A DNA stretch of 55,444 nucleotides, taken from NCBI GenBank assembly GCA_043801485.1, contig JAZDLY010000168.1, forward strand, positions 1 to 55,444. The letters are read 5' to 3'. The notes under the pieces were generated by a model. The model did no database searches and had not been told where the DNA came from. It was given only the letters and a program-made list of their open reading frames with translations. The position numbers and the translations under genes are program-made. The DNA is from Candidatus Omnitrophota bacterium. Lineage in GTDB: Bacteria; Omnitrophota; Gorgyraeia; Velamenicoccales; Velamenicoccaceae. Shown here piece by piece: positions 1 to 55,444 of this stretch; position 1 is the first letter of the stretch; the number at the start of each line of letters is the position of its first letter.

Positions 1-579
1 GAAATCATCAAGCGCGTGCGGCTCAAGATTGAGGTCGGAGGTGGTGTCCGCAGCACGGAGACGATCAGAAAATATCTGGAAGTCGGGGTTGACCGTGTGG
101 TATTGAGCACCCGGATCATCGAAGACACATCGTTTCTTTTGAGTCAGAAAATCAGAGACTATGTGGATCGCATTGTCACAAGCATCGACATCAAGCATAT
201 GGTGGATGACGAAACCGCAACGACGGCCACAGTCGGATGGCTCAAGTGCGGGGATGCGCTGATTGATATTCCGTCGCTGGTCGGGCTTTTGACCAAGGCC
301 GGCATCGGATATCTCAATTTTTCCGATATTTCCAGAGACGGCATGCTGGAGGGTCTGGATGTTCCTAAAATTTTGAATTTTGTGAAACTTGTTAAAAAAA
401 TCACACAGGGAAAACTTTTTTTGACGTACGCCGGCGGAGTTTCCTGTCTGGAAGACATCGTTGTTTTGAAGTCCCTTGAAAAAGAAGGGTTGGGTGCCGT
501 GGTGGTGGGCCGGGCCCTGTATGAGAATAAATTCACGTTAAAGGATGCGATTCAAGCGGCCGGGAATTCGGCGGCCTAG
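1..579 (+). CDS. hisA: HisA, ProFAR isomerase (5'-truncated by window edge)
   Basis: Frame is open from base 1. (beta/alpha)8 His-biosynthesis motifs are present (GGGVRS, YAGGVS, VVVGRALY). It lies directly upstream of hisF. Confidence 0.85.
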   Translation, partial: EIIKRVRLKIEVGGGVRSTETIRKYLEVGVDRVVLSTRIIEDTSFLLSQKIRDYVDRIVTSIDIKHMVDDETATTATVGWLKCGDALIDIPSLVGLLTKAGIGYLNFSDISRDGMLEGLDVPKILNFVKLVKKITQGKLFLTYAGGVSCLEDIVVLKSLEKEGLGAVVVGRALYENKFTLKDAIQAAGNSAA

Positions 580-588
580 ATTATCTTT

Positions 589-1359
589 ATGTTGACCAAG
601 CGCATTATTCCCTGTCTGGATGTTAAAGATGGCCGTGTGGTCAAAGGCGTGCGATTTGTTTCCCTGCGCGATGCCGGCGACCCCGTAGAGGTGGCCAAGG
701 CTTACGAACAGCAAAAGGCCGATGAGCTCGTTTTTTTAGACATCACCGCAAGTTATGAAGGCCGGCAAACCATGGTGCATATTGTCCGTCGCGTTGCCGA
801 AAGGATTTTCATGCCATTTACCGTTGGCGGAGGTATCCGGGGATTGGAAGATATCCGCGCCTTATTGAATGCCGGGGCGGACAAGGTTTCCATCAACACA
901 GCTGCGGTTAAGGATCCAGGGCTCATTGGCAAGGCTTCGCAGCGTTTTGGCAGTCAGTGCATTGTGGTGGCCATCGATGCCCGCAGAGTTTCACAGGGAA
1001 ACAACCGTGGTCCCTGGGAAGTTTTTATTCACGGCGGAAGAACATCGACAGGCATCGATGCTATTGCCTGGGCCAGGAAAGCCCAACGTCTCGGAGCAGG
1101 TGAGATTCTTTTGACAAGCATGGATTTTGACGGCACCAAAGACGGCTATGATGTGCGTTTGACAAAGACAATTTCTCAAGAGCTCCGTATCCCGGTGATT
1201 GCCTCAGGAGGGGCGGGGACGAAAAAACACTTCTTGGACATTTTGACCAAGGGGAAGGCAGATGCTGCTTTGGCGGCATCGATCTTTCATTACGGGGAAT
1301 ACAGCGTGGCCGACATCAAGAAGTATCTCAAGGCTCGCGGAGTCCGCGTGAGGCTCTAG
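589..1359 (+). CDS. hisF: Imidazole glycerol phosphate synthase cyclase subunit HisF
   Basis: 256 aa with [31 protein letters not shown] and ASGGAG, typical of HisF. Confidence 0.95.
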
Positions 1360-1372
1360 AAGAAAGGAATCC

Positions 1373-1720
1373 ATGTCAAGCGAGAAAACCAAGCTGCGAA
1401 GCATCAAGGATCTCAAATACGACGACAAGGGGCTAATTCCGGTGGTGGTTCAGGATTTTAAGACCAAAGACGTCCTGATGGTCGCTTATATGAACCAGGC
1501 GTCGATCCGCAAAACGCTCAAAGTCAAAAAGACCTGCTATTGGTCGCGTTCGCGCCAGAAATTCTGGATCAAAGGCGAAACATCGGGACACTTCCAGTTT
1601 GTCAAAGGGATTTATTACGATTGCGACAAAGACTGTCTTTTGATCAAAGTCAGGCAGGTGGGCGCGGCCTGTCATACGGGCAACCGCAGCTGCTTTTACC
1701 GCAAGCTAAAGTTGAAGTAA
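1373..1720 (+). CDS. hisI: Phosphoribosyl-AMP cyclohydrolase HisI
   Basis: 115 aa with [18 protein letters not shown] and [11 protein letters not shown]...ACHTG..SCFY motifs. Confidence 0.93.
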
Positions 1721-1734
1721 TTCTTATATGATTG

Positions 1735-1990
1735 ATATTGATCAACGCTTGGCTTGGCTTTGTTTCAGAGCAGGACGTTTTTTGACCGAAGCCTGTCCTG
1801 CGAAGCGGGACGGGCACGGCGAGCGTCTTCCTTCGCTTGCGCTTCGGAGGACTGTCCGCCGCCGAAGTCTTGGCGAAAGCGGACGGTCCTGCGTCCCGGA
1901 AATGCAAAGCATTTCCGGAGTTTTTGATCCTTGAAATCGCAGAGCGATTTCAAGGAAGAAACAAAGACAAACCAAGCGACGAATTGCACG
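1735..1990. repeat. Hairpin-rich intergenic block closed by a long-range inverted repeat
   Basis: CGCTTGG..TTTGTTTC (about 1746-1766) pairs with GAAACAAA..CCAAGCG (about 1959-1979). Inside are CCGGAAATGC-AAA-GCATTTCCGG and CCTTGAAATCGC-AGA-GCGATTTCAAGG hairpins. ORFs here are Arg/Ser/Pro-rich junk. Confidence 0.6.
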
Positions 1991-2000
1991 ATTTTCAAAT

Positions 2001-3497
2001 ATGATGATTACTCCAAATTTTACTGAGTTTAAAAAATTAGCCAAAAAGGGCAATGTCATTCCCGTCTACCGCGAGATCCTGGCGGATTTGGAGACGCCTG
2101 TCTCGGCGTTTTTGAAGATCGACGATGGAAAATACGCCTATCTTCTGGAATCCGTCGAATCCCAAGAGAATATCGGCAGGTATTCTTTTCTTGCATCCCA
2201 GCCTTCTTTGGTTTTCGAGAGCAAAGACCGGCGCGTTAGCTCTACGACGTTTGACCATGGCAGAGCGCATGTCCAGAAAACCATATGTGCGAAATCTCCC
2301 ATGGATGAATTGCGCGTCCTTTTGGCCGGTTTCAAATTTGTCCCCGTCAAGGGCCTGCCACGGTTTTGCGGCGGCCTGGTTGGGTATATGGGCTATGACA
2401 TGGTTCGATTTTTTGAAAAATTGCCGGACAAAAATCCGGATGTATTGAAAACCCCGGATTGTGTATTTATGCTGACGGAGACGCTCGTGATTTTTGATCA
2501 CGTGAACCGAAAGATCAAAATTGTGTCCAATGCGATCCTGAAGTCAAAATCACACAAGGGAACCAAACGGGCCTACGACTCTGCCGTCAAAAAAATCCAC
2601 GTTCTCATGGATAAGCTTGGCGGATCGGCGAGAAAGCCCGCCGCACAAAAACAAAAATTCCAGAAGTGTCTTGTGACGTCGAACGTAACCAGAGCGGAAT
2701 ACAAAAAAATGGTCCTCAGGGCCAAAGAATACATTAAGAAAGGCGACATCATTCAGGTTGTGCCCTCGCAACGTTTTAAGATGAAATTGGCCCACAGGCC
2801 CATCGACATTTACCGTTCTCTGCGCAGCGTCAATCCTTCTCCGTACATGTTTTATCTCAAGCTTTCGGACATGACGCTGGTGGGTTCGTCACCGGAATTG
2901 CTGGTGCGCTGTGAAAACGGCCGCGTGGAAACAAGGCCGATTGCTGGCACGCGGCCTCGCGGCAAGAATGAGGCAGAGGACCAGGAGCTGGCCAAAGAGT
3001 TGCTCTCAGACGCCAAAGAAAAAGCGGAGCATTTGATGCTTGTGGATTTAGGGCGCAACGACCTAGGGCGTGTCTGCACCTATGGTTCTGTGCGGGTCGA
3101 TGAATTCATGGCGATTGAAAAATATTCGCACGTCATGCATATTGTCAGCAATGTCACGGGGCGTCTGCGGCCGGACAAAGACGCCCTGGATGCGCTTATT
3201 TCTTGTTTTCCGGCGGGGACGGTCAGCGGAGCGCCGAAAATCCGCGCCATGGAAATTATCGATGAGCTCGAAGAGAGCCGCCGCGGTCCTTATGCAGGGG
3301 CGGTGGCATATTTTAGTTTTTCCGGCAACCTTGATTCCTGCATCATCATTCGCACAATGCTCATTAAAAATAAAATGCTCACCATTCAGGCGGGCGGAGG
3401 AATTGTGAGCGATTCAGTGCCCGGTAAAGAATATCAGGAAACCGTCAACAAAGCCAAGGCCTTATTGGAAGCTGTGCAATCTGCGCAGGTGCAATAA
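2001..3497 (+). CDS. trpE: Anthranilate synthase component I
   Basis: 498 aa with LLESV, chorismate-binding C-terminal motifs (GAPKIRAMEII, GPYAGAVAYFSF, IRT). Start could be 2001 or 2004. Confidence 0.95.
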   Translation: MMITPNFTEFKKLAKKGNVIPVYREILADLETPVSAFLKIDDGKYAYLLESVESQENIGRYSFLASQPSLVFESKDRRVSSTTFDHGRAHVQKTICAKSPMDELRVLLAGFKFVPVKGLPRFCGGLVGYMGYDMVRFFEKLPDKNPDVLKTPDCVFMLTETLVIFDHVNRKIKIVSNAILKSKSHKGTKRAYDSAVKKIHVLMDKLGGSARKPAAQKQKFQKCLVTSNVTRAEYKKMVLRAKEYIKKGDIIQVVPSQRFKMKLAHRPIDIYRSLRSVNPSPYMFYLKLSDMTLVGSSPELLVRCENGRVETRPIAGTRPRGKNEAEDQELAKELLSDAKEKAEHLMLVDLGRNDLGRVCTYGSVRVDEFMAIEKYSHVMHIVSNVTGRLRPDKDALDALISCFPAGTVSGAPKIRAMEIIDELEESRRGPYAGAVAYFSFSGNLDSCIIIRTMLIKNKMLTIQAGGGIVSDSVPGKEYQETVNKAKALLEAVQSAQVQ

Positions 3498-3690
3498 CAC
3501 ACGAAACGAGCACCTTAATGTTTCGTTTTAGCGAATTGAGCACAATTTTACACTGAAGGTGTACCAGCGAATTGAACACCTTAATGTTTTAATTTAGTGA
3601 AATCCCGCTGATTTTTAGCGGGAATCCCGCGTTAGCGGGAGTCCTTGTGAGCTTTAGCGAACAAGGAAATATTTCAGGTGTTCATACATC
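3498..3690. repeat. Hairpin-module mosaic (modules A, B, B, C) after trpE
   Basis: AGCACCTTAATG words, AATCCCGC-TGATTTTTA-GCGGGA, AATCCCGC-GTTA-GCGGGA, GTCCTTGT-GAGCTTTAGCGAA-CAAGGA. The B-C part is nearly identical to 33365-33409. Confidence 0.75.
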
Positions 3691-3705
3691 AGAGAGGAGC
3701 AATAA

Positions 3706-3948
3706 ATGGCCGTTAAAATCAGAATGCGTAAAGTATCCGACACGGCGAAAAAAAGATACAATTTCCGGATTGTCGTGATTGAGGGAGGGCGGTCCCGCGA
3801 TGCCCGCGTGATCGAAGAGTTGGGTTATTATGACCCAGCCAAACAGCCAGCGGCGCTGAAGGTCAACAAAGAACGCCTGGAACATTGGCGCAAGCTTGGC
3901 GCGCAGGTTTCTTCGACGGTAAAGAGTCTTGTGAAAAAACTCAAATAG
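3706..3948 (+). CDS. rpsP: 30S ribosomal protein S16
   Basis: 80 aa, MAVKIRMRK...RIVV...GYYDP. GAGAGGAG SD upstream. Confidence 0.95.
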   Translation: MAVKIRMRKVSDTAKKRYNFRIVVIEGGRSRDARVIEELGYYDPAKQPAALKVNKERLEHWRKLGAQVSSTVKSLVKKLK

Positions 3949-3977
3949 ATATTTTTTAAAACGGGGAGGTCGCTTTT

Positions 3978-4256
3978 ATGAATCCAGCACAGCCGGGAAT
4001 GTCGAGCTATTTGTTTCCCATGGCGATCATTTTTTTGATTTTTTATGTGGTCCTGATCCGGCCACAGCAAAAACAGGAAAAAGACTTCAAAAAGATGGTG
4101 GCGGGGCTTAAAAAAAATGATGAGATTGTTACGGTCGGAGGTGTCCATGGCACCATCGTCAACGTCAAAGACAAGACGTTTGTGGTCCGCGTGGATGACA
4201 ACACGAGGTTTGAGATAGACAAGAGCGCGGTCGCGCGCATCGAAAAACAGGCTTAA
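3978..4256 (+). CDS. yajC: Preprotein translocase subunit YajC
   Basis: 92 aa with a single TM followed by RPQQKQ..GD.V.T.GG..G.I, and adjacent to secDF. Confidence 0.9.
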   Translation: MNPAQPGMSSYLFPMAIIFLIFYVVLIRPQQKQEKDFKKMVAGLKKNDEIVTVGGVHGTIVNVKDKTFVVRVDDNTRFEIDKSAVARIEKQA

Positions 4257-4269
4257 GGAGGAGTTTTTT

Positions 4270-6456
4270 ATGCAACGCAATCTGCTTTACAGATTTTTAT
4301 TGATTCTGGGTATTGTTGCTGTCGCATGTTTTTTGGCTTTTCCTTTACAAAGACGCATCAGCCTTGGTCTTGATTTGCAGGGGGGGATGTATTTGATTTT
4401 ACAGGTCGACACATCGAAATTAAGCGCAAACGCCAAAGAAGATGCGGTGGAGCGAGCCCTTGAAATCATCCGCAACCGTATCGATGAATTCGGCGTCAAA
4501 GAACCGATTGTCCAGATTCAGGGCGAAAACCAGATTGTCGTTCAGCTGCCTGGCATGACAGACCGCAGGCGCGCGTTGGATTTGATCGGCCGCACGGCCA
4601 TGCTTGAATTCAAGCTGGTCTCCAACGATGCAAAACTCATTGCGGATGCCGGGGCCGGAACCATCCCTGAAGGCTATGAGCTCAAGGAAATGCCCGAAGG
4701 AGAAAAGGTTCTTGTGGCTAAAACTCCCGAGCTGACCGGCGAATATATCGAGACCGCCGACGTGCGTTTTGACCAGGGCTCGTTCGGCCAGCCGATCGTA
4801 GCCATAAAATTAAAAGGCGAAGGGGTCAAGCAATTTTCGGACGTGACCAAAGACAATGTCGGCAGGCGTCTGGCCATTGTCCTGGATGGCCGTGTGTATT
4901 CGGCGCCGCGCATCAATGAGCATATTCCCAGCGGCGAAGGTGTCATCACAGGGCGTTTCTCACCTGACGAGGCCAAGGATCTGGCCATTGTGTTGCGTTC
5001 CGGCGCTCTGCCGGCTCCGCTCATTGTGGAAGAAGAAAGAACGGTTGGGCCGCTCTTGGGTCAGGATTCTATCCGCAAAGGGATTGCCTCAAGCCTCGTG
5101 GGTGCTTTTTTTGTTCTGATGTTTATGATCTATTATTACGGGGTCACAGGATTAATTGCCAATGCTGCCCTTCTTTTAAACATGTTGTTTATCTTGGGAG
5201 GTCTTGGTTTATTTCATGCCACCCTGACGTTGCCCGGCATCGCCGGCATGATCCTGACGTTAGGCATGGCGGTGGATGCGAATGTTTTGATCAACGAACG
5301 CATACGCGACGAAATCAGAACAGGCCGCGCCTTGCGCACAGCAGTGGCCAACGGTTATGACAAAGCTTTTACGGCGATTTTTGACTCCAACGTGACCACG
5401 CTGATTGCCGCCTTTTTCTTATTTCAGTTTGGCACAGGGCCTATCCGCGGTTTTGCCGTCACGTTGACCATCGGTCTTGTGGCGAGTATGTTTACGGCCA
5501 TTGTTGTGACCCGTTTTATCTTCGATTACCTGTTGAGTCGCAATTTGATCAAAACGCTCAAGTTTAAAAGTTTTCTCAGAAAAGACACACATGTGGATTT
5601 TATTGCCAAAAGGAAATTCTGCTATGTGCTTTCCGGCTTGATTTTTCTGGCAGGCATGTTTGCCATTATCAAAAAAGGGGAAAATGCCTACGGCGTGGAA
5701 TTTTCCGGAGGTCAGCTGCAGGAATATCAGTTCCAAAGGCCTGTTTCTGTGGGGATCTTAAGGGATTCTCTTAAAGAGGTGGGTCTGGGGGATGTGAGCA
5801 TCCAGGCAGTTACGGAAGACCCGCGTCAGGTGGTGATTCGTAGTTCTCAAGAGTCTGCGGATACGGTTCAGGCAGAATTCAAAAAAAGTTTTTCCGATAA
5901 TCCGTTTGATATCATGCGCATTGAAAAGATCGGTCCGACCGTGGGCCGGGAGCTCAAGAAGAAAGCCTTGTTTGCCATGATTTTCTCTCTTTTGGGCATT
6001 CTCCTTTATGTGGCGATCCGGTTCAGGCATTTTGATTTTGCGGTCGGTGGCGTCTTTGCTCTTTTGCACGATGTCGCTTTGACGGCCGGTTTTGTCATTC
6101 TGATGAACCGTCAGATGGATCTTCTTCTGGTTACGGCCCTTTTGACCATTGCCGGTTATTCCATCAACGACACGATCGTGATTTACGATCGGGTCCGCGA
6201 ATTGATGCGTACACGTCTGAAGGTGAGTCTCAAAGACGTCATCAATCTGGCCTTGAATCAGACACTGACCCGGACCATTCTGACGTCATTTTCGACGCTG
6301 CTGGTGGTCTTGTCGATGTTTGTTTTGGGCGGGGAAATTTTGAATTCTTTTGCCCTGGCTCTTTTGTTCGGATTCATCATCGGTTGTTATTCGACTATTT
6401 TTATCGCCAGTCCCATTGTGTTGGCCTGTCATGGGATGATGCGTGCAAAAAAATGA
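4270..6456 (+). CDS. secDF: Fused protein-export membrane protein SecDF
   Basis: 728 aa with a SecD periplasmic domain, then two 6-TM RND-like halves (GLDLQGG, LPGIAGMILTLGMAVDANVLI, SINDTIVIYDRVRE). Confidence 0.93.
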   Translation: MQRNLLYRFLLILGIVAVACFLAFPLQRRISLGLDLQGGMYLILQVDTSKLSANAKEDAVERALEIIRNRIDEFGVKEPIVQIQGENQIVVQLPGMTDRRRALDLIGRTAMLEFKLVSNDAKLIADAGAGTIPEGYELKEMPEGEKVLVAKTPELTGEYIETADVRFDQGSFGQPIVAIKLKGEGVKQFSDVTKDNVGRRLAIVLDGRVYSAPRINEHIPSGEGVITGRFSPDEAKDLAIVLRSGALPAPLIVEEERTVGPLLGQDSIRKGIASSLVGAFFVLMFMIYYYGVTGLIANAALLLNMLFILGGLGLFHATLTLPGIAGMILTLGMAVDANVLINERIRDEIRTGRALRTAVANGYDKAFTAIFDSNVTTLIAAFFLFQFGTGPIRGFAVTLTIGLVASMFTAIVVTRFIFDYLLSRNLIKTLKFKSFLRKDTHVDFIAKRKFCYVLSGLIFLAGMFAIIKKGENAYGVEFSGGQLQEYQFQRPVSVGILRDSLKEVGLGDVSIQAVTEDPRQVVIRSSQESADTVQAEFKKSFSDNPFDIMRIEKIGPTVGRELKKKALFAMIFSLLGILLYVAIRFRHFDFAVGGVFALLHDVALTAGFVILMNRQMDLLLVTALLTIAGYSINDTIVIYDRVRELMRTRLKVSLKDVINLALNQTLTRTILTSFSTLLVVLSMFVLGGEILNSFALALLFGFIIGCYSTIFIASPIVLACHGMMRAKK

Positions 6457-8363
6457 CGAATAAAGCGCCGGCGTTCAGGTCTTTTAAGTTTTTCGAAGGC
6501 CAGCAAATCGGCATCGATCTTTTTAGCCGCACGCTGACGGACTTCGGCTATCACGCCCAGGACAAGGTTTCAGAGGAGGGAGATTTTTCCAGACGCGGGG
6601 GCATGGTCGATATTTTTCCGACCACCTTTGAATATCCGATCCGCATCGAATGGGACCATGACCACATCCGCGCCATCAAAAGTTATTCTTTGGAAACAGG
6701 CAGGCCTTTTTGGAGCCACAGCATTGTTATCATTCTGCCCAAAAAGGCAAGCTCGAAATTCAAGCCTTCCGTTTTGCCGCAGAATGTTCCCCTCAATGCT
6801 TTTATTGATATCAAAAAAGGCGATTATGTCGTTCATCAACAACACGGTATCGGTATCTTTAAGGGCATGGAGACCATTGAACTTAAAGACGGGGTCCGGG
6901 AGCACATGGTGTTGGCCTACGCAGAGGGCGATAAGCTATTTGTGCCTTTGGATCAGACGCATCTGGTCCAGAAATATATCAGTTTTGGAGCCCGTTCGCC
7001 AAAAATCCATCGTCTGGGCGCCGGCGAGTGGCGCCGCACAAAGCTTAGGGCGCAGAAAGCTACCGTGTGCGTGGCCCTGGATCTTTTGAAGATGCAAGCC
7101 ATGCGAAAGGCTCTGGGAGGATTTGCATTTTCCCGGGATGCGGATTGGCAAAAGCAGTTTGAAAAGACATTTGCGTTTCGCCAGACCCTGGATCAGGCCA
7201 AGGCCGTCGTGGACGCCAAAAAAGATATGGAATCGTCGTATCCGATGGACAGACTTTTGTGCGGCGATGTGGGCTACGGCAAGACAGAAGTCGCCATGCG
7301 CGCGGCCTTCAAATGTGTCATGGACAATAAACAAGTTGCTTTTTTGGTTCCCACGACCATCTTGGCCGAGCAGCACTATCAAAATTTTATTAAACGCGTG
7401 CAAGCCTTTCCGGTCCGCGTGGAGATGCTCAGCCGATTCAAAAGCCCGGGGGAACAAAAAGTGATTGTTGCGGATCTGGCGTCTGGTCAGGTGGATATTG
7501 TGATCGGCACGCACAGGTTGTTGTCCAGTGACATCCGTTTTAAGGATTTGGGTCTGGTTGTCATTGACGAAGAACAACGATTCGGCGTCAAGGCCAAGGA
7601 AAAACTCAAAGAACTGCGTTCGCTGGTTGATGTCCTGACGCTCACGGCCACACCCATCCCGCGCACCCTCTATATGTCGCTTGTGGGCGCCAAAGATATT
7701 TCGATCGTCAACACTCCTCCGAAAAACAGGATGGCGATCGAGACGCATGTGGTGGAGAATGATCCAGAGCTCCTACGGCAGGCCATCGGCCGGGAGATCC
7801 GACGAAAGGGGCAGGTGTATTTTGTGCACAATCGCGTTGAAGACATTCAAGAGGTGCGCAAGCGCGTGGCCGCGCTTTCTCCGAAAGAGGCCCGCGTTGA
7901 ATATGCTCATGGCCAGATGCCCTCCAGGGTCTTGGAGCGCATCATGCTGGATTTTCTGGATAACAATATCGATGTCCTGGTTTCCACGACCATTATTGAA
8001 TCCGGCATCGACGTGCCCAACGCCAATACCATGATCGTCAACAATGCCGATTGTTTCGGTTTGGCGGACCTGCATCAGCTGCGCGGCAGGGTAGGGCGGT
8101 TTACCAAAAAGGCCTATGCCTATTTCGTTGTGCGCAGAGATAAAATTTTGAGCTCCGAAGCAAGAAAGCGCCTGGATGCGATTCATGAATACAGCGAACT
8201 TGGTTCGGGATTTCGCATTGCGATGGAAGATTTAGAGATCCGGGGGGCCGGGAATCTCCTGGGGGTCCAGCAACACGGTCACATCATGGCTGTTGGTTTT
8301 GACCTCTATTGTTCGCTCCTGCGGGAGGCCGTCGGCGCTTTGAACAAACATCGGGAAAACTAG
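6453..8363 (+). CDS. mfd: Transcription-repair coupling factor, compact form (about 636 aa)
   Basis: ATGA overlap with the secDF stop. CarD/RID motif DYVVHQQHGIGIFKG. SF2 helicase motifs GDVGYGKTEVA, DEEQRFG, TATPIPRT, QLRGRVGR. It ends just after GFDLYCSLL. Confidence 0.85.
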   Translation: MTNKAPAFRSFKFFEGQQIGIDLFSRTLTDFGYHAQDKVSEEGDFSRRGGMVDIFPTTFEYPIRIEWDHDHIRAIKSYSLETGRPFWSHSIVIILPKKASSKFKPSVLPQNVPLNAFIDIKKGDYVVHQQHGIGIFKGMETIELKDGVREHMVLAYAEGDKLFVPLDQTHLVQKYISFGARSPKIHRLGAGEWRRTKLRAQKATVCVALDLLKMQAMRKALGGFAFSRDADWQKQFEKTFAFRQTLDQAKAVVDAKKDMESSYPMDRLLCGDVGYGKTEVAMRAAFKCVMDNKQVAFLVPTTILAEQHYQNFIKRVQAFPVRVEMLSRFKSPGEQKVIVADLASGQVDIVIGTHRLLSSDIRFKDLGLVVIDEEQRFGVKAKEKLKELRSLVDVLTLTATPIPRTLYMSLVGAKDISIVNTPPKNRMAIETHVVENDPELLRQAIGREIRRKGQVYFVHNRVEDIQEVRKRVAALSPKEARVEYAHGQMPSRVLERIMLDFLDNNIDVLVSTTIIESGIDVPNANTMIVNNADCFGLADLHQLRGRVGRFTKKAYAYFVVRRDKILSSEARKRLDAIHEYSELGSGFRIAMEDLEIRGAGNLLGVQQHGHIMAVGFDLYCSLLREAVGALNKHREN

Positions 8364-8374
8364 GGGTAGTGATC

Positions 8375-9301
8375 ATGATGAGAAATATACGACAATTATT
8401 TTTTTGTATGACCGCAGCTGTTCTGGCGCTGGGGGCATGGGCGTGGGTGGCGCCGGCGACTGTGAAAGCCGAGCGTATTGACAAAATCATTGCCATTGTC
8501 AATGAAGATGTGATCACAGAAGATGAGCTTAAACTTTTCATAAAGATGCTGGCCGCCAACGAGCAGGAGGCCTATGTTAAAATGAAACCCCCGGAGCTCA
8601 AGAGGATGCTTTTGGAGCGCATGATCGAAGACCGGCTCATCATTCAGGAAGCCAAACGATTGAAGATAGTGCCTGAGGAAAAGATGATTCAGGCCCGCAT
8701 CGATGACGTTAAAGCAAGGGCAGGAGGACAGGCAGAGTTTGAGGCAGCCCTGAAGGCCGAAGGCATAACGTTTAGCGAACTCCGGCAGAAGCTGGCAAAT
8801 CAGTTTTTGGTCTACCAGGTGATTGAGAGAGAAGTTAAATCCAAGCTCAACGTCAGCCCTAAAGACGTTACGGATTATTTCCAAAAGCATCGCGATAAAT
8901 TTTTTGCTCCGGCAACGCGGGAGGTTGATTCAATTTTTGTCAAAGACCCGGCTGCGCTGGAGACCGTCCTGCAGGAGCTCGGAGACCGAAAGCCTTTCGC
9001 CGATGTGGCCAAGGCCTTTTCAGAAAAATCGAATATCGAAGAGGTGAGTCGCGGGCAGCTCAAAAAGGGATTGGAGGATTTTATTTTTGAGCTCGGTGTC
9101 GGAGTGTGCTCCCGGCCTTTTGCCACAGAGGATGGTTTTTATGTTTTTTTGGTCAAGGAGGATCATCCGGCGGCCGCCAAAAACCTGAGCGAAGTTAAGG
9201 ACTTCATCACGGCGGAACTCGAGAAAATCCAGGTTGAGAAATTACTCAAAGAATGGCTGCTGACGCTGCGTCAGAAGGCCTATATCTCCATCCGAGAATG
9301 A
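8375..9301 (+). CDS. SurA/PrsA-like periplasmic chaperone / peptidyl-prolyl isomerase
   Basis: Signal peptide MMRNIRQLFFCMTAAVLALGAWA, a SurA-N-like region (IIAIVNEDVIT..EL) and a parvulin-like C-terminal part. ATG at 8375 follows the mfd stop. Confidence 0.7.
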   Translation: MMRNIRQLFFCMTAAVLALGAWAWVAPATVKAERIDKIIAIVNEDVITEDELKLFIKMLAANEQEAYVKMKPPELKRMLLERMIEDRLIIQEAKRLKIVPEEKMIQARIDDVKARAGGQAEFEAALKAEGITFSELRQKLANQFLVYQVIEREVKSKLNVSPKDVTDYFQKHRDKFFAPATREVDSIFVKDPAALETVLQELGDRKPFADVAKAFSEKSNIEEVSRGQLKKGLEDFIFELGVGVCSRPFATEDGFYVFLVKEDHPAAAKNLSEVKDFITAELEKIQVEKLLKEWLLTLRQKAYISIRE

Positions 9302-10260
9302 ATCGCAAAACGAGGATTGTCATCACCACAGGGGATCCTTGCGGCATCGGGCCATATGTTACGGCCAAGGCTGTCGGTCGCCTTCGGTCAATGAGGGACG
9401 CAGAATTTGTCGTGGTTGGGCATGCCGGGCTTTTGGCTCGAAGCGGTCTCTCCGACAGCGTTGGCGTGCACGTGCTGGATGCCGGTGTCCGACATTTTGA
9501 GCCTGGGCAGCCAAACCTTGCGTCGGCCAGAGCAAGCCTGGAGTATTTAAGACTTGCTGTTTCTTTGATAAAAGACCGACAGGTCGATGGTCTCGTCACA
9601 GGGCCTATTTGCAAAGAGAATGTTCGCAAGGCAGGTTTTTCGTGGCCGGGCCACACAGAATTTTTGGCTGACGCTTTTGGGATCAAGCAAGTTGAGATGC
9701 TTTTTGTTTCAGACCGGCTCAAAGTTGTTCCTGTGACACGACATGTGAGTCTCGCCCAGGCCATTCGTCAGCTGGACAAAAAAAAGATCACGGCCTGCGG
9801 CAGCCTCATGGCGCGCCTGTTGAATCATTGTTTTCGACTCCGGCAACCCAGGATTGCCGTTTGTGGCTTGAATCCCCATGCCGGCGAGGGTGGTCTCTTC
9901 GGGAGCGAAGAAATAAAAGTAATCGCTCCGGCGGTCAAGCAATTGAACAAACTTACGAAGGCGCATTTTTTTGGCCCCTTGCCTGCGGATACGGTGTTTC
10001 AAAGGGCATTCCGGGGAGAGTTTGATCTTGTGATGGCCATGACACACGACCAGGGACTGATTGCTTTTAAAATGATCGATTTTGAAAACGGTGTCAATCT
10101 CACTGCCGGATTGCCGTTCATCCGGACTTCACCTGTGCACGGCACCGCTTTTGATATCGCTAGAAAAAGAATGCGGGGAGCCTGCGAAGACTCGATGCTC
10201 GCGGCGATACTTTTGGCCACCCGCTTGACGAAGAACAGCCAGCGATGTCTGAGAACTTAA
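9298..10260 (+). CDS. pdxA: 4-hydroxythreonine-4-phosphate dehydrogenase
   Basis: GDPCGIGP, GHTEFLA, LNPHAGEGG, HDQGLI, TSPVHGTAFDIA. ATGA overlap with the upstream stop. Confidence 0.92.
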   Translation: MNRKTRIVITTGDPCGIGPYVTAKAVGRLRSMRDAEFVVVGHAGLLARSGLSDSVGVHVLDAGVRHFEPGQPNLASARASLEYLRLAVSLIKDRQVDGLVTGPICKENVRKAGFSWPGHTEFLADAFGIKQVEMLFVSDRLKVVPVTRHVSLAQAIRQLDKKKITACGSLMARLLNHCFRLRQPRIAVCGLNPHAGEGGLFGSEEIKVIAPAVKQLNKLTKAHFFGPLPADTVFQRAFRGEFDLVMAMTHDQGLIAFKMIDFENGVNLTAGLPFIRTSPVHGTAFDIARKRMRGACEDSMLAAILLATRLTKNSQRCLRT

Positions 10261-11063
10261 AACCCCTGAAGCGCTTTGGCCAAAATTTTTTGGTCGACGC
10301 AAATGTCGTCCGCAAAATCATTGCGGCCTGCGATATCTCCAGGACAGACTATGTTCTGGAAATCGGTTCCGGCAACGGTGCCTTGACGCTTCCCCTGGCC
10401 CAAAGGGCCAAAAGAGTTGTGGCAGTGGAGATTGACCGCGGCAGAAGTTTGGCCTTGCGACAGAAGATGCTGGGTTTTACGAATACAAAGATCATCTGTC
10501 AGGACATCCTGAAATTTGATTTGAAAAAACACATCTCCAGGGCGCGCAGCAAGCGGTTGAAGGTCATTGGCAACTTGCCGTATTATCTGACAACGCCCAT
10601 TCTGGAATATTTGCTCAGGCATTTGTCTGCCATCGACGATATTTATATCATGCTTCAGAAAGAAGTGGCCCAGCGCCTGACTGCTGACCGCGGCAGCAAG
10701 GCCTACAGTTCTTTAACCTGTTTTGTCAATTATTTTTGCCATCCTGAGATTCTTTTTAAAATCAAGAGCGGTTCTTTTTTCCCGAAGCCTAAGGTCGAGT
10801 CTTGTTTTGTGCATTTGAAGCCGCGGGACAAAGACGAATACGGGTTGCGTGTTCGTTCGCAAGAGCTCTTGTTCAAGGTGATCCGTCATGCGTTTGGCCA
10901 GCGGAGAAAAACCCTCCTGGGGTCTTTGTCTAGGGCCTGGCCCCGGCAGGAGCTCCTGCGTCTGCCGCAAAGAGCGCTTCTGGAGCGCAGGCCTGAGGAG
11001 CTGAGTCTCGACGATTTTGTGCACTTGAGCAACCATGTTTTTGACTTTTCAAGGGAGCGATGA
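10245..11063 (+). CDS. rsmA: 16S rRNA (adenine1518/1519-N6)-dimethyltransferase
   Basis: FGQNFLVD, VLEIGSGNGALT, GNLPYY motifs. pdxA-rsmA synteny. Confidence 0.93.
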   Translation: MSENLKPLKRFGQNFLVDANVVRKIIAACDISRTDYVLEIGSGNGALTLPLAQRAKRVVAVEIDRGRSLALRQKMLGFTNTKIICQDILKFDLKKHISRARSKRLKVIGNLPYYLTTPILEYLLRHLSAIDDIYIMLQKEVAQRLTADRGSKAYSSLTCFVNYFCHPEILFKIKSGSFFPKPKVESCFVHLKPRDKDEYGLRVRSQELLFKVIRHAFGQRRKTLLGSLSRAWPRQELLRLPQRALLERRPEELSLDDFVHLSNHVFDFSRER

Positions 11064-11078
11064 TATAGTGAGCAAACC

Positions 11079-11366
11079 ATGGCTATTTCCAAAGACGAAG
11101 TAAAATATATTGCCCATTTAGCGCGCCTGGGTCTGTCGGAAGAGGAGATTAAGCATTTCCAGACACAGCTGGAAGTGATTTTGCAATACATCGACCAGCT
11201 CAAGGTCCTTGATGTTTCCCAGGTGGAACCGATGGCGCACGTCCTGGATGTCGAGAATGTTCTGCGACCGGATGAGCCCAAGGCTTCCCTGGATCCGGAG
11301 AGCGTTCTGGGGATCTCCCCGAGCCGCGAAAAAGACTTTTACAAGGTGCCGAAGGTGCTGGAATGA
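11079..11366 (+). CDS. gatC: Asp/Glu-tRNA amidotransferase subunit C
   Basis: 95 aa, VKYIAHLARLGLSEEE...; precedes gatA. Confidence 0.93.
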   Translation: MAISKDEVKYIAHLARLGLSEEEIKHFQTQLEVILQYIDQLKVLDVSQVEPMAHVLDVENVLRPDEPKASLDPESVLGISPSREKDFYKVPKVLE

Positions 11367-12811
11367 AGCTCAATGCATTGACCGCCCATGAATTGCGCGA
11401 CCTGATAAGGGCCGGCAAGACGAACTCTGCGGATATTTTAAAAGACCTGGAGGCCCGTTATGCGGATGTGGAAACAAAAGTAAAAGCTTTTGCGCGGCCG
11501 CCGGTCTTTAAAAACAGTTTTTCTTCCGGGGCTGCGGACGCAGTACTAGCCGGCATCCCGGTTGTCGTCAAGGACAACATTTGCAGCCAGCAAGACGTCA
11601 CGCAATGCGCCTCAAAGATCCTGCAGGATTTTGTGGCACCTTATGACGCCACCGTTGTTGAAAAATTAAGACAAGGCGGAGCCTCCATCCTTGGCAAAGC
11701 CAATATGGATGAATTTGCCTTTGGTTCTTCCTGTGAAACATCCTGTTTTTTTCCAACGCATAATCCTTGGAAGCTTGATCATGTGCCCGGCGGGTCCAGC
11801 GGTGGTTCTGCGGCCTGCGTGGCAGCGGATGAGGCCATCGTGGCCCTTGGGTCGGATACCGGCGGTTCCATCAGGCAGCCGGCCTCTTTGTGCGGGGTGG
11901 TTGGATTAAAACCAACCTATGGACGCGTTTCGCGTTACGGCTTGATTGCCTTTGCCTCGAGCCTTGATCAGATCGGCCCCTTGACTAAAGATGTCGAGGA
12001 TTGCGCGTTGCTCTTGAAGGTGATTTCGGGTTATGACCAGAAGGATTCTACGTCGGTGAACACACCCGTGCCGGATTACGTCAAAGGGTTGGGCCGCGAT
12101 GTCAAAGGGATGAAGGTTGCAATCCCCAAAGAGTATTTCGTTAAGGGCATCGACCCGGAAGTGCGCTTAGCTTTAACAGAAGCTCAAAATCAATTGAAAT
12201 CACTTGGTGTTGAGTTCGTCGAGGTAAGTCTGCCGCACACAGAGTATGCGGTGGCTGTTTATTATATTATTGCAACCGCCGAAGCATCGTCGAACCTGGC
12301 GCGTTTTGACGGTGTGCAATACGGCCTTCGCAGTCGTGGGGGGACTAAGACTGATGATTCGGGCCTCATGGATATGTATAAACGCACCCGCGGTGAAGGA
12401 TTTGGTCCTGAGGCCAAACGCCGGATCATCTTGGGCACGTATGTGCTTTCCAGTGGTTATTATGATGCGTATTATTTGAGGGCATCAAAGGTCCGTGCGC
12501 TTATCAGGCGTGATTTTGAGCAGGTTTTTAAGGAATTCGATTTGATCTTAACGCCGACTTCGCCAACGGCGGCCTTCAAAATCGGCGAAAAGATGGATGA
12601 TCCGCTGGCCATGTATTTGTCAGACATCTATACAATTTCCGCAAACCTGGCCGGCGTGCCCGCGGTGTCCGTGCCCTGTGGCATGACGAAATCAGGGTTG
12701 CCCATCGGGATGCAGATTTTAGGTAAGCCCTTTGCCGAAGAAGAGATCCTGCGTTTGGTGTATCATTACGAGCAGAAAACACCCTGGCATAAGGTGAAAC
12801 CAAAGCTTTGA
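11363..12811 (+). CDS. gatA: Asp/Glu-tRNA amidotransferase subunit A
   Basis: Amidase signature GGSSGGSAA..GSDTGGSIRQPA. Confidence 0.96.
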   Translation: MKLNALTAHELRDLIRAGKTNSADILKDLEARYADVETKVKAFARPPVFKNSFSSGAADAVLAGIPVVVKDNICSQQDVTQCASKILQDFVAPYDATVVEKLRQGGASILGKANMDEFAFGSSCETSCFFPTHNPWKLDHVPGGSSGGSAACVAADEAIVALGSDTGGSIRQPASLCGVVGLKPTYGRVSRYGLIAFASSLDQIGPLTKDVEDCALLLKVISGYDQKDSTSVNTPVPDYVKGLGRDVKGMKVAIPKEYFVKGIDPEVRLALTEAQNQLKSLGVEFVEVSLPHTEYAVAVYYIIATAEASSNLARFDGVQYGLRSRGGTKTDDSGLMDMYKRTRGEGFGPEAKRRIILGTYVLSSGYYDAYYLRASKVRALIRRDFEQVFKEFDLILTPTSPTAAFKIGEKMDDPLAMYLSDIYTISANLAGVPAVSVPCGMTKSGLPIGMQILGKPFAEEEILRLVYHYEQKTPWHKVKPKL

Positions 12812-12826
12812 TGAGATGAGGCGAGG

Positions 12827-14254
12827 ATGTACGAACCGGTCATAGGTCTGGAAGTCCACGTTCAGTTGAAAACGAAAACAAAAGCGTTTTGCGGCTGCGT
12901 CAATGAATTCGGCGCCAGAGAAAATACCAACATTTGTCCTGTCTGTTTGGGGTTGCCAGGTGCCTTGCCGGTGTTGAATGCCCAGGCCATCAAAAGTAGC
13001 GCCAAGGTGGCCCTGGCGTTGGGGTGCACGGTCCGAACGTTCACCAAATTCGACCGCAAAAATTACTTTTATCCGGATTTGCCGAAGAATTTTCAGATTT
13101 CCCAGTACGATATGCCTCTCTCAGAGCACGGTTTCCTGGATATTGAGACCCCGGCCGGTGTCAAGCAAATCCGCATCAAGCGCGTCCACCTGGAAGAAGA
13201 CGCCGGCAAATTGATCCACGATGAGAAGGCGCCTTTTAGCTATGTGGATTTTAATCGGGCCGGCACGCCGCTCTTGGAAATCGTCACAGAACCTGACCTG
13301 AACACGCCCCAAGAGGCGTACCTGTATCTGACGGATTTAAAATTGATCTTGCAGTATTTAGGGGTTTCGGATTGTGATATGGAAAAAGGGACTTTGCGCT
13401 GTGATGCCAATGTCTCTGTGCGAAAATCCGGGGACAAGACACTAGGGACAAAGGCTGAGCTCAAAAATATGAATTCCTTCAAAGCCGTCAAGGGTGCTTT
13501 GGAATATGAAATTTTACGGCAGACCAGGGAGTTGGAAGGCGGAGGCCGCATTGTCCAGGAAACTCGGCTGTGGAATGAAAAGAAAGCCCAGACATTTTCG
13601 ATGCGCAGCAAGGAAGAGGCCCATGATTATCGATATTTTCCGGAACCGGACCTGCCTCCGTTTGTGTTTAGCCAAGACGAACTGAACCGGATGCGGCAGG
13701 ATTTACCAGAGCTGCCGAAGCAGCGATGCAAACGCCTGGTGGAGACTTTTGGATTGACCGCTGCGGAGGCTGCGACGACCACTAGTGATAAAGACCTGGC
13801 TGATTTTTTTGAAGCCTGCTGCAAGATTTCATCCGATTTTCGAAAGATCGTTCATTGGCTTATCGGGCCTGTCCTTTTTGAGATGAATTCAAGAAATGCG
13901 GATGTGTTGTCTCTGGGGTTGACGCCTGCGCAACTGGTACGGCTGGTTTCTCTTGTTGAAGACAATACGATCAGTCAACTGACAGCCAAGGATGTTTTGA
14001 GCCAGATGTTGGATGAGCATAAAGATCCGGATCTCCTCATTCAGGAAAAGAACCTGGCGCAGGTTTCGGATGCAGGGGCCTTGAACTCCGTCATTGAAGA
14101 GGTCGTACGGAACAACAAAAAGTCTGTTGACGATTATCTGGCGGGAAAAGAAAATGCGCTTATGTTTTTGGTTGGTCAGGTCATGAAGATGTCAAAAGGC
14201 AAAGCAAACCCCAAAATGGCCAAAGACCTTTTGGCAGAAAGGTTAAAGTTATGA
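12827..14254 (+). CDS. gatB: Asp/Glu-tRNA amidotransferase subunit B
   Basis: MYEPVIGLEVHVQL, CPVCLGLPGALP, YRYFPEPDLPP, C-terminal YqeY-like domain. Confidence 0.96.
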   Translation: MYEPVIGLEVHVQLKTKTKAFCGCVNEFGARENTNICPVCLGLPGALPVLNAQAIKSSAKVALALGCTVRTFTKFDRKNYFYPDLPKNFQISQYDMPLSEHGFLDIETPAGVKQIRIKRVHLEEDAGKLIHDEKAPFSYVDFNRAGTPLLEIVTEPDLNTPQEAYLYLTDLKLILQYLGVSDCDMEKGTLRCDANVSVRKSGDKTLGTKAELKNMNSFKAVKGALEYEILRQTRELEGGGRIVQETRLWNEKKAQTFSMRSKEEAHDYRYFPEPDLPPFVFSQDELNRMRQDLPELPKQRCKRLVETFGLTAAEAATTTSDKDLADFFEACCKISSDFRKIVHWLIGPVLFEMNSRNADVLSLGLTPAQLVRLVSLVEDNTISQLTAKDVLSQMLDEHKDPDLLIQEKNLAQVSDAGALNSVIEEVVRNNKKSVDDYLAGKENALMFLVGQVMKMSKGKANPKMAKDLLAERLKL

Positions 14255-15567
14255 GAAAGATCTTTTTTCGAATATTTGGCCTTGCGGTGATTTCAGGTTC
14301 TCTTTTTCTTTTGGCGAGCTGGGCGCTTCCGGCGATTGAGCGCACAAAAAAGAACGAAACCTTCAAGGAATTGGAAATTTTCGCAGATGCCCTGACATTG
14401 ATCCAGACCGAGTCTCCGGAGGAGAAGACGCCAAAGGAGCTGATTTACGGCGCGCTTCGCGGCATGATCGATTCTCTGGATGCGCACAGCCAGTTCATGA
14501 CCCCCGAAGAATACCAGGAGCTGCAGGTGGATACTTCCGGTCAATACGGCGGCATCGGCATTGAAATTACCACGAAAGACAATCTGGTGACGATCATGAC
14601 CGTCATGGAAGAAACGCCGGCCTGGACCGCGGGGTTGGCCAGCTATGACCGCATCGTGAAAATAGACGAGACGGTCCTCAAGAATATCACGCTCAATGAG
14701 GCGGCCAAGATGCTCCGTGGAAAACCTGGGACACAACTGCGCATTGTTGTGTGGCGCGAGAAAGAAGGTCGACTTTTGTCTTTTGACCTCAAGAGGGCCA
14801 TGATTCAGCTCAAAGATATCAAGGAAGCCAAAATATTAGAAAACCATATTGCGTATGTTAAATTATCGGAATTCCGGGAAGAGACGCCCAAAGAACTGGA
14901 CCGGGTTCTTGAGGATCTTAAAAAAGAGGGGATGGACAGCCTGATCCTTGATTTGCGCAATAATCCCGGCGGGCTGCTGGACAAGGCCATTGCTGTTACC
15001 GAGCGGTTTCTCCCCAAGGGAGTGCTGATTGTGTCCATCAAAGGAAAGAATGCGAAACAGGACACTGAATTTAAATCAACTTTTTCAAGGTCTCTTGTTC
15101 TGCCTCCGATGGTTGTCCTCGTCAATGGCGGGAGTGCCTCGGGCAGCGAAATCTTGGCCGGAGCCCTTCAGGATCACAAGCGCGCCATTGTGATGGGAGC
15201 TTCTTCCTTTGGAAAAGGTTCGGTCCAGACGGTCTTTCCCTTAAGGGACGGATCGGCGCTAAAATTGACAACAAGCCGTTATCTGACACCGTTGGGACGC
15301 ATCATTCAGGATGCAGGCATTGAGCCGGATGTCGTCGTTGCCGATGTTCTCCAGGCCCAAGGACAAGGGCAGGCCGAAAAGGTCGATGTCGAAGCAATTT
15401 TTGAGTCGGTCGGTGATAAAAAACCTCAAGACGCATCAGACCAACAGCAACTTTTGAAAAAACGCTATGCGACGGATCCGCAGCTGGCACGCGCGGTCGA
15501 TTTGCTCAAAAGCATCAAAATTTACACATCAATAATGTCGGGGCATGAAGAAAAAGCAAGAATATAA
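14251..15567 (+). CDS. ctpA: Carboxyl-terminal processing protease (peptidase S41)
   Basis: Signal anchor, PDZ region, LILDLRNNPGG, NGGSASGSEI, FGKGSVQ. Confidence 0.9.
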   Translation: MRKIFFRIFGLAVISGSLFLLASWALPAIERTKKNETFKELEIFADALTLIQTESPEEKTPKELIYGALRGMIDSLDAHSQFMTPEEYQELQVDTSGQYGGIGIEITTKDNLVTIMTVMEETPAWTAGLASYDRIVKIDETVLKNITLNEAAKMLRGKPGTQLRIVVWREKEGRLLSFDLKRAMIQLKDIKEAKILENHIAYVKLSEFREETPKELDRVLEDLKKEGMDSLILDLRNNPGGLLDKAIAVTERFLPKGVLIVSIKGKNAKQDTEFKSTFSRSLVLPPMVVLVNGGSASGSEILAGALQDHKRAIVMGASSFGKGSVQTVFPLRDGSALKLTTSRYLTPLGRIIQDAGIEPDVVVADVLQAQGQGQAEKVDVEAIFESVGDKKPQDASDQQQLLKKRYATDPQLARAVDLLKSIKIYTSIMSGHEEKARI

Positions 15568-16423
15568 AAATACGCTGATTGCGTTTCTCTGTGTTGTTGT
15601 TTTGGTGCAGTCTTTGGTGTTGCTCCACGTGTTGCGCCCCAGACAAGCGGTGCGCAGGAAAAAAAAGATTGCTGTCGCTGCGCTGCATCCCGAGCTAAAA
15701 ACCCCTGTTGCCCCTGTCCTTTTACCCAGGCCGGCCCCGCCTGCTAAACCACAAAAGATTTTGGGCAAGATCGCCCTGGTGATTGATGACTGGGGTTATA
15801 ATCTCAGGAATCAAGATTTTATCACGGACAATGATTTTCATGTGACGGTGTCAGTCTTGCCGTTTAAGGCGTATTCCACACATGTGGCCCAGTTGGCCTT
15901 TCACAAAAACAAGGACGTCGTCATCCACATGCCCATGGAGCCCCTTTCCAAGGAAGAGTATGGCCTTGAAGAGAAGACATTGTTGACTACGATGGACGCA
16001 AAAACCGTCCTGCGGTTCCTTGACGAAGCCATGGCCGTTGTGCCTTATGCCAAAGGCATGAGCAATCATATGGGGTCAAAAGCCACGCAAGATCGACACC
16101 TCATGAAGATTGTTTTTGATTATCTTAAAGGCCATCGTTTATTTTTTCTGGATAGTCTTGTGACGTCACGGTCCCTGGCAAGGGCCCTGGCAAAAACATC
16201 CGGGATTCTGTGTTTTCAAAGAGATGTTTTTATCGACAACGAAAGCGATCCTGCCTATATCCGCAATCAATTGAAGCAACTGGCCGATGTTGCCAGGCGC
16301 AAAGGCGTTGCGGTAGGCTTGGGGCATGACCGGCCGTCCACCATCGCCGTCCTGACGGAAATGATTCCCCGTCTTCAGGAAGAAGGTTATCAGTTTATCA
16401 ATCTTTCCGAAATCGACAGCTGA
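15545..16423 (+). CDS. Divergent polysaccharide deacetylase family protein (YibQ-like)
   Basis: IALVIDDWGYN, HMPMEP, MSNHMGS, FLDSLVTS, GLGHDRP. A ctp-yibQ neighbourhood is also seen in E. coli. Confidence 0.8.
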   Translation: MKKKQEYKNTLIAFLCVVVLVQSLVLLHVLRPRQAVRRKKKIAVAALHPELKTPVAPVLLPRPAPPAKPQKILGKIALVIDDWGYNLRNQDFITDNDFHVTVSVLPFKAYSTHVAQLAFHKNKDVVIHMPMEPLSKEEYGLEEKTLLTTMDAKTVLRFLDEAMAVVPYAKGMSNHMGSKATQDRHLMKIVFDYLKGHRLFFLDSLVTSRSLARALAKTSGILCFQRDVFIDNESDPAYIRNQLKQLADVARRKGVAVGLGHDRPSTIAVLTEMIPRLQEEGYQFINLSEIDS

Positions 16424-16437
16424 AAAAAAGGAATCGT

Positions 16438-17442
16438 ATGTTTGTATTGGGCATTGAGTCTTCTTGTGATGAAACGTGCGCGGCGGTTTCGGATGGCCGC
16501 TCTGCGATTCTTTCCAATATTGTCGCTTCCAGTCTGCCACAGCATGTTCCTCACGGAGGCGTTATTCCGGAAATAGCCTCCCGACATCATCTGGAATCCA
16601 TCTGTTTTGTTGTGGACGAGGCCCTGAAAAAATCCAAAATTAAACCAAAAGATCTGGATGCCATTGCCGTCACGCAGGGGCCGGGCTTGATCGGGTCTCT
16701 TTTGGTAGGCATTTCGTTTGCCAGGGCATTGGGAATGGGTTGGAAGTTACCCGTTGTCGGTGTCAACCACGTCAGGGCCCATCTTTATGCGGCATTCATC
16801 GGCCAAAAAATAACATTTCCTTTTGTGGGGTTGGCTGTTTCCGGAGGTCACACCAGCCTCTATGAGGTCCGTAGTTTAGATGACCAGATACTTTTGGGCG
16901 CGACCCGCGACGATGCCGCCGGAGAAGCATTCGACAAAGTGGCCAAAATTTTGGGGCTCGGCTATCCCGGTGGGCCTGTTGTCGAACGCTGGGCTTGCCA
17001 GGGGCGGCCGCGGACTTTTGATTTTCGCTGCGATTGCGGACCGGGTCTTGATTTTAGTTTCAGCGGCATCAAGACTGCTGTTTTGTATAAAGTGCAGAGC
17101 TTGAAAAAAATTTACGGCCGTCTTTCGCGCACAATGGTGGCGGATCTGTGCGCTTCATTCCAGGAGGCTGTTGTTTCAGATTTGGTCGCAAAGGCCATGC
17201 GGGCCGCGACAGCAACTTCCTCGAAAATTTTGGTTGTCGGAGGCGGGGTGGCTTTCAATAATTATTTGAGAGAACGGTTGCAATCTGCGACCAGACAACA
17301 TAGAATAAAATTGTTGATGGCGGCCAAGCCCTATTGCCTGGACAACGCCGCGATGGTGGCCAGTCTTGGCAGCAGGCTCATACGGGCCAGAAGCCACATG
17401 GCTGTTTTGAACCTGGATGCTTTGGGGCCTAAGGGAGGATGA
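16438..17442 (+). CDS. tsaD: tRNA N6-adenosine threonylcarbamoyltransferase
   Basis: GIESSCDETC, VNHVRAH, SGGHT, GYPGGP, VGGGVAFN. Confidence 0.95.
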   Translation: MFVLGIESSCDETCAAVSDGRSAILSNIVASSLPQHVPHGGVIPEIASRHHLESICFVVDEALKKSKIKPKDLDAIAVTQGPGLIGSLLVGISFARALGMGWKLPVVGVNHVRAHLYAAFIGQKITFPFVGLAVSGGHTSLYEVRSLDDQILLGATRDDAAGEAFDKVAKILGLGYPGGPVVERWACQGRPRTFDFRCDCGPGLDFSFSGIKTAVLYKVQSLKKIYGRLSRTMVADLCASFQEAVVSDLVAKAMRAATATSSKILVVGGGVAFNNYLRERLQSATRQHRIKLLMAAKPYCLDNAAMVASLGSRLIRARSHMAVLNLDALGPKGG

Positions 17443-17913
17443 ATGATGACGGACAATGAAATGATGCTGCGTATTTTTATCGCTTTTATTTTGAGTGGTT
17501 TGATCGGATTGGAGCGTGAGTGGCGTCGGCACGAGGCGGGTCTGCGAACGCACATCCTCGTTTGCATCGGCTCGACGTTGATTATGTTGACATCTATGTA
17601 TGTTTTTGATATATATAAAACACAAGCCAATGTTGATCCCACAAGAATCGCGGCCGGTGTGATCACCGGAATTGGTTTTTTGGGGGCAGGGACGATTATC
17701 CGCGACCGGGAAGGCATCCGGGGCTTGACCACGGCATCGAGTTTATGGGTGGTGGCGGCCTTAGGATTGAGCGTTGGATGCGGTTTGTATAAGGCATCGG
17801 TTTTTGTAACGTTTCTTGTGTTAACCGTCTTATTGTTTTTGCGAAAAATGGAAAGCACTCTCTTAAAAAAGGGGGCAGGGTATGGCGCTCAGAGACAAGA
17901 GGAAAGAGACTGA
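17443..17913 (+). CDS. MgtC/SapB family membrane protein
   Basis: LIGLEREWR...AGLRTH, 4-5 TM, 156 aa. Confidence 0.85.
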   Translation: MMTDNEMMLRIFIAFILSGLIGLEREWRRHEAGLRTHILVCIGSTLIMLTSMYVFDIYKTQANVDPTRIAAGVITGIGFLGAGTIIRDREGIRGLTTASSLWVVAALGLSVGCGLYKASVFVTFLVLTVLLFLRKMESTLLKKGAGYGAQRQEERD

Positions 17914-18391
17914 AGGAAAGGTGATCACCGTCGATTCATCCATGCAGGGGACCTTATCGTTTAAGGAGCCCGTGCACCTGCGGATCAACGGAAAGTTTGA
18001 AGGCACCTTGGAAGTGCGCGGGGAATTGGAGATTGGTGAAAGCGCCATCGTCGACGCCACCATCATCGGCGATGAAGTCGTGATCAGCGGAAAGGCCAAG
18101 GGCGATATTTCGGCCACCAAGCGCATTATTCTGCGCGAGCACGCCGTGGTGGAGGGAAATCTTAAAAGTCCTCTGTTGAGCATTTCCGAAGGAGCGCTCT
18201 TTCAGGGCAAGTGCATGATGCTGGGAGATATTTTTGACACGGAAGGACTTGCGCGTTACTTAGAGGTCGATCTGAACACGATTATTGATTGGGCTTCTTC
18301 GGGCAGGATTCCCGCTTTCAAAGACGGCAATGCCTGGAAATTCGAACGCAAAAAAGTCGACGAGTGGATTTCCGCCGGCAAGATCGCCTGA
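17882..18391 (+). CDS. Bactofilin-domain protein fused to a C-terminal excisionase-type HTH
   Basis: Beta-helical bactofilin repeats (INGKFEGTLEV.GELEIGESAIVDATI.GDEVVISGKAKGDI). A C-terminal LARYLEVDLNTIIDWASSGRIPAFKDGNAWKF matches the HTH_17/MerR-excisionase pattern. An alternative start exists at 17942. Confidence 0.75.
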   Translation: MALRDKRKETEGKVITVDSSMQGTLSFKEPVHLRINGKFEGTLEVRGELEIGESAIVDATIIGDEVVISGKAKGDISATKRIILREHAVVEGNLKSPLLSISEGALFQGKCMMLGDIFDTEGLARYLEVDLNTIIDWASSGRIPAFKDGNAWKFERKKVDEWISAGKIA

Positions 18392-18405
18392 TTTCAAACT
18401 AAAAC

Positions 18406-18705
18406 ATGACTTCCAAATTATTGACCATCCGAGATGTTGCGGGTTATCTCAACATCACGGAAAAAGACGTGGTGGAACTGGCCGAGCGTGGGGTGATTCC
18501 CGCCTATAAGGTTGGGGGAGTTTACTTGCGTTTTAAAAAAGAGCAGCTGGACCAGGTCAAGCACCGCATCAAGCCTGACCAGGCCCTTGTCTCGATTGAA
18601 GGGACCAAGGCCGAGCAGGTTCGAGATTTTCTCTACCACAATGATTTTTATTTTGTCTCTTTGGTCATCATTTTCTTCCTGTTGTATTTCGTTATCAAGT
18701 TATGA
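18406..18705 (+). CDS. Excisionase-type HTH protein with C-terminal transmembrane anchor
   Basis: LLTIRDVAGYLNITEKDVVELAERGVIPAYKVGGVYLRF (HTH_17 pattern), then a hydrophobic tail FYFVSLVIIFFLLYFVI. Confidence 0.7.
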   Translation: MTSKLLTIRDVAGYLNITEKDVVELAERGVIPAYKVGGVYLRFKKEQLDQVKHRIKPDQALVSIEGTKAEQVRDFLYHNDFYFVSLVIIFFLLYFVIKL

Positions 18706-19373
18706 CCCGTCCGTCATACGTCGACCTGGGTTTTGCCTGCGTTGACACCGACAGGCAAAAACGAAGGGGCTTTCCTGAAGTCATCTTCTGCCAGAATAAG
18801 ACCAAGCAAGAGATTGCCCGCATTTCCCTCGAACTAAAGAAACACAATGCTTCTTGTCTGCTTTTGACCCGATTGGATCCGCGTTTTTATCCGGCCCTAA
18901 AGAAAAAAATTCCTGGATTGAAGTGGCATCCCCGTGCCCGCCTGGCGTATGTTCCGGCAAGGGCTGGCGCGCGACGGATCGGCGGTGTGTTGATTGTGAC
19001 CGCGGGCACGAGCGACATCCCCGTTGCCGAAGAAGCCCGGGTGACGCTTGAGCTTATGGGAATTTCTGCTCAGACGCTCTACGACGTCGGCGTTGCCGGC
19101 GTGCACCGCGTTTTGGACAAAAAGGACGTTTTGCGGAAAGCCAAGGTAATCATTGTTGTGGCCGGCATGGAGGGCGCTTTGGCAAGCTTGGTGAGCGGTT
19201 TGGTGTCCAGTCCCGTGATTGCCGTGCCAACGAGTTGCGGTTACGGGTCGCATTTTGAGGGCCTGGCCGCACTTTTGACGATGCTCAACAGTTGTTCCCC
19301 GGGCATCGCGACAGTCAATATCGACAACGGCTTCGGTGCCGGATATTTAGCAGGGTTGATTTTAAAAATATGA
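18702..19373 (+). CDS. larB: LarB, nickel-pincer cofactor biosynthesis carboxylase/hydrolase (PurE-like)
   Basis: PurE-like core VTAGTSDIPVAEEA and VVAGMEGALASLV..PVIAVPTS.GYG. Adjacent to larC. Confidence 0.88.
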   Translation: MTRPSYVDLGFACVDTDRQKRRGFPEVIFCQNKTKQEIARISLELKKHNASCLLLTRLDPRFYPALKKKIPGLKWHPRARLAYVPARAGARRIGGVLIVTAGTSDIPVAEEARVTLELMGISAQTLYDVGVAGVHRVLDKKDVLRKAKVIIVVAGMEGALASLVSGLVSSPVIAVPTSCGYGSHFEGLAALLTMLNSCSPGIATVNIDNGFGAGYLAGLILKI

Positions 19374-20503
19374 AAGATCTGTATTTTGATTTAATCGGCG
19401 GAATCAGCGGGGATATGACGGTGGCCGCTTTGCTGGATTTCGGCGTGAATCTCGAATTTTTAAAAAAAGAATTAAAGAAGATCAAGGTGAACGGCTACGC
19501 GCTCAAGACCACCAAAGTCTCCCGCGGCCATGTCCAGGCCAGGAAATTCGATGTGATTGTCCGGCAACCGAAGAACTATTCTTACCGTCAGATCCAGCGC
19601 TTGATCAGGATGAGTTCGCTTTCTGCGGACGTTCAAAAAAATATTCTGAATATTTACCGGGTTTTGGCAGATGCAGAGTTAAAGGTTCACGGTCACCGGT
19701 ATGGCGGTCTGCGCTTTGAACAATTGGGGGATCTGGATTCGCTGGTCGATATTGCCTCGGTCTGTATTTGCCTCAAGCGCCTGGGCGTTGGGGGTCTTTA
19801 TCATTCGGTGATTCCGTTGAACAAAAACATTGCGCCGGCAACTTCCGAACTTCTTTTAGGGAAACGAGTTTATTATACCCAGGCGATTTTTGAAAATGTA
19901 ACGCCGACAGGCATGGCCATTTTGTTTGCCCTTGCCCGGCCGTTGGAAAACGATCGTCAGCATATTTTTGCCTATGGCCGCGCGGGCTACGGGGCGGGTG
20001 CCGTGGATTCACCGGAGGCCTCCAATGTCTTGCGTCTGGTTGAAATAAAACAGGAATGGCCCGGAGCCGAAACGGATTTCGTCGAGGTCCTGGAAGCCAA
20101 TATCGATGACATGAATCCCCAATTTTTTGATTATCTTTTTGAGAAGTTGTTCGCCGCGGGGGCCTTGGATGTATTTGTCCAGCCCGTGTTGATGAAGAAG
20201 ACCCGACCGGGTTTTTTGTTAACAGTATTGTCAAACGGCCCAAATTTAGGTATGATAACAGATCTTGTTTTGCAAGAAACATCCACCTTAGGCATTCGTT
20301 TTTATCCCGCGCAAAGACTGAAATTGTCCCGAAGCATCAAAACGATTGTCTGGAAGGGGCATAAGGTCAGGGTGAAAATCGCAAGACTCCCGCAGGGCGG
20401 TGTCCGGATGGTGCCGGAGTATGAAGACTGCAAGGCCCTGGCAAAAAAAATCAACAGACCATTGGTTGATATCTATCAAACCATTCAACAGAGGGCAGGG
20501 TAA
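19370..20503 (+). CDS. larC: LarC, nickel insertion (pyridinium-3,5-bisthiocarboxylate mononucleotide nickel chelatase, DUF111)
   Basis: MKDLYFDLIGGISGDM N-terminus typical of DUF111. ATGA overlap with the larB stop. Confidence 0.9.
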   Translation: MKDLYFDLIGGISGDMTVAALLDFGVNLEFLKKELKKIKVNGYALKTTKVSRGHVQARKFDVIVRQPKNYSYRQIQRLIRMSSLSADVQKNILNIYRVLADAELKVHGHRYGGLRFEQLGDLDSLVDIASVCICLKRLGVGGLYHSVIPLNKNIAPATSELLLGKRVYYTQAIFENVTPTGMAILFALARPLENDRQHIFAYGRAGYGAGAVDSPEASNVLRLVEIKQEWPGAETDFVEVLEANIDDMNPQFFDYLFEKLFAAGALDVFVQPVLMKKTRPGFLLTVLSNGPNLGMITDLVLQETSTLGIRFYPAQRLKLSRSIKTIVWKGHKVRVKIARLPQGGVRMVPEYEDCKALAKKINRPLVDIYQTIQQRAG

Positions 20504-20505
20504 TT

Positions 20506-21843
20506 ATGGCGCTTTCAGGATTAGACATCTATAAACTTCTGGCCAAAACCAATTGCAAAAAATGCGGTTTTCAGACCTGCCTGGCATTCGCGATGCAGTT
20601 GGCCAAGAAGGCCGTCAGCCTGGAGAAGTGTCCCTTTGTGACGCCGGACGTGCGCGCTGTCTTGGAAGAAGCAGCTCAGCCGGCAATCCGGCTTGTTGAG
20701 ATTGGCTTGGCAGACAACAAGGTCTGTGTCGGCCACGAAACCGTTCTTTTTCGGCACGAGGAAAAATTCTATCATCCGACCGCCATCGGTTTACTCGTTG
20801 AAGGCGACACGGACGAGGCAGGACTGAAAAAAATTCTTGAAGAAATAAACAGCCTTAGCTTTGAGCGCGTGGGCCAGGTCCTGAATGTTAATCTGATTGC
20901 TTTAAGAGAAAAATCGGGCAAAGCAGAACAATTCATCAAGTGTTTAGATCAATTGACGAAAAACTCTTCGCTGGGATTGGTCTTGATGTGCGCCAACGCG
21001 ACGACCCTAAAGAGAGCCCTGCAAGCTTGTGCCCAGAACAAACCGTTGGTCTATTGCGCCGTGTCTGAGCAGATCCTGGAGTTTGCCGCCGCCTGCAAGG
21101 AATATCGCCTGCCGCTGGCCATCCGGGGTCATGGGACGGATGATTTTTCAAGATGTTCCAAGCAAATTGTTGGAGCCGGTGTCCCAGACATCGTGCTCGA
21201 CATCGGGGCAGCCGGCGCTACGGAGTGCGTTTGGCAATTGACGCAGATCCGGCGCCTGGCCATCAAAAAAGCCGAGCGCAGTCTTGGATATCCCACGATG
21301 GTTGTGATCCAGGAGGCTGACCAAGCCAAGATGGTTGTCCAAGCCGCGCTGTGTCTGGCAAAATATGCCAGCATCATTTTATTGAAATCCAGAAGGCCTG
21401 AGCAGATCTTGCCCCTGTTGACGTTGCGGCAGAATATCTTCACCGACCCGCAAAAACCTTTGCAGGTGGAGCCGAATATTTATCCGATCGGCGCGGTCCA
21501 GGAAGATTCGCCGGTTCTTGTGACTACGAATTTTTCCCTGACATATTATACGGTCCTGGGGGAAATAGAATCCAGCCGCGTGCCGAGTTATTTGTTGGTC
21601 GTTGATACCGAAGGAATGTCGGTTTTGACGGCATGGGCTGCGGAAAAATTTACCCCGGAGAAGATCACCGACACCCTGGCCAAATTCAAGCTCTCTGAAC
21701 TGGTCCGACACAAAAATCTGGTCATCCCGGGCTATGTGTCGGTCATGAGCGGTGAATTGGAAGAAAAATCCGGTTGGAAAATCCATGTGGGGCCTCGCGA
21801 AGCAGCGAGCATCCCGTCGTTTTTAAAAAATTTGTCTTCCTGA
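20506..21843 (+). CDS. acsC: Corrinoid iron-sulfur protein large subunit (AcsC/CdhE)
   Basis: N-terminal 4Fe-4S motif CKKCGFQTCLAFAMQLA..C, TIM-barrel middle part and C-terminal B12-binding Rossmann part. Context with acsD/acsE. Confidence 0.9.
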   Translation: MALSGLDIYKLLAKTNCKKCGFQTCLAFAMQLAKKAVSLEKCPFVTPDVRAVLEEAAQPAIRLVEIGLADNKVCVGHETVLFRHEEKFYHPTAIGLLVEGDTDEAGLKKILEEINSLSFERVGQVLNVNLIALREKSGKAEQFIKCLDQLTKNSSLGLVLMCANATTLKRALQACAQNKPLVYCAVSEQILEFAAACKEYRLPLAIRGHGTDDFSRCSKQIVGAGVPDIVLDIGAAGATECVWQLTQIRRLAIKKAERSLGYPTMVVIQEADQAKMVVQAALCLAKYASIILLKSRRPEQILPLLTLRQNIFTDPQKPLQVEPNIYPIGAVQEDSPVLVTTNFSLTYYTVLGEIESSRVPSYLLVVDTEGMSVLTAWAAEKFTPEKITDTLAKFKLSELVRHKNLVIPGYVSVMSGELEEKSGWKIHVGPREAASIPSFLKNLSS

Positions 21844-21844
21844 A

Positions 21845-23782
21845 ATGGAAAAGTGCATCGTTACGTTCTCGCCGGATCAAAAGAAGGTTATTGTGGACCG
21901 CGGCACGACCATTCTGGCTGCGGCCCTTTCGGCCCATATCCATCTTGATGCGGGTTGCGGCGGCGACGGCGTGTGCGGGAAGTGCAAGGTGATTGTTCGT
22001 CAGGGGACGGTCCGCGCAGAGTCTTCCGGTAATATTGCACCTGGCGAGCGAAAAGAGGGAGTGCATTTGGCCTGTCAGACGTTAGTTGAGTCTGATTTGG
22101 ACGTGGAGATCCTTGCGGAATCCCGTTTGGATTTGAGTATGCTGAGCAAAGAAGAATTGGAGCTGCGTCTGCGCGGGGTCTACAGCAAGGCTGAAGATGT
22201 CGTTGAGACAAAGGCGGGTCTTGGCGAGGGCCTGTTTGAATACGAGCCGTTGGTGACTAAAGTTTACCTGGAGCTTTCAAAGCCAGATTTTAGCGATAAA
22301 CTCAGTGACCTGGAACGGATTTACCGTGCCATTGAAGATAAGATCGGCGCCAGACCCATCCACACCGGGCTTGCAAATATCCGTCAGCTCGGCTCCTTAT
22401 TGCGGTCCTGTGACTGGAAGGTGACGGTTGCGCTTGCTCAGAAGGCCGATGTGGTGGAGCTCGTGGCTGTCGAGCCAGGGGATCGATCCGGCAGGAATTA
22501 CGGTCTGGCTTTTGACATCGGGACCACAACGGTGACCGGTCAGATTGTTGACCTGAAAGCAAAAAAAGTTTTGGGCACCAAGGCGGCCTACAACCGTCAG
22601 GCTACTTTTGGTTCAGACGTCATCACGCGCATTATCTATGCGCAGGCCCAGGATGGTCTTGAAAAACTGCATCATGCGGTGGTGGACATGGCCAACGAAA
22701 TGATCGAGTCCTTCATTGACGAGCAGGATATTGATTTGAATGACGTCCTGTCTCTGTGCGTGGCGGGAAATACGACGATGCTGCATTTGTTGTGCCGTAT
22801 TGACCCGACGCATATCCGTCAGGAGCCGTATGTGCCGACGGCCAATTTTATTCCGCTCGTTAAAGCCGCGGAGGTTGGTATCGGCATCAATCCGCACGGC
22901 GTTCTGTTTTGTTTGCCAGGAGTGTCGAGCTATGTGGGTGCGGACATCACGGCCGGTGTCATGGCCTGCGACATCCATCGGTCCAAAAAAACAACGATTT
23001 TGATCGATATCGGCACCAACGGCGAGATTGTTCTTGGGAATTCCGAGTGGATGATCAGTTGTGCGGCCTCAGCCGGACCTGCCTTTGAAGGCAGCGGCAT
23101 GTCCTGTGGCTTGCGGGCTGTGCGCGGCGCCATCCAGGCAGTGAAAATCAAAGACATAACGCTTGAGCTTGACGTGACGACGATCGGAGAGGCCGCGCCG
23201 CGTGGCATCTGTGGCTCGGGTTATATTGATCTTGTCGCAGAGCTTTTGACGTTGGGGGCCCTGGATAAGAACGGCAAGCTCAATCAGGCCATTAATAACA
23301 GGCGTCTGCGCCAAGGCAAATTCGGATACGAGTTTGTTGTTGTGTTTGGCGAAGAAGCCGGCATCGGCGAAGATATTGTTGTCAGTGATATGGATCTCGA
23401 TAATTTAAAACGAGCCAAGGCCGCCATTTATTCCGGGATATCGGTCCTGACCAGACACCTGGATATGAGTTTTGAAAACGTTGACAGGTTTTATGTCGCC
23501 GGAGGTTTTGGGACGTCTTTGAATATTGAGAGCGCAGTGCGGATTGGTTTGATTCCTGACCTACCAAGGGAGAAGTTTATCTTCGTGGGCAACAGCTCTT
23601 TGGCAGGGGCCCGCCAGAGCCTTTTATCCTGTCAGGCAGGCCGCGTGGCCGAACAAATTGCCGCGAATATCACGTATTTCGAATTATCCGCGGATGCGCG
23701 ATATATGGATGAATACATGGCCGCATTGTTTTTTCCGCACACGGACAAAGCTCGTTTTCCGAGCGTGAAGTATAGCCATTGA
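21845..23782 (+). CDS. acsV: Corrinoid activation/regeneration protein (RACo-type: 2Fe-2S ferredoxin + ASKHA ATPase)
   Basis: N-terminal plant-type ferredoxin cysteines (CGGDGVCGKCKV...C), a DUF4445/ASKHA body (DIGTTTV, DIGTNGE). Positioned between acsC and acsD as in acetogens. Confidence 0.85.
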   Translation: MEKCIVTFSPDQKKVIVDRGTTILAAALSAHIHLDAGCGGDGVCGKCKVIVRQGTVRAESSGNIAPGERKEGVHLACQTLVESDLDVEILAESRLDLSMLSKEELELRLRGVYSKAEDVVETKAGLGEGLFEYEPLVTKVYLELSKPDFSDKLSDLERIYRAIEDKIGARPIHTGLANIRQLGSLLRSCDWKVTVALAQKADVVELVAVEPGDRSGRNYGLAFDIGTTTVTGQIVDLKAKKVLGTKAAYNRQATFGSDVITRIIYAQAQDGLEKLHHAVVDMANEMIESFIDEQDIDLNDVLSLCVAGNTTMLHLLCRIDPTHIRQEPYVPTANFIPLVKAAEVGIGINPHGVLFCLPGVSSYVGADITAGVMACDIHRSKKTTILIDIGTNGEIVLGNSEWMISCAASAGPAFEGSGMSCGLRAVRGAIQAVKIKDITLELDVTTIGEAAPRGICGSGYIDLVAELLTLGALDKNGKLNQAINNRRLRQGKFGYEFVVVFGEEAGIGEDIVVSDMDLDNLKRAKAAIYSGISVLTRHLDMSFENVDRFYVAGGFGTSLNIESAVRIGLIPDLPREKFIFVGNSSLAGARQSLLSCQAGRVAEQIAANITYFELSADARYMDEYMAALFFPHTDKARFPSVKYSH

Positions 23783-23787
23783 CATTG

Positions 23788-24540
23788 ATGAGTGACGTGA
23801 TTGTAGTCGGCGGAAAAGGCGGAACGGGCAAGACGACGATTTCAGCGGCGATCACTCTTTTTTTAGCCAGGCGAAAGGCCGGTGTTTTGGCGGTTGATGC
23901 TGATCCCAACAGCAATCTGGCAGACGCCCTTGGGGTGAAGGTCCGGGAAACAATCGCCGATATCATCGATGAAGTTTCAAAAAACCCGGATGCGGTGCCC
24001 AAAAGCATGGGCAAAGACAGTTTTGTTGAAATGAAAATTCATCAGAGCATTTCGGAGAACGACGGATTTGATCTTTTGGTCATGGGCAGACCCGAAGGGC
24101 CGGGCTGCTATTGTTACATCAACAATGTGCTTAGGAATGTCATGGCCAAGCTCTCCGGCGACTATCCGTATGTGGTCATTGACAATGAAGCAGGGATGGA
24201 GCATTTTTCAAGAAAAACAACGCGCGCCTGCGATGAATTGATTTTGGTTTCGGATGAAACCGAGGTGGGCCTGAAATCGGCGGGGCGGATTTTAGGTCTG
24301 ATCGATGAATTGAATATTCCTGCCAAAAGGAAATTTTTATTGGTCAACAAGAAAACCGGGCCCAAAGACACCAAGGTCTTGAAAAGGCAATTTTCCGTCG
24401 AGCGTATTTTTGAACTTCCTTTTGATGACGCATTGCCCCGTTTGAGTGCCGAGGGGGCGTCAGTGGCTGCCTTAGAAATAAAATCAACGTTTTATGATGC
24501 TGTCGAACAGTTTGGAGAATTGATATGGCCGAAGAATTAA
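23788..24540 (+). CDS. cooC: CooC/AcsF-type Ni-insertion ATPase
   Basis: Deviant Walker A GGKGGTGKTT, CYC motif (GPGCYCY), MinD/ParA fold. ATG at 23788 is preferred over TTG at 23779. Confidence 0.85.
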   Translation: MSDVIVVGGKGGTGKTTISAAITLFLARRKAGVLAVDADPNSNLADALGVKVRETIADIIDEVSKNPDAVPKSMGKDSFVEMKIHQSISENDGFDLLVMGRPEGPGCYCYINNVLRNVMAKLSGDYPYVVIDNEAGMEHFSRKTTRACDELILVSDETEVGLKSAGRILGLIDELNIPAKRKFLLVNKKTGPKDTKVLKRQFSVERIFELPFDDALPRLSAEGASVAALEIKSTFYDAVEQFGELIWPKN

Positions 24541-25493
24541 AACTGCTTGAAAAATGGTGTTTAAAAATTTGCGAGTTAAAACTCGGTGCCCTTGCCGCTG
24601 AGGGAGGCAGTCGGGGACAGGTTTTGACCCTGGGTGGTGAGAGCACGTTGCCGTTTTTATTCAAAGAAGGCCAGATCCCCCATGCACCCGTGATCGCCGC
24701 AGAGATTATTGACGGGGCTGATGAAGACGTGCCTGAGTCTCTGCAAAAAGATTTAGGCAAGTTGTTGAAAAATCCCGTGGATTGGGCAAATCATATGGTG
24801 ACCGAGGCCGGCGCGGATCTGGTGTGTTTAAAATTGCAGGGCATCCATCCGGATTTTGGCAACAAGTCTGCCCGGGACGCCAAGGACTTGGCGCTCGCTG
24901 TTTTAAAAAAGATCAAAACTCCGCTTGTTGTTCTGGGCTGTGGCCAGGCGGATAAAGACAGCGAGGTTCTGCCCTTGATTTCCGAGGCGACAAAAGGGGA
25001 ACGGTTTTTATTCGGCGACGCGGTCCAGGAAAACTACAAGACCCTGACCGCCGCCTGCATCGCCGACGGGCACAGCATCATTGCCGAATCGCCGATTGAT
25101 GTCAACATTGCCAAACAGTTGAATATTTTGATTTCTGATTTAGGGATGCCTTTGGAGAGGATTGCCATCAATCCGACCATTGGGGCCCTCGGATACGGCT
25201 TGGAATACGCTTATTCTATTATGGAACGTGCCCGGAATGCCGCCTTGTCCGGCGATAAAATGCTGGCCATGCCGTTTGTTTGTTTTGTCGGCCAGGAAGT
25301 ATGGCGCGCCAAAGAAGCCAAAGTCTCAGAGACAGAATTTCCGCAAGGGGGGAATGCCCGAGAGCGCGGTATTATGTGGGAAGTTGTGACCGCGATGGCA
25401 ATGCTGGCTGCCGGCGCAGATTTGTTGACCATGCGGCACCCGGAGGCGATTCGCATTGTTAAGAATGCCATTGCAGATTTAATGAAAAAATGA
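24525..25493 (+). CDS. acsD: Corrinoid iron-sulfur protein small subunit (AcsD/CdhD)
   Basis: 322 aa TIM-barrel protein, with family resemblance and acs context. Confidence 0.85.
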   Translation: MAEELKLLEKWCLKICELKLGALAAEGGSRGQVLTLGGESTLPFLFKEGQIPHAPVIAAEIIDGADEDVPESLQKDLGKLLKNPVDWANHMVTEAGADLVCLKLQGIHPDFGNKSARDAKDLALAVLKKIKTPLVVLGCGQADKDSEVLPLISEATKGERFLFGDAVQENYKTLTAACIADGHSIIAESPIDVNIAKQLNILISDLGMPLERIAINPTIGALGYGLEYAYSIMERARNAALSGDKMLAMPFVCFVGQEVWRAKEAKVSETEFPQGGNARERGIMWEVVTAMAMLAAGADLLTMRHPEAIRIVKNAIADLMKK

Positions 25494-25566
25494 TTTATCC
25501 ACCTTCGCTGGAAAACTTTTCTCCAGCTACGGTGGACTTCACTAATTATTTACATTAAGGTGTTTC

Positions 25567-26367
25567 GTGTATATCATCGGCGAATTGATCAACGGGATGT
25601 ATCAGAAGGTCGCCAAGGCCATAGGCGAACGCGACACGACATTCATCAAATCTCTGGCAAGCCTTCAGGTAGAGGCAGGCGCCGATGCCCTTGATGTGAA
25701 CTGCGGACCGGCCTCTCACAATCCCAAAGAAGACATGCTTTGGCTGGTGGAAACAATCCAGGCCCAGGTAAAAGCGACCCTGTGTCTGGATAGCACAAAG
25801 CCGGCGGTGATCGAAGAGGGGCTCAAGGCTGCCAAAAACAAAACCATCATCAATTCGTCTTCTGCGGATCCTGAGCGTCTGGAAATTTATATCCCGATGG
25901 CCAAGAAATACGGTTCCAGCCTGATTGCGCTGACCATGGATAAAAAAGGCGTGCCGCAGGACAAAGACCGCAGGTTGGAATTGGCAGCGCAGATTTTAGC
26001 CTATGCCGAAGAAAACGATTTTTCCGTGCAGGACCTTTATTTGGATCCTATAGTTCTGCCGGTGAATGTCGCCCAGAAGCAGCTTTTTGATATTCTGGAA
26101 GTGATCCGCGATTTTAAATTGTTGTCTGTCCCGGCGCCCAAGGCCGTGGTGGGGCTGAGCAATGTGTCGCAAGGGTCCAAAGACAGAAGCCTTATCAACA
26201 GGACTTTTTTGGTCATGGCTCAAGGCCATGGCCTGGATGCAGCTATTTTGGATCCCTTGGATGAGACCCTGATGAGCGAGTTGATCACCGCGGACCTGGT
26301 TATGAACAAAAATATTTATTGCGATTCCTATATCGACGCGTACAAGAAGAGCAAGGTCAGTCGATAG
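25567..26367 (+). CDS. acsE: Methyltetrahydrofolate:corrinoid/iron-sulfur protein methyltransferase
   Basis: Pterin-binding fold with IIGELING, ALDVN, GLSNVSQG. GTG start with an AAGGTG SD. Confidence 0.9.
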   Translation: MYIIGELINGMYQKVAKAIGERDTTFIKSLASLQVEAGADALDVNCGPASHNPKEDMLWLVETIQAQVKATLCLDSTKPAVIEEGLKAAKNKTIINSSSADPERLEIYIPMAKKYGSSLIALTMDKKGVPQDKDRRLELAAQILAYAEENDFSVQDLYLDPIVLPVNVAQKQLFDILEVIRDFKLLSVPAPKAVVGLSNVSQGSKDRSLINRTFLVMAQGHGLDAAILDPLDETLMSELITADLVMNKNIYCDSYIDAYKKSKVSR

Positions 26368-26394
26368 TCTATAGTCAATAGTCGATAGATAGAT
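26359..26394 (+). repeat. Tandem heptamer AGTCNAT x4 plus AGAT x2, spanning the acsE stop
   Basis: agtcgat agtctat agtcaat agtcgat agat agat. TAG triplets at 26365, 26372, 26379, 26386 and 26390 fall in all three frames. Confidence 0.85.
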
Positions 26395-26397
26395 TTT

Positions 26398-26474
26398 GGC
26401 GGAGTAGCTCAGCCTGATAGAGCACGCGGCTCATACCCGCTTTGTCGGTGGTTTAAATCCACTCTCCGCCACCA
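26398..26474 (+). tRNA. tRNA with CAT anticodon (elongator Met, or Ile2 if lysidinylated), CCA encoded
   Basis: Hand-folded cloverleaf: GGCGGAG/CTCCGCC acceptor, GCTC/GAGC D stem, CTCATAC anticodon loop, GGTGG-TTTAAAT-CCACT T arm, ACCA end. G1-C72 is paired, so it is not an initiator. Confidence 0.92.
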
Positions 26475-26629
26475 GTACTTTGCGCTCTGTGTCATAACTC
26501 TGTTTATGGATTGTGCTTGGTTGGTGTCCTTGCTCGCTTGCGCTCGCAGGGACTTCGCTAAATGCACCTTCGGTGCTCATTAAGGTGCTTGGTTTTCAGC
26601 CGGAGGCTGATCCGCCTTCGGCGGAAAAT
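26475..26629. repeat. Hairpin-module mosaic in reverse orientation (C' then A')
   Basis: TCCTTGCTCGCTTGCGCTCGCAGGGA and TTCGCTAAATGCACC-TTCG-GTGCTCATTAAGGTGCTTG are reverse complements of modules C and A seen elsewhere. Followed by TCCGCC-TTCG-GCGGA. Confidence 0.7.
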
Positions 26630-26645
26630 CCACTCTCCGCCACCA
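26630..26645 (+). repeat. Echo 1 of the tRNA(CAT) 3' end (CCACTCTCCGCCACCA)
   Basis: 16/16 identical to 26459-26474. With the preceding AAAT, 20 nt are identical. Confidence 0.9.
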
Positions 26646-26694
26646 TCTCTTAGAAGTCAGTGGCGTGCTATCAGGGCAGCCCTCCGAAGGAGGG

Positions 26695-26710
26695 CCACTC
26701 TCCGCCACCA
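26695..26710 (+). repeat. Echo 2 of the tRNA(CAT) 3' end
   Basis: 16/16 identical. Preceded by the CCCTCC-GAA-GGAGGG hairpin. Confidence 0.9.
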
Positions 26711-26805
26711 TTCTTCTCCGCCGTGCTGCTTTCGCGCACGGCTACGAAGCAATAGGCGAACAAGGTGCTACGAAGCCAAAGACGCAAGTGCTTTGGCGAA
26801 GTAGA

Positions 26806-26821
26806 CCACTCTCCGCCACCA
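26806..26821 (+). repeat. Echo 3 of the tRNA(CAT) 3' end
   Basis: 16/16 identical. Preceded by the GCCAAAG-ACGCAAGT-GCTTTGGC hairpin and followed 20 nt later by the ferredoxin start. Confidence 0.9.
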
Positions 26822-26841
26822 ATATTTTAAAAGGAGGAACA

Positions 26842-27048
26842 ATGCCGAAGAAAAAACTTCCTAAGGTTGTCGAAGAGTTTTGCATCGGGTGCGGTCACTG
26901 CGTCATGGCCTGCCCCTTGGGTGTGCTCAAAGTCGTCAATAAAAAAGCCAAAGTCGTGAATCCCGCAGCCTGCGACAGCGAAGGGCGTTGCATTGCCGCC
27001 TGTCCCCAGAAAGCCATCCCACACCTCCAAGAGCAAGAATACGCGTAG
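26842..27048 (+). CDS. Small 2x[4Fe-4S] ferredoxin
   Basis: 68 aa with CIGCGHCVMACP and C..EGRCIAACP. Strong SD AAAGGAGGA 5 nt upstream. The longer ORF 26665.. runs through repeats and is rejected. Confidence 0.85.
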   Translation: MPKKKLPKVVEEFCIGCGHCVMACPLGVLKVVNKKAKVVNPAACDSEGRCIAACPQKAIPHLQEQEYA

Positions 27049-27091
27049 GGTTGCAGGGGAGCTGCAGCGGTGGATTTTTTTTCACAATCCA

Positions 27092-27121
27092 TTACAAATG
27101 TGAACGCATCGATGATATAAT
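27092..27121 (+). promoter_or_regulatory. Putative sigma70-type promoter (TTACAA-18-TGaTATAAT) 8 nt upstream of the pilZ ATG
   Basis: Extended -10 TGATATAAT at 27113-27121, no SD before ATG 27130. This implies a leaderless or near-leaderless mRNA. Confidence 0.4.
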
Positions 27122-27129
27122 ACGTCATT

Positions 27130-27516
27130 ATGAGAGAGAGTAACAATCACCCAAAGAACGAACAAAGGCAAAACGTCCGCGTCCCGGTCTACGTGGATTT
27201 TTACTACCTGATTGCCCAGCCGCCGGAGATCCGCATTCGGTTGGGCCAGGAGGAGAAGAAGGGCTCGATGGTGAATATCAGCAGCGGCGGCATTGGTTTT
27301 GTCAGCGATGTTGAGCTACCGTCGTCGACTGAGGTGGATATCAAGTTTTGTCTGGTCTTGAAAGATATCGAAAGTCCTTCCCTTTCTGTCACGGGCCAGG
27401 TCAAGCACTGCCGGTTCCTGCCTGAACTCAAAACATATCGCATTGGGATCGCCTTTAACAAAATCAACGAAAAAGAACGCGGTATCATTTCTGAGTTCGT
27501 CAAAAACTTTCTTTAA
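27130..27516 (+). CDS. PilZ domain protein (c-di-GMP receptor)
   Basis: RQNVR ... NISSGGIGF, matching the RxxxR / (D/N)xSxxG PilZ signature. Confidence 0.85.
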   Translation: MRESNNHPKNEQRQNVRVPVYVDFYYLIAQPPEIRIRLGQEEKKGSMVNISSGGIGFVSDVELPSSTEVDIKFCLVLKDIESPSLSVTGQVKHCRFLPELKTYRIGIAFNKINEKERGIISEFVKNFL

Positions 27517-27525
27517 CAGATTTCC

Positions 27526-28008
27526 ATGGTTTATAAATTTATAGAGCGTTCCAAAGGGGTTGTGATTTCCGCAGTAATGCTCATGGCCTTCGGGTCGTTT
27601 GGCGCATTTCTTCTTTTGGTTTCGATATTTCTGCTATTAACCAAAGACGAAATTCCCGGCCTGGCAGCCCTGCTTCCCAGCAACGTTATTTCCTTGCCCG
27701 TTTTCTGGATGTCTTCGTTTTTAAACCTTTTTATTTTTCTCTCCTGGGTTGTCTGCGGAAAGGCAGCCCTGCACCTCAAAGACTGGGCCAGGCAATTCTT
27801 GCGCATTGTTATGGCTGTTTACATCATCAATATGCTCATCAATATTTCTTTGAACATTTTTTTGGCCGAAGAAGTGATGTCGCAGATTCCCGTTGGTCCG
27901 CTTTTGCTGGGGATTTTTGTTTCTTTTTCTTTTTATTTGAGCATCATCTACTTTTTTTCCCATCCGGATATTGTCCGGCAATTTAAGTATAAGAGCCGGG
28001 AATATTAG
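27526..28008 (+). CDS. Hypothetical 4-TM membrane protein
   Basis: 160 aa with four hydrophobic segments and no recognisable family. Lies 10 nt after pilZ. Confidence 0.55.
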   Translation: MVYKFIERSKGVVISAVMLMAFGSFGAFLLLVSIFLLLTKDEIPGLAALLPSNVISLPVFWMSSFLNLFIFLSWVVCGKAALHLKDWARQFLRIVMAVYIINMLINISLNIFLAEEVMSQIPVGPLLLGIFVSFSFYLSIIYFFSHPDIVRQFKYKSREY

Positions 28009-28020
28009 GACACCAGATCG

Positions 28021-29010
28021 ATGTCGATCGCCCCACGCATCCTCAAGACAGTCGAGCGCTACAAATTATTCTCTCCCGGCGAAAAAGTCATTGTGGCGGT
28101 TTCCGGCGGTCCGGATTCCGTGGCTTTGTTTCATCTTCTCAGGGAATTAAACCCACGGCTGTGCCTGAAGTTGGCTGTGGCCCATCTTGATCATGGCCTC
28201 AGGCGTTCTTCTAAAAACGACTTGATGTTTGTCAGGAAAATGGCAGGGCGCCACGGTGTGTCGTTCTATGGCCGTCGGCTGGAGCAGGCCAAAATCAAGA
28301 CGAAGGGGTCTTTGGAAGATGTTTTGAGAAAATTGCGTTATGATTTTTTGTTGAAGCTGGCTATAAAAATCGGGGCCAGCAAAATTGTTGTCGGGCACAC
28401 GCTTGATGACCAGGCCGAGACGGTTTTGATGAGGGTTTTGCGGGGCAGCGGCCTGGTGGGGCTGGCCGCCATTTTGCCGAAGCGGCGTTTGGCCGTGGGG
28501 TGCCAGGTGGTTCGGCCTTTGATCGAAGTCAACCGCAAGCAGATTCTCCATTACCTTGGCAAACACAGCATACCTTTTTGTACGGACGAGTCGAATCTCC
28601 AAACAAATTTTTTCAGGAACAAGATTCGTCTTCAGCTTTTGCCCTATCTCCAACGCGCTTATAATCCAAATGTGAAGGAGGTTTTGGCGCGCCTGGCGCT
28701 TTCGGTGGGTGCGGATTATGAATTCTTGTTGTCGTGCGGTGGTGATTTTTTAAAGTCCCATGTCCGGCCAACCCGCAACGGCTACCGGTGTAGCCGCACG
28801 GCCCTGGGGAAATTGGATGTTGCGTTGCAGCGGATTGTGCTGAGGCTCATGATCGAAAAATTGCATGGCGATTTAAAGAGGATTGAATTCTGCCATTGGT
28901 TGGAAATAGAGGATTTGTTGGGAGCCAGGCCCGAAGGGGCCCAGGTCCATTTGCCTTTTGATATAACTCTTTCAAAGACCAAAGGTTACTTAAATATTTT
29001 TAAAAGATAA
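28021..29010 (+). CDS. tilS: tRNA(Ile)-lysidine synthase
   Basis: PP-loop VAVSGGPDS, HLDHGLR. tilS-ftsH synteny. Confidence 0.93.
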   Translation: MSIAPRILKTVERYKLFSPGEKVIVAVSGGPDSVALFHLLRELNPRLCLKLAVAHLDHGLRRSSKNDLMFVRKMAGRHGVSFYGRRLEQAKIKTKGSLEDVLRKLRYDFLLKLAIKIGASKIVVGHTLDDQAETVLMRVLRGSGLVGLAAILPKRRLAVGCQVVRPLIEVNRKQILHYLGKHSIPFCTDESNLQTNFFRNKIRLQLLPYLQRAYNPNVKEVLARLALSVGADYEFLLSCGGDFLKSHVRPTRNGYRCSRTALGKLDVALQRIVLRLMIEKLHGDLKRIEFCHWLEIEDLLGARPEGAQVHLPFDITLSKTKGYLNIFKR

Positions 29011-29011
29011 C

Positions 29012-29039
29012 TTGCTTTTCAAGGCGGTTTCGTTATAAT
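29012..29039 (+). promoter_or_regulatory. Putative promoter TTGCTT-16-TATAAT 9 nt upstream of the ftsH ATG
   Basis: Consensus -10 at 29034-29039, no SD between it and ATG 29049. Confidence 0.45.
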
Positions 29040-29048
29040 AATAGCGCT

Positions 29049-30920
29049 ATGAAAAAAATTCGTAACAATCGCTTGAAACCAACGTCTCCCCAGGGCGCCA
29101 AACGGCCCAATTCTCCATTTTTTATATGGATTATCTTTTTTATGGGCATGTTTTATCTCATCGGGATCTTCCAGAACAGCACGGTCTCCCGCAAAGAACT
29201 GACCTATACCGAATTTTACAGGGTTCTCAAAGACAGCCCGTCCAAATTGCGATCTGTCGCGATGATCGAAGACCTGCTGCAGGGTGAGTTTGCGAACGGC
29301 GATCGATTCTTTGTGAACATCCCCGCAGACGACAAAGACCTGTTGGCTTTGCTGAGGACCAACGCCCCTGATTTTGAAGTCAAGCCCTCTAAGACCATGT
29401 GGACTAATCTTTTGTTTTCTCTGGGGCCGGTTATTTTGTTTATTGGTTTTTTGTGGTACTTCAGTTATCGCGGAGCAGAGATGGGGAATCGCGTTTGGTC
29501 GTTTGGTAAAGTCAAGACGCGGTTGGGCTCAGATTCTAAAGAGAAAATGACTTTTAATGATGTGGCCGGTGTTGATGAAGCCAAAGAGGAGCTTCAGGAG
29601 GTCATCGAATTTTTGAAAGATCCGAAAAAATTTCAGCGCTTGGGAGGCAAGATTCCAAAAGGGCTCCTTTTGGTTGGGCCCCCGGGGTGCGGCAAGACGT
29701 TGATTGCCAAGGCCGTCGCCGGCGAGGCCAGCGTTCCTTTTTTGAATATCAGCGGTTCGGATTTTGTTGAGATGTTTGTGGGTGTCGGCGCTTCACGGGT
29801 GCGTGATTTATTTGAGCAGGCAAAGAAAGCCGCCAAGACCCTCGGCCGGGGTGCGATCATTTTTATCGACGAAATCGATGCAGTGGGCCGCTTGAGATTT
29901 TCCGGGATCGGCGGAGGGCACGATGAACGCGAACAGACGCTCAACCAATTGCTGGTGGAGATGGATGGTTTTGACCCCAACGAGGGGATTATTTTGATTG
30001 CGGCCACCAACAGGCCGGACACGTTGGATCCCGCACTTTTAAGGCCGGGCCGTTTTGACCGTCACGTCGTTATTGACCGGCCGGACATCAAGGGGCGCGA
30101 GGCCATTTTAAAAGTACACACCAAGAAGATTAAGTTGGCTGGAGAGGTCAGTCTTGAGTCCATTGCCCGACAGACGCCGGGTTTTTCAGGAGCGGATCTT
30201 GCCAATCTGTGCAACGAAGCCGCGTTGCTTTCAGCGCGTTACGATAAAGAAGCGGTGGGACAGAAGGAAATGGAGATAGCGCTCGAACGCGTTGTCGCCG
30301 GGCCTGAGCGAAAGAGCCGTGTCATCAGTGCGAAAGAAAAAGAAATTGTGTCTTTCCACGAAGCCGACCATGCCTTGATCGCGCTCCTGGTGCCGGAGGT
30401 GGATCCGTTGCATAAAGTTTCGATTATTCCCCGTGGCGTGGCCGCTTTGGGATACACACTTCAGTTACCGCTTCAGGATCGTTACATCATGATGAAGACC
30501 GAGCTTTTGGGCCGTATCGCGGTTCTGTTGGCGGGCCGGGCATCCGAAGAGATGAATTTCAACGACATCACCACGGGTTCGGAAAACGACATTGAGGTGG
30601 CGACCCAGATGGCCCGTCGGATGGTTTGTGAGTTTGGCATGTCCGAAAAGATCGGTTATTTGACACTGGGGCGCAGACAGGGTTTGATTTTTCTTGGCAA
30701 GAATCTGACAGAAGAGCGCAATTATAGCGAACAGACAGCCAAGTTGATCGATGAGGAAATCAAGAATATCATCGATCAATGCTTCGACAGAGCTAAAAAA
30801 CTCCTCATTGAAAATAAAGAAAAGCTTCTTTTGTTGGCGTCGACCTTGCGGGAGAGAGAGGTTTTGGACGGAGAAGAGGTCAAGAAGCTTTTGGGTTTTG
30901 ATTCCAGTGCACCAGCATGA
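29049..30920 (+). CDS. ftsH: ATP-dependent zinc metalloprotease FtsH
   Basis: [16 protein letters not shown] region, HEADHA zinc motif, two N-terminal TMs. Confidence 0.97.
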
Positions 30921-32116
30921 TGCCGTATGTTCTGGCCCTCAAGAATTCCAGGGATCTCGTCCGTGAGTTTGGAGAGATCGGGGTGGATTGGGCCGGCATG
31001 TCGATCATGCGACCCAAGGGGGTCTTTCGCGTTGTCAAGCTGCGCGGTTTGCCGTCGTTTTTGGCCAATATTCTCAAGCAAGAAATGCTTTCGCTGGGAG
31101 GAGACGCGGCCGTTAGCCGCGGGTCCCTCACCGGCCGGGGGAAAAAAACAGACTGTCTTGTCATGGGAACGCTGGCGCAGTTCAAGGGCCTGATTGATAA
31201 GCTCAAACGACAATCATTCGGCCTTGAACCTCTCGGAGGCCAGATCAAAAGCGTTCTCGATCGTTTCGACGGACATGGTACGGTTTTGGACTTGGGTAAA
31301 AAATTTTTGCGTTTCGGCAAAAAGACATTCGTGATGGGAATCGTGAACGCAACGCCGGATTCTTTCTCTGGCGACGGACTGTTGGGTAGGACTCTCCAAG
31401 AAGCCTTCGATGTTGCCCAAAAGATGGTTGCGCTCGGTGCAGATATTATTGATGTCGGCGGAGAATCTTCCCGGCCAGGTTCTAGGCGAATTTCTGCCAA
31501 AGAGGAGATCGCAAGGGTCGTGCCGTTATTAAAACGTCTTTCAAAAAAACTGCGTGTTCCGATTTCAATCGATACCGTCAAGAGCGAAGTCGCCAAAGCC
31601 GCCCTGGATGCGGGGGCGAGCATCGTCAACGATATTTCCGCATTGCGCTTTGACAAGAAGATGGCGTCATTGATCGGTCGCAGGAAGGCTGCGGTGGTTC
31701 TCATGCACATGAAGGGCAGGCCGGCCACGATGCAGAAAAAGCCGCGCTACGCGCACCTGATGACGGAGCTCATAGATTTTTTTGAAGCAGCCGTTGCACG
31801 CGCCGAAGACGCCGGAATTGCCCGCGAGAAAATCATTCTGGATCCCGGGATTGGTTTCGGCAAGTCGGTGGAACACAATGTTGAAATCCTGCGCCGTCTC
31901 TCTGAATTGAAATGTTTCGGCAGGCCGCTTCTTGTTGGGCTTTCGCGCAAATGGTTTATCGGCCAGATTCTCGCACTCGAGGCCCAGGAGAGGATGTTTG
32001 GAACAGCTGCAGCGCTTGGTGTGGCGATCGCCCACGGCGCTGACGTGGTCCGCGTGCACGATGTCGGGGAAATGAAGCAGGTGGTCCGCCTGACAGATGC
32101 CCTGGTGAGGAATTAG
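30917..32116 (+). CDS. folP: Dihydropteroate synthase with about 135-aa N-terminal extension
   Basis: Pterin-binding core starts near IMGIVNATPDSFSGDG, with DVGGESSRPG and GFGK. The N-terminal domain is unassigned. Confidence 0.9.
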   Translation: MMPYVLALKNSRDLVREFGEIGVDWAGMSIMRPKGVFRVVKLRGLPSFLANILKQEMLSLGGDAAVSRGSLTGRGKKTDCLVMGTLAQFKGLIDKLKRQSFGLEPLGGQIKSVLDRFDGHGTVLDLGKKFLRFGKKTFVMGIVNATPDSFSGDGLLGRTLQEAFDVAQKMVALGADIIDVGGESSRPGSRRISAKEEIARVVPLLKRLSKKLRVPISIDTVKSEVAKAALDAGASIVNDISALRFDKKMASLIGRRKAAVVLMHMKGRPATMQKKPRYAHLMTELIDFFEAAVARAEDAGIAREKIILDPGIGFGKSVEHNVEILRRLSELKCFGRPLLVGLSRKWFIGQILALEAQERMFGTAAALGVAIAHGADVVRVHDVGEMKQVVRLTDALVRN

Positions 32117-32118
32117 TT

Positions 32119-32916
32119 ATGGTTTGGGAAAAAATCGTTAATTTCTTCGCAGTTTATTGGATGATCTTAAAGCCTGCCATCGAGATTTCGATCTTGTGGT
32201 TTGTCTTTTTCAGGATCATGATCTTTTTTGAAGGCACGCGTGCCGGCCAGGTTTGGAAAGGGATCTTGATTTTGGTTATTACTTTTTTTCTGGCCCAAAA
32301 ACTAGGCCTCAATACCCTGGATTGGATTTTGACCAAGCTGTTCGCAATCTCTGTCGTTGCGGCGATCGTCATCTTTCAGCCGGAGTTGAGATTCGGTCTG
32401 GCGCGTTTGGGCCAACCGCATCTTTTCAGCACCGTGCTGAAGGCCGAAGAGATCGATGAATTGATCAAACAACTGACTCAGGCTCTCCTGGGTTTGTCGC
32501 AGAAGAAAGTCGGGGCGCTGATTGCCTTGGAACGCGAGGACCGCCTCAAGAGTTATATCGACAGCGGTGTGGTGATGGAGTCTAAGGTGAGCCCTGAACT
32601 TTTGGAGACGATCTTCACGCCGACATCGCCCCTGCACGACGGAGGCGTTGTGATTCAGGGAAATCGCATCGCCGCGGCCAGCTGTCTTTTTCCTTTGACG
32701 CAGAACCCTTATTTGAGCCATGGTCTGGGAACCCGCCACCGGGCGGCCATCGGATTATGCGAAGAATCTGATGCGATTGTGTTGATTGTGTCCGAAGAGA
32801 CCGGGCACATCTCTTTGGCGGTCCGCGGGCGTCTTGCTCAGGCACTGAGCCGCGAAGAATTGATGCAGAATCTTAAAGAACAATTGGTCGTTTCCAAAAA
32901 CATATCGCCGTCATGA
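32119..32916 (+). CDS. cdaA: Diadenylate cyclase CdaA
   Basis: 3 TM plus a DAC domain with LHDGGVVI and GTRHRAA..SEETG motifs. Confidence 0.93.
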   Translation: MVWEKIVNFFAVYWMILKPAIEISILWFVFFRIMIFFEGTRAGQVWKGILILVITFFLAQKLGLNTLDWILTKLFAISVVAAIVIFQPELRFGLARLGQPHLFSTVLKAEEIDELIKQLTQALLGLSQKKVGALIALEREDRLKSYIDSGVVMESKVSPELLETIFTPTSPLHDGGVVIQGNRIAAASCLFPLTQNPYLSHGLGTRHRAAIGLCEESDAIVLIVSEETGHISLAVRGRLAQALSREELMQNLKEQLVVSKNISPS

Positions 32917-33035
32917 AACTAGCCAAAATTTTTTCAGATTTAAAAAAGTGGTTCACCTATTATCCGCTCTATAAGCTCATCGCCCTGGTCCTTGCCATCG
33001 TGATCTATTTCTATGTGAACGCAGAGTTTAAATGA
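32913..33035 (+). pseudogene. 40-codon remnant resembling the N-terminal TM anchor of CdaR/YbbR
   Basis: ATGA overlap with the cdaA stop. MKLAKIFSDLKKWFTYYPLYKLIALVLAIVIYFYVNAEFK* resembles YbbR N-termini (..LKxxSLxLAxxLWxYV). The frame stops at the first base of the repeat block. Confidence 0.5.
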
Positions 33036-33125
33036 GGGCATAACTTATGGAGCGATAGCGTCCGCCACAAAGCTTCGGCGGATCCGCCAATTATTTTGGC
33101 GGAAACATAAGTTATAAGCCCGAAT
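33036..33125 (+). repeat. 90-nt compound-hairpin direct repeat, copy 1
   Basis: 89/90 identical to 33210-33299. ATAACTTATG...CATAAGTTAT encloses two TCCGCC-loop-GGCGGA hairpins. Confidence 0.9.
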
Positions 33126-33199
33126 TTATCCCGTGCCTGCGAGCAGTTTCCATCACTTGGATTTAGAAATCTGCGAAGCGTTCAGGCATCGGGATAACC
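33126..33199 (+). repeat. Module D copy 1 (nested hairpin, about 74 nt)
   Basis: TTATCCCGTGCCTGCGAGCAG..GAAATCTGCGAAGCGTTCAGGCATCGGGATAACC. Homologous to 46880-46955 and 52977-53047. Confidence 0.85.
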
Positions 33200-33209
33200 A
33201 CATTAACAT

Positions 33210-33299
33210 GGGCATAACTTATGGAGCGATAGCGTCCGCCACAAAGCTTCCGCGGATCCGCCAATTATTTTGGCGGAAACATAAGTTATAAGCCCGAAT
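33210..33299 (+). repeat. 90-nt compound-hairpin direct repeat, copy 2
   Basis: See copy 1. The single G/C difference lies in the first inner stem. Confidence 0.9.
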
Positions 33300-33441
33300 C
33301 AAGCACCTTGATATGCACCGTAGGTGCATTTAGCGAATTGAGCTCCTTAATGCCAATTCAGCGAAATCCCGCGTAAGCGGGAGTCCTTGTGAGCGTAAGC
33401 GAACAAGGATTATCCCGAAGCGTTCAGGCATCGGGATAACC
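33300..33441. repeat. Module mosaic A-B-C plus an internally deleted D
   Basis: CAAGCACCTTGATATGCACC-GTAG-GTGCATTTAGCGAA; AATCCCGC-GTAA-GCGGGA; GTCCTTGT-GAGCGTAAGCGAA-CAAGGA; TTATCCCG/AAGCGTTCAGGCATCGGGATAACC (33410-33441), which shares its 3' 26 nt with D copy 1. Confidence 0.85.
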
Positions 33442-33455
33442 ACCTTTATTCCTCC

Positions 33456-34169
33456 ATGCCTAAACTCGGCGTTAACATCGATCATATTGCGACTCTCCGG
33501 CAGCTGAGGCATTCCTTGACGCCGAGTCTGATCGAAGCTGCCCGGATTTGCGAAAACAGCGGTGCGGATTCCATTGTTGTTCATCTGCGTCAAGACAGGC
33601 GCCATATTCAAGACAAAGACGTTTGGTCTTTGAGACGTCGCGTCCAGAAAAAATTTAATTTAGAGATGTCGGCGGCGCCCGCCATTGTGCGGATCGCCTG
33701 TCGGGTCAAGCCTGACCAGGTTACCCTGGTGCCGGAGCGAAGGCAGGAATTGACGACCGAGGGCGGACTGGATGTTGTTAAGCACTGGCGCAGGATTGAA
33801 CGGGCCGCAAGAGAGCTCAAACGCCAAATGATTGATGTGAGTCTATTCATTGAGCCAGCACAAGAACAGATCAAGGCCGCTGCAAAATTGGGTATCGATA
33901 TGGTTGAGATCCATACGGGCGCCTATGCTAATAGCCTCAACCAGAGGAAGCGCGATAAGGAATTTTTAAAAATCAAAAACGCTGTAACTTATGCTCATGA
34001 GTTTGGTCTGACGGTGCATGCCGGTCATGGCCTGGATTACGGCAACACGCGGCCCGTTGCCCGTCTGGCCCATATGCAGGAATTAAACATTGGCTATTCC
34101 ATTGTTTGTCGTTCGGTATTCGTCGGGCTCGCTCAGGCGGTCCGTGAAATGAAAGCGCTCGTCAAATGA
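33456..34169 (+). CDS. pdxJ: Pyridoxine 5'-phosphate synthase
   Basis: LGVNIDHIATLR, HLR.DRRHI, EIHTG, HAGHGL. Confidence 0.95.
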   Translation: MPKLGVNIDHIATLRQLRHSLTPSLIEAARICENSGADSIVVHLRQDRRHIQDKDVWSLRRRVQKKFNLEMSAAPAIVRIACRVKPDQVTLVPERRQELTTEGGLDVVKHWRRIERAARELKRQMIDVSLFIEPAQEQIKAAAKLGIDMVEIHTGAYANSLNQRKRDKEFLKIKNAVTYAHEFGLTVHAGHGLDYGNTRPVARLAHMQELNIGYSIVCRSVFVGLAQAVREMKALVK

Positions 34170-34516
34170 TCAAAGGACACGGGATTGACTTGGTTGAGAT
34201 CAAGCGCCTGGAGCATGCGGTCAAGCGTTGGGGCAAAACGTTTTTGAACCGTGTTTTTACAGAACAGGAATTGAAGTACTCCGAACACAAAGCCCGCCCC
34301 ATGCAGCATCTGGCGGCTCGCTTTGCGGCCAAGGAAGCGATCTATAAGGCTTTTGGTACAAATCCCAAACTGAATTTTAAAGACATCGAAATTTACAACG
34401 ATCGTTATGGCCGTCCATTCTGCAAGGTTAAGAATAAATCCGTTCCTGTTTATTTAGCTATTTCCCACACGGATACCCATGCGATTGCCTCAGCCATTAT
34501 TGAAGAGAAGGCTTGA
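34166..34516 (+). CDS. acpS: Holo-[acyl-carrier-protein] synthase
   Basis: 116 aa with GIDLVEI..., FAAKEA..KA and ISHT motifs. Confidence 0.93.
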   Translation: MIKGHGIDLVEIKRLEHAVKRWGKTFLNRVFTEQELKYSEHKARPMQHLAARFAAKEAIYKAFGTNPKLNFKDIEIYNDRYGRPFCKVKNKSVPVYLAISHTDTHAIASAIIEEKA

Positions 34517-35336
34517 TTCCCAAAAAGGGGACTACGGACACGTCTTGATGCTGGCGGGCTCAGCGCGATATACTGGCGCTGCGTGCCTTGCGGCTTGCGC
34601 TGCCATGAGGGCTGGCGCTGGTTTGGTGACGTTGGGCATCCCGAAGAGCTTGCATCCCATTTTTGCCAGGAAATTAACGGAAGCAATGTTTCTGCCGCTT
34701 CCGGAAACAAGACATCAGGTTTTGAGCAAAGCAGGACTGCCGGCCATAAAGGATTTTTTAAAGAAGGTAGATTGCTTGTTGATAGGGCCTGGCCTTTCCC
34801 GGGAAACGCCAACCCAATGGTTGGTCCGGGCGGTGTTAACTATTGTCAGGGCACCCCTGGTTCTTGATGCGGATGGCCTCAATGCATTGGTCGGGCACTT
34901 AGAGCTTTTGAAGCGGATCAAAACAACAGCTGTATTGACGCCGCATCCTGGCGAAATGGGGCGCCTTTTGGGGATATCTGTCGCGCAAGTCCAAAGGAAC
35001 AGAAAAAGGATTGCAAAAGATTTTGCGCTTCGCTACAATGTTAATCTCGTTTTGAAAGGACACGATACAATCGTTGCCTCAAGCCGGGGAAAAGTTGCTG
35101 TTAATGCGACTGGAAATCCCGGCATGGCAACAGCGGGCAGCGGGGATGTCTTGGCGGGGATTCTGGTGGCTTTTCTGGGGCAGGGGGTAGGGGCCTTCGA
35201 AGCAGCCAGGAGCGCTGTTTATCTTCATGGCTTGGCCGGTGATTTGGCTGCCAGAGATAAAACTCAAACCTCGTTGATAGCGTCGGATATTGTAGAATAT
35301 TTACCAAAGGCTTTTGAGAAAGCCGGTGCTCATTGA
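34479..35336 (+). CDS. nnrD: ADP-dependent NAD(P)H-hydrate dehydratase (YjeF C-terminal type)
   Basis: KGDYGHVLMLAGS..YTGAA, TPHPGE, GNPGMATAGSGDVLAG. Overlaps acpS by 38 nt. Confidence 0.9.
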   Translation: MRLPQPLLKRRLDSQKGDYGHVLMLAGSARYTGAACLAACAAMRAGAGLVTLGIPKSLHPIFARKLTEAMFLPLPETRHQVLSKAGLPAIKDFLKKVDCLLIGPGLSRETPTQWLVRAVLTIVRAPLVLDADGLNALVGHLELLKRIKTTAVLTPHPGEMGRLLGISVAQVQRNRKRIAKDFALRYNVNLVLKGHDTIVASSRGKVAVNATGNPGMATAGSGDVLAGILVAFLGQGVGAFEAARSAVYLHGLAGDLAARDKTQTSLIASDIVEYLPKAFEKAGAH

Positions 35337-35344
35337 AGCAATAT

Positions 35345-35417
35345 GCCGAAGTAGCTCAGTCGGTAGAGCAGCTGTTTTGTAAACAGCGGGTCGGGGGTTC
35401 GATTCCCTTCTTCGGCT
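35345..35417 (+). tRNA. tRNA-Thr (TGT)
   Basis: GCCGAAG/CTTCGGC acceptor, GCTC-AGTCGGTA-GAGC D arm, GCTGT-TTTGTAA-ACAGC anticodon arm, GGGGG-TTCGATT-CCCTT T arm. Confidence 0.9.
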
Positions 35418-35551
35418 TGATTTGATTGCGGAGCGAAGCTCCAAAATCGCCCCCAAGGGGTGACAGCGGAGACTTTGCGACGAGTAGAAGTAAAGTCGTA
35501 GCGCAAGAGGGGCGTAAGCCCCTATTGATCGGGGGTTTGGGGGCGATTTTC
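35418..35551 (+). other. Structured inter-tRNA spacer closed by a 13-bp long-range stem
   Basis: AAAATCGCCCCCA (35436-35448) pairs with TGGGGGCGATTTT (35538-35550). Inside are GGAGC-GAA-GCTCC and AGGGGC-GTAA-GCCCCT hairpins. Confidence 0.55.
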
Positions 35552-35634
35552 GGACGGGTACCCAAGTGGCCAAAGGGGGCAGACTGTAAATCTGCTGCAC
35601 ACAAGCTTCAGAGGTTCAAATCCTCTCCCGTCCA
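35552..35634 (+). tRNA. tRNA-Tyr (GTA), long variable arm
   Basis: GGACGGG/CCCGTCC acceptor, GCAGA-CTGTAAA-TCTGC anticodon arm, AGAGG-TTCAAAT-CCTCT T arm, 83 nt without CCA. Confidence 0.88.
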
Positions 35635-35668
35635 CTTAAATTTTTCCGACAAGGAAAAATTTAAGTGG
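35632..35668 (+). other. 16-bp perfect hairpin that incorporates the last 3 nt of tRNA-Tyr
   Basis: CCACTTAAATTTTTCC-GACAA-GGAAAAATTTAAGTGG. No U-tract follows. Confidence 0.7.
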
Positions 35669-35875
35669 TGCCGCAGCGAGCGTTAAGCGGCACGACAAGC
35701 GACCGGAGGAAGTCCCTTTGGGATGCCGTAGCGAGATGCGGCCCACCACCTTAATGTTTGCGGGAGTAGTTTTAATGACGGCACAAGTTATGGAACTGTT
35801 TGGTGACATAACTTGTTGCCGGAATTAATCCCGCCGGTTTCCAGGCGGGACAGTGGTCGTCGAGATGTTAGATTT
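35669..35875. repeat. Hairpin-module spacer between tRNA-Tyr and tRNA-Gly, including a tRNA-Gly 5' echo at 35757-35771
   Basis: GCCGC-AGCGAGCGTTAA-GCGGC, GCCG-TAGCGAGAT-GCGGC, CACCTTAATG word, CGGCACAAGTTATG-GAACTGTTTGGTGA-CATAACTTGTTGCCG, TCCCGCC-GGTTTCCAG-GCGGGA. TTTGCGGGAGTAGTT duplicates 35873-35887. Confidence 0.75.
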
Positions 35876-35949
35876 GCGGGAGTAGTTCAGTGGTAGAACA
35901 CTAGCCTTCCAAGCTGGTTATGTGGGTTCGATTCCCATCTCCCGCTCCA
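35876..35949 (+). tRNA. tRNA-Gly (TCC), CCA encoded
   Basis: GCGGGAG/CTCCCGC acceptor, CCTTCCAAG anticodon region, GTGGG-TTCGATT-CCCAT T arm, TCCA end. Confidence 0.92.
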
Positions 35950-36069
35950 AAGAATGCAGCGTGTTTGAATTTTGAGCTCGGTTTGTTAATAGTGGGGTCT
36001 GGGTTCGTCCCGCCAAAAAACGGCGGGATTTCCCTTGATGCACCTTCGGTGCAGATTATGGTGCTCAAA

Positions 36070-36085
36070 TTCCCATCTCCCGCTT
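36070..36085 (+). repeat. Echo of the tRNA-Gly 3' end (ATTCCCATCTCCCGCT)
   Basis: 16/16 identical to 35931-35946. Preceded by the module-A-like TGCACC-TTCG-GTGCA. Confidence 0.85.
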
Positions 36086-36109
36086 GATTTCCCGTGAAAT
36101 TGCTTACGT

Positions 36110-36138
36110 TGACTTGCCCCATCGCGTGTGTTAGCATA
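36110..36138 (+). promoter_or_regulatory. Putative promoter TTGACT-17-TAGCAT 5 nt upstream of the kinase ATG
   Basis: Good -35 and spacing, no SD. ATG 36144 lies at the expected +1 region. Confidence 0.4.
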
Positions 36139-36143
36139 CGCCT

Positions 36144-39100
36144 ATGAAGCCGTTCCTGAATCTGGATTTCGTTTACACCTTCACCACAAGTGCCTTTTTC
36201 TTTCTAGGCACGTCCTGCCTGGTTTTCTATTTCCGCTCGAAGGGTAAAAAGACCTTGCCTTGGCTGTGGCTGGGTTGTTTCGGTTTTGCGTACAGCCTTA
36301 ATGAATTTCTGGACATGGTTGCCTTTTTGTTCGTGGATCCACGTTTTTTGCTGATTCAGCGATCTTTTGTTCTAGGGGTTTCTTTTTTGTGTCTTTTGGA
36401 GTTTGCGCGTCGGTCAAGCCTTGTCTTGGGGAGGATACGGGTCAGGCCGAGAATTTATATTCCGATCTTTTTGTTTCTGGGGTTGGGTTTTTGGAACCAG
36501 CAGTATGAAGATTTAAACATTTTTATCCGGTATATGCTTGGGTTTCCGGCGTCAATCTGGACGGCATGTGTTTTTTGGCTCTTTAGCCAGCGGAAAGAAA
36601 CGGCTGAATCAACTCAGGTCTATCGGGTGATTTCCATTTTATTTTTTGGATACGGTGTTGCGTCAGGACTGGTTGGGCCTCAGGCAGATTTTTGGCCAGC
36701 GACCTTTATTCATCAAAAGGCCTTTTTCGAATGGACCCACATGCCGATCCAGTTGGTCCGCGGGCTTTTGATTTCCGCGATCGCTTTTATGCTGATGCAC
36801 CAGTCGACTCGGATGTCCTGGCTTGTGGACTTGCCCCGGCATCGGCCGAAACCTATCAAATTCATCCTGTTCTCGTTTCTGGTCATGTATGTTGCTTTCT
36901 TATTCGCTGGTTCCTTGTTGGTCTCGACCGTCGATCGGCACGAACGAAGCCATTTGAAGAAACTTATTCTTTCGGATGCTCAGATTCTTGCGCATGCGCT
37001 GGGAGATCTGGATTTTGAAAGCTTCGCGGCTACGCGAGGGGAATCCGTCTACCGGACCTATCGCAATCTGCATAGCCGGATGCTGGTTTTGGCCGAACTG
37101 TCTCCTCTGATCAAATCCGTCTATCTTGTTTCGTTTGATAACGGACGTCCCAGCTTTGCCGTTGGAAGCCTGCCTCAGGTTTATCCGGGTGACGTTGTTC
37201 CTTCGTTTGGCGCCAGGATTCCGCAAAAGGCCCTCAAGGACGCACGCCATTCCAAAAAGCCGACGACGTTTGGTCCTTACGAAGACCGTCAAGGCCGCCA
37301 GGTTTTTTCGCTTTTCGTCCCCCTGGCTCACAAACACGATCAGGACGTGAGCCTCCTCGGCCTGGATCTCGGAGGGTTGAATTGGCAGCGGCAGCTTGCC
37401 AAATTCAGGTTCAATGCCCTTTTGATCGTATTGGTCTTTCTTGCGTTTTTGATCATCGGCTATTCGTTGCTTGCGACCTATGCTTTAAAAAATCAGGAGC
37501 TGGAAATCCAGAAGAAGAACTTAGATGAAGCATTGTTGCTTTTGAAAGAAGCCCGGGACGAGCTGGCCCGGTCCGAAGAGACGTTCCGCGGCATTCTCAA
37601 CAATTCCCCCAATGCCATTTTTGGATTTGACCGCGACCTGAAACTGATTTTCTGGAATAACGGCGCAGAGCGTCTTTACGGTTATTCCAAAAAAGAAGTG
37701 ATCAATGAACGCAATCCAGTCCTGAGTAAGAAAATGACCGATGTTTTCGGCAGCACAGAACTGGAGTTCGCTGTGGGAAAAATATTTACCGGCCAGGCGG
37801 TTCACAGCGAGATGCTCCACAACAAAAAACAGGGCAGCGTTGACGTGATTCTGACGATGTTTCCTGTCAAGGATCCCCAGGGGCACATTCTTTTCGGCAT
37901 GGGGTTGTCGCAGGACGTCTCCGACCAAAAGCGAACGGTGGAACTCTTGAAATATGAACGCCTGCTTTCCAAAAATATCATTGATTCCATCAGCGAAGAA
38001 TTGATGATTTTAGACTGCCAGACCAAAAAAATCCTGGACGTTAACAAAGAATTTTTAGAGAACTATCATTTGTCCAAAGAAGAGGTTGTCGGAAAAATCT
38101 GTCGTGATTTTACCCACCACGAAACGCCAACGTGCGATGCCTGTGGCATCAAGGATGTTCTGGATGGGCGCACGGTTTCCACGACGCACAAACACAAGAA
38201 TCATTCCACGGGACAGGAGATCTATTGCGACGTGACACTTTCTCCTCTGAGGGATGAGAACGGCAAAATCATCGGGGTGATTCATTTGGCCAAAGATGTC
38301 ACGGATCGCAAACACCTGGAGGATCAACTCAGACAACATTCCGAGAGCCTGGAGACCCAGGTGAAGGATCGGACAAAAGCATTGCAGGAGTCGGAATCCA
38401 AGTATCGTAGATTATTTGAAGCATCCCAAGACGGCATATTTATTCTGGATGCGTCCAGCGGTATCATCCTGGACGTCAATCCGTACTTTCTTAAACTACT
38501 GGGATTTGCGTGCGATGAGATCGTTGGGAAAAAAATATGGGAAATTTCTCCCCTGAAAGACGTCTTGTCCAACAAAATAAAATTCGAGGAATTGAAGAAC
38601 AAAAAATATGTCCGATATGATGACTTGTCCATTGAAACCAAAGAAGGCAAGTTGATTGAGGTGGAATTCGTCAGCAATGTGTATGATGTCAACACACATA
38701 CCGTTGTTCAGTGCAATATCCGTGATATTACCGAACAAAGGAAACTCGAAAAGATCAAAACGGAATTTGTCTCGATGGTGTCCCATGAATTGCGCACACC
38801 CCTGTCGGCCATCAAGGAGGGGGTTGAGATTGTTGCCGATGGCACTCAAGGAAAATTAAATAAATCCCAGCATGAATGTCTCGGGATTGCGCTTTCCAAC
38901 ATCAAACGTCTCAATCGCCTGATCGGCGATATCCTGGATATTTCTAAGATTCAGTCAAAACTATTAAAGATTGACACCAAAGCGTGTGATCTTTATGATG
39001 TGGTTGAACAGGTTTATAACCTGGTCAAAATCGAAATCGAAAAACGGGGCCTTGACTTTGCGATAGATCTGGAGAAGAACCTTCCGGTTGTCATTGGGGA

Positions 39101-39437
39101 CAAAGATCGCCTGATTCAGGTTTTGTTGAATTTGTTGAACAACGCCGTTAAGTTCACACGCGAACATAGCAAAATTACGCTTGCGGCGCGTCGGTCCGGT
39201 GATTTTATAGAGTTGTCGGTGACCGACGAAGGCGCAGGGATTCCGCTGGATGCGCTGGAGCGGTTGTTCGGCCGTTTTGTCCAGCTGGACAGCACGTTGG
39301 TGCGACGCGTTGGCGGAACGGGGCTGGGGCTCTATATTTCCAGGAATTTGGTTGAGGCCATGGGGGGAAAGATTTGGGCTGAATCGACTCTGGGGCATGG
39401 CGCGATATTTCATTTTACGGTTCCGATCAAACAGTGA
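36144..39437 (+). CDS. Multi-TM, multi-PAS sensor histidine kinase
   Basis: 1097 aa. N-terminal polytopic membrane region, a periplasmic-like segment, a second TM, three PAS-like repeats, H-box SHELRTPL, N/G boxes NLLNNAVKFT and GTGLGLYISR. Confidence 0.9.
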   Translation: MKPFLNLDFVYTFTTSAFFFLGTSCLVFYFRSKGKKTLPWLWLGCFGFAYSLNEFLDMVAFLFVDPRFLLIQRSFVLGVSFLCLLEFARRSSLVLGRIRVRPRIYIPIFLFLGLGFWNQQYEDLNIFIRYMLGFPASIWTACVFWLFSQRKETAESTQVYRVISILFFGYGVASGLVGPQADFWPATFIHQKAFFEWTHMPIQLVRGLLISAIAFMLMHQSTRMSWLVDLPRHRPKPIKFILFSFLVMYVAFLFAGSLLVSTVDRHERSHLKKLILSDAQILAHALGDLDFESFAATRGESVYRTYRNLHSRMLVLAELSPLIKSVYLVSFDNGRPSFAVGSLPQVYPGDVVPSFGARIPQKALKDARHSKKPTTFGPYEDRQGRQVFSLFVPLAHKHDQDVSLLGLDLGGLNWQRQLAKFRFNALLIVLVFLAFLIIGYSLLATYALKNQELEIQKKNLDEALLLLKEARDELARSEETFRGILNNSPNAIFGFDRDLKLIFWNNGAERLYGYSKKEVINERNPVLSKKMTDVFGSTELEFAVGKIFTGQAVHSEMLHNKKQGSVDVILTMFPVKDPQGHILFGMGLSQDVSDQKRTVELLKYERLLSKNIIDSISEELMILDCQTKKILDVNKEFLENYHLSKEEVVGKICRDFTHHETPTCDACGIKDVLDGRTVSTTHKHKNHSTGQEIYCDVTLSPLRDENGKIIGVIHLAKDVTDRKHLEDQLRQHSESLETQVKDRTKALQESESKYRRLFEASQDGIFILDASSGIILDVNPYFLKLLGFACDEIVGKKIWEISPLKDVLSNKIKFEELKNKKYVRYDDLSIETKEGKLIEVEFVSNVYDVNTHTVVQCNIRDITEQRKLEKIKTEFVSMVSHELRTPLSAIKEGVEIVADGTQGKLNKSQHECLGIALSNIKRLNRLIGDILDISKIQSKLLKIDTKACDLYDVVEQVYNLVKIEIEKRGLDFAIDLEKNLPVVIGDKDRLIQVLLNLLNNAVKFTREHSKITLAARRSGDFIELSVTDEGAGIPLDALERLFGRFVQLDSTLVRRVGGTGLGLYISRNLVEAMGGKIWAESTLGHGAIFHFTVPIKQ

Positions 39438-39438
39438 G

Positions 39439-39837
39439 ATGACGGACGCAAAAAAGACTATTTTGATTATTGACGACGAGGTCGGGCTTCGCAATTTGTT
39501 GAAGTTCAGGCTCGTTTCGTTTGGCTACGATGTTTTGGTGGCCGAGGACGGCTACGCGGGGCTGGAGCTGGCCAGGACCAAAAAGCCGGACCTGGTTCTT
39601 TTGGACATCATGATGCCGTATTTCAACGGCATCGAAGTTTGTAAAAAATTAAAATCAGATTACAAAACCAGGGAAATTCCGATCGTGTTCTTGAGCGTCC
39701 TTGCCCAAAAAGAAGATATCGAGATGGGCAAGGAAGCGGGTGCGGAATTTTTCTTGACCAAACCCTATGATCCGGAAAAACTGGATCTGGTCATCCGCAT
39801 GGCCCTGAAGAGCGACACGGAACCAAAACAGACTTAA
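39439..39837 (+). CDS. Stand-alone receiver (CheY-like) response regulator 1
   Basis: ILIIDDE, LVLLDIMMPYFNG, LTKP. ATG 39439 follows the kinase stop by 2 nt. Confidence 0.88.
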   Translation: MTDAKKTILIIDDEVGLRNLLKFRLVSFGYDVLVAEDGYAGLELARTKKPDLVLLDIMMPYFNGIEVCKKLKSDYKTREIPIVFLSVLAQKEDIEMGKEAGAEFFLTKPYDPEKLDLVIRMALKSDTEPKQT

Positions 39838-39849
39838 GAAGGAGAAGAG

Positions 39850-40233
39850 ATGGTTGATAAGAGAAGAATTCTCATTGTTGACGATGAACCAGATGTGCTC
39901 ATACTTTTGGGAGAACGATTGAGCAAGGCCGGCTATGAAGTGTTGAAGGCAAGCTCAGGGCAGGAAGCCATTGATTCTGCGGTAAAAAACGCCCCGGACC
40001 TGGTGATCCTGGATATCGCGATGCCCGGCATGGACGGTTCGGAGACCGCAACCATCTTGCGCAGCGAGTCCAAAACCAAAGATATTCCTATTTTATTTTT
40101 AACGTGTCTTTTCACCAAGCACGAAGAAAAGGTTTGCGGCCATTTGCTGGGTCAAAATTTCTTCATCGCAAAGCCCTACGACGCCACGGAACTTTTGAGC
40201 GAAATCGATAAACGGGTGAATGAGCCTAAGTAA
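39850..40233 (+). CDS. Stand-alone receiver response regulator 2
   Basis: ILIVDDEPD, LVILDIAMPGMDG, FLTCLFTK, IAKPY. Paralogue of the next gene. Confidence 0.88.
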   Translation: MVDKRRILIVDDEPDVLILLGERLSKAGYEVLKASSGQEAIDSAVKNAPDLVILDIAMPGMDGSETATILRSESKTKDIPILFLTCLFTKHEEKVCGHLLGQNFFIAKPYDATELLSEIDKRVNEPK

Positions 40234-40251
40234 ATCACAAGGGGGTTTGCC

Positions 40252-40635
40252 ATGGCCAGAAAAAAAATTCTAGCGGTTGACGATGAACAGGAAGTCCTCA
40301 GGCTTTTGGAAAAGAGGTTGCTTTCCTCCGGCTACGATGTTTTGACCGCCACAAACGGACAAGACGCCATCGATATTGCTCGTCGGGAACAGCCACATTT
40401 GATCGTCCTGGACATCTTGATGCCGGGTTTGGACGGCTCAGAAACCGCCGCGCGCCTGCATGCGGACCCTAAAACAAAAAGCATCCCGGTCCTCTTTTTG
40501 ACGTGTTTGTTTACCAAGCGAGAAGAGTTGAACGAAGGGCATGAGGTCGGTCACAACTTTTTTGTGGCCAAGCCCTATGAGCCTACGGACCTCATTGAAG
40601 AAATCGTGCGCATCATCGGACGCAGCCCCTTTTAA
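40252..40635 (+). CDS. Stand-alone receiver response regulator 3
   Basis: ILAVDDEQE, LIVLDILMPGLDG, FLTCLFTK, VAKPY. Confidence 0.88.
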   Translation: MARKKILAVDDEQEVLRLLEKRLLSSGYDVLTATNGQDAIDIARREQPHLIVLDILMPGLDGSETAARLHADPKTKSIPVLFLTCLFTKREELNEGHEVGHNFFVAKPYEPTDLIEEIVRIIGRSPF

Positions 40636-40645
40636 ACTATAAAAA

Positions 40646-41392
40646 ATGTCAGAATTTTTGGAACCAGTTTTTATCGATGCCTTTGACCTGGATGATGCGT
40701 GGTTTCAGACGCTGTGCGCCATTCTGGAAAAAGGCAAGGTTTACACCATTACCCGGGGCAGCTACAAAGGCGCCAAGCGGCTGGAGTTTGATTTTGTGGT
40801 TGTTCGGACGCGCAAACCCTCGCATCAGATCATTCCGTTGATTCCCGAAGGCTTGAACATTCCGGCGCCCACGGATATGGATTATATCCAGGGATACTTG
40901 TCGTATCTCTTGACAGGGGCCAAAACCGAGACCGAAGATTATACCTATGGCGAGCGTTTGGTGGACCCCAAAGTGCGTATCAAGGAACAACAAGACGGTC
41001 GCCAGATGATCCGGGAAATCTCTCTTAACGTCAATCAGGTGGAAGAAGTGATCCGCATGTACAAAGAGGAGGGATTCGGCACGAATCAGGCTGTCATGGA
41101 GATCGGAATGCCTTCGGATATCGTTTTGGCGGATCCGCCGTGCCTGAGGCTCATCGACACAAAGATCCGCGACAACAAACTGCATTTTATTTTATATTTT
41201 CGTTCGTGGGACCTTTGGGGCGGTTTCCCGTCGAATTTGGGCGGACTGCAGTTGGTCAAACAGTACATGGCAGAGTCCATCGGTGTTGACGATGGAGAGA
41301 TGGTCGCTGTTTCCAAAGGGCTGCACCTCTATGATTACTCCTGGGAGGTGGCTAAGCTTCGTACCAAAAAGACAGACAAAAGCATTGCATAA
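40646..41392 (+). CDS. Thymidylate synthase (ThyA) superfamily protein, short archaeal-like form
   Basis: DPPCLRLIDTKIRDNKLHFILYFRSWDLWGGFPSNL aligns by eye with the ThyA core LPPCH......KL...LYQRS.D..LG.PFN. The catalytic Cys, Arg-Ser, Asp and Asn are kept. Confidence 0.7.
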   Translation: MSEFLEPVFIDAFDLDDAWFQTLCAILEKGKVYTITRGSYKGAKRLEFDFVVVRTRKPSHQIIPLIPEGLNIPAPTDMDYIQGYLSYLLTGAKTETEDYTYGERLVDPKVRIKEQQDGRQMIREISLNVNQVEEVIRMYKEEGFGTNQAVMEIGMPSDIVLADPPCLRLIDTKIRDNKLHFILYFRSWDLWGGFPSNLGGLQLVKQYMAESIGVDDGEMVAVSKGLHLYDYSWEVAKLRTKKTDKSIA

Positions 41393-41412
41393 AAGCTCAC
41401 CTCGATCATTGC

Positions 41413-43458
41413 ATGGATAAGCCCACCTTTCTTTTCGACAAATCCCTGATTTTTCGTCAAATTCCCCTGTTTTCCAATCTCAATTTATTTGAAAGACGCT
41501 TCGTCTACGATGTCCTGGAAATCGTCGAGGTCAAACAAGGGGAGTTGATCTATCGGCAAAACGATCCGGCGGATGCCTTGTATTGCATCGTGACCGGCCG
41601 GGTTCAGATTTTTATTGAAAAGGAACACCGGGAGCAAGTCCTGGAATATCTGCATCGGGGCAAATACTTCGGTTTTATTTCGCTTTTGACTGGAGAGGCG
41701 CATTCGGTCAGCGCGCGCGCCCTGACGGATACGGTGCTGGCCAAAATTCCCAAAGAGGCCTTCCAGGCCATATTGAAAAGTATTCCTCGCCTTGCCATTG
41801 ATTTGAGCCAAATGCTCTCCCGCCGGCTCAAACGCAAAGATTATCATCCGAAATCCATTTTTGAAAGCACCATTCTGGGGACATACAGTGACGAGTCACT
41901 TGCATTTGACAACCATCTGTATGCGTTGAATCTGGCCTATGGGTTAAAAAATCAGACGCAAAAATCCATCATTTTGGTGGATGTCGGACCGCAGCCTTCT
42001 GTGGTCAGCCAAGCCTTGGGGATGGCGTCCCTGGAGGGCATGACGGTTGCAGAACGTCTGTTGCATTACGAAGACGTTGCCAAAGCGATTGTCCACGATG
42101 CCTTCGGCATAGATGTTTTGCGACTGCGCTGGGAGGTTGATAACCGGCCGACAGTTCCGTTTTTGGTGTCTTTGTTGACCATGTTGGTCAATGATTATCA
42201 TTTTTGTCTGGTTTCGCTGACGTCTCGTTTTGGCCCCGATGCCTTTAAAATCCTGTCTCAGGCGGACGCGATTCATATTTTGACGCCGCCGGAGCCCGCT
42301 GCCATGAAAGAAATGTCTTTAAATCTGGGAGAGATCGGCGTATGGATGGACGCCGAGTTAAAGCGAAAACTGAAATGGATCGTTTTGGAAGAAGAGACGC
42401 AGCGCAGGAAGGGACCGGCGCTTTTCAAAAAACGCGATGCCCTGGCTTACCACGCCCCGGTCTACGCGACGTTGCCGGCTTTGAAAGACAAGAAACCCGT
42501 CATTATGACCGAGGATTTCGCCAGTCCCTATGCCAGGGTGATCAGAAGGATTTCCCGTCAGGTTGGCGAAGTTTTGGTCGGTCTGGCATTGGGCAGTGGT
42601 TCGGCCATGGGCTTGTCGCATATCGGCGTCCTGAAAGTTTTGGAACAGGAAGGCATCCCCATTGATCTTGTGGTGGGTTCCAGTATGGGGGCGCTCATTG
42701 GCGCCTTGTGGTGTTCGGGTTACAGCGCCGAAGAGGTCCAGGACATTATCGTAAAAAACAAGAATAAAAAATATATTTTTGGTCTGGATGATTTGACATT
42801 TCCTCTGCATGGCTTGATCAAGGGCAAGCACATCACGCGCTTTCTGACGAAATATCTGGGAGAAAAAACCTTTTTTGACGTCAAGCGGCCTTTTAAGATC
42901 GTGGCTTGCGATTGCATGAACATGCGCCAGGTTGTTTTTGAAACAGGCCGCCTACGGGATGCCGTTTTGGCTTCCATCGCCATCCCAGGTGTCTTTTCTC
43001 CGTATAGGATCCGAGATCGTTATTATATCGATGGCGGCATTCTGAACCCGTTGCCGACCAATGTGCTGGTGGAAGCGGGCGCGAAAAAAATCATCGCGGT
43101 CAACGTCCTACCAAATTCCGCAGATATTGAGAGAACGTATGAGCTTCTGAGTAAAAGAGAGCCGACGTTTTCCAAACACTTTCGATTCCTCAAGAAAGCT
43201 GTTTTCAAAGGCCAGAAAAAAGTATCCAGGTTCTTTCAGCCCAATATTTTCGATGTCATTGTTTCAAGTGTTCAATCCATCGAATATTCCCTGGCGCAAT
43301 TGAGCAGCCTCAGTCAATCGGATGTCACGCTCCACCCAGACATGACCGGTGTCCACTGGGCTGCTTTTGATCAAGTCTCTGATCTTGTCAAGCGGGGAGA
43401 AGACGAAGCCCACCTCCATTTGACTGAAATCAAAGAGCTTTTGAGCCAGTCTTTTTAA
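41413..43458 (+). CDS. cNMP-binding domain / patatin-like phospholipase fusion (NTE/RssA-like)
   Basis: N-terminal cyclic-nucleotide-binding fold (GELIYRQNDPADALYCIVTGRV..GKYFG), a central unassigned region of about 200 aa, and patatin motifs GLALGSGSAMG, GSSMG and DGG. Confidence 0.85.
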   Translation: MDKPTFLFDKSLIFRQIPLFSNLNLFERRFVYDVLEIVEVKQGELIYRQNDPADALYCIVTGRVQIFIEKEHREQVLEYLHRGKYFGFISLLTGEAHSVSARALTDTVLAKIPKEAFQAILKSIPRLAIDLSQMLSRRLKRKDYHPKSIFESTILGTYSDESLAFDNHLYALNLAYGLKNQTQKSIILVDVGPQPSVVSQALGMASLEGMTVAERLLHYEDVAKAIVHDAFGIDVLRLRWEVDNRPTVPFLVSLLTMLVNDYHFCLVSLTSRFGPDAFKILSQADAIHILTPPEPAAMKEMSLNLGEIGVWMDAELKRKLKWIVLEEETQRRKGPALFKKRDALAYHAPVYATLPALKDKKPVIMTEDFASPYARVIRRISRQVGEVLVGLALGSGSAMGLSHIGVLKVLEQEGIPIDLVVGSSMGALIGALWCSGYSAEEVQDIIVKNKNKKYIFGLDDLTFPLHGLIKGKHITRFLTKYLGEKTFFDVKRPFKIVACDCMNMRQVVFETGRLRDAVLASIAIPGVFSPYRIRDRYYIDGGILNPLPTNVLVEAGAKKIIAVNVLPNSADIERTYELLSKREPTFSKHFRFLKKAVFKGQKKVSRFFQPNIFDVIVSSVQSIEYSLAQLSSLSQSDVTLHPDMTGVHWAAFDQVSDLVKRGEDEAHLHLTEIKELLSQSF

Positions 43459-43462
43459 TCTG

Positions 43463-43491
43463 TTGACACAAAACCCCTCCTCGTGTAAAAT
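43463..43491 (+). promoter_or_regulatory. Putative strong promoter TTGACA-17-TAAAAT upstream of gpsA
   Basis: Consensus -35, 17-nt spacer and a near-consensus -10, 44 nt before ATG 43535. Confidence 0.5.
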
Positions 43492-43534
43492 ATTCTGTTA
43501 CTGAATCAACTTTTACGTAACTGTCTATAAATAA

Positions 43535-44533
43535 ATGAGTAAGGAACTGAAAAAAGTTTCTGTTATTGGGGATGGGGGGTGGGGGACAACGTTGGCAATC
43601 TTGTTGTCCCGCAAAGGAATTGATGTTACGCTTTGGAGCGCATTTCCGGCTTATGCGCGAATGTTGTCAAAAAAGCGGACAAATCCGAATTTTTTAAAGG
43701 GAATACGTATTCCCAAGGATATCAAGATTACCGCAAGCTTGAGAGAGGCGCTTTCGGCTGATTTGCTTGTTTTGGCAGTTCCTTCACAGTACCTAAGAAG
43801 CGTGCTTTCTAAAGCCCGGTTGCTCTATGATCGCGCGGTTCCTGTTGTCAGCGTTGTCAAGGGAATCGAGGATAAGACATTGTTGAGGATGTCGGAAGTC
43901 ATCAGGGATGTCTGGCGGCCAAAGCATGCCGCTGTTTTGTCCGGACCGACGATTGCCATGGAAGTAGTCTGTGGCATTCCCACTACGGCTGTTGTTGCCG
44001 CACACGATCAGAGTTTGATGCTGTCGCTTCAGGATTTGTTCATGTCGCCAACGTTTCGAATTTATACCAATAAGGACACAATCGGCGTTGAGCTCGGCGG
44101 AAGCCTGAAGAACATCATTGCCATTGCCTGTGGTATTTCCGATGGCCTTGGCTTCGGAACCAACACCAAAGCCGCAATCTTGTCACGGGGCTCCGCGGAG
44201 ATGGCCAGGCTGGGGATGAAGATGGGGGCTAAAAGAGAGACTTTTTTTGGTTTGAGTGGTTTGGGCGATCTGGTGACAACCTGTTTTAATCCTTTAAGCC
44301 GCAATCATTCGGTGGGTGAAAAGATTGGTCGCGGAGTGTCTTGGGAACGCATCAGGCGCTCTATGAAAATGGTGGCCGAAGGCGTGCCGACCGCAAAGGC
44401 AGCCCATGGGCTCGGGAAAAAATATAAAGTCGATTTGCCGATCACCAATGAAATTTACCAAGTGCTTTTTAAGAATCGATCGCCGAGAGAAGCCGTGAAG
44501 TCTTTGATGGCCAGGGGTAAAAAGGCTGAATGA
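43535..44533 (+). CDS. gpsA: NAD(P)H-dependent glycerol-3-phosphate dehydrogenase
   Basis: VIGDGGWGTTLA, LKNIIAIACG, GLGDL..TC. Confidence 0.95.
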   Translation: MSKELKKVSVIGDGGWGTTLAILLSRKGIDVTLWSAFPAYARMLSKKRTNPNFLKGIRIPKDIKITASLREALSADLLVLAVPSQYLRSVLSKARLLYDRAVPVVSVVKGIEDKTLLRMSEVIRDVWRPKHAAVLSGPTIAMEVVCGIPTTAVVAAHDQSLMLSLQDLFMSPTFRIYTNKDTIGVELGGSLKNIIAIACGISDGLGFGTNTKAAILSRGSAEMARLGMKMGAKRETFFGLSGLGDLVTTCFNPLSRNHSVGEKIGRGVSWERIRRSMKMVAEGVPTAKAAHGLGKKYKVDLPITNEIYQVLFKNRSPREAVKSLMARGKKAE

Positions 44534-44647
44534 ATCAAGCACCTTTATGTGTGCCATAGGCACATTTAGCGCATTCCTTGCGAGTGGAGCGAGCAAGGAT
44601 CGCCACAGCCAAAAAGATTGCGGGGACAATAAGAGAGTTTCGATTTA
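44534..44647. repeat. Module mosaic A-C after gpsA
   Basis: ATCAAGCACCTTTATGTGTGCC-ATA-GGCACATTTAGCG, TCCTTGC-GAGTGGAGCGAG-CAAGGA. Confidence 0.75.
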
Positions 44648-44721
44648 CGGGGAGTGGCTCAGCTTGGTAGAGCACCTGAATGGGGTTCAGGGGGTCAGCG
44701 GTTCAAGTCCGCTCTCCCCGA
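44648..44721 (+). tRNA. tRNA-Pro (GGG)
   Basis: CGGGGAG/CTCCCCG acceptor, CCTGA-ATGGGGT-TCAGG anticodon arm, AGCGG-TTCAAGT-CCGCT T arm. Confidence 0.9.
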
Positions 44722-44775
44722 CTTTATTGAGCACGTGACTTACGGAACGAAGTGAACGTAAGTCACTGTGCGAAA
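44720..44775 (+). repeat. 56-nt perfect direct repeat, copy 1 (begins in the last 2 nt of tRNA-Pro; contains module E)
   Basis: GACTTTATTGAGCACGTGACTTACGGAACGAAGTGAACGTAAGTCACTGTGCGAAA, identical to 44880-44935. Confidence 0.92.
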
Positions 44776-44879
44776 TAAATCCTCGATATCTACCTCAATG
44801 AATTATCCGAGGTAAATATCGAGGATCAACTCGAACGAATAACTTAGCTGCTCGTTGTTTGCTAAGTTATGTTCTCGTT
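44776..44879. repeat. Module F and an E-like hairpin between the direct repeats
   Basis: ATCCTCGATATCTACCTC-loop-GAGGTAAATATCGAGGAT (44779-44826) and ATAACTTAGC-TGCTCGTTGTTT-GCTAAGTTAT. Confidence 0.8.
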
Positions 44880-44935
44880 GACTTTATTGAGCACGTGACT
44901 TACGGAACGAAGTGAACGTAAGTCACTGTGCGAAA
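44880..44935 (+). repeat. 56-nt perfect direct repeat, copy 2
   Basis: Identical to 44720-44775, with a 160-bp period. Confidence 0.92.
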
Positions 44936-45025
44936 CAAGCACCTTAATTTGTACCAAAGGTGCATTTAGCGAAGTCCTCGACATTTACTTCTATGTTATT
45001 TTGAGGTAAATGTCGAGGATAACTC
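44936..45025. repeat. Modules A and F before doxX
   Basis: CAAGCACCTTAATTTGTACC-AA-AGGTGCATTTAGCGAA, then TCCTCGACATTTACTTC-loop-GAGGTAAATGTCGAGGA (44975-45020). Confidence 0.8.
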
Positions 45026-45050
45026 GAAAAGAATGACATTGGAGGCTTTT

Positions 45051-45455
45051 ATGGTGGCAAACCTTGCCAAATACGCCAATGAAGGACTTCTGATTCTGCG
45101 TGTTGGTTTCGGGATTATGTTTTTGTTTTATGGATTGCCCAAACTTCTTGCCGGCCCGCAAAAGTGGCAGGAAATGGGGCAGGCGATGAATTACCTGCAT
45201 ATATCTTTCTGGCCTGTTTTTTGGGGATTTTGTGCCGTGTTTGTTCAGTCTTTCGGCGGACTTTGTCTTATTCTTGGTCTATTCTTCAGGCCGGTGTGTT
45301 TGCTGTTATTTGTTGTGATGGCTGTTGCCGCCAACATGCACCTTCAGAAAGGTGATGGTTTGTTCGGCGCAGCGCATGCGCTGGAGGATGGGTTGGTGTT
45401 TTTGGCTCTTTTTGCCATCGGCCCCGGAAAGTATAGTCTCGATAAATTTTTTTAG
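45051..45455 (+). CDS. DoxX family membrane protein
   Basis: 4 TM with a GLPKL and GG.C.ILGLF pattern. ATG 45051 has a GGAGG SD 5 nt upstream. The ORF track starts at 45033. Confidence 0.8.
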   Translation: MVANLAKYANEGLLILRVGFGIMFLFYGLPKLLAGPQKWQEMGQAMNYLHISFWPVFWGFCAVFVQSFGGLCLILGLFFRPVCLLLFVVMAVAANMHLQKGDGLFGAAHALEDGLVFLALFAIGPGKYSLDKFF

Positions 45456-45464
45456 GAGGTTTCT

Positions 45465-46748
45465 GTGAAAAAAATTAATGTGGCGGTCATAGGATTGGGA
45501 ACCATCGGTTCAGGTGTTGTGAAATACCTGCGGGAGCGGCGGCGGCTTATCCAGGAACGTTCCGGAGTAGACGTGCATCTTGTGGCAGCTTGTGATTCGC
45601 GCAGGTCACAGGCGAATAAATTGCGTCTGCCATCCAGTCTTTTTTCGACCAACTGCAGTGATGTCCTTCGAGATCCGAAGGTCGACGTCGTGGTTGAGCT
45701 GATCGGCGGGCATCATCCGGCCAAGGAAATTATTGTGCAGGCTCTGAAAAACAGAAAACACGTGGTGACAGCCAATAAAGCCCTTCTGGCAACAGACTTG
45801 GCCGAAATTTTGAGCATCGCCCGGCGTTACGGAAGGCGCCTGAAGTTTGAAGCTTCGGTTTGCGGCGGAATTCCCCTGATCAAGGCATTGCGCGAAGGCC
45901 TGGTCTCCAACCGCATCGATTCGCTGTTCGGGATCATCAACGGGACCTCAAATTATCTTTTGAGCAAGATGCGCGAGGAGTGTTTAAGCTTCAGCGAAGC
46001 TTTGGCGCGCGCCAAGAAAAAAGGTTATGCCGAACGTAACTCGCGGTTTGATGTCGAAGGCATAGACGCAGCGCACAAGCTGATCATTCTTTGTTATTTG
46101 TTGTTTTCGAAATTGATTTCTTTTGAAAGCGTATTCCGCGAAGGGATTTCCAATATTTCAAACCTGGACATCAAGTATGCAGACCAGATGGGGCTTGTGA
46201 TCAAACCTTTGGCCATTGCCAAAAAGGTCGGCGATGACCTGGAGGCGAGAGTCCATGCGACCTTGTTGCCCAAAGAGCATATGTTGGCTGCGGTCAACGG
46301 TGTTTTTAACGCGGTGTTGCTGCGAGGAGACCTGGTCGGCGATATGTTGTTTTACGGCAGGGGGGCCGGCCAGTTTCCGACAGCATCAGCAGTGTTGAGC
46401 GACATCGTGGACTTAGGCAGGGAGCCAGAGTCGGATTCTTTTTCCAAAACAGCGCTCAAGCCCAGGATCAAGCGCGTCAAGCGCATGGAGGAAATCGTCA
46501 GTCGTTATTATTTGCGTTTTATGGCCATAGATCGGCCCGGGATTTTTGCAAAAATTTCAGGCATTCTTGGTAGACACCATATTGGGATTGCGTCGGTCAG
46601 TCAGAAGGAGAGAAAGCGCGCCAAATTCGTCCCTGTGGTTATGATTACCCATCATGCCCAGGAGAAGAATTTGAGAAAGGCGCTGGAGGCGATTGACCGC
46701 CTGGCCATCGTGAAAGGCAAAACCGTCAAGATCCGCATGGAAGACTAA
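45465..46748 (+). CDS. hom: Homoserine dehydrogenase
   Basis: GTG start after AGGAGG. GLGTIGSGV, NKAL, GIINGTSNY, C-terminal ACT domain. Confidence 0.94.
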   Translation: MKKINVAVIGLGTIGSGVVKYLRERRRLIQERSGVDVHLVAACDSRRSQANKLRLPSSLFSTNCSDVLRDPKVDVVVELIGGHHPAKEIIVQALKNRKHVVTANKALLATDLAEILSIARRYGRRLKFEASVCGGIPLIKALREGLVSNRIDSLFGIINGTSNYLLSKMREECLSFSEALARAKKKGYAERNSRFDVEGIDAAHKLIILCYLLFSKLISFESVFREGISNISNLDIKYADQMGLVIKPLAIAKKVGDDLEARVHATLLPKEHMLAAVNGVFNAVLLRGDLVGDMLFYGRGAGQFPTASAVLSDIVDLGREPESDSFSKTALKPRIKRVKRMEEIVSRYYLRFMAIDRPGIFAKISGILGRHHIGIASVSQKERKRAKFVPVVMITHHAQEKNLRKALEAIDRLAIVKGKTVKIRMED

Positions 46749-46960
46749 GTGAGCGCATAACTTACGGAACGATAGTAAACGTAAGTTATATGTGCGAACT
46801 TATCCTTGACGCTTTCCCCTAAATATTTCAAGGTAGGCGTCGAGGATAAATGAATCGCGACTTCCGGGGCGAGCAAGGATTATCCCGTTCCCTGCAAGCA
46901 GATTTCCGGTTAATGTGTTCTAAATCTGCGCAGCGATTAGGGCATCGGGACTTCCACCAT
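46749..46960. repeat. Module mosaic E-F-C'-D after hom
   Basis: ATAACTTACG-GAACGATAGTAAA-CGTAAGTTAT (46757-46789), ATCCTTGACGC..GGCGTCGAGGAT (46802-46847), GAGCAAGGAT, and D copy 2 (46880-46955). Confidence 0.85.
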
Positions 46961-46988
46961 AATGTAAAAAAGGAATGTGAGGTTTGAG

Positions 46989-48050
46989 ATGTATTACAAG
47001 GGCTTGCTCGACAAATACGCCAAATTTTTACCGGTGACTCCAAAGACACCGGTTGTCACGCTCAATGAGGGCAATACTCCTTTGATTTATTCGCCTGTGG
47101 TTTCCGAGCTGACAGGCTGCAAGACATTTTTGAAGTACGAAGGCGTAAACCCGACCGGTTCTTTTAAAGACCGCGGCATGACCATGGCGATTTCCAAGGC
47201 CAAAGAAGAGGGTTCGAAGGTTGTGATGTGTGCTTCAACCGGCAATACATCTGCTTCTGCCGCGGCTTATGCGGCTCGCGCAGGCTTGCGCTGTGTGGTG
47301 TTGATTCCATCCGGAGCCATTGCCCTTGGAAAACTCGCTCAGGCCTTGATCCATGGCGCCCACGTGTTGGCGATCAAGGGAAATTTTGACGATGCCTTGA
47401 ATCTCGTCAAAGAAATTACTGCGAAATATCCCATCACCCTGGTGAATTCTCTTAATCCCTATCGGATTGAAGGTCAGAAAACCGGGGCGTTTGAAATCTG
47501 TGATGCCTTACAGGCAGCACCCGAATATCATGCGATCCCCGTTGGAAACGCAGGGAATATCACAGCCTACTGGAAGGGGTATAAAGAATATCAACAGGCA
47601 GGTTTGACCGGTAGCCTTCCTCAGATGTTGGGGTTTCAGGCATCCGGAGCAGCACCTATCGTTAAAGGCAAGCCTGTTCGGAATCCGAAAACAATCGCCA
47701 CAGCGATTAAAATCGGCAATCCTGCCAGCTGGAAACAAGCGGTGGCTGCGCGGGATGAGTCCCATGGCTTGATTGATTCCGTAACAGATAAAGAAATTCT
47801 GGAGGCCTACAAGTTGTTGGCAAACAAAGAAGGTGTTTTTGTCGAGCCTGCCTCTGCGGCTTCGGTGGCCGGCGTTCTCAAACTGTCCCGGCAAGGATAT
47901 TTTCGCCAAGCGAGCGCGCATCAGGCGCGGCTGGTGTGCGTGTTGACCGGGCACGGTCTCAAGGATCCTGACCGCGCCATGGCGTCCATCAAAAAACCAA
48001 AGATCGTCAAGCCTGAATTAAAAACAATTTTGAGAGAAATAGGATTTTAG
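46989..48050 (+). CDS. thrC: Threonine synthase
   Basis: MYYKGLL.., PLP lysine motif [20 protein letters not shown] 46989 is preferred over GTG 46977. Confidence 0.95.
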
Positions 48051-48058
48051 CTAATTTT

Positions 48059-48712
48059 ATGAAGAAAGTTTTTAAAGGCAGGAAGGTTCTTGTGACCGCC
48101 GGCCCGACCTGGGTGGCCATTGATGCGGTTCGGGTCTTGAGTAATATTTCATCGGGTGAGCTTGGACTTATGCTCGGTCAAGAAGCCGCACGAATGGGCG
48201 CCAAAGTGGATTTATTGCTCGGGCCTGTAGGTCCTGTGGTTGCCCGGCGCGGAGTCCGCGTTGTTCGTTTTTCCTATTTTCATGAACTCGACAAACTGAT
48301 CGATCGTGTTTTAAAGAAAAATAAGTACGATGTTGTTTTGCACGCAGCGGCTGTCAGTGATTTCTGGATGTCTGCCAAGCAATGGAAGCTTTCTTCGGCT
48401 CGCACGGGACTTGTTCTAAAACTCAAGCAGACCCCTAAAATAATTTCTAAAATACGGAAGATGAATCCCCACGCGTTCTTGGTGATGTTCAAGTTGGAAA
48501 GCGGGGTCAAGGATTCCGCTTTGATGCGTAGAGCGCAACAGTCCAGAGCTGCCAGCAGGGCAGATCTCGTTGTGGCCAATACTTATGAGAGCGGCCGGTA
48601 CAGGGCATTTGTGTCCAACGGCTCCGGCTTGATCGCGAAATACGCCTCAAAAAAAGCGCTGGCAAAGAATTTAGTGAGTTTGTGCGCTAAAAAAATCCGA
48701 AAGCAGTCATGA
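48059..48712 (+). CDS. coaB: Stand-alone phosphopantothenate-cysteine ligase-like protein (CoaB/DFP C-terminal domain)
   Basis: VLVTAGPT...ID.VR.LSN.SSG..G, AAAVSDF. Confidence 0.75.
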   Translation: MKKVFKGRKVLVTAGPTWVAIDAVRVLSNISSGELGLMLGQEAARMGAKVDLLLGPVGPVVARRGVRVVRFSYFHELDKLIDRVLKKNKYDVVLHAAAVSDFWMSAKQWKLSSARTGLVLKLKQTPKIISKIRKMNPHAFLVMFKLESGVKDSALMRRAQQSRAASRADLVVANTYESGRYRAFVSNGSGLIAKYASKKALAKNLVSLCAKKIRKQS

Positions 48713-49899
48713 AGTACATTGTTTTAGTCCCGGATGGTTTGGCGGATTATCCCATTGAGCAGCTGGGCGGGAAAACCCCGGTTGAAGTGGCCGAGACGCC
48801 GAATATGGATTATGTGGTGGAGCATGGGTTGTTGGCTCAGGCCTTGACCATCCCAGCGCGTCTTTCGCCGGCCTCAGATGTGGCAAATCTATCGATCATG
48901 GGTTATGACCCCGTCAAGTATTACACAGGCCGCGCGCCCTTGGAAGCCGCGTATCTGGGAGTTGATTTAGGCGATGATGAAATTGCCTTTCGATGCAATC
49001 TGGTGACTGTGACTGATCAAAAGATGTCGGATTATAGCGCCGGCCATATTTCTACCAAGGAAGCGGCAGCATTGATCGAGCAACTCAACAGGGGCCTTGG
49101 CAGCGAAGAGATCCGTTTTATTCCGGGGGTCAGTTACAGGCATTTGCTGGTGCTCAAAGGCTTTGAAAACGAGGAGCTGGTCAAAACCGTCTGTTGCCCA
49201 CCGCACGACATTGCCAATGAGCCTGTTAAAAAACATCTGCCCCGCGGAAAAGGCGCAGGCGTCCTTTTGGAGCTTATGGAAAAATCAAAAACAGTCTTGG
49301 CTAGCCAGGAAATCAATAAGGTCAGGATTGATTTGGGAGAAAACCCGGCCAACATGATCTGGCTCTGGGGTCTGGGCCTCAAGCCGACCTTGCCGTTGTT
49401 CAGAGAAAAATTTGGTTTGACCGGCGCTGTTATTTCTGCCGTTGACCTGATCAAGGGCATTGGGAAAATTATCGGTTTGGATGTTATCAATGTCGAGGGG
49501 GCAACCGGTTATTACGACACAAATTATCAAGGCAAGGCCGAAGCGGGCCTTCGTGCGCTTGAGACTCGGGATTTCGTGTTCATTCATGTCGAGGCCACGG
49601 ATGAAGCCGGACACAATGGCGATTTACGGATGAAGATCGCGACCATTGAGCGGTTTGACAAGATGGTGGTTGGAACGATCCTGAAAGCTTTTAAAGATCG
49701 GGATGATTTTCGCATCATGGTGTTGCCGGATCACGCCACGCCGGTTGAGTTGCGCAAGCACGTGGCGGACAAAATTTGCGTGGCCATGATGGGTCAGGGC
49801 ATCGCACAAAACGGGTTTAAAGTTTTTTCAGAGGCAGAGGCTAAAAATAGCAAAATGTATTTTGAGGGTCATCAGCTTATGGAGGTTTTTTTACGGTGA
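48709..49899 (+). CDS. ApgM-family cofactor-independent phosphoglycerate mutase homologue (possible homoserine kinase analogue)
   Basis: MKYIVLVPDGLADYP...TP..A.TPNMD, HVEATDEAGH, PDHATP (alkaline-phosphatase-superfamily metal ligands). Confidence 0.8.
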   Translation: MKYIVLVPDGLADYPIEQLGGKTPVEVAETPNMDYVVEHGLLAQALTIPARLSPASDVANLSIMGYDPVKYYTGRAPLEAAYLGVDLGDDEIAFRCNLVTVTDQKMSDYSAGHISTKEAAALIEQLNRGLGSEEIRFIPGVSYRHLLVLKGFENEELVKTVCCPPHDIANEPVKKHLPRGKGAGVLLELMEKSKTVLASQEINKVRIDLGENPANMIWLWGLGLKPTLPLFREKFGLTGAVISAVDLIKGIGKIIGLDVINVEGATGYYDTNYQGKAEAGLRALETRDFVFIHVEATDEAGHNGDLRMKIATIERFDKMVVGTILKAFKDRDDFRIMVLPDHATPVELRKHVADKICVAMMGQGIAQNGFKVFSEAEAKNSKMYFEGHQLMEVFLR

Positions 49900-51494
49900 G
49901 CGCGCTTTGGCTTTTGATATCGGCTCTGGTCTTTTTTGCTCTCGGCTATGGTTTTTACGCAAAAAAGATCGCCGGGCTGTTTGTGATCGATTCCCAAAGA
50001 CCGACGCCCGCTATTTCTAAATACGACGGCGTTGATTATGTGCCTGCCAAAAGTTGGTTCGTGTTATTCGGACATCATTTTTCTTCCATTGCAGGCGCAG
50101 GTCCGATCATTGGTCCTGTGATCGGCTGCATTTATTGGGGCTGGTTGCCGTCTTTGGTCTGGATTGTTTTGGGATCCGTATTCTTGGGCGGAGTTCATGA
50201 TTTTGTGACTTTGATGATTTCGGTGCGGGAAGGCGGGGTTTCCATCGCTGAAGTCGCCAGCCGCGCAATTTCGAGGCGAGCGAAATTGATTTTGTCGATT
50301 TTTGTGTGGTTGGCCCTGATTTTGGTCATTGCTGTTTTTGTGTCGTTGTGCGCGAAAACTTTTGTCACCGAACCGAAGGTTGTTTTGCCGTCATTGGGGT
50401 TGATTCCGGTTGCCCTTTTGACCGGCTATTTGATGTATGTGCGCAAAGTCAACCTCGGCGTTGTGACAGTTTTAGGCCTTCTTCTTTTAGGCGCTTTGCT
50501 TTTTTTGGGAAACCTGATTCCGGTTGTTTTGGCAGGCAACGCAGCGACAATCTGGGTGTTGTTGTTGTTGATCTATTGTTACATTGCTTCCGTCACCCCG
50601 GTCAATATTTTGCTGCAGCCGCGGGATTATCTCTGCAGCTTTCTTTTGATCTTTGGGGTCCTGGCCGGCATTGGCGGTATTCTGATCACGCGACCTGAAG
50701 TGATCCAACCGGCATTTGTGTCGTTTAAGACCGACCAGGGTTTTTTGTGGCCCATGATGTGCGTGACCATTGCCTGTGGCGCGATTTCCGGATTTCACGC
50801 ATTGATTTCCAGCGGCACCACATCAAAACAACTCAGCAATGAGCGGCATGCCCGGCGCATTGGTTTTGGCGCTATGCTCGTGGAAGCCTTGGTTGCGTTG
50901 ATCGCCCTGATCGCTGTGGTCAGCGGTATCTCAAAGTCAGGTGTCGGCATCTGTCAGCTTTTGAACGAGGTAGGTCCCATCTGCGTCTATGGAGAGGGTT
51001 TTGGCGGCTTGACAAAACCGTTGCTCGGTTCCTACGGTATGTTCGTTGCGATCATGATTTTAAACGCCTTTATTTTAACGACGTTGGATACGGCAACTCG
51101 TGTTTGTCGTTATATCACCCAAGAACTCATGGGCGTGGGTAACCGCTATCTATCCACGTTCATTGTAGTCTTTTTTGCAGCCGTTTTGGCGCTCTCCGGT
51201 GCCTGGAATAAGATATGGCCTGTGTTTGGTGCTTCCAATCAGCTCGTGGCCGCTTTGGCGCTTTTTGTTGCGACGTGCTGGTTGCTGGCACGCGATCGTC
51301 AGACGCTCTTCACGCTCCTGCCGGCTTTGTTTATGGCGTTGACGACCTTAGTGGCCCTGGGGCTTCAGGGACGCGTTTATTTGAAAGAAGGAAATTATTT
51401 GTTATTTTTGATCACTGGGGTCTTGTTTATTTTGGCCATTGTGATGATGAACGAAGTCAGAGTTGTCTACCTTCGCAGGAGACCGCGGACATAG
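49896..51494 (+). CDS. cstA: Carbon starvation protein CstA family transporter
   Basis: FGHHFSSIAGAGPIIGPV, polytopic, 532 aa. GTGA overlap with the upstream stop. Confidence 0.88.
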   Translation: MSALWLLISALVFFALGYGFYAKKIAGLFVIDSQRPTPAISKYDGVDYVPAKSWFVLFGHHFSSIAGAGPIIGPVIGCIYWGWLPSLVWIVLGSVFLGGVHDFVTLMISVREGGVSIAEVASRAISRRAKLILSIFVWLALILVIAVFVSLCAKTFVTEPKVVLPSLGLIPVALLTGYLMYVRKVNLGVVTVLGLLLLGALLFLGNLIPVVLAGNAATIWVLLLLIYCYIASVTPVNILLQPRDYLCSFLLIFGVLAGIGGILITRPEVIQPAFVSFKTDQGFLWPMMCVTIACGAISGFHALISSGTTSKQLSNERHARRIGFGAMLVEALVALIALIAVVSGISKSGVGICQLLNEVGPICVYGEGFGGLTKPLLGSYGMFVAIMILNAFILTTLDTATRVCRYITQELMGVGNRYLSTFIVVFFAAVLALSGAWNKIWPVFGASNQLVAALALFVATCWLLARDRQTLFTLLPALFMALTTLVALGLQGRVYLKEGNYLLFLITGVLFILAIVMMNEVRVVYLRRRPRT

Positions 51495-51690
51495 CCTGTT
51501 GAGGAATGCGAAATCTTGCTTCGGTGGATGTCACGGAATGCCCGTGGAGCATAGAGTATTCCGTGATCGATAATCGGTGGATAAATCCTCCGCAGCTAAA
51601 AGCGAAAGCGCTTTGGCGAAGGAGGATGCATCCAGATACCACGGGTAAAGGCCGTGGTGTTCAATTTTTCAACAGCGCAAGAGGTTACCC
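51495..51690 (+). other. Hairpin-rich leader upstream of lysC
   Basis: CACGGAAT-GCCCGTGGAGCATAGAGT-ATTCCGTG, GGATAAATCCTCC...GGAGGATGCATCC, CCACGG-GTAAAGG-CCGTGG. No riboswitch core that I can recognise. Confidence 0.45.
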
Positions 51691-52902
51691 ATGCGGATTA
51701 TTGTTCAGAAGTTTGGCGGAAGTTCGGTGGCAAATGTCGAGCGCATCAAACGTGTTGCTCGTCGTGTTGTCATGTATAAGAAAAAAGGATGGAAGCCCAT
51801 TGTTGTTGTTTCGGCCTTGGGAGACACGACCGATGAGTTGATTGGTTTGGCGAGTCAGGTCACCGATGCGCCGCCGGCGCGAGAAATGGACATGTTGTTG
51901 TCCACCGGTGAGCAGGTGTCCTGTGCGCTTTTGGCCATGGCTATTGAAAAGTTGGGTTGTGATGCGATATCGTTTACCGGCGGTCAGGTTGGCATCAAGA
52001 CAGACACGACCCACACCAAGGCCAAGATTGTGGACATCTCCGGAGAACGCATCCAGGAGGCTGTTAAAAAAGGAAAAATTGTCATTGTGGCGGGGTTCCA
52101 GGGCATCAATCAGGACCAGGACATCACAACCCTTGGACGCGGCGGTTCTGATTTGACGGCTGTGGCCCTGGCAAAAGCCTTGGGCGCCAAGACCTGCGAA
52201 ATCTACACCGATGTCGAAGGCGTCTATACCACGGATCCCAGGATTGTGCCTCATGCAAAAAAAATAAAACAGATCACTTATGAAGAAATGCTGGAAATGG
52301 CTTCTTTGGGCGCTCAGGTCATGCAGGCGCGCTCCATTGAGGTTGCTAAAAAATTTGACATTGCCATCCATGTCCGTTCGAGTTTTAATGACCGGGAAGG
52401 CACGATGATCCTAAAGGAGGCAGATAAAATGGAAGACGTTGTCATCAGCGGCGTTACCCTGAACAGAAATGAGGCCAAGATTACCGTTTGCGACGTGGTG
52501 GATAGGCCCGGGATTGCGGCCAAGATGTTTGGCGAGATTTCCCGGCAGGGCATTAACGTCGACACCATCGTGCAGAATGTCAGCCGCAAAGGGTATACAG
52601 ATGTGTCGTTCACCGTTCCTCTGGCTGACGTAAGCAAGACCAAAGCTGTCATGGGGCGTTTCACGAAAAAGATCGGGGCAGGCCGTGTTATCGAAGACAG
52701 AGATATCGCCCGCGTGTCGGTTGTCGGCGTTGGGATGAAGACGCATCCCGGGGTTGCAGCAAAGATGTTCCAGGCCCTGGCGGAGAAAAAAATTAATATC
52801 GATATGATCACGACCTCGGAAATCAGTATCTCCTGCATCATCAACAAAAAATCTGCCGAGCGTGCGGTCAAATCGATCCATGCGAAATTCGGGCTAGGTT
52901 GA
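51691..52902 (+). CDS. lysC: Aspartate kinase (monofunctional, two ACT domains)
   Basis: IVQKFGGSSV, VVVSA.GDTTD, GRGGSD, ACT repeats. Confidence 0.95.
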   Translation: MRIIVQKFGGSSVANVERIKRVARRVVMYKKKGWKPIVVVSALGDTTDELIGLASQVTDAPPAREMDMLLSTGEQVSCALLAMAIEKLGCDAISFTGGQVGIKTDTTHTKAKIVDISGERIQEAVKKGKIVIVAGFQGINQDQDITTLGRGGSDLTAVALAKALGAKTCEIYTDVEGVYTTDPRIVPHAKKIKQITYEEMLEMASLGAQVMQARSIEVAKKFDIAIHVRSSFNDREGTMILKEADKMEDVVISGVTLNRNEAKITVCDVVDRPGIAAKMFGEISRQGINVDTIVQNVSRKGYTDVSFTVPLADVSKTKAVMGRFTKKIGAGRVIEDRDIARVSVVGVGMKTHPGVAAKMFQALAEKKINIDMITTSEISISCIINKKSAERAVKSIHAKFGLG

Positions 52903-52909
52903 CTTAAAG

Positions 52910-52932
52910 AGGCCATATTTGGCCTAATTTTA
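52910..52932 (+). terminator. Weak candidate intrinsic terminator after lysC
   Basis: AGGCC-ATATTT-GGCCT followed by AATTTTA. Only a 5-bp stem. Confidence 0.3.
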
Positions 52933-53047
52933 GAACCTTAATGTTCAAAGTTTAGCGAAATCCCGCGCAAGCGGGAAATCCCGATACCTGCAAGCAGATT
53001 TCAATCGCAAAGTCTCGGAAATCTGCGAAGCGTTAAGGTATCGGGAC
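52933..53047. repeat. Module mosaic A'-B-D after lysC
   Basis: GAACCTTAATGTTCAAAGTTTAGCGAA, AATCCCGC-GCAA-GCGGGA, and D copy 3 (52977-53047) with perfect stems TCCCGATACCT/AGGTATCGGGA and GCAGATTTC/GAAATCTGC. Confidence 0.85.
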
Positions 53048-53060
53048 AAGAGAGGATACC

Positions 53061-54632
53061 ATGGCAAAAGTTCAGCTTTACGACACCACATTGCGTGACG
53101 GTTCTCAGACGGAAGGCATCTCTTATTCTGTCTCCGACAAGATCAAGATCGCCCGCAAGCTAGACCAGCTTGGTCTCCATTACATTGAAGGTGGATATCC
53201 GGGGTCTAATCCGAAAGATAAAATGCTCTTTCAGGAATTGAAAAAACACCCCCTGAAGAATGCCAGGCTTGTGGCGTTTGGCTCAACGCGCAAAGCCGGA
53301 GTGCCGGCGGCCAAGGACAGCGGTTTGAACAGTCTGGTGGAATCGGGCGTGCAGACAGCCACAATTTTCGGAAAAACCTGGGACCTGCACGTCAAGGATA
53401 TCTTGAGAGTCAGCCTGGATGAGAATCTGGAGATGATCAAAGACTCGGTTGAGTATCTCATCTGCGAAGGCCTTGAGGTCATCTACGATGCGGAGCACTT
53501 TTTTGACGCCTACAAAGCCAATCCGGATTATGCGATCAAGACAATTAAGACAGCGGCCGAGAGCGGAGCAAAGCTGGTCTGTCTCTGTGATACCAACGGC
53601 GGCACGCTGACGTCGGAAATAGCGACGATTGTGCGCAAGGTCAAAGACGAACTTGGGGCGCCGCTTGGAATCCACACGCACAACGATCTGGGCCTTGCGG
53701 TCGCAAATTCTATTGTGGCGGTTGAAGCCGGGTGTGTCCAGGTTCAGGGCACGATGAATGGCTTGGGCGAGCGCTGCGGGAATGCGGACCTTGTTGCGAT
53801 CATCGGAATCCTGAAGTTCAAACTCCACAGGGAAGCTCTGAGCGATGAGAGCTTCAAAGACTTGACGGAAGCTTCTTATTTTGTGAGCGAAATCAGCAAC
53901 TTAAAACACATGGACAATCAGCCTTTTGTGGGCAAATCCGCGTTTGCGCACAAAGGCGGGGTTCACATCAACGCGGTTTTGAAGAACCCCAAGAGCTACG
54001 AGCACATTGATCCTTCCGCAGTCGGCAATGTGCGCAGGATTCTGGTTTCGGAATTGGCGGGCAAGACGCCGATCCTTCTGAAGGCCAAAGACCTCAACCT
54101 GGATTTGGAAAAGGAATCTCCTGAGTCCAAAAAAGTCCTTAAGCTTTTACAGAAGCTTGAGCACGAGGGCTATGCTTTTGAAGCCGCGGATGCCAGTTTT
54201 GAGGTTTTGGTCAAAAAAGCCTTGAAACAGCATAAGAAATTTTTTGAGCTTGAGGGTTTTCGCGTGATCGTCGAAAAAGGCAAACAAGGCAAGATCTCGT
54301 CCGAAGCCACGATTAAACTGGCGGTCGGCAAGGTAAAAGAACACACGACCAGCGAAGGCGATGGTCCTGTTAATGCCTTAGACAATGCCCTGCGTAAGGC
54401 GCTCAAAGGCTTTTATCCCGGTGTTCTGAAAATGCATTTGTCTGATTTTAAAGTGCGCGTTTTGGATGCCAAGGAAGGGACTGCGGCCAAGGTGCGGGTC
54501 CTCATCCAGTCGCAGGACGAGCATGATTCCTGGACCACGGTCGGAGTTTCGGAAAACATCATCGAGGCGTCCTGGCAAGCCCTTGTCGACAGCATTGAAT
54601 ATAAATTGATGAAAGACGCTTCCAAGAAGTAA
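53061..54632 (+). CDS. cimA: Citramalate synthase (LeuA/CimA family, long form with regulatory domain)
   Basis: LYDTTLRDGSQ, HTHND.GLAVAN, C-terminal LeuA-dimer domain. The 523-aa length and N-terminus are typical of the CimA clade. Confidence 0.85.
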   Translation: MAKVQLYDTTLRDGSQTEGISYSVSDKIKIARKLDQLGLHYIEGGYPGSNPKDKMLFQELKKHPLKNARLVAFGSTRKAGVPAAKDSGLNSLVESGVQTATIFGKTWDLHVKDILRVSLDENLEMIKDSVEYLICEGLEVIYDAEHFFDAYKANPDYAIKTIKTAAESGAKLVCLCDTNGGTLTSEIATIVRKVKDELGAPLGIHTHNDLGLAVANSIVAVEAGCVQVQGTMNGLGERCGNADLVAIIGILKFKLHREALSDESFKDLTEASYFVSEISNLKHMDNQPFVGKSAFAHKGGVHINAVLKNPKSYEHIDPSAVGNVRRILVSELAGKTPILLKAKDLNLDLEKESPESKKVLKLLQKLEHEGYAFEAADASFEVLVKKALKQHKKFFELEGFRVIVEKGKQGKISSEATIKLAVGKVKEHTTSEGDGPVNALDNALRKALKGFYPGVLKMHLSDFKVRVLDAKEGTAAKVRVLIQSQDEHDSWTTVGVSENIIEASWQALVDSIEYKLMKDASKK

Positions 54633-54636
54633 GTCT

Positions 54637-55444
54637 ATGCCCCTCGAATTAACACCACAATACAATCCCAGGGACGTTGAACAGAGCTGGTTTGAGCTTT
54701 GGGCGAAAACGCCGCTTTTTCATGCGACGCTGGCGCCCGGCAAGAAACCCTTTGTGATCGCGATTCCACCGCCCAATGTGACCGGGATCCTGCATATGGG
54801 CCATGCCCTGAACAACACCATTCAGGATATTCTGATCCGCTGCAAGCGCATGCAGGGTTACCAGGCCCTTTGGATGCCGGGCACAGACCATGCGGGCATT
54901 GCCACGCAGAATGTGGTGGAGCGCCAGCTCGCCAAGGAAGGGACCAAGCGCCAGGATCTTGGCCGCGAGGAATTTTTAAAGCGCGTCTGGAAGTGGAAAG
55001 AAGAATATGGCTCAACCATTATTCATCAGCTCAAGCGCATGGGCGCCACCTGCGATTGGCCGAGGGAACGCTTCACAATGGACGAAGGGTATTCTGCGGC
55101 GGTCAATGAAGTTTTTGTGCGTCTTTATGAAAAGGATCTTGTTTATCGCGGGGACTACATCATCAACTGGTGTCCCCGTTGCCAGACAGCCCTGGCGGAT
55201 GAAGAGGCACCACATCATGAGCTGGATGGAAAATTGTATTACATCAAGTATCCGCTTAAAGGGTCCACAGTCCACAGTCCACAGTCCACAGAAAAAGCAA
55301 AAAAATCCGTGGACCGTGGTCCGTTGACCGTGGACCATGTTGTTGTGGCAACCACAAGGCCGGAGACCATGCTGGGTGATACCGCCGTGGCTGTCCATCC
55401 GACAGACAAAAGGTATAAAAAGCTCATCGGCAAAACTATTATTT
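54637..55444 (+). CDS. valS: Valyl-tRNA synthetase (3'-truncated by window edge)
   Basis: My own translation of the frame open to the end: PPPNVTGILHMGHALN (HIGH), WMPGTDHAGIATQ, CPRCQTAL, VVATTRPETMLGDTAVAVHP. Absent from the ORF track because no stop lies in the window. Confidence 0.93.
   Translation, partial: MPLELTPQYNPRDVEQSWFELWAKTPLFHATLAPGKKPFVIAIPPPNVTGILHMGHALNNTIQDILIRCKRMQGYQALWMPGTDHAGIATQNVVERQLAKEGTKRQDLGREEFLKRVWKWKEEYGSTIIHQLKRMGATCDWPRERFTMDEGYSAAVNEVFVRLYEKDLVYRGDYIINWCPRCQTALADEEAPHHELDGKLYYIKYPLKGSTVHSPQSTEKAKKSVDRGPLTVDHVVVATTRPETMLGDTAVAVHPTDKRYKKLIGKTII
55262..55336. repeat. 75-nt heptamer-built imperfect palindrome inside valS
   Basis: (GTCCACA)x4 - GAAAAAGCAAAAAAATCC - GTGGACC GTGGTCC GTTGACC GTGGACC. 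Arms pair as 6-bp blocks separated by A/C mismatches. 75 nt is 25 codons. Confidence 0.9.

Follow-up and report, generated by a model that had tools for sequence, protein, structure and literature searches.

The tRNA(CAT) gene of this Candidatus Omnitrophota contig is followed by three different structured trailer modules, each closed by an exact copy (‘echo’) of the tRNA's own 3' end; an array that is neither an assembly artefact nor an integrase scar. We infer that echo modules of this kind most likely function at the RNA level, as co-transcribed structured trailers that present tRNA-like 3' ends for processing; for the window itself (the whole 55,444-nt stretch of DNA analysed), we hold with about even confidence that the three modules are transcribed together with the tRNA and act as processing signals. 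Judged by sequence comparison, the array appears to belong to a wider repertoire of modules (types A–E) found directly behind Candidatus Omnitrophota tRNA genes. The features concerned are as follows.

26398..26474, forward strand: tRNA(CAT) with encoded CCA (ARAGORN and Rfam)
26475..26645, forward strand: unit 1, 171 nt, composite type B module (folding and comparison with relatives)
26646..26710, forward strand: unit 2, 65 nt, type A module (alignment with 8 homologues)
26711..26821, forward strand: unit 3, 111 nt, type E module (folding and homologues)
26842..27048, forward strand: ferredoxin gene (fdx), 4Fe-4S (Pfam Fer4 families)
28021..29010, forward strand: tilS, tRNA-Ile lysidine synthetase (Pfam ATP_bind_3 (PP-loop) and TilS domains)
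35950..36084, forward strand: type B module behind tRNA-Gly (35876-35949; comparison with unit 1)
44713..44938, forward strand: repeat region of tRNA-Pro (44648-44722; repeat comparison)

Starting with the tRNA itself, the gene is of the elongator type, having a G1-C72 pair and no GGG/CCC anticodon stem, and is probably the tRNA-Ile2 that serves as substrate for TilS. A preliminary description of this DNA had claimed that the 3'-terminal 16-mer of the tRNA recurs three times in the same orientation, and exact copies are present at every position it gave: CCACTCTCCGCCACCA closes the tRNA at 26459-26474 and is repeated at 26630-26645, 26695-26710 and 26806-26821, all four copies lying on the forward strand with 0 mismatches. 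No additional copies were found in the window when allowing ≤2 mismatches; the four within it are all accounted for by the end of tRNA(CAT) and its echoes. With a chance expectation of 0.03 copies, and four copies reached in 0 of 100 shuffles, the echoes are real and non-random. Echo 1 extends to 20 nt in common with the tRNA (AAATCC..., 26626-26645), running from the T loop to the CCA and so including the T-loop bases already reported, and echoes 2 and 3 are of 16 nt each, CCA included, again with 0 mismatches. Within this array the echoes are spaced at 65–171 nt, with spacers of 49–151 nt, and outside the echoes the three units have no similarity to one another. A cloverleaf was sought in 26475-26841, and neither ARAGORN nor the Rfam tRNA model made a tRNA call there, even at E<=10—the permissive threshold at which tRNA was the sole Rfam match; the units retain at most a top-half-like acceptor/T helix.

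Downstream, the array stops 20 nt before the ferredoxin start codon, as previously noted (end of echo 3 at 26821, ATG at 26842). Prediction places neither a sigma-70-like promoter nor an intrinsic terminator between tRNA(CAT) and the ferredoxin gene, and a terminator-like hairpin lies 3' of that gene at 27050-27068; an exact-protein look-up of the ferredoxin returned no record. The sole open reading frame in the spacers is an Arg-rich one of 80 aa, which runs across the repeats (26562-26804) and has no family match. The genes flanking the array are AcsE, fdx, PilZ, a gene for a 160-aa protein, tilS and ftsH, and the order AcsE – tRNA – variable gap – tilS – ftsH is kept in ~70 loci; the tRNA-to-tilS gap, which holds the array, is hypervariable, ranging from 36 nt to 10 kb among relatives. 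Might the array simply result from misassembly, with a repeat joined wrongly or collapsed in this metagenome-assembled contig? In two relatives (L004, L017) the contig does end inside the repeat, so such arrays are able to break assemblies; here, however, the three spacers are unique and mutually different, homologous arrays are found in dozens of independent assemblies from different samples, and the flanks are colinear with those of relatives. Because the spacers differ and equivalent arrays recur so widely, an assembly artefact is very unlikely.

Folding gives each of the three echoes a partner segment inside its own unit, and the distinct hairpin said to precede each echo was found in all three cases. 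In unit 1, hairpins at 26564-26576 (GCACCTTCGGTGC), 26596-26610 and 26611-26625 (TCCGCC-TTCG-GCGGA) lie ahead of the echo, and the GGCGGA at 26620-26625 is predicted to be able to pair with TCCGCC of echo 1, leaving an ACCA tail; the possibility of an acceptor-stem-like minihelix ending in ACCA, raised earlier, is supported by the folding of this unit (z=-3.9 for the last 66 nt; z=-3.2 for 150 nt). In unit 2 (z=-2.1), GUGGCG (26660-26665) pairs with CGCCAC of echo 2 such that CA alone stays unpaired, with a GCAG at 26676-26679 and the hairpin CCCTCC-GAA-GGAGGG at 26680-26694 immediately preceding the echo at 26695-26710; the RNAalifold consensus of this unit and its 8 homologues, drawn from both tRNA lineages, has compensatory changes in the hairpin. 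Unit 3 (z=-4.7) opens with TTCTTCTCCGCC (26711-26722), complementary to its own GGCGAAGTAGA (26795-26805), and contains hairpins at 26723-26741 and 26775-26797 (GCCAAAG-N8-(G)CTTTGGC); its echo partner, GGCGAAG (26795-26801), is similar to that of unit 1, with echo 3 following at 26806-26821.

The predicted folds of units 1 and 3 allow an acceptor-like helix with a free ACCA tail. The pairing register nonetheless varies by module type, leaving ACCA, CA or GCCACCA unpaired; this speaks against one uniform RNase P-type minihelix, and there is no obvious single tRNA-processing enzyme for which the modules would be suited. When the entire transcript is folded computationally, the 5' strand of the tRNA pairs with echo 1 rather than with its own 3' strand (-180.1 vs -178.3 kcal/mol), making competition by the echo for the tRNA 5' strand thermodynamically possible. 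One further segment of unit 3, GGCGAAGTAG, was considered as a copy of the 5' end of the CAT tRNA, that is, as the remains of an internally deleted tRNA; this reading was rejected because type E modules of another genome (L060) have that segment as an integral part where they follow tRNA-Gly and tRNA-Thr.

The pattern is not confined to the tRNA(CAT) locus: it is shared by tRNA-Gly and tRNA-Pro elsewhere in the window, and module motifs cluster behind tRNAs. The module behind tRNA-Gly ends in that tRNA's own 3' end, ATTCCCATCTCCCGCT (36069-36084, CCA absent), and folds with a 7-bp acceptor-like stem (AGUGGGG:UCCCGCU) and a T-like stem (UGGG:CCCA); the inner part of unit 1 is paralogous to this unit, the GCACCTTCGGTGC hairpin being identical in both. 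For tRNA-Pro, the last 10 nt of the gene plus 56 nt of trailer are repeated 160 nt downstream (44873-44938) at 94% identity, with the echo part decayed (TCTCCCCGAC versus TCTCGTTGAC). In L060, a type E module lies directly after the CCA of tRNA-Gly, tRNA-Thr and tRNA-CAT alike, those behind tRNA-Gly and tRNA-Thr having no terminal echo.

This distribution bears on the idea of a cis-regulatory leader or decoy, in which echo hairpins would mimic the acceptor end and bind TilS, an aminoacyl-tRNA synthetase, the CCA-adding enzyme or EF-Tu, either regulating fdx ... tilS or titrating the factor. The array does occupy the 5' region of a transcription unit toward tilS, whose product recognises this tRNA; the echoes copy the acceptor-stem sequence exactly; and the acceptor-like helices of units 1 and 3 carry the ACCA tail. 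We nevertheless regard the idea as improbable: the same modules and echoes stand behind tRNA-Gly, tRNA-Thr and tRNA-Pro with unrelated genes downstream, the downstream gene differs among relatives, most relatives have no echoes, and the pairing register is non-uniform.

Looking across the orthologous spacers, 33 of 117 related metagenomic loci have one to three echoes of the tRNA's own 3' end behind the orthologous tRNA upstream of tilS (surveyed on the tRNA strand, ≤700 nt downstream); an exact-match search for opposite-strand copies found none. Echoes match the tRNA of their own locus, and this holds across differing tRNA sequences (CTCTCC, GTCGCC and GCCGCC lineages). About 72% of the loci are without echoes, which must hence be dispensable. 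The module families recur across lineages, the units of the window being of types B, A and E: type B relatives of unit 1 are present in nine loci (L015, L017, L035, L050, L055, L062, L081, L086 and L094) and type E homologues of unit 3 in L086 (two copies), L105 and L114. The families, including unpaired motifs such as CAGCTATTTACGAAGT, are common to lineages in which AcsE is only ~60–67% identical.

In the best-sampled families an internal module segment (R1) pairs with the echo, and the pairing shows compensatory changes across tRNA lineages. In a hand-curated and trimmed alignment of phylogenetically related sequences, 85% of cells are paired, against 74% in shuffles and 33–56% in slid controls; the covariation score is 0.36 vs 0.19 (0 of 500 shuffles), and both partners have changed at 3 pairs of R1 and at 3 of the hairpin. 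When lineages were swapped, the complement of the own lineage was found at a fixed offset in 12 of 120 trailers and foreign complements in ~0.4%, and the same R1 layout occurs behind a tRNA-Gly of unrelated sequence (CGAAGG/CCTTCG). A comparison of two close genome pairs, moreover, puts the modules at the conservation level of the tRNA: differences amount to 1/54 in module plus echo vs 140/691 in the adjacent AcsE coding DNA (p=2e-4), and to 0/80 in type B core plus echo vs 12/97 in the neighbouring spacer (p=6e-4). Part of this conservation could reflect recent recombination instead of selection. The two strands compare closely (fold z of -3.1 and -2.8; G.U counts of 105 and 103), and none of the fold z-scores, G.U counts or A.C mismatches shows a strand asymmetry that would mark structure at the RNA level; with helices symmetric in this way, a DNA-level palindrome fits equally well. 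In types C and D, U.G is enriched at one hairpin position (7/17), probably through shared ancestry.

How such arrays grow can be read from the same loci. The comparison supports expansion by tandem duplication of the tRNA 3' end together with its trailer: L081, L004, L072 and L086 have identical tandem units, the sequence past the last echo restarts in a unit-like manner in L054, L020, L063, L053 and L062, and L068 and L099 form a filled/empty pair. In echo-less relatives the ‘GCAG-hairpin’ makes up the 5' portion of a whole trailer hairpin—AAGAGGCA...TGCCTCTT in L099, and GGCAG...CTGCC followed by a T-rich tail in L054. The three unrelated modules of the window array mean that simple tandem duplication would be insufficient here without extra recombination between different trailers.

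These observations raise the prospect of a neutral by-product, in which slippage or unequal crossing-over in a recombination-prone trailer left the echoes as functionless junctions, the tRNA 3' end seeded a minisatellite, gene conversion keeps the echoes identical, and the hairpins are no more than the tRNA's usual trailer or terminator structures. Direct repeats around a palindrome are a classic substrate for slippage, and copy number among relatives runs from 0 to 3; the identical tandem units and the restarts past the last echo, the GCAG-hairpin as a mere part of the full trailer hairpin in echo-less L099 and L054, the helices without strand asymmetry and the decaying tRNA-Pro echo would all be expected. 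Against this, the modules are conserved like the tRNA where adjacent coding and spacer DNA has diverged by 12–20%, module families and their unpaired motifs are common to distant lineages, compensatory changes keep R1 in step with the tRNA in at least four sequence contexts, and the heterogeneous window array is not derivable by duplicating one unit. On balance we find a wholly neutral origin doubtful. A dispersed palindromic element of the REP/BIME type was considered separately and rejected, the GCAG-hairpin-CCA module occurring once in 55 kb and not being dispersed; other matches are at chance level (7 vs 3.35 in shuffles) and, by position, lie inside coding sequence.

The earlier view that the echoes are not ordinary integrase scars is borne out by true islands in relatives, which are bounded by longer repeats of 21–47 nt and span 0.7–6 kb. 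The clearest islands at the orthologous tRNA have repeats of 47 (L042), 46 (L096) and 42 nt (L098) that start in the anticodon loop. An integrase homologue adjoins the tRNA in only 3 of ~124 loci (L042, L076, L106); tblastn with the L042 integrase as single query found no integrase in the 55-kb window. Small integrase-less inserts with 1–3 open reading frames and tRNA fragments at their boundaries are present in L045, L096 and L098. A scan of viral contigs with the 16-mer gave 9 matches, all without T-loop/tRNA context alongside, so no attP was found.

A DNA-level alternative can still be framed, in which the units are non-autonomous mobile mini-cassettes, inserted at the tRNA 3' end by a tRNA-targeting tyrosine recombinase or a single-strand-specific one, the fold playing the part of attC and the tRNA end that of attI. 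The tRNA-to-tilS gap would then be an insertion hotspot, and the tyrosine recombinases beside the tRNA in those three loci and the integrase-less inserts of L045, L096 and L098 would fall into place. Several rearrangements point the same way: the CCA/non-CCA flank is swapped between tRNA and echo in L009, L056, L078 and L094; L098, L100 and L056 have echoes that are hybrid or foreign; a 20-nt palindrome inserted in one echo recurs before the echo of another tRNA; and the same module types stand behind different tRNAs in one genome. Strand-symmetric helices and a formal parallel to attC may be added. Set against these are the size of the units (48–170 bp, too small for double-stranded circular intermediates), the want of a recombinase in the window with the L042 query, the different and longer repeats of real islands, the absence of cargo from most units, the type E modules after tRNA-Gly and tRNA-Thr in L060 that have no terminal echo, and the viral contigs, in which attP-like copies were not found. 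We therefore rate mobile mini-cassettes as rather unlikely.

Returning to processing of a co-transcript, which we favour, the array may be understood in the following way. Duplication and recombination of ‘tRNA 3' end plus trailer’ create and alter arrays, as comparison supports, and the echoes are kept identical to the resident tRNA. The tRNA, array and downstream gene would be transcribed together and each module would fold on itself, its partner segment holding the echo in a helix with the ...CCA end single-stranded. This tRNA-like 3' end might then halt 3' processing or trimming, so that discrete CCA-ending RNAs would result and the tRNA would be parted from the mRNA behind the array, on the model of the E. 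coli tyrT operon, where the annotated rtT RNA ends at the CCA of the echo. A second effect of the internal pairing may be to reserve the 5' acceptor strand of the tRNA for its genuine 3' strand, out of reach of the echoes. Among the three explanations offered in the preliminary description, a repeat element that copies tRNA termini is the best supported, given recurrent modules, ends that match the host tRNA, occurrence behind several tRNAs, and tandem duplication. The second, of minihelices or processing punctuation, fares less evenly: the acceptor-like folds of units 1 and 3 and the E. coli analogue speak for it and the differing register between modules against it, leaving punctuation plausible by modelling and analogy.

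A bolder proposal, which we offer only tentatively and consider unlikely, is that echo modules are undescribed, phylum-wide mimics of the tRNA 3' half in Omnitrophota that move between tRNA loci, adopt the resident end and yield functional CCA-ending small RNAs—for tRNA maturation or quality control, or as aminoacylatable or TilS-binding minihelices—or else are attC-like sites of a recombination system that docks at tRNA 3' ends. More broadly, the findings suggest either that tRNA–mRNA co-transcripts are punctuated in a general way or that tRNA 3' ends generally recombine in this manner. For annotation they carry two cautions: a short tRNA-end repeat need not mark an island boundary, and echo arrays break metagenome assemblies.

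Several known systems invite comparison. An acceptor/T-arm mimic within a long transcript recruits tRNA-end processing enzymes and so sets RNA ends, as in mitochondrial punctuation, the mascRNA of MALAT1 and RNase P action in polycistronic mRNAs; acceptor-like helices with the correct tail can likewise be folded from units 1 and 3 and from the tRNA-Gly unit, but no cloverleaf or complete top-half is conserved in the modules and the register varies. As with the att repeats of islands (tycheposons, ICEs, prophages), a direct repeat of the tRNA 3' part lies downstream of an intact tRNA, successive insertion events can yield several such repeats, and relatives do have islands at this tRNA (L042, with integrase, 6 kb); in contrast, the window repeats are 16–20 nt rather than att identity blocks of ~40 nt, no integrase, cargo or kb-scale DNA lies between them, and the intervening sequence is a conserved structured module and not decayed island DNA. 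Published tRNA-fragment repeats are ~40–44 nt with inserts of 9–23 kb (PMC9897764; bioRxiv 10.1101/2020.12.28.424599).

The modules resemble integron attC sites in that they fold as an imperfect palindrome, with an outer helix (R1:R1'), an unpaired spacer (GCA/CA) and an inner helix, in the wide range of terminal loop lengths (3 to ~50 nt) and in arrays punctuated by a short conserved core; types C and D show the two-helix layout with its unpaired spacer, and unit 2 of the window is without R1. The attC core is GTTRRRY, whereas that of the modules is the tRNA 3' end; no strand-specific signature and no IntI-type integrase was seen, and most units have no open reading frame.

The one comparable case that we found and verified is the tyrT/tyrV trailer of E. 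coli, whose repeats and rtT RNA first became known over 30 years ago; a literature search for short tRNA-end arrays or Omnitrophota tRNA repeats found no description. Its facts were checked in the sequence and annotation of NC_000913.3, the rest being taken from citing literature. The tyrV trailer comprises 3.1 units of 178 bp, ~95% identical to each other and each closed by the last 19 nt of tRNA-Tyr (four copies); the annotated sRNA RttR ends exactly at the CCA of the first echo, and GGGGAAGGAU:AUCCUUCCCC closes its predicted fold, with the echo paired in the same layout. Passages in PMC3318445 and PMC8250186 describe rtT as the processed product of a single repeat unit, and passages in these papers and PMC2965389 still treat the function of the tyrT repeats and rtT RNA as uncertain. 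The window units, too, lie directly downstream of a tRNA on the same strand; they end in its exact 3' end from T loop to CCA (16–20 nt here, 19 nt in E. coli), have a GC-rich and hairpin-rich interior, contain an internal segment complementary to the 5' part of the echo that closes the fold and leaves the ...CCA tail free, and are traversed by an Arg-rich open reading frame (tpr in E. coli; 26562-26804 here). Rfam RtT (RF00391) nevertheless has no match in the window, at the gathering threshold or at E<=10, nor in 18 related loci, the four E. coli control units scoring 133–138 bits, so the Omnitrophota units are analogues and not members of that family. Unlike the near-identical E. coli units, those of the window are unrelated beyond the echo; Omnitrophota have several module families behind several tRNAs (Ile2/CAT, Gly, Pro, Thr) in many genomes, and their echo and its partner explicitly co-vary with the tRNA sequence. 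A tyrT-like design, conserved to a tRNA-like degree, is thereby seen in a distant uncultured phylum, and the Omnitrophota arrays turn what was a curiosity into a comparative dataset.

Working through the locus from 5' to 3', we see that every gene around the array is encoded on the + strand, beginning with:

19292-26367, + strand: acetyl-CoA synthase / Wood-Ljungdahl cluster, 5' of tRNA(CAT)
26398-26474, + strand: tRNA with anticodon CAT and an encoded CCA (ARAGORN, Rfam)

The cluster includes a Ni-insertion protein, AcsC/D-like subunits of the CdhD family, RACo and a CooC-like ATPase, and closes at 26367 with the gene for the methyltransferase AcsE. This acetyl-CoA synthase / corrinoid-protein cluster looks complete, and its linkage to the tRNA directly downstream is kept in many relatives; the nearest genomes, sharing up to 75% AcsE identity, are MAGs of Candidatus Omnitrophota. 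Just 5' of the tRNA, at 26359-26386, lie two tandem 14-nt copies (AGTCGATAGTCTAT / AGTCAATAGTCGAT), with a near-identical motif, TAGTCGATAGTCTATA, 5' of tRNA-Tyr in the related contig L021 (~10490-10510); this may be a promoter-region motif of tRNA genes. The tRNA itself (26398-26474) has the T loop TTTAAAT and the D loop AGCCTGATA, with A19/U56 (our own numbering) instead of the usual G19/C56; the tRNA of the related locus L002 has TTCAAAT with AGCCTGGTA, such that positions 19 and 56 would co-vary, and the pattern GGTTTAAATCCA marks this tRNA family on more than 120 metagenome contigs.

The final 16 nt of tRNA(CAT), CCACTCTCCGCCACCA, recur exactly (0 mismatches) and on the same strand at 26630, 26695 and 26806, as the preliminary description had reported; we call these copies 'echoes' 1-3, each closing one of three units (26475-26645, 26646-26710 and 26711-26821). 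Only 0.03 copies are expected by chance, four copies were reached in 0/100 shuffles, and no further copy is present across the 55 kb with up to two mismatches allowed. Sequence comparison likewise bears out that echo 1 matches the tRNA over 20 nt, reaching into the T loop, that the three hairpins described earlier are present, and that the array ends 20 nt ahead of the ferredoxin gene fdx (ATG at 26842; a 68-aa 4Fe-4S protein), which is followed by genes for a PilZ protein, a 160-aa protein, tilS, ftsH, folP and cdaA. Prediction gave no sigma-70-like promoter and no intrinsic terminator from tRNA(CAT) to fdx and placed a terminator-like hairpin 3' of fdx; an Rfam search of the array gave no match even at E<=10. 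An 80-aa ATG ORF (26562-26804) spans units 1-3; as it is very Arg-rich, has no Pfam match and lacks an obvious Shine-Dalgarno, it probably arises only incidentally from the GC hairpins.

For the comparison of orthologous spacers proposed in the preliminary description, we gathered 8 genome loci via AcsE and 120 metagenome loci via the tRNA T-arm/3' pattern. The order AcsE - tRNA(CAT) - gap - tilS - ftsH is kept in ~70 loci. Since synteny with tilS (tRNA-Ile lysidine synthetase) is kept while the tRNA-to-tilS gap can be as short as 36 nt or as long as 10 kb, we infer that tRNA(CAT) probably represents tRNA-Ile2, the substrate of TilS, and that its trailer is a hypervariable hotspot. Searching the 700 nt downstream on the tRNA strand and tolerating up to two mismatches over 14 nt, we find at least one echo in 33/117 loci with a trailer of at least 200 nt: 23 with one, 8 with two and 2 with three; an exact-match search of both strands of each locus found none on the opposite strand. 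The echo follows the locus's own tRNA end, reading CCAGTCGCCGCCAC, CCAGCCGCCGCCAC or CCACTCTCCGCCAC by lineage. Set beside this recurrence, an assembly artefact in the window is extremely improbable.

A number of relatives carry small islands bounded by tRNA fragments in the tRNA-to-tilS gap (L042, L077, L045, L096, L098). The L042 island spans 6 kb between copies of a 47-nt repeat whose start lies in the anticodon loop, and encodes a 301-aa tyrosine recombinase immediately 3' of the tRNA; L096 (46-nt repeat) and L098 (42-nt repeat) are alike but smaller, the remaining islands have shorter repeat blocks of 21-27 nt, and integrase homologues occur in only 3 loci. From reading the sequences, the 6-kb island encodes, besides the recombinase, one Fic-like and one HTH protein; another gap island carries an OLD-like ATPase; three integrase-less inserts measure 1.1-1.6 kb, with 1-3 small ORFs. 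The integrase islands fit the published pattern, in which ~40-44-nt repeats flank kilobase-scale elements (PMC9897764; bioRxiv 10.1101/2020.12.28.424599), whereas the echoes, at 16-20 nt and spaced 65-171 nt, do not; a homology search with the L042 integrase as query found no match in the window. To judge by their sequences the two are separate classes, in keeping with the earlier view that the echoes are not usual integrase att scars.

The units are not random spacers, instead grouping into recurring families:

Type A: CAGCTATTTACGAAGT-N-AGTGGCG...GGCAG-hairpin-echo; window unit 2, L008, L023, L047, L053, L068, L075, L100
Type B: tRNA-like; T-stem 5' strand and T-loop start, an insert (T-CCCGC..GCGGG-ATTTCGC...GGTGCTCAA), then the remaining T loop and 3' end; window unit 1 (composite), L015, L017, L035, L050, L055, L062, L081, L086, L094
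Types C and D: R1-GCAG-hairpin-CCA-R1'-GCCAC(CA), where R1 can pair with R1' in the echo
Type E: TTCTNCT(C/T)CGCC at the 5' start and GGCGAAGNAGAA on the 3' side, complementary to each other; window unit 3, L086, L105, L114

No dispersed copies of the GCAG-hairpin-CCA module were found elsewhere in the window. The modules are not confined to CAT tRNAs, and a check of other tRNAs for echoes, as the preliminary description had suggested, found two cases in the window. The first follows:

35876-35949, + strand: tRNA-Gly, then a type B module

This module closes with the tRNA-Gly 3' end at 36069-36084, without CCA, and its GCACCTTCGGTGC hairpin is identical to that of window unit 1. Behind tRNA-Pro, the last 10 nt and 56 nt of trailer recur 160 nt downstream at 94% identity, the echo part having decayed. 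Among relatives, L060 has type E directly after the CCA of tRNA-Gly, tRNA-Thr and tRNA-CAT; the tRNA-Thr of L021 is followed by a 30-nt echo, and the tRNA-Gly of L044 by a palindrome and echo.

Spacers between tRNAs are generally highly structured in this genome. The first 12 nt of tRNA-Gly with a TTT flank (TTTGCGGGAGTAGTT) recur at 35757-35771, 116 nt upstream, with comparable 5' copies in L012, L049 and L067 (tRNA-CAT) and L044 (tRNA-Thr); the region behind tRNA-Pro (44713-45037) holds a second repeat family (44809-44843, 45003-45037). A 16-bp tRNA-Tyr trailer hairpin at 35632-35669 (CCACTTAAATTTTTCC-gacaa-GGAAAAATTTAAGTGG) takes in the last 4 nt of the tRNA, its homologue in L021 (10660-11000) lying within a ~90-nt unit present four times between tRNA-Tyr and tRNA-Gly. 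The arms of a 12-nt inverted repeat, AAAATCGCCCCC ... GGGGGCGATTTT, edge the tRNA-Thr/tRNA-Tyr spacer (35418-35551), which is rich in GC hairpins with tetraloop-like loops; in a tRNA cluster of L060 (517-718, - strand) a group I intron (Rfam, 96.9 bits) apparently interrupts the tRNA-Tyr anticodon loop.

Folding each window unit computationally, a check likewise proposed earlier, predicts all three to be more stable than shuffled controls (z = -3.9 for the last 66 nt of unit 1, -2.1 for unit 2, -4.7 for unit 3), with a pairing partner for every echo inside its own unit. Unit 1 is predicted to pair GGCGGA:UCCGCC and leave ACCA free, just as first described; unit 2 pairs GUGGCG:CGCCAC with CA unpaired, and unit 3 GGCG...:...CGCC with ACCA unpaired. 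The predicted fold of the tRNA-Gly unit has a 7-bp acceptor-like stem and a T-like stem. Compensatory changes occur in the type A hairpin. In types C/D, R1 (5-7 nt) is reverse-complementary to the point in the echo where the T-stem 3' and acceptor 3' strands meet, and varies with the tRNA (GAGAG/CTCTC, G(G)CGAC/GTCGC(C), GCGGC/GCCGC; CGAAGG/CCTTCG in a tRNA-Gly unit). When 17 units were placed in a curated alignment of fixed length, 85% of its cells were paired, versus 74% when shuffled (0/500 reach the observed value) and 33-56% in slid registers; the covariation score is 0.36 versus 0.19 in shuffles (0/500). In a lineage-swap test, the complement of the own lineage lies 7-12 nt into the trailer in 12/120 non-redundant trailers, that of a foreign lineage in ~0.4%; echo-less trailers have R1 too, complementary there to the 3' strand of the tRNA itself, with a spacing of 15-16 nt. 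Two tests for strand-specific (RNA-type) structure found no asymmetry, and the helices could therefore equally well be DNA palindromes. That the modules are DNA-level mini-cassettes or attC-like sites we find distinctly unlikely.

The arrays bear signatures of duplication. L081 (2 x 84 nt), L004 and L072 (49 nt) and L035 have tandem units of identical sequence, as does L086 with its two type E copies, in which the inner echo has shrunk to CCA. Past the last echo, L054, L020, L063, L053 and L062 show a unit-like restart, on sequence evidence the mark of duplicating 'tRNA 3' end + first trailer part'; L054 terminates in a complete, terminator-like GGCAG...CTGCC hairpin with a T-rich tail. Encoded-CCA status differs between tRNA and echo in L009, L056, L078 and L094, hybrid echoes occur in L098, L100 and L056, and L099 and L121, with flanks nearly identical to L068, have the complete hairpin and no echo. 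A 20-nt perfect palindrome, CCTGCCTGCCGGCAGGCAGG, is inserted within the L105 echo and precedes the tRNA-Gly echo of L044, at the T-loop/T-stem junction of the echo in two genomes and two different tRNAs; the otherwise homologous L086 is without this palindrome, perhaps a mobile element of very small size. A more novel idea, which we doubt, is that the modules as a whole mimic tRNA ends and are mobile, or form a recombination system.

Neutral slippage could leave such tandem copies as a by-product, an explanation we think unlikely beside the conservation of the modules. Between L054 and L078, module and echo differ at 1/54 positions (in a loop), versus 140/691 in the AcsE coding DNA alongside (p=2e-4) and 48/302 downstream; between L015 and L050, the type B core and echo differ at 0/80, versus 12/97 in the spacer immediately 5' (p=6e-4). 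Window unit 3 and its L105 homologue are 84.5% identical over 84 nt, versus 70.6% for the AcsE genes (DNA). As they differ less than neighbouring DNA, the modules would seem either about as constrained as tRNA or recently exchanged.

The best-supported reading, to which we give about half our belief, is of conserved structured trailer modules whose arrays change through duplication and recombination at the 3' end of the tRNA and which would give tRNA-like 3' ends where processing stops. The terminal echo would be an integral base-paired part of the module fold. In the predicted whole-transcript fold, the tRNA 5' acceptor strand pairs with echo 1 and not its own 3' strand (-180.1 vs -178.3 kcal/mol), and internal pairing may for that reason serve to neutralise the echo. 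A role as regulatory leader or decoy is very unlikely in our estimation. The anatomy of the modules, their recurrence, co-variation and conservation, and the signs of duplication are shown by the sequences. On the trailer-module reading, transcription through the array as a tRNA-mRNA co-transcript, processing at the echoes and any function are suggested by analogy with rtT.

The nearest known counterpart is the tyrT/tyrV locus of E. coli K-12, which we checked directly from sequence. Downstream of tyrV, a 178-bp unit is repeated 3.1 times (copies 95% identical), every copy closing with AATCCTTCCCCCACCACCA, which is the final 19 nt of tRNA-Tyr; another copy sits in the interval from tyrT to tyrV. 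The annotated 171-nt sRNA RttR starts 7 nt past the tyrV CCA and ends exactly at that of the first echo; the unit holds GGGGAAGGAT, the reverse complement of the echo start, and its predicted fold is closed by the GGGGAAGGAT:echo helix with the CCA tail free. In published accounts, rtT is the RNA from a single repeat unit that arises as a by-product when tyrT is processed, may take part in the stringent response, and has a structure backed by covariation (PMC3318445, PMC2965389, PMC8250186). The window units share this design, and the Arg-rich ORF (26562-26804) parallels the 'protamine-like' tpr ORF of the rtT repeat. Unlike the E. coli units they are not copies of one another, and the Rfam RtT model, which scores the E. 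coli units at 133-138 bits, matches neither the window nor 18 related loci; these two results together rule out membership of RtT. The feature is real: a tRNA trailer repeat of the tyrT/rtT type, here modular, spread through a lineage and co-varying with its tRNA. Whilst not categorically new, it brings comparative material missing from the E. coli case.

Follow-up and report, generated by a model that had tools for sequence, protein, structure and literature searches.

Nested palindromic modules upstream of pdxJ belong to an apparently undescribed dispersed repeat family of Omnitrophota

Omnitrophota are uncultured, small-celled bacteria with compact genomes. In a 55,444-nt metagenomic contig from this phylum (referred to below as the window, meaning the whole stretch of DNA analysed), pdxJ is preceded by a 420-nt spacer, 33036–33455, that consists of nested perfect hairpins. 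The same modules recur in six further window spacers, and at least 14 other assemblies from Omnitrophota carry them too; the modular dispersed repeat family proposed in an earlier note made from the sequence letters is thus real. On balance, we favour the view that the spacer is built of non-autonomous palindromic elements with asymmetric ends, REP/BIME-like or MITE-like in character, which accumulated in a lineage-specific manner and belong to a family of an Omnitrophota clade. The family is apparently undescribed, in line with the failure of the earlier note to recognise a named one: no interspersed repeat family for Omnitrophota was found in Rfam or in the literature searched, and plasmid and phage collections contained no similarity to the modules. 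Rfam models run on the whole window matched five tRNAs at the gathering threshold; relaxing this to E ≤ 0.5 added no further match, and the one hit in the spacer, to FtrB, was at chance level (24.6 bits, with a gathering score of 66).

The folding of the spacer bears out its description as nested palindromes. Its predicted RNA fold has an energy of –182.2 kcal/mol, compared with –115.4 ± 6.4 for shuffled sequences (z = –10.5), and its DNA fold –107.9 compared with –55.0 ± 4.1 (z = –13.0); this stability was reached by none of 100 shuffles. The spacer had been reported to lie between cdaA and pdxJ. The length of 420 bp is correct, but the upstream neighbour is not cdaA, since a conserved 40-aa ORF (32913–33035, forward strand), whose start overlaps the cdaA stop codon (ATGA), sits after cdaA, and the spacer extends from this small ORF to pdxJ. 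Orthologues of 40–41 aa are called in the related loci L044, L046, L118 and L119; in relatives the ORF ends with a TAA or TAG stop followed by a spacer of about 9–77 nt, and here the first repeat unit provides the stop, a TGA (33033–33035) within its AATGAG flank. At the opposite end, the pdxJ ATG at 33456 has no Shine-Dalgarno (SD) sequence, and a truncated module D ends ~10 nt upstream of it. No sigma-70 promoter (–35/–10 hexamers) or intrinsic terminator (GC hairpin with U-tract) was found inside 33036–33455.

All modules of this array are listed on the forward strand. It opens with module E* (33033–33125), which carries the AATGAG flank, an outer stem GGGC/GCCC, an inner stem ATAACTTATG/CATAAGTTAT and the 3′-end CGAA, and whose loop holds two nested TCCGCC...GGCGGA hairpins (33061–33082 and 33083–33103). 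A full-length module D follows at 33126–33209 as a long hairpin (nhmmer match 33127–33203, E = 1e-21) with conserved internal-loop words CTGCGAGC and CTGCGAAGCG and the tail CCACATTAACAT. The second E* (33210–33299) is a local duplication of the first with a 174-nt period, and the 90-nt direct repeats noted earlier at 33036–33125 and 33210–33299 are indeed identical at 89 of 90 positions. Module A (33295–33337; profile match 33301–33337 on the minus strand) is composed of CGAATCAAGCACCTTGAT, the hairpin ATGCACC-GTA-GGTGCAT and TTAGCGAA; it represents the conserved box of the family, antisense to the gene direction and split into two halves by the hairpin. A second A unit without a hairpin, TTGAGCTCCTTAATGCCAATTCAGCGAA, occupies 33338–33365. 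Module B (33365–33382), the hairpin TCCCGC-GTAA-GCGGGA, stands immediately 3′ of GCGAAA and is followed by module C (33383–33409; profile match 33380–33409), a TCCTTGT/ACAAGGA hairpin whose loop GAGCGTAAGCGA is a collapsed A box with both ends kept (TGAGC...GCGAA); copies of C are also present in L025, L080 and L084. The array closes with a module D that has a 42-nt internal deletion and the tail CCACCTT (33410–33445; profile match 33416–33445). Modules A, B and C and both forms of D match their earlier description.

The division into modules A–F holds as far as their presence is concerned; the cut points do not, as the natural bounds are TGAGC...GCGAA plus the adjoining hairpin. Two types of piece can be distinguished. 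One is a box with non-inverted conserved ends, TGAGC...GCGAA on the forward strand (TTCGC...GCTCA on the other), and with an interior that is AT-rich in module A, forms a long covarying hairpin in module E and is reduced to almost nothing in the loop of module C. The other type comprises GC-rich perfect hairpins (B, D and F) that adjoin the GCGAA end. The single-stranded box is conserved and the hairpins vary freely, with stems that keep perfect Watson-Crick pairing through double substitutions and lack G.U intermediates. For module E, 98% of alignment cells are paired, double-sided changes occur in 5 of 10 pairs, and the covariation score was reached by none of 500 shuffles, so the paired stem changes claimed earlier amount to significant covariation. 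Paired changes are also visible among five aligned copies of module D, whose MAFFT alignment is too gappy for covariation counting. Stems are genome-specific: CAZNWL01 has three CCCGGC stems and JAHKAJ01 three of CCCGAT, and the stems of these two genomes differ even at the orthologous accD site. Three other stem signals were discarded: an asymmetry of G.U against A.C mismatches (only two single-mismatch hairpins are present), an MFE-based count of G.U and A.C (253 versus 182, confounded by tRNAs and GC skew), and apparent UUCG tetraloops as a mark of RNA (on inspection, an additional inner pair closes each stem and leaves a triloop of TTC or GAA).

Within the source genome, the module census covered the 55-kb window. 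The recurrences listed in the earlier note are correct (3498–3690, 44531–45025, 46749–46960 and 52928–53049, with a reverse complement at 26527–26597). The trpE-rpsP spacer (3498–3690, forward strand) contains A, A′, A, B, B, C and an inverted A-box-like tail, and is ~91% identical to a composite in L025 except for a 39-nt insertion of two B hairpins. C and A with an internal hairpin lie in reverse orientation 3′ of tRNA-Met (26527–26597, minus strand). On the forward strand, A and C are located directly 3′ of gpsA, whose TGA overlaps the first bases of the unit (44531–44599); an E-F-(unique hairpin)-E-A-F array fills 44727–45024 between tRNA-Pro and doxX and contains a 66-nt duplication with the last bases of tRNA-Pro; the hom-thrC spacer (46749–46959) holds E, beginning 1 nt past the TAA stop, F, a C-like unit and D; and the lysC-cimA spacer (52928–53049) holds A, B and D, with an ATG 11 nt downstream. 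Two copies missing from the earlier list were classed as reverse-orientation copies. One is a single unit at 25494–25566 (forward strand, sense), a hairpin followed by ATTAAGGTG, with the GTG start of a pterin-binding gene 4 nt on; the other, at 35995–36070 (minus strand), combines a B-type hairpin TCCCGCC...GGCGGGA with an A-like box (TGCACC-TTC-GGTGCA hairpin) in reverse orientation and precedes a repeat copy of the 3′-end of tRNA-Gly.

The window thus contains A-A-B-C-D, E-F-E-A-F, E-F-C-D and A-B-D mosaics, and a shorter E-A′-B array is present in L077; hairpins of the B, C and TCCGCC types were found in nine window spacers and in other genomes. The word GCACCTTAAT, counted with up to one mismatch, occurs 12 times in the window versus 2.2 expected, a number reached by none of 100 shuffles; ten occurrences are in spacers, one is inside tRNA-Pro and one is in a short stretch free of ORFs immediately upstream of the start at 25567. 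As for the conserved words pointed out earlier, the composite ones are significant, but TTTAGCGAA alone is near chance (25 versus 17.3 expected). Of 24 module copies in the window, about 20 run against the direction of transcription, and most abut stop codons. This orientation bias runs opposite to that outside the window. Unit orientation relative to replication is confounded with the coding strand.

Outside the window, the unit can be written as [variable perfect hairpin]-TTCGCTAAAT-N5–7-ATTAAGGTGCTCA. A search of 185,579 species genomes for the exact 20-nt composite signature identified ~22 loci in at least 14 Omnitrophota MAGs, the remaining matches being chance-like, and ~35 more metagenome contigs carry this signature. 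Modules E, D and C were detected in other contigs, and one module-A copy is present in the complete Omnitrophota chromosome CP070684 (L002); no such copy was found in a 20-kb locus of Ca. V. archaeovorus CP019384. Elsewhere the unit is mostly single, oriented oppositely to the window copies and located directly upstream of start codons. It usually fills the stop-to-start gap in sense orientation, with the ATG of a housekeeping gene 0–5 nt on. The genes downstream are unrelated (glmS, accD, murD, birA, leuC, metG, fabZ, argG and gmhB).

A comparison with relatives of the same gene order revealed that the gap between the small ORF and pdxJ, 420 nt here, is only about 9–77 nt in L042, L044, L046, L118 and L119. 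Since the orthologous gap is so short, the array is, judging from sequence comparison, a lineage-specific accretion or expansion. The module A profile has seven matches in the window, whereas 94 kb of sequence from syntenic relatives yielded no match at E < 0.1. The gap between a response regulator gene and thyA measures 10 nt here versus 129 nt, with D and E, in L044, where ThyA is 88% identical. The best PdxJ match is 68% identical, there being no close relative for a strain-level comparison, and no filled/empty pairs from strains of one species were found. The hosts of the window and L025 composites share PdxJ proteins that are 65% identical, and the composites, at non-orthologous sites, are ~91% identical.

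Insertion at the level of whole units is seen in several places. In a filled/empty paralogue pair of L084, a complete 55-nt unit sits in a hairpin apex, with a junction ambiguity of 3 nt (TGC); relative to L025, the two extra B hairpins of the window composite are inserted after GTGAA; and the E* loop at 33061–33103 holds the two TCCGCC hairpins. No target-site duplication was seen in the L084 pair (where the 3-nt TGC is ambiguous), at the B-B insertion or at the A-C insertion that separates E* from D. The sequence ...CGAA(T) precedes several junctions. As a REP-like tag, CGAA was rejected: by a crude count it accompanies 6 of 74 hairpins versus a 5% background and is not enriched. Units of the family are present or absent at orthologous spacers, nested within one another and dispersed at unrelated loci.

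We infer a spread of the units as DNA, in the form of folded single strands on which an enzyme encoded elsewhere acts in trans. Given that the ends are asymmetric, that hairpins are present and that no target duplication is obvious, our best guess for this enzyme is a HUH/RAYT-like candidate. New copies would favour units already present, settling beside or within them (3′ of ...CGAA or in a hairpin loop), and such landing would lead to mosaics like the one upstream of pdxJ. As units lie at gene boundaries, stop codons, SD-like AAGGTG and start codons are preserved. The array is probably transcribed within a cdaA-pdxJ-acpS operon, where its hairpins may be tolerated because a closed hairpin leaves the flanks unseparated and operon expression undisturbed; it would act at most as an RNA stabiliser or insulator and as neither promoter nor terminator. 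In agreement with the earlier note, which saw no RAYT or IS200-like gene, tblastn with approximate IS200, IS608 and RAYT query sequences detected no Y1/HUH transposase in the window, nor any mobilising enzyme in 0.8 Mb of loci. A weak IS608-like match beside the unit in L002 turned out to be a radical-SAM protein. The strong orientation bias (23 of 26 loci) and the fixed spacing to the ATG outside the window, and the ~91% conservation of the non-coding composite across distant hosts, suggest selection for a role in gene expression over purely selfish spread.

Such a role could be the primary one. We regard it as rather unlikely that the units are mainly cis-acting RNA elements, a portable intercistronic cassette of operon mRNAs. 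In such a cassette the hairpin would protect an RNA end and would either contain the upstream stop codon or come after it, the AU-rich UUCGCUAAAU... would be a processing or ribosome-standby site, and AUUAAGGUGCUCA would give an SD-like AGGUG 6 nt before the AUG; arrays such as 33036–33455 would have arisen from it by duplication or degeneration. At 16–17 of 20 genome loci, and at 23 of 26 longer ones, the unit runs in the direction of the flanking genes; a start codon lies 0–5 nt past GGTGCT in 13 of 33 units and 6–20 nt past it in six more; units near starts often have an extra AAGGAGG; and hairpin loops contain upstream stop codons. The contrast between the conserved single-stranded box and the freely varying hairpins also fits, as do the eight E-family copies, seven of which end in ...CTCA right before an SD sequence and start codon. 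Transcription of the array would moreover be required for pdxJ expression, since the gap in relatives is ~9 nt and no promoter or terminator is predicted. GNRA loops (12 versus 4) and a forward strand ~7% more stable than the reverse point the same way, but both asymmetries are confounded by genuine tRNAs and GC skew. The antisense course of most window copies speaks against an RNA element, as do the absence of a function common to the downstream genes and stems that are perfect palindromes without G.U pairs, atypical for RNA structures that are long-lived. A DNA-level process is required regardless by the nested insertion of whole units and by their presence or absence at orthologous spacers. 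More specific RNA or expression signals were rejected: a regulon or riboswitch (functionally unrelated downstream genes, module D in both orientations to genes, no Rfam match), a sigma-70 promoter in the box (no –35/–10 fit, with canonical promoters elsewhere, e.g. TTGACT-17-TAGCAT before 36144) and intrinsic terminators (array hairpins without U-tracts). In a further, doubtful reading, [hairpin]-UUCGCUAAAU-N5–7-AUUAAGGUGCUCA-(AUG) would be a clade-wide self-propagating 'operon linker' supplying stop codon, protective hairpin and ribosome-binding site, spread by a loop-targeting process that is transposase-independent or relies on a novel enzyme. The same mechanism could also place hairpins within tRNA gene copies, in their D-, anticodon- and T-loops, and the window arrays may be a runaway antisense form of an element domesticated for expression elsewhere.

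The remaining explanations invoke DNA rearrangement or artefact. A classical MITE origin of the composites, as deletion products of a DDE-type IS whose transposase mobilises them and whose terminal inverted repeats (TIRs) are the A box GAGCACCTTAAT / ATTAAGGTGCTC, seems improbable to us. The A-C-tail composite at 3571–3688, like that of L025, does have imperfect inverted A-box-like ends (TTGAACACCTTAATG ... CATTTCAGGTGTTCA), the ~230-bp L018 doublet has E units inverted at both ends of an AT-rich centre, and the elements are intergenic and occur in both orientations; most units, however, have a single A box, the ends TGAGC and GCGAA are not inverted repeats, target-site duplication is limited to the ambiguous 3 nt, the orientation bias relative to genes is strong, and none of the loci in our limited sample has a transposase-sized ORF between an inverted A-box pair. 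Repeats of tRNA 3′-ends downstream of tRNA-Met (four copies), tRNA-Gly and tRNA-Pro, partial tRNA copies with hairpins in relatives, and an integrase adjoining tRNA-Gly in L042 might indicate instead that the arrays are scars of tRNA-gene integration and excision plus local duplications, with hairpins derived from acceptor-stem junctions; the B stems TCCCGC/GCGGGA and TCCGCC/GGCGGA indeed equal acceptor strands of tRNA-Gly and tRNA-Met. This origin in place of a mobile family is very improbable: most arrays, the one before pdxJ included, are distant from tRNA genes, B stems elsewhere (CCCGAT, CCCGGC) differ from tRNA ends, and the same units stand between housekeeping genes across many genomes. 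Finally, the window is a single metagenomic contig, and chance palindromes or an assembly artefact might be suspected. The probability of this is negligible given the fold z-scores, the word count and the intact synteny with relatives on either side of the array. Misassembly, which the earlier note had raised as a reason why modules might be confined to this contig, is excluded because they recur in at least 14 independent genomes and many metagenome contigs, in all dozens of independent assemblies.

The preferred reading, non-autonomous palindromic elements, was compared with known repeat systems. REPs are imperfect, GC-rich palindromes of 20–40 bp, and their genomes have a RAYT (TnpA-REP, Y1 HUH) gene that REPs typically flank. 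REP palindromes carry an unpaired GTAG or CGTC tetranucleotide at one end and are mostly situated after coding regions (PMC3733652). The proposed likeness to REP/BIME mosaics is upheld in a functional and architectural sense only: both are mosaics of palindromes and conserved motifs. As in Enterobacteria and Pseudomonas (REPIN-RAYT), short GC-rich palindromes are densely placed in extragenic co-transcribed spacers, mostly after coding regions, with stems homogeneous within a genome and different between genomes, and with inverted doublets (here L018). In contrast to REPs, the GTAG/CGTC tag is absent (the flanks are ...GCGAA(A/T/G) and TGAGC..., GTAG being confined to some loops), no RAYT was found in the 55-kb window and 0.8 Mb of loci with approximate queries, a ~30-nt single-stranded box (TTCGCTAAAT-N-ATTAAGGTGCTCA) goes with the hairpin and abuts start codons, and the family is nearly unchanged across hosts with PdxJ 65% identical. 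Asymmetric ends, a basic unit without TIRs, hairpins near the ends, no clear target duplication and insertion into single-stranded loops are shared with IS200/IS605 elements and PATEs, as may be insertion beside a short word (...CGAA), although this word shows no statistical enrichment. Unlike these elements, the units are modular and much shorter (~50–90 nt), and the sequence examined revealed neither a Y1 transposase nor TnpB.

BOX elements are described as modular, highly structured, co-transcribed intergenic elements (PMC3049150). The boxA-boxB(n)-boxC elements of S. pneumoniae resemble the present family in architecture only, both varying in module number and order; BOX belongs to another phylum and has a fixed A...C frame, as opposed to the free order and frequent nesting here. 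Correia elements of Neisseria and ERIC-type MITEs are similar to the L018 doublet and the A-C-tail composite in size (~100–230 bp) and inverted ends, and are likewise intergenic, transcribed and able to supply expression signals, but here there is no TA-type target duplication, most copies are without TIRs, and no parental IS is known.

What sets the family apart is its grammar of conserved asymmetric ends, interchangeable hairpins and nesting, the conservation of a non-coding composite at ~91% between hosts whose proteins are at 65%, and the position of the unit exactly between stop and start codons in most genomes. With a mobilising enzyme identified, the family would count as a new REP-type system from outside the Proteobacteria and would bear on the spread of REP families, such as the CGTC REPs, which have no dedicated transposase; a box that serves as an expression signal would represent a translation or processing element specific to this lineage. 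For practical purposes, arrays of this kind will break short-read assemblies and mislead gene callers in Omnitrophota MAGs, and a model of the family would aid their annotation. The canonical single unit of other Omnitrophota is also reminiscent of MIRU, reportedly described by Supply et al. in 1997 as intercistronic in operons and oriented with the genes, with stop and start signals overlapping the flanking genes; MIRU differ from the present units in being tandem direct repeats that encode mini-ORFs, with neither palindromes nor nesting.

The focal spacer (33036-33455) holds an array of nested hairpin modules that includes two 90-nt copies (33036-33125 and 33210-33299) of module E, a box with a long covarying hairpin. 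Sequence reading and repeat analysis place a single base difference between these copies (hereafter E*), in agreement with the near-identical direct repeats described in an earlier note on this DNA. A 31-nt piece of the hairpin module D is present at 33174-33204 and again at 33416-33446; the second D copy lacks 42 internal nucleotides, and the internally deleted D reported near the array end is thus real. The E*-D pair is duplicated, and in its second copy a block of two A boxes, a B hairpin and a C hairpin with a collapsed A box in its loop (A-A-B-C, 33300-33409) fits exactly into the junction of E* with D. Two TCCGCC hairpins occupy the E* loop (33061-33103). The spacer folds as RNA at -182.2 kcal/mol versus -115.4 ± 6.4 for shuffles (z = -10.5), and as DNA at -107.9 (z = -13.0 versus shuffles). 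No sigma-70-like promoter or intrinsic terminator is predicted in the array.

The array stands as described, but cdaA and pdxJ do not flank it directly: a conserved 40-aa ORF (32913-33035) intervenes. Its start codon and the cdaA stop overlap (ATGA), it ends with a TGA that belongs to the AATGAG flank of the repeat, and its product is hydrophobic (MKLAKIFSDLKKWFTYYPLYKLIALVLAIVIYFYVNAEFK). Four relatives have it annotated as a gene, and no Pfam hit is recorded for it.

The gap between this small ORF and pdxJ is 420 nt in the window, 9 nt in L044, about 10 nt in L042, 52 nt in L119, 69 nt in L118 and 77 nt in L046 (syntenic relatives; L numbers denote loci from other genomes), and none of these five relatives carries the modules there. 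Conversely, D+E (129 nt) precedes thyA in L044; in the window and in L046 this gap is 10 nt. ThyA of the window and L044 are 88% identical. A module A profile (E < 0.1) has seven matches in the window and none in 94 kb of syntenic relatives. The focal array is an insertion specific to one lineage. The gene order tilS-ftsH-folP-cdaA-small ORF-pdxJ-acpS-nnrD-tRNAs-PAS kinase-response regulators-thyA is kept in L042, L044, L046, L119 and Ca. Velamenicoccus archaeovorus CP019384; among PdxJ homologues, the top matches all belong to Candidatus Omnitrophota, and the closest is only 68% identical. Because the gap in relatives is ~9 nt and the array has no predicted promoter or terminator, it would have to be transcribed together with cdaA-pdxJ. 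In this region (33440-33458) pdxJ has no Shine-Dalgarno (SD) sequence, and an anti-SD-like CCACCTTTATTCCTCC immediately precedes its ATG. The pdxJ genes of relatives also lack an SD and start ~9 nt past the small ORF stop (coupling); here the start lies beyond a structured 420-nt gap.

Window-wide repeat analysis bears out the recurrence of the module families in other spacers (3498-3690, 44531-45025, 46749-46960, 52928-53056). Reverse complements, previously placed at 26475-26629, are found there (26527-26597), and further reverse-orientation copies exist at 25494-25566 and 35995-36070. The ten-mer GCACCTTAAT (≤1 mismatch) occurs 12 times versus 2.2 expected: 10 matches fall in spacers and one within tRNA-Pro, and the remaining one is in a short stretch free of ORFs that directly precedes the start at 25567. 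TTTAGCGAA alone is scarcely enriched in the window. All long ORFs are on the + strand, and the arrays are flanked by ordinary housekeeping genes (trpE/rpsP, cdaA/pdxJ, gpsA/tRNA-Pro/doxX, hom/thrC, lysC/cimA). The most structured window spacer, 1721-2000 (280 nt; -135.6 kcal/mol, -0.48 per nt), contains nested hairpins with GCGAAGC-type loops and a 13-bp perfect stem (1928-1956), and has no match to modules A-F. Elsewhere, canonical promoters adjoin start codons so closely that little or no leader would be left on the mRNAs (36104-36146, 27100-27132, 29020-29051): TTGACT-17-TAGCAT ends 6 nt upstream of ATG 36144, a motif shared by L044, and TATAAT lies ~9 nt ahead of the ATGs at 27130 and 29049. 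Comparable close promoters precede ftsH in L042 and L046.

Conserved loop words with paired substitutions in stems, as proposed from the window, are borne out in E and D. In an alignment of 11 E copies, 98.2% of cells of the inner stem (10 bp) are paired, versus only 24-42% in slid controls. Five pairs show changes on both sides (16 cells), which 0 of 500 shuffles equalled, and no pair shows a one-sided change. The outer stem (4 bp) takes complementary forms including GCAC/GTGC, GCCC/GGGC, GGAC/GTCC, GGCC/GGCC, GCGC/GCGC, CGGC/GCCG and GGGC/GCCC. Paired changes in D (TTTC/GAAA versus TCCC/GGGA; GTGCC/GGCAT versus GATACC/GGTATC) accompany invariant internal-loop words. Stems are nearly all perfect, with only two single-mismatch hairpins; loops that look like UUCG turn out to be TTC triloops. 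Stems adjoining the box are genome-specific (CCCGGC three times in CAZNWL01, CCCGAT three times in JAHKAJ01) and differ between these genomes even at the orthologous accD site, a pattern of concerted evolution that REPs also show.

Scanning 185,579 species genomes with AGCACCTTRAT-N5-20-TTTAGCGAA returned 41 loci. About 22 of these belong to Omnitrophota MAGs, which number at least 14 and are in part labelled Planctomycetia; the others are scattered singletons, as chance would give. A metagenome scan added ~35 units. Profile matches were obtained for E in L018 (twice), L084, L040, L077, L044, L003 and L047, for D in L075 and L044, and for C in L080 (twice), L025 and L084. Since scans and profiles find the family in other assemblies, a misassembly confined to this contig, raised earlier as a possible explanation, is excluded.

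Two paralogous copies in L084 agree over ~40 nt of flank on the left and in the right-hand box, and one carries a complete 55-nt unit (C-type hairpin plus degenerate box) in its hairpin apex, with a junction ambiguity of 3 nt. The A-C-tail composite of the window (3572-3692) is ~91% identical (counted from the alignment) to one at a non-orthologous site in L025, from a genome with 65% identity in PdxJ, except for two B hairpins (39 nt) inserted directly after ...GTGAA. Together with the A-A-B-C block and the E* loop hairpins, these cases are evidence for apparent insertion of whole units. L084 also has a separate repeated cassette (1340-2550 and 4090-4160; at least 5 copies), hairpin ATCCCAAGC...GCTTGGGAT then TTTTTGGTG-N8-GGTATAAT, with a start codon ~8-25 nt further on; it looks like a terminator-plus-promoter module before small genes.

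Outside the window the unit, written on the opposite strand, is a perfect hairpin of variable sequence followed by TTCGCTAAAT-N5-7-ATTAAGGTGCT-CAA. It lies between two co-directional genes at 16-17 of 20 genome loci, and the coding, GC-skew-positive strand carries it in 23 of 26 loci (loci > 3 kb). Among 33 non-redundant units, a start codon follows GGTGCT after 0-5 nt in 13, after 6-20 nt in 6 (often with an extra AAGGAGG) and after 21-60 nt in 5; 9 have no ORF downstream. From this sequence we infer that AGGTG could pair with the canonical anti-SD at normal spacing. The upstream stop codon is often within the hairpin loop (aGTAg or aGTAa) or the box. Downstream genes are unrelated (glmS and accD, twice each; murD, birA, leuC, metG, fabZ, argG, gmhB, a response regulator), and a regulon reading was therefore rejected. 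A, E and the C loop share the ends TTCGC...GCTCA, which are not inverted repeats (TGAGC...GCGAA on the window + strand). Module E follows suit: seven of its eight outside copies finish ...CTCA with an SD and start codon right behind, and the remaining copy forms the other half of the L018 inverted doublet. About 20 of 24 recognisable module copies in the window have the opposite orientation; this minority arrangement recurs at L001, L076 and L078. At three window sites the TGAGC end adjoins the upstream stop codon (33033, TGA inside AATGAG; 44531, TGA overlapping the unit; 46746, TAA, then g, then TGAGCGC), and the arrays end 8-17 nt ahead of the next start codon.

These results agree with a family of palindromic, non-autonomous elements behaving like REP/BIME or miniature single-strand transposons, with which they share dispersed, modular and nested units, concerted change within genomes, lack of target-site duplication and restriction to gene boundaries; the earlier interpretation is supported, with refinements. 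A GTAG or CGTC tag is the defining mark of REPs, the GTAG type being defined also by RAYT genes; for CGTC REPs no transposase is known (PMC3733652). Y1 classes are present in neighbouring phyla, e.g. Planctomycetes (PMC6006769). Consistent with the reported lack of a RAYT-type gene, neither the window nor 0.8 Mb of loci yielded a Y1/HUH transposase, though this is a weak negative. The Omnitrophota family has yielded neither tag nor enzyme, and for this reason we do not file it as REP. Rfam, plasmid and phage records, and a literature search on repeats in the phylum gave no match, as expected from the claim that the sequences belong to no named family. Judging from how strongly orientation and spacing are constrained outside the window, and from the high conservation of the box, the copies that persist seem compatible, at the least, with expression of the operon, and may serve it. 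A chain of closed hairpins would hold its two ends near each other, a plausible reason why only hairpin insertions persist in tightly packed operons.

Several observations concern tRNA genes, whose 3' ends are repeated downstream (26455-26838, 36068-36083, 44873-44886). CCACTCTCCGCCACCA (tRNA-Met acceptor 3' strand plus CCA) occurs four times in 380 nt, the tRNA-Gly 3' end has a second copy 120 nt downstream of the gene, and the last bases of tRNA-Pro are included in a 66-nt duplication; in L046, too, the tRNA-Met 3' end has this second copy, ~290 nt downstream. These repeats look like att-site scars of integrative elements, yet the DNA between them is only 65-290 nt of hairpins. A copy of the first 19 nt of tRNA-Gly (GCGGGAGTAGTT|CAGTGGT) lies just upstream of the true gene (window 35765-35860; L042 13530-13640 and 14550-14660; L046 about 12500-12640). 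Two GC hairpins break its D-loop, (T)ACTCCCGC closes it in L042 and L046, and the arrangement is kept in three lineages with differing hairpin loops, perhaps as a structured RNA or an ancient pseudo-tRNA. In L042, hairpins break two of three tandem tRNA-Met copies (3819-4352), after the anticodon and in the T-loop, and two TCCCGCC hairpins lie in the anticodon loop of a tRNA-Gly copy (13628-13740); a phage-type integrase (14795-15844) adjoins the intact tRNA-Gly. Hairpins appear to insert in loops of tRNA-like DNA. The commonest short hairpin stems correspond to acceptor-stem strands in 3'-then-5' order (3603-3640, 33367-33382, 52961-52976, 26611-26625, 33061-33103): TCCCGC/GCGGGA matches tRNA-Gly (GCGGGAG/CTCCCGC) and TCCGCC/GGCGGA matches tRNA-Met (GGCGGAG/CTCCGCC), the two tRNAs with partial duplications. 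This likeness may be coincidence or a clue to hairpin origin. Two L042 spacers of degenerate short tandem motifs (ccggttaaccggttaac / ctggtcggctggtcgg; 2946-3020 and 4833-4906) are mutually inverted and flank the tRNA-Met cluster plus one gene.

Follow-up and report, generated by a model that had tools for sequence, protein, structure and literature searches.

Short imperfect palindromes, found between genes in tens of copies, are well known as the REP/BIME and REPIN-RAYT elements of E. coli and Pseudomonas; several module types are joined there in fixed-order mosaics, the stems carry compensated changes, and the elements are usually co-transcribed with the flanking genes (PMC3116915). Module D, the hairpin repeat of an Omnitrophota genome considered here, is like them in these respects, its co-transcription being presumed. 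Compared with REP, it is longer (60–75 nt) and built in two tiers, of which the inner hairpin can be exchanged; there is no GTAG at its foot, and the Omnitrophota copies are single and co-oriented, not inverted doublets as in REPINs. D is also similar to the non-autonomous 60–150-nt repeats that occupy untranslated regions and intercistronic spacers in other bacteria: Correia/NEMIS in Neisseria, ERIC/IRU in enterobacteria, and BOX and RUP in pneumococci, of which BOX is modular (A-B-C) as well. With hairpin MITEs it shares a long transcript hairpin that is a plausible substrate of RNase III or RNase E; it differs from them in that no TA or other target duplication and no parent IS were found for it, in its unrelated sequence, and in junction nucleotides that are conserved across two phyla. 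In the cyanobacterial 'very small mobile repeated elements' of Elhai et al. (2008), tiny hairpin units are reportedly nested within hairpins while the overall fold is kept. D is set apart from the small dispersed repeats of cyanobacteria by sequence, by host phylum and by having a single nesting point, the junction after GCGA(A).

Hairpin repeats that resemble REP, BIME or MITE elements are already known as a kind. What appears to be new in D is the two-tier frame whose interior can be exchanged, a junction conserved in two phyla, and a search for a RAYT or transposase partner that yielded none. No paper linking Omnitrophota with REP elements was found in the literature searched. Omnitrophota are uncultured and have small genomes, so repeats that fill most of their longer spacers need explaining.

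The window is the whole stretch of 55,444 nt that was analysed, contig C41 of the source Omnitrophota MAG (G000; 1.44 Mb, 92% complete); GC skew is steadily positive across it. The initial annotation had described a nested hairpin of about 72 nt, with three full copies and a fourth from which the inner hairpin was said to be precisely deleted. The three full copies were recovered exactly where they had been placed. The fourth is also real and extends here from 33408 to 33444 (+), but its loss is larger than had been thought, as TGCCTGCG is missing too. The copies, the parts of the third (flagged) copy and its immediate neighbours are as follows.

33126–33199, + strand: module D copy 1, full length, with module A before it and the word ACCAC.. 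after it (covariance model score 71.9 bits)
33408–33444, + strand: truncated D frame, ATCCCG joined directly to AAGCGTTCAGGCATCGGGAT, without P2 and TGCCTGCG
46880–46955, + strand: module D copy 2, which belongs to the TTCCC/GGGAA, CAA/GCA subfamily and occupies the spacer that precedes ORF 46977–48050 (67.2 bits)
52960–52976, + strand: module C1 hairpin ATCCCGC-GCAA-GCGGGA, directly abutting D copy 3
52977–53047, + strand: module D copy 3, full length (87.2 bits; RNA minimum free energy −31.9 kcal/mol, z = −5.6)
52979–52989, + strand: 5′ arm of P1, TCCCGATACCT, pairing with 53036–53046 (fold and covariation)
52990–52993, + strand: 5′ half of P1b (GC) and 5′ side of the junction, AA here and GA in most copies (fold)
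52994–53002, + strand: 5′ arm of P2, GCAGATTTC, within the 22-nt core common to Magnetococcales (fold and covariation)
53003–53017, + strand: apical loop, 15 nt, loosely conserved
53018–53026, + strand: 3′ arm of P2, GAAATCTGC (fold and covariation)
53027–53035, + strand: 3′ side of the junction, G-N-A (GAA), 3′ half of P1b (GC) and the 4-nt bulge GTTA
53036–53046, + strand: 3′ arm of P1, AGGTATCGGGA (fold and covariation)
53050–53063, + strand: Shine-Dalgarno-like GAGAGG and ATG of cimA (ORF 53061–54632; CimA relatives support this assignment)

All four copies have + orientation, and the ORFs on either side of their spacers have it too. Copy 3 ends 13 nt ahead of the cimA start codon, and the truncated frame 12 nt ahead of a pdxJ-like ORF (33456–34169), for which a contig search found no strain-variant contigs. 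The 28-nt 3′ consensus of D had no match in 100 shuffles of the window, and each of the window copies folds far better than shuffled sequence. Around copy 3 no consensus promoter or terminator sites were found. A small separate hairpin, GAGGCCATATTTGGCCT, occupies 52907–52929, directly after the lysC stop codon and ahead of the module array.

The consensus fold of D consists of an outer stem P1 of 11 bp, a GC/GC clamp of 2 bp (P1b), an RA/GNA internal loop, an inner stem P2 of 9 bp and an apical loop. P1 has the consensus TCCCGnnnCCT / AGGnnTCGGGA, mostly with one bulged base; P2 is GCAGATTTC / GAAATCTGC, and a 4-nt bulge, GNTN, lies on the 3′ strand between clamp and P1. The apical loop measures 14–15 nt. 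The initial annotation had called it entirely different in each copy; family-wide, it follows a loose consensus, CCATnGCAAnGTnTCnG. On the 3′ side of the junction G and A are invariant while N may be A, C, T or G, so that the 3′ word reads GCGNAGC. The heptamer d(GCGNAGC) is the classic, very stable GNA-triloop mini-hairpin word of DNA (Hirao and Yoshizawa). The likeness of D to such GNA-triloop or GNRA-capped hairpins extends beyond the word with its free N: frames that have lost their interior close as GC-GAA-GC, and apical inserts end in GNA (GTA, GAA, GCA). The triloop is a structural word and not a genetic element, and in full copies of D it is interrupted by P2. A kink-turn, which calls for a 3-nt bulge before tandem G.A/A.G pairs and for GA right against the C stem on the opposite strand, was dropped on inspection only, given a junction of 5′-RA and 5′-GNA with an intervening N and, in Omnitrophota, a GNTN bulge that lies on the 3′ strand beyond the 2-bp clamp.

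Covariation was assessed in 55 distinct copies, some from this genome and others from relatives; they are kin by descent and stand in a model-fitted alignment that leans towards the structure; with this proviso 95.6% of stem cells are paired, as compared with 81.9% after column shuffling and 30–44% with slid partners. Changes on both sides occur in 17 of the 19 stem pairs, and cells with a double change outnumber those with a single change (123 versus ∼58). The outer-stem covariation that had been pointed out between window copies, TGCC/GGCA versus TACC/GGTA, is a true GC to AT replacement. The clamp covaries as well (GC to AU, CG to UA): its pairs 16/67 and 17/66 are paired in 100% of the 55 aligned copies, AU and UA variants included. 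More than 10 differently compensated versions of P1 are present within one genome, and P2 has several variants. Divergence in the stems of the many copies that a genome-wide search added to the original four is compensatory, not random.

The fold is specific to one strand. When both are folded as RNA, the top (sense) strand has a mean advantage of 2.4 kcal/mol over the complementary one; it comes out ahead in 40 of the 55 copies (p = 2e-6) and in 24 of the 31 copies from this genome. In the unambiguously aligned helices there are 18 G·T pairs and three A·C pairs, which indicates that one strand folds and that it is the sense strand. The matching transitions at unpaired positions number only 53 versus 38, so mutational bias alone does not explain the asymmetry. 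The sense-strand fold of D is kept by selection, and the suggestion made at the outset, selection on structure, is supported: stems are conserved and compensated, the apex is free to vary, and the excess of wobble pairs is strand-specific.

D might be a neutral, decaying palindrome without selection on the fold, its covariation arising from several subfamily masters that were palindromic from the start, or from template-switch repair between the arms. Linked variants do define subfamilies, such as TTCCC/GGGAA with CAA/GCA, the alignment was fitted to the structure, and truncated and nested copies exist. We nevertheless consider this very improbable: such decay would have to produce more than 10 distinct compensated P1 variants and several of P2, twice as many double as single changes or thereabouts (the 123 versus ∼58 above), loops that diverge around stems that stay paired, and an 18:3 ratio of G·T to A·C that exceeds the 53:38 background.

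Copies across the genome were collected with nhmmer and with R1, a covariance model based on 31 copies. There are 32 strong full-length copies (E < 1e-12) in the 1.44-Mb genome, thus at least 32 full ones, and ∼15 further copies that are weaker, partial, truncated or variant; the total is ∼47, all intergenic. Of 48 cases, 43 have another module immediately before D (A 16 times, C2 10, B nine and C1 eight), and in 18 the word ACCAC.. follows; in these mosaics, whose order is fixed, D is always the 3′-most hairpin. Mosaics in which numerous short, imperfect palindromes of intergenic DNA combine with other motifs are what characterizes REP/BIME elements, and D fits this. Within a modular repeat family, D is a real and abundant hairpin module, structurally constrained and specific to one strand. 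The initial proposal of a structured RNA or MITE core holds in part. Selection on structure is borne out; an independent RNA of ∼72 nt or a stand-alone MITE core is unsupported, as D is the last hairpin of a mosaic, has an exchangeable interior and is distributed like a repeat. In our judgement D is probably the largest, 3′-terminal hairpin unit of a REP/BIME- or MITE-like modular interspersed repeat family and not an RNA gene.

Module A begins with T(T)AAATGAG, a word seen at 33027–33036 of the window and at many array starts genome-wide; an A hairpin follows ∼70% of all its occurrences in the genome. In many arrays the TAA of this word is the stop codon of the upstream ORF, and the stop then lies ∼52 nt before D.

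The interior of D can be missing altogether. 'Empty' frames of 37 nt, ATCCCGTGCCTGCGAAGCGnTTAGGCATCGGGAT, close directly as GC-GAA-GC; this genome has five, the related genome G012 eight and G017 four. Such empty GAA frames are the product to be expected if slippage occurred between direct repeats of CTGCGA on either side of P2. Elsewhere the junction carries alternative inner hairpins (GCCCCGTT.., GAAAATTTC.., GGACGTCCC-GTA-.. and GGAGTGCC..), all of them unrelated, or other modules nested within the D frame (TTGAACACC.. plus CCCGCGAAGGCGGG). Nested B-like and C1-like modules follow CTGCGAA at C134:3636-3752, C130:7416-7498, C162:7830-7912 and C100:7612-7695 of G000. The nesting point is a single defined spot, giving a hairpin within a hairpin. 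In relatives the apex is either shortened to 4–6 nt or replaced by a GNA-capped mini-hairpin, and at one orthologous site in two congeneric genomes such a mini-hairpin is the sole difference. P1 and the RA / G-N-A-GCG junction thus make a constant frame, in which P2 and the apex can be lost, shortened or swapped.

No clear target-site duplication was recognised for D. The pair TAAATGAG / TTAATGAGG at array ends was considered as one and consists of conserved parts of modules that are not locus-specific; the CTGCGA repeat around P2, considered as well, belongs to just one subfamily.

Matches to R1 were obtained in 13 of 41 close relatives and in 21 of 301 genomes sampled across the phylum. Copy numbers range from 0 to 35 or more per genome: most carriers have 1–8, G017 has 19 and the source genome has the most. 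The source copies are old, with a mean pairwise identity of 0.68 and a maximum of 0.89. A spacer of G017:C71 holds a composite of A and D (∼114 nt) that its orthologue in the congeneric G005:C1 lacks; presence/absence polymorphism at orthologous sites of this kind is a mark of MITEs. Junctions with D that are common to relatives are just 2–3 among ∼43 copies, and at a common junction G000 and G017 carry different subfamily variants, each of its own genome's type. The distribution of the family is patchy, burst-like and cross-phylum, with presence/absence polymorphism. No match to D was found in IMG/VR, where a viral origin was looked for.

A conserved cimA leader was considered and rejected. 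D was found within 2.5 kb of cimA in none of 80 metagenomic cimA loci (53–78% identity); the closest relative (78% identical) keeps the lysC-cimA synteny around an unrelated 155-nt spacer from which the array is absent. The genes downstream of D code for S13, L13, ArgRS, an ABC ATPase, CCA/poly(A) polymerase and FolC, as well as a T2SS ATPase, MgsA, a radical-SAM enzyme and MurJ; the window copies stand ahead of the pdxJ-like ORF, the ORF at 46977 and cimA. The downstream genes have no common function and few junctions are common to relatives, so a gene-specific cis-regulatory RNA (riboswitch or leader) was rejected too. Rfam gave nothing at gathering score in the window, the copies or 12 related loci, and chance-level matches only at E up to 10.

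By crude ORF calls, on which all counts of orientation and distance rest, D copies of the source genome in tandem gene contexts are sense in 19 cases and antisense in two; six lie in convergent and two in divergent spacers. In 12 of the 19 tandem cases, 6–29 nt separate the 3′ end of D from the start codon that follows. G017 is less biased (nine sense, four antisense, four divergent). The sense bias of the source genome is inseparable from replication-strand bias, as ∼90% of its genes lie on one strand per contig (38 versus 3 ORFs in the window); neither GC3 skew nor gene strand could split the effects of transcription from those of replication there.

These positions bear on the possibility that D is a host-selected, cis-acting structured RNA of 5′ untranslated or intercistronic mRNA whose repeat-like spread is secondary. 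P1, junction and P2 would then dock an RNA-binding protein, an RNase or the ribosome and tune how well the gene that begins 6–29 nt downstream is translated or how stable its message is. Such a role would account for stems that are paired even in old, diverged copies, for a sense-strand wobble excess beyond mutational bias, for unpaired junction nucleotides (R-A and G-N-A-G-C-G) that are invariant even across phyla, and for the start-codon spacing (12 of 19) and orientation (19 versus 2) just given. It accords poorly with downstream genes of no common function, the lack of D in 280 of the 301 phylum genomes and before cimA in 80 of 80 relatives, a P2 that can be deleted or replaced, the antisense and divergent-context copies of G017, the lack of an Rfam match, and a core embedded in MITE terminal repeats of Magnetococcales. 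We hold it to be unlikely.

The Magnetococcales were encountered in an exact-pattern scan with 22 specified bases, AGCAGATTT..AAATCTGCGNAGCG, over one genome per species; the counts that follow are among the matches listed. The core was matched in other Omnitrophota MAGs, in two MAGs labelled Planctomycetia or Planctomycetales in which the full mosaic is present, and, unexpectedly, in at least three Magnetococcales genomes. Single matches in other lineages, four of six inside open reading frames, were taken as chance matches. The Magnetococcales MAG YD0425bin7 has 90 exact core matches, 45 per strand, and some of its full D frames are identical 12 times over. The outer stem of these copies is GGCGCGCT/AGCGCGCC, and a second type of P2, AGCCGAYGC.., occurs in the same frame. 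Next to them stands a hairpin, TGCCCC-GCA-GGGGCA, that corresponds, with compensated changes, to the B-module hairpin of Omnitrophota, TGCACC-GCA-GGTGCA.

These frames sit in the long terminal inverted repeats of a MITE-like element of 350–420 bp (∼90 copies, e.g. L064:2860-3250 and L079:780-1210 in YD0425bin7), a further likeness of D to MITEs. Matches to the terminal repeat number ∼140 in the 3.6-Mb YD0425bin7, as compared with 11 and 4 in two related genomes. Both orientations are mixed on single contigs in Magnetococcales, and the elements gather at convergent gene ends (40, versus 8 divergent). The 22-nt core and the hairpin TGCNCC-GCA-GGNGCA, both common to Omnitrophota and the Magnetococcales MITEs, point to cross-phylum transfer; miniature repeats would have passed between organisms of the same sediments.

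A mobilising enzyme was sought in several ways. The source genome has a RAYT-like Y1_Tnp gene (G000:C72:506-1333, 275 aa) that has a 41-nt palindrome, TTAATGCAACAAA-GGACAGACC-TTTGTTGCATTAA, on either side, and C72:456-1500 is a classical REP-RAYT arrangement. This palindrome has ∼21 copies across the genome and is unrelated to modules A–F; an association of D with the RAYT was rejected, as the genome's own Y1 gene goes with a different palindrome family, unlike the pairing of REPINs with their RAYT. D does not flank the Y1 transposase genes of G012, G025 or G324 (a Magnetococcales MAG), and in G017 a Y1_Tnp match was not found despite the burst of D copies. An IS200 tnpA at G000:C165 was rejected as partner because the hairpin there is unrelated. 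No recurrent protein or transposase family was found beside D. Long-spaced pairs of terminal inverted repeats in G324 enclose host genes only (sirohaem synthase, MCP, PadR, TauE, DsbD and a sigma-54 activator) and no transposase; some IS copies may be missing from MAG assemblies.

All 41 relatives have tiny GIY-YIG ORFs, which are multicopy (1–11). The one at G000:C5:4497-4688 (48 bits; about 98 aa) is bracketed, in the region C5:4380-4790, by two inverted A modules and by a 15-bp inverted repeat, CCCTTGACATTTTT / AAAAATGTCAAGGG; the ORF ends at the Shine-Dalgarno sequence of the next gene. Beside 12 GIY-YIG loci in relatives no D hairpin was found.

This locus matters for the proposal that D is a recombination or transposition site of single-stranded DNA, its hairpin being extruded on the template of the lagging strand, where a structure-specific enzyme would cut or copy it, so that RNA folding would be irrelevant; HUH/Y1 or small GIY-YIG nucleases would be candidates. 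The bracketed GIY-YIG ORF with its inverted repeat fits this, module A being the usual 5′ partner of D, and so do the strand-specific fold with its conserved bulges and the match of GCGNAGC to the stable DNA triloop word. Where genes run in the direction of replication, moreover, the sense strand of D is also the template of the lagging strand, in a genome with ∼90% of genes on one strand per contig. Against it, no D copy adjoins any GIY-YIG or Y1 gene examined, the copy number of GIY-YIG ORFs does not track the presence of D, and orientations in Magnetococcales are mixed on single contigs and follow gene ends. We regard the proposal as distinctly unlikely.

Integron attC sites also fold as one strand, conserve structure over sequence and have conserved bulges around a variable centre. 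An attC reading was dropped on inspection: D has no RYYYAAC/GTTRRRY core sites and ends ATCCCG...CGGGAT, and this lack of R′/R″ cores likewise weighs against the single-stranded DNA site. There is no gene-cassette arrangement, the copies being scattered among housekeeping genes.

Speculatively, P1, the RA / G-N-A-GCG junction and the A/T-rich P2 could be what is recognised by a hairpin-specific system, as yet undescribed, that Omnitrophota and Magnetococcales share through horizontal transfer. Its partner may be a mobilising enzyme other than a transposase, with the tiny GIY-YIG proteins as candidates, or a conserved RNA-binding factor. We think this unlikely; if true, the interior of D would be a slot for other mini-hairpins, and D would stand for a new class of hairpin-in-hairpin mobile element and not for another REP.

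Under the reading we prefer, that D is a unit of an interspersed repeat family, the family would have spread through the intergenic spacers of some Omnitrophota, related versions occurring in Magnetococcales. Probably an enzyme copies or moves the element in the form of a folded single strand, as it is the hairpin and not the sequence that is preserved. Resident copies persist mainly in sense, between co-directional genes and just upstream of the next ribosome-binding site, where they would be co-transcribed and form an mRNA hairpin of ∼22 bp. Such a hairpin would act, if at all, generically and not gene by gene, as a 3′ stabiliser, a processing site or an insulator between cistrons, as in REP, ERIC and Correia. 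Selection at the level of the element alone fits poorly with old source-genome copies that are still paired, which hints at a function at host level; a genuine host-level RNA function is, in our estimate, unlikely.

D makes a clean testable case of a two-tier hairpin kept on one strand, with the junction as a defined site of inner-hairpin gain, loss and exchange. If the mobilising enzyme is neither a RAYT nor a classical transposase, the known routes by which REP-like elements are acquired would be widened; if the hairpins act in mRNA, they would amount to a genome-wide layer of post-transcriptional punctuation in Omnitrophota. For annotation we advise masking the D family and making no riboswitch or sRNA call from it.

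Several copies lie close to tRNA genes. Six are within 115 nt of one, and four of these, in leaders or trailers, have the orientation of the tRNA. A D of another Omnitrophota MAG separates an intron-containing tRNA from the terminator. Two MAGs have group I introns (Rfam RF00028), at L121:7230-7530 (−), with 66.8 bits, and at L132:7107-7313 (−), with 51.9 bits; the former interrupts a tRNA-like gene and is followed by module arrays that include D, and then by a terminator.
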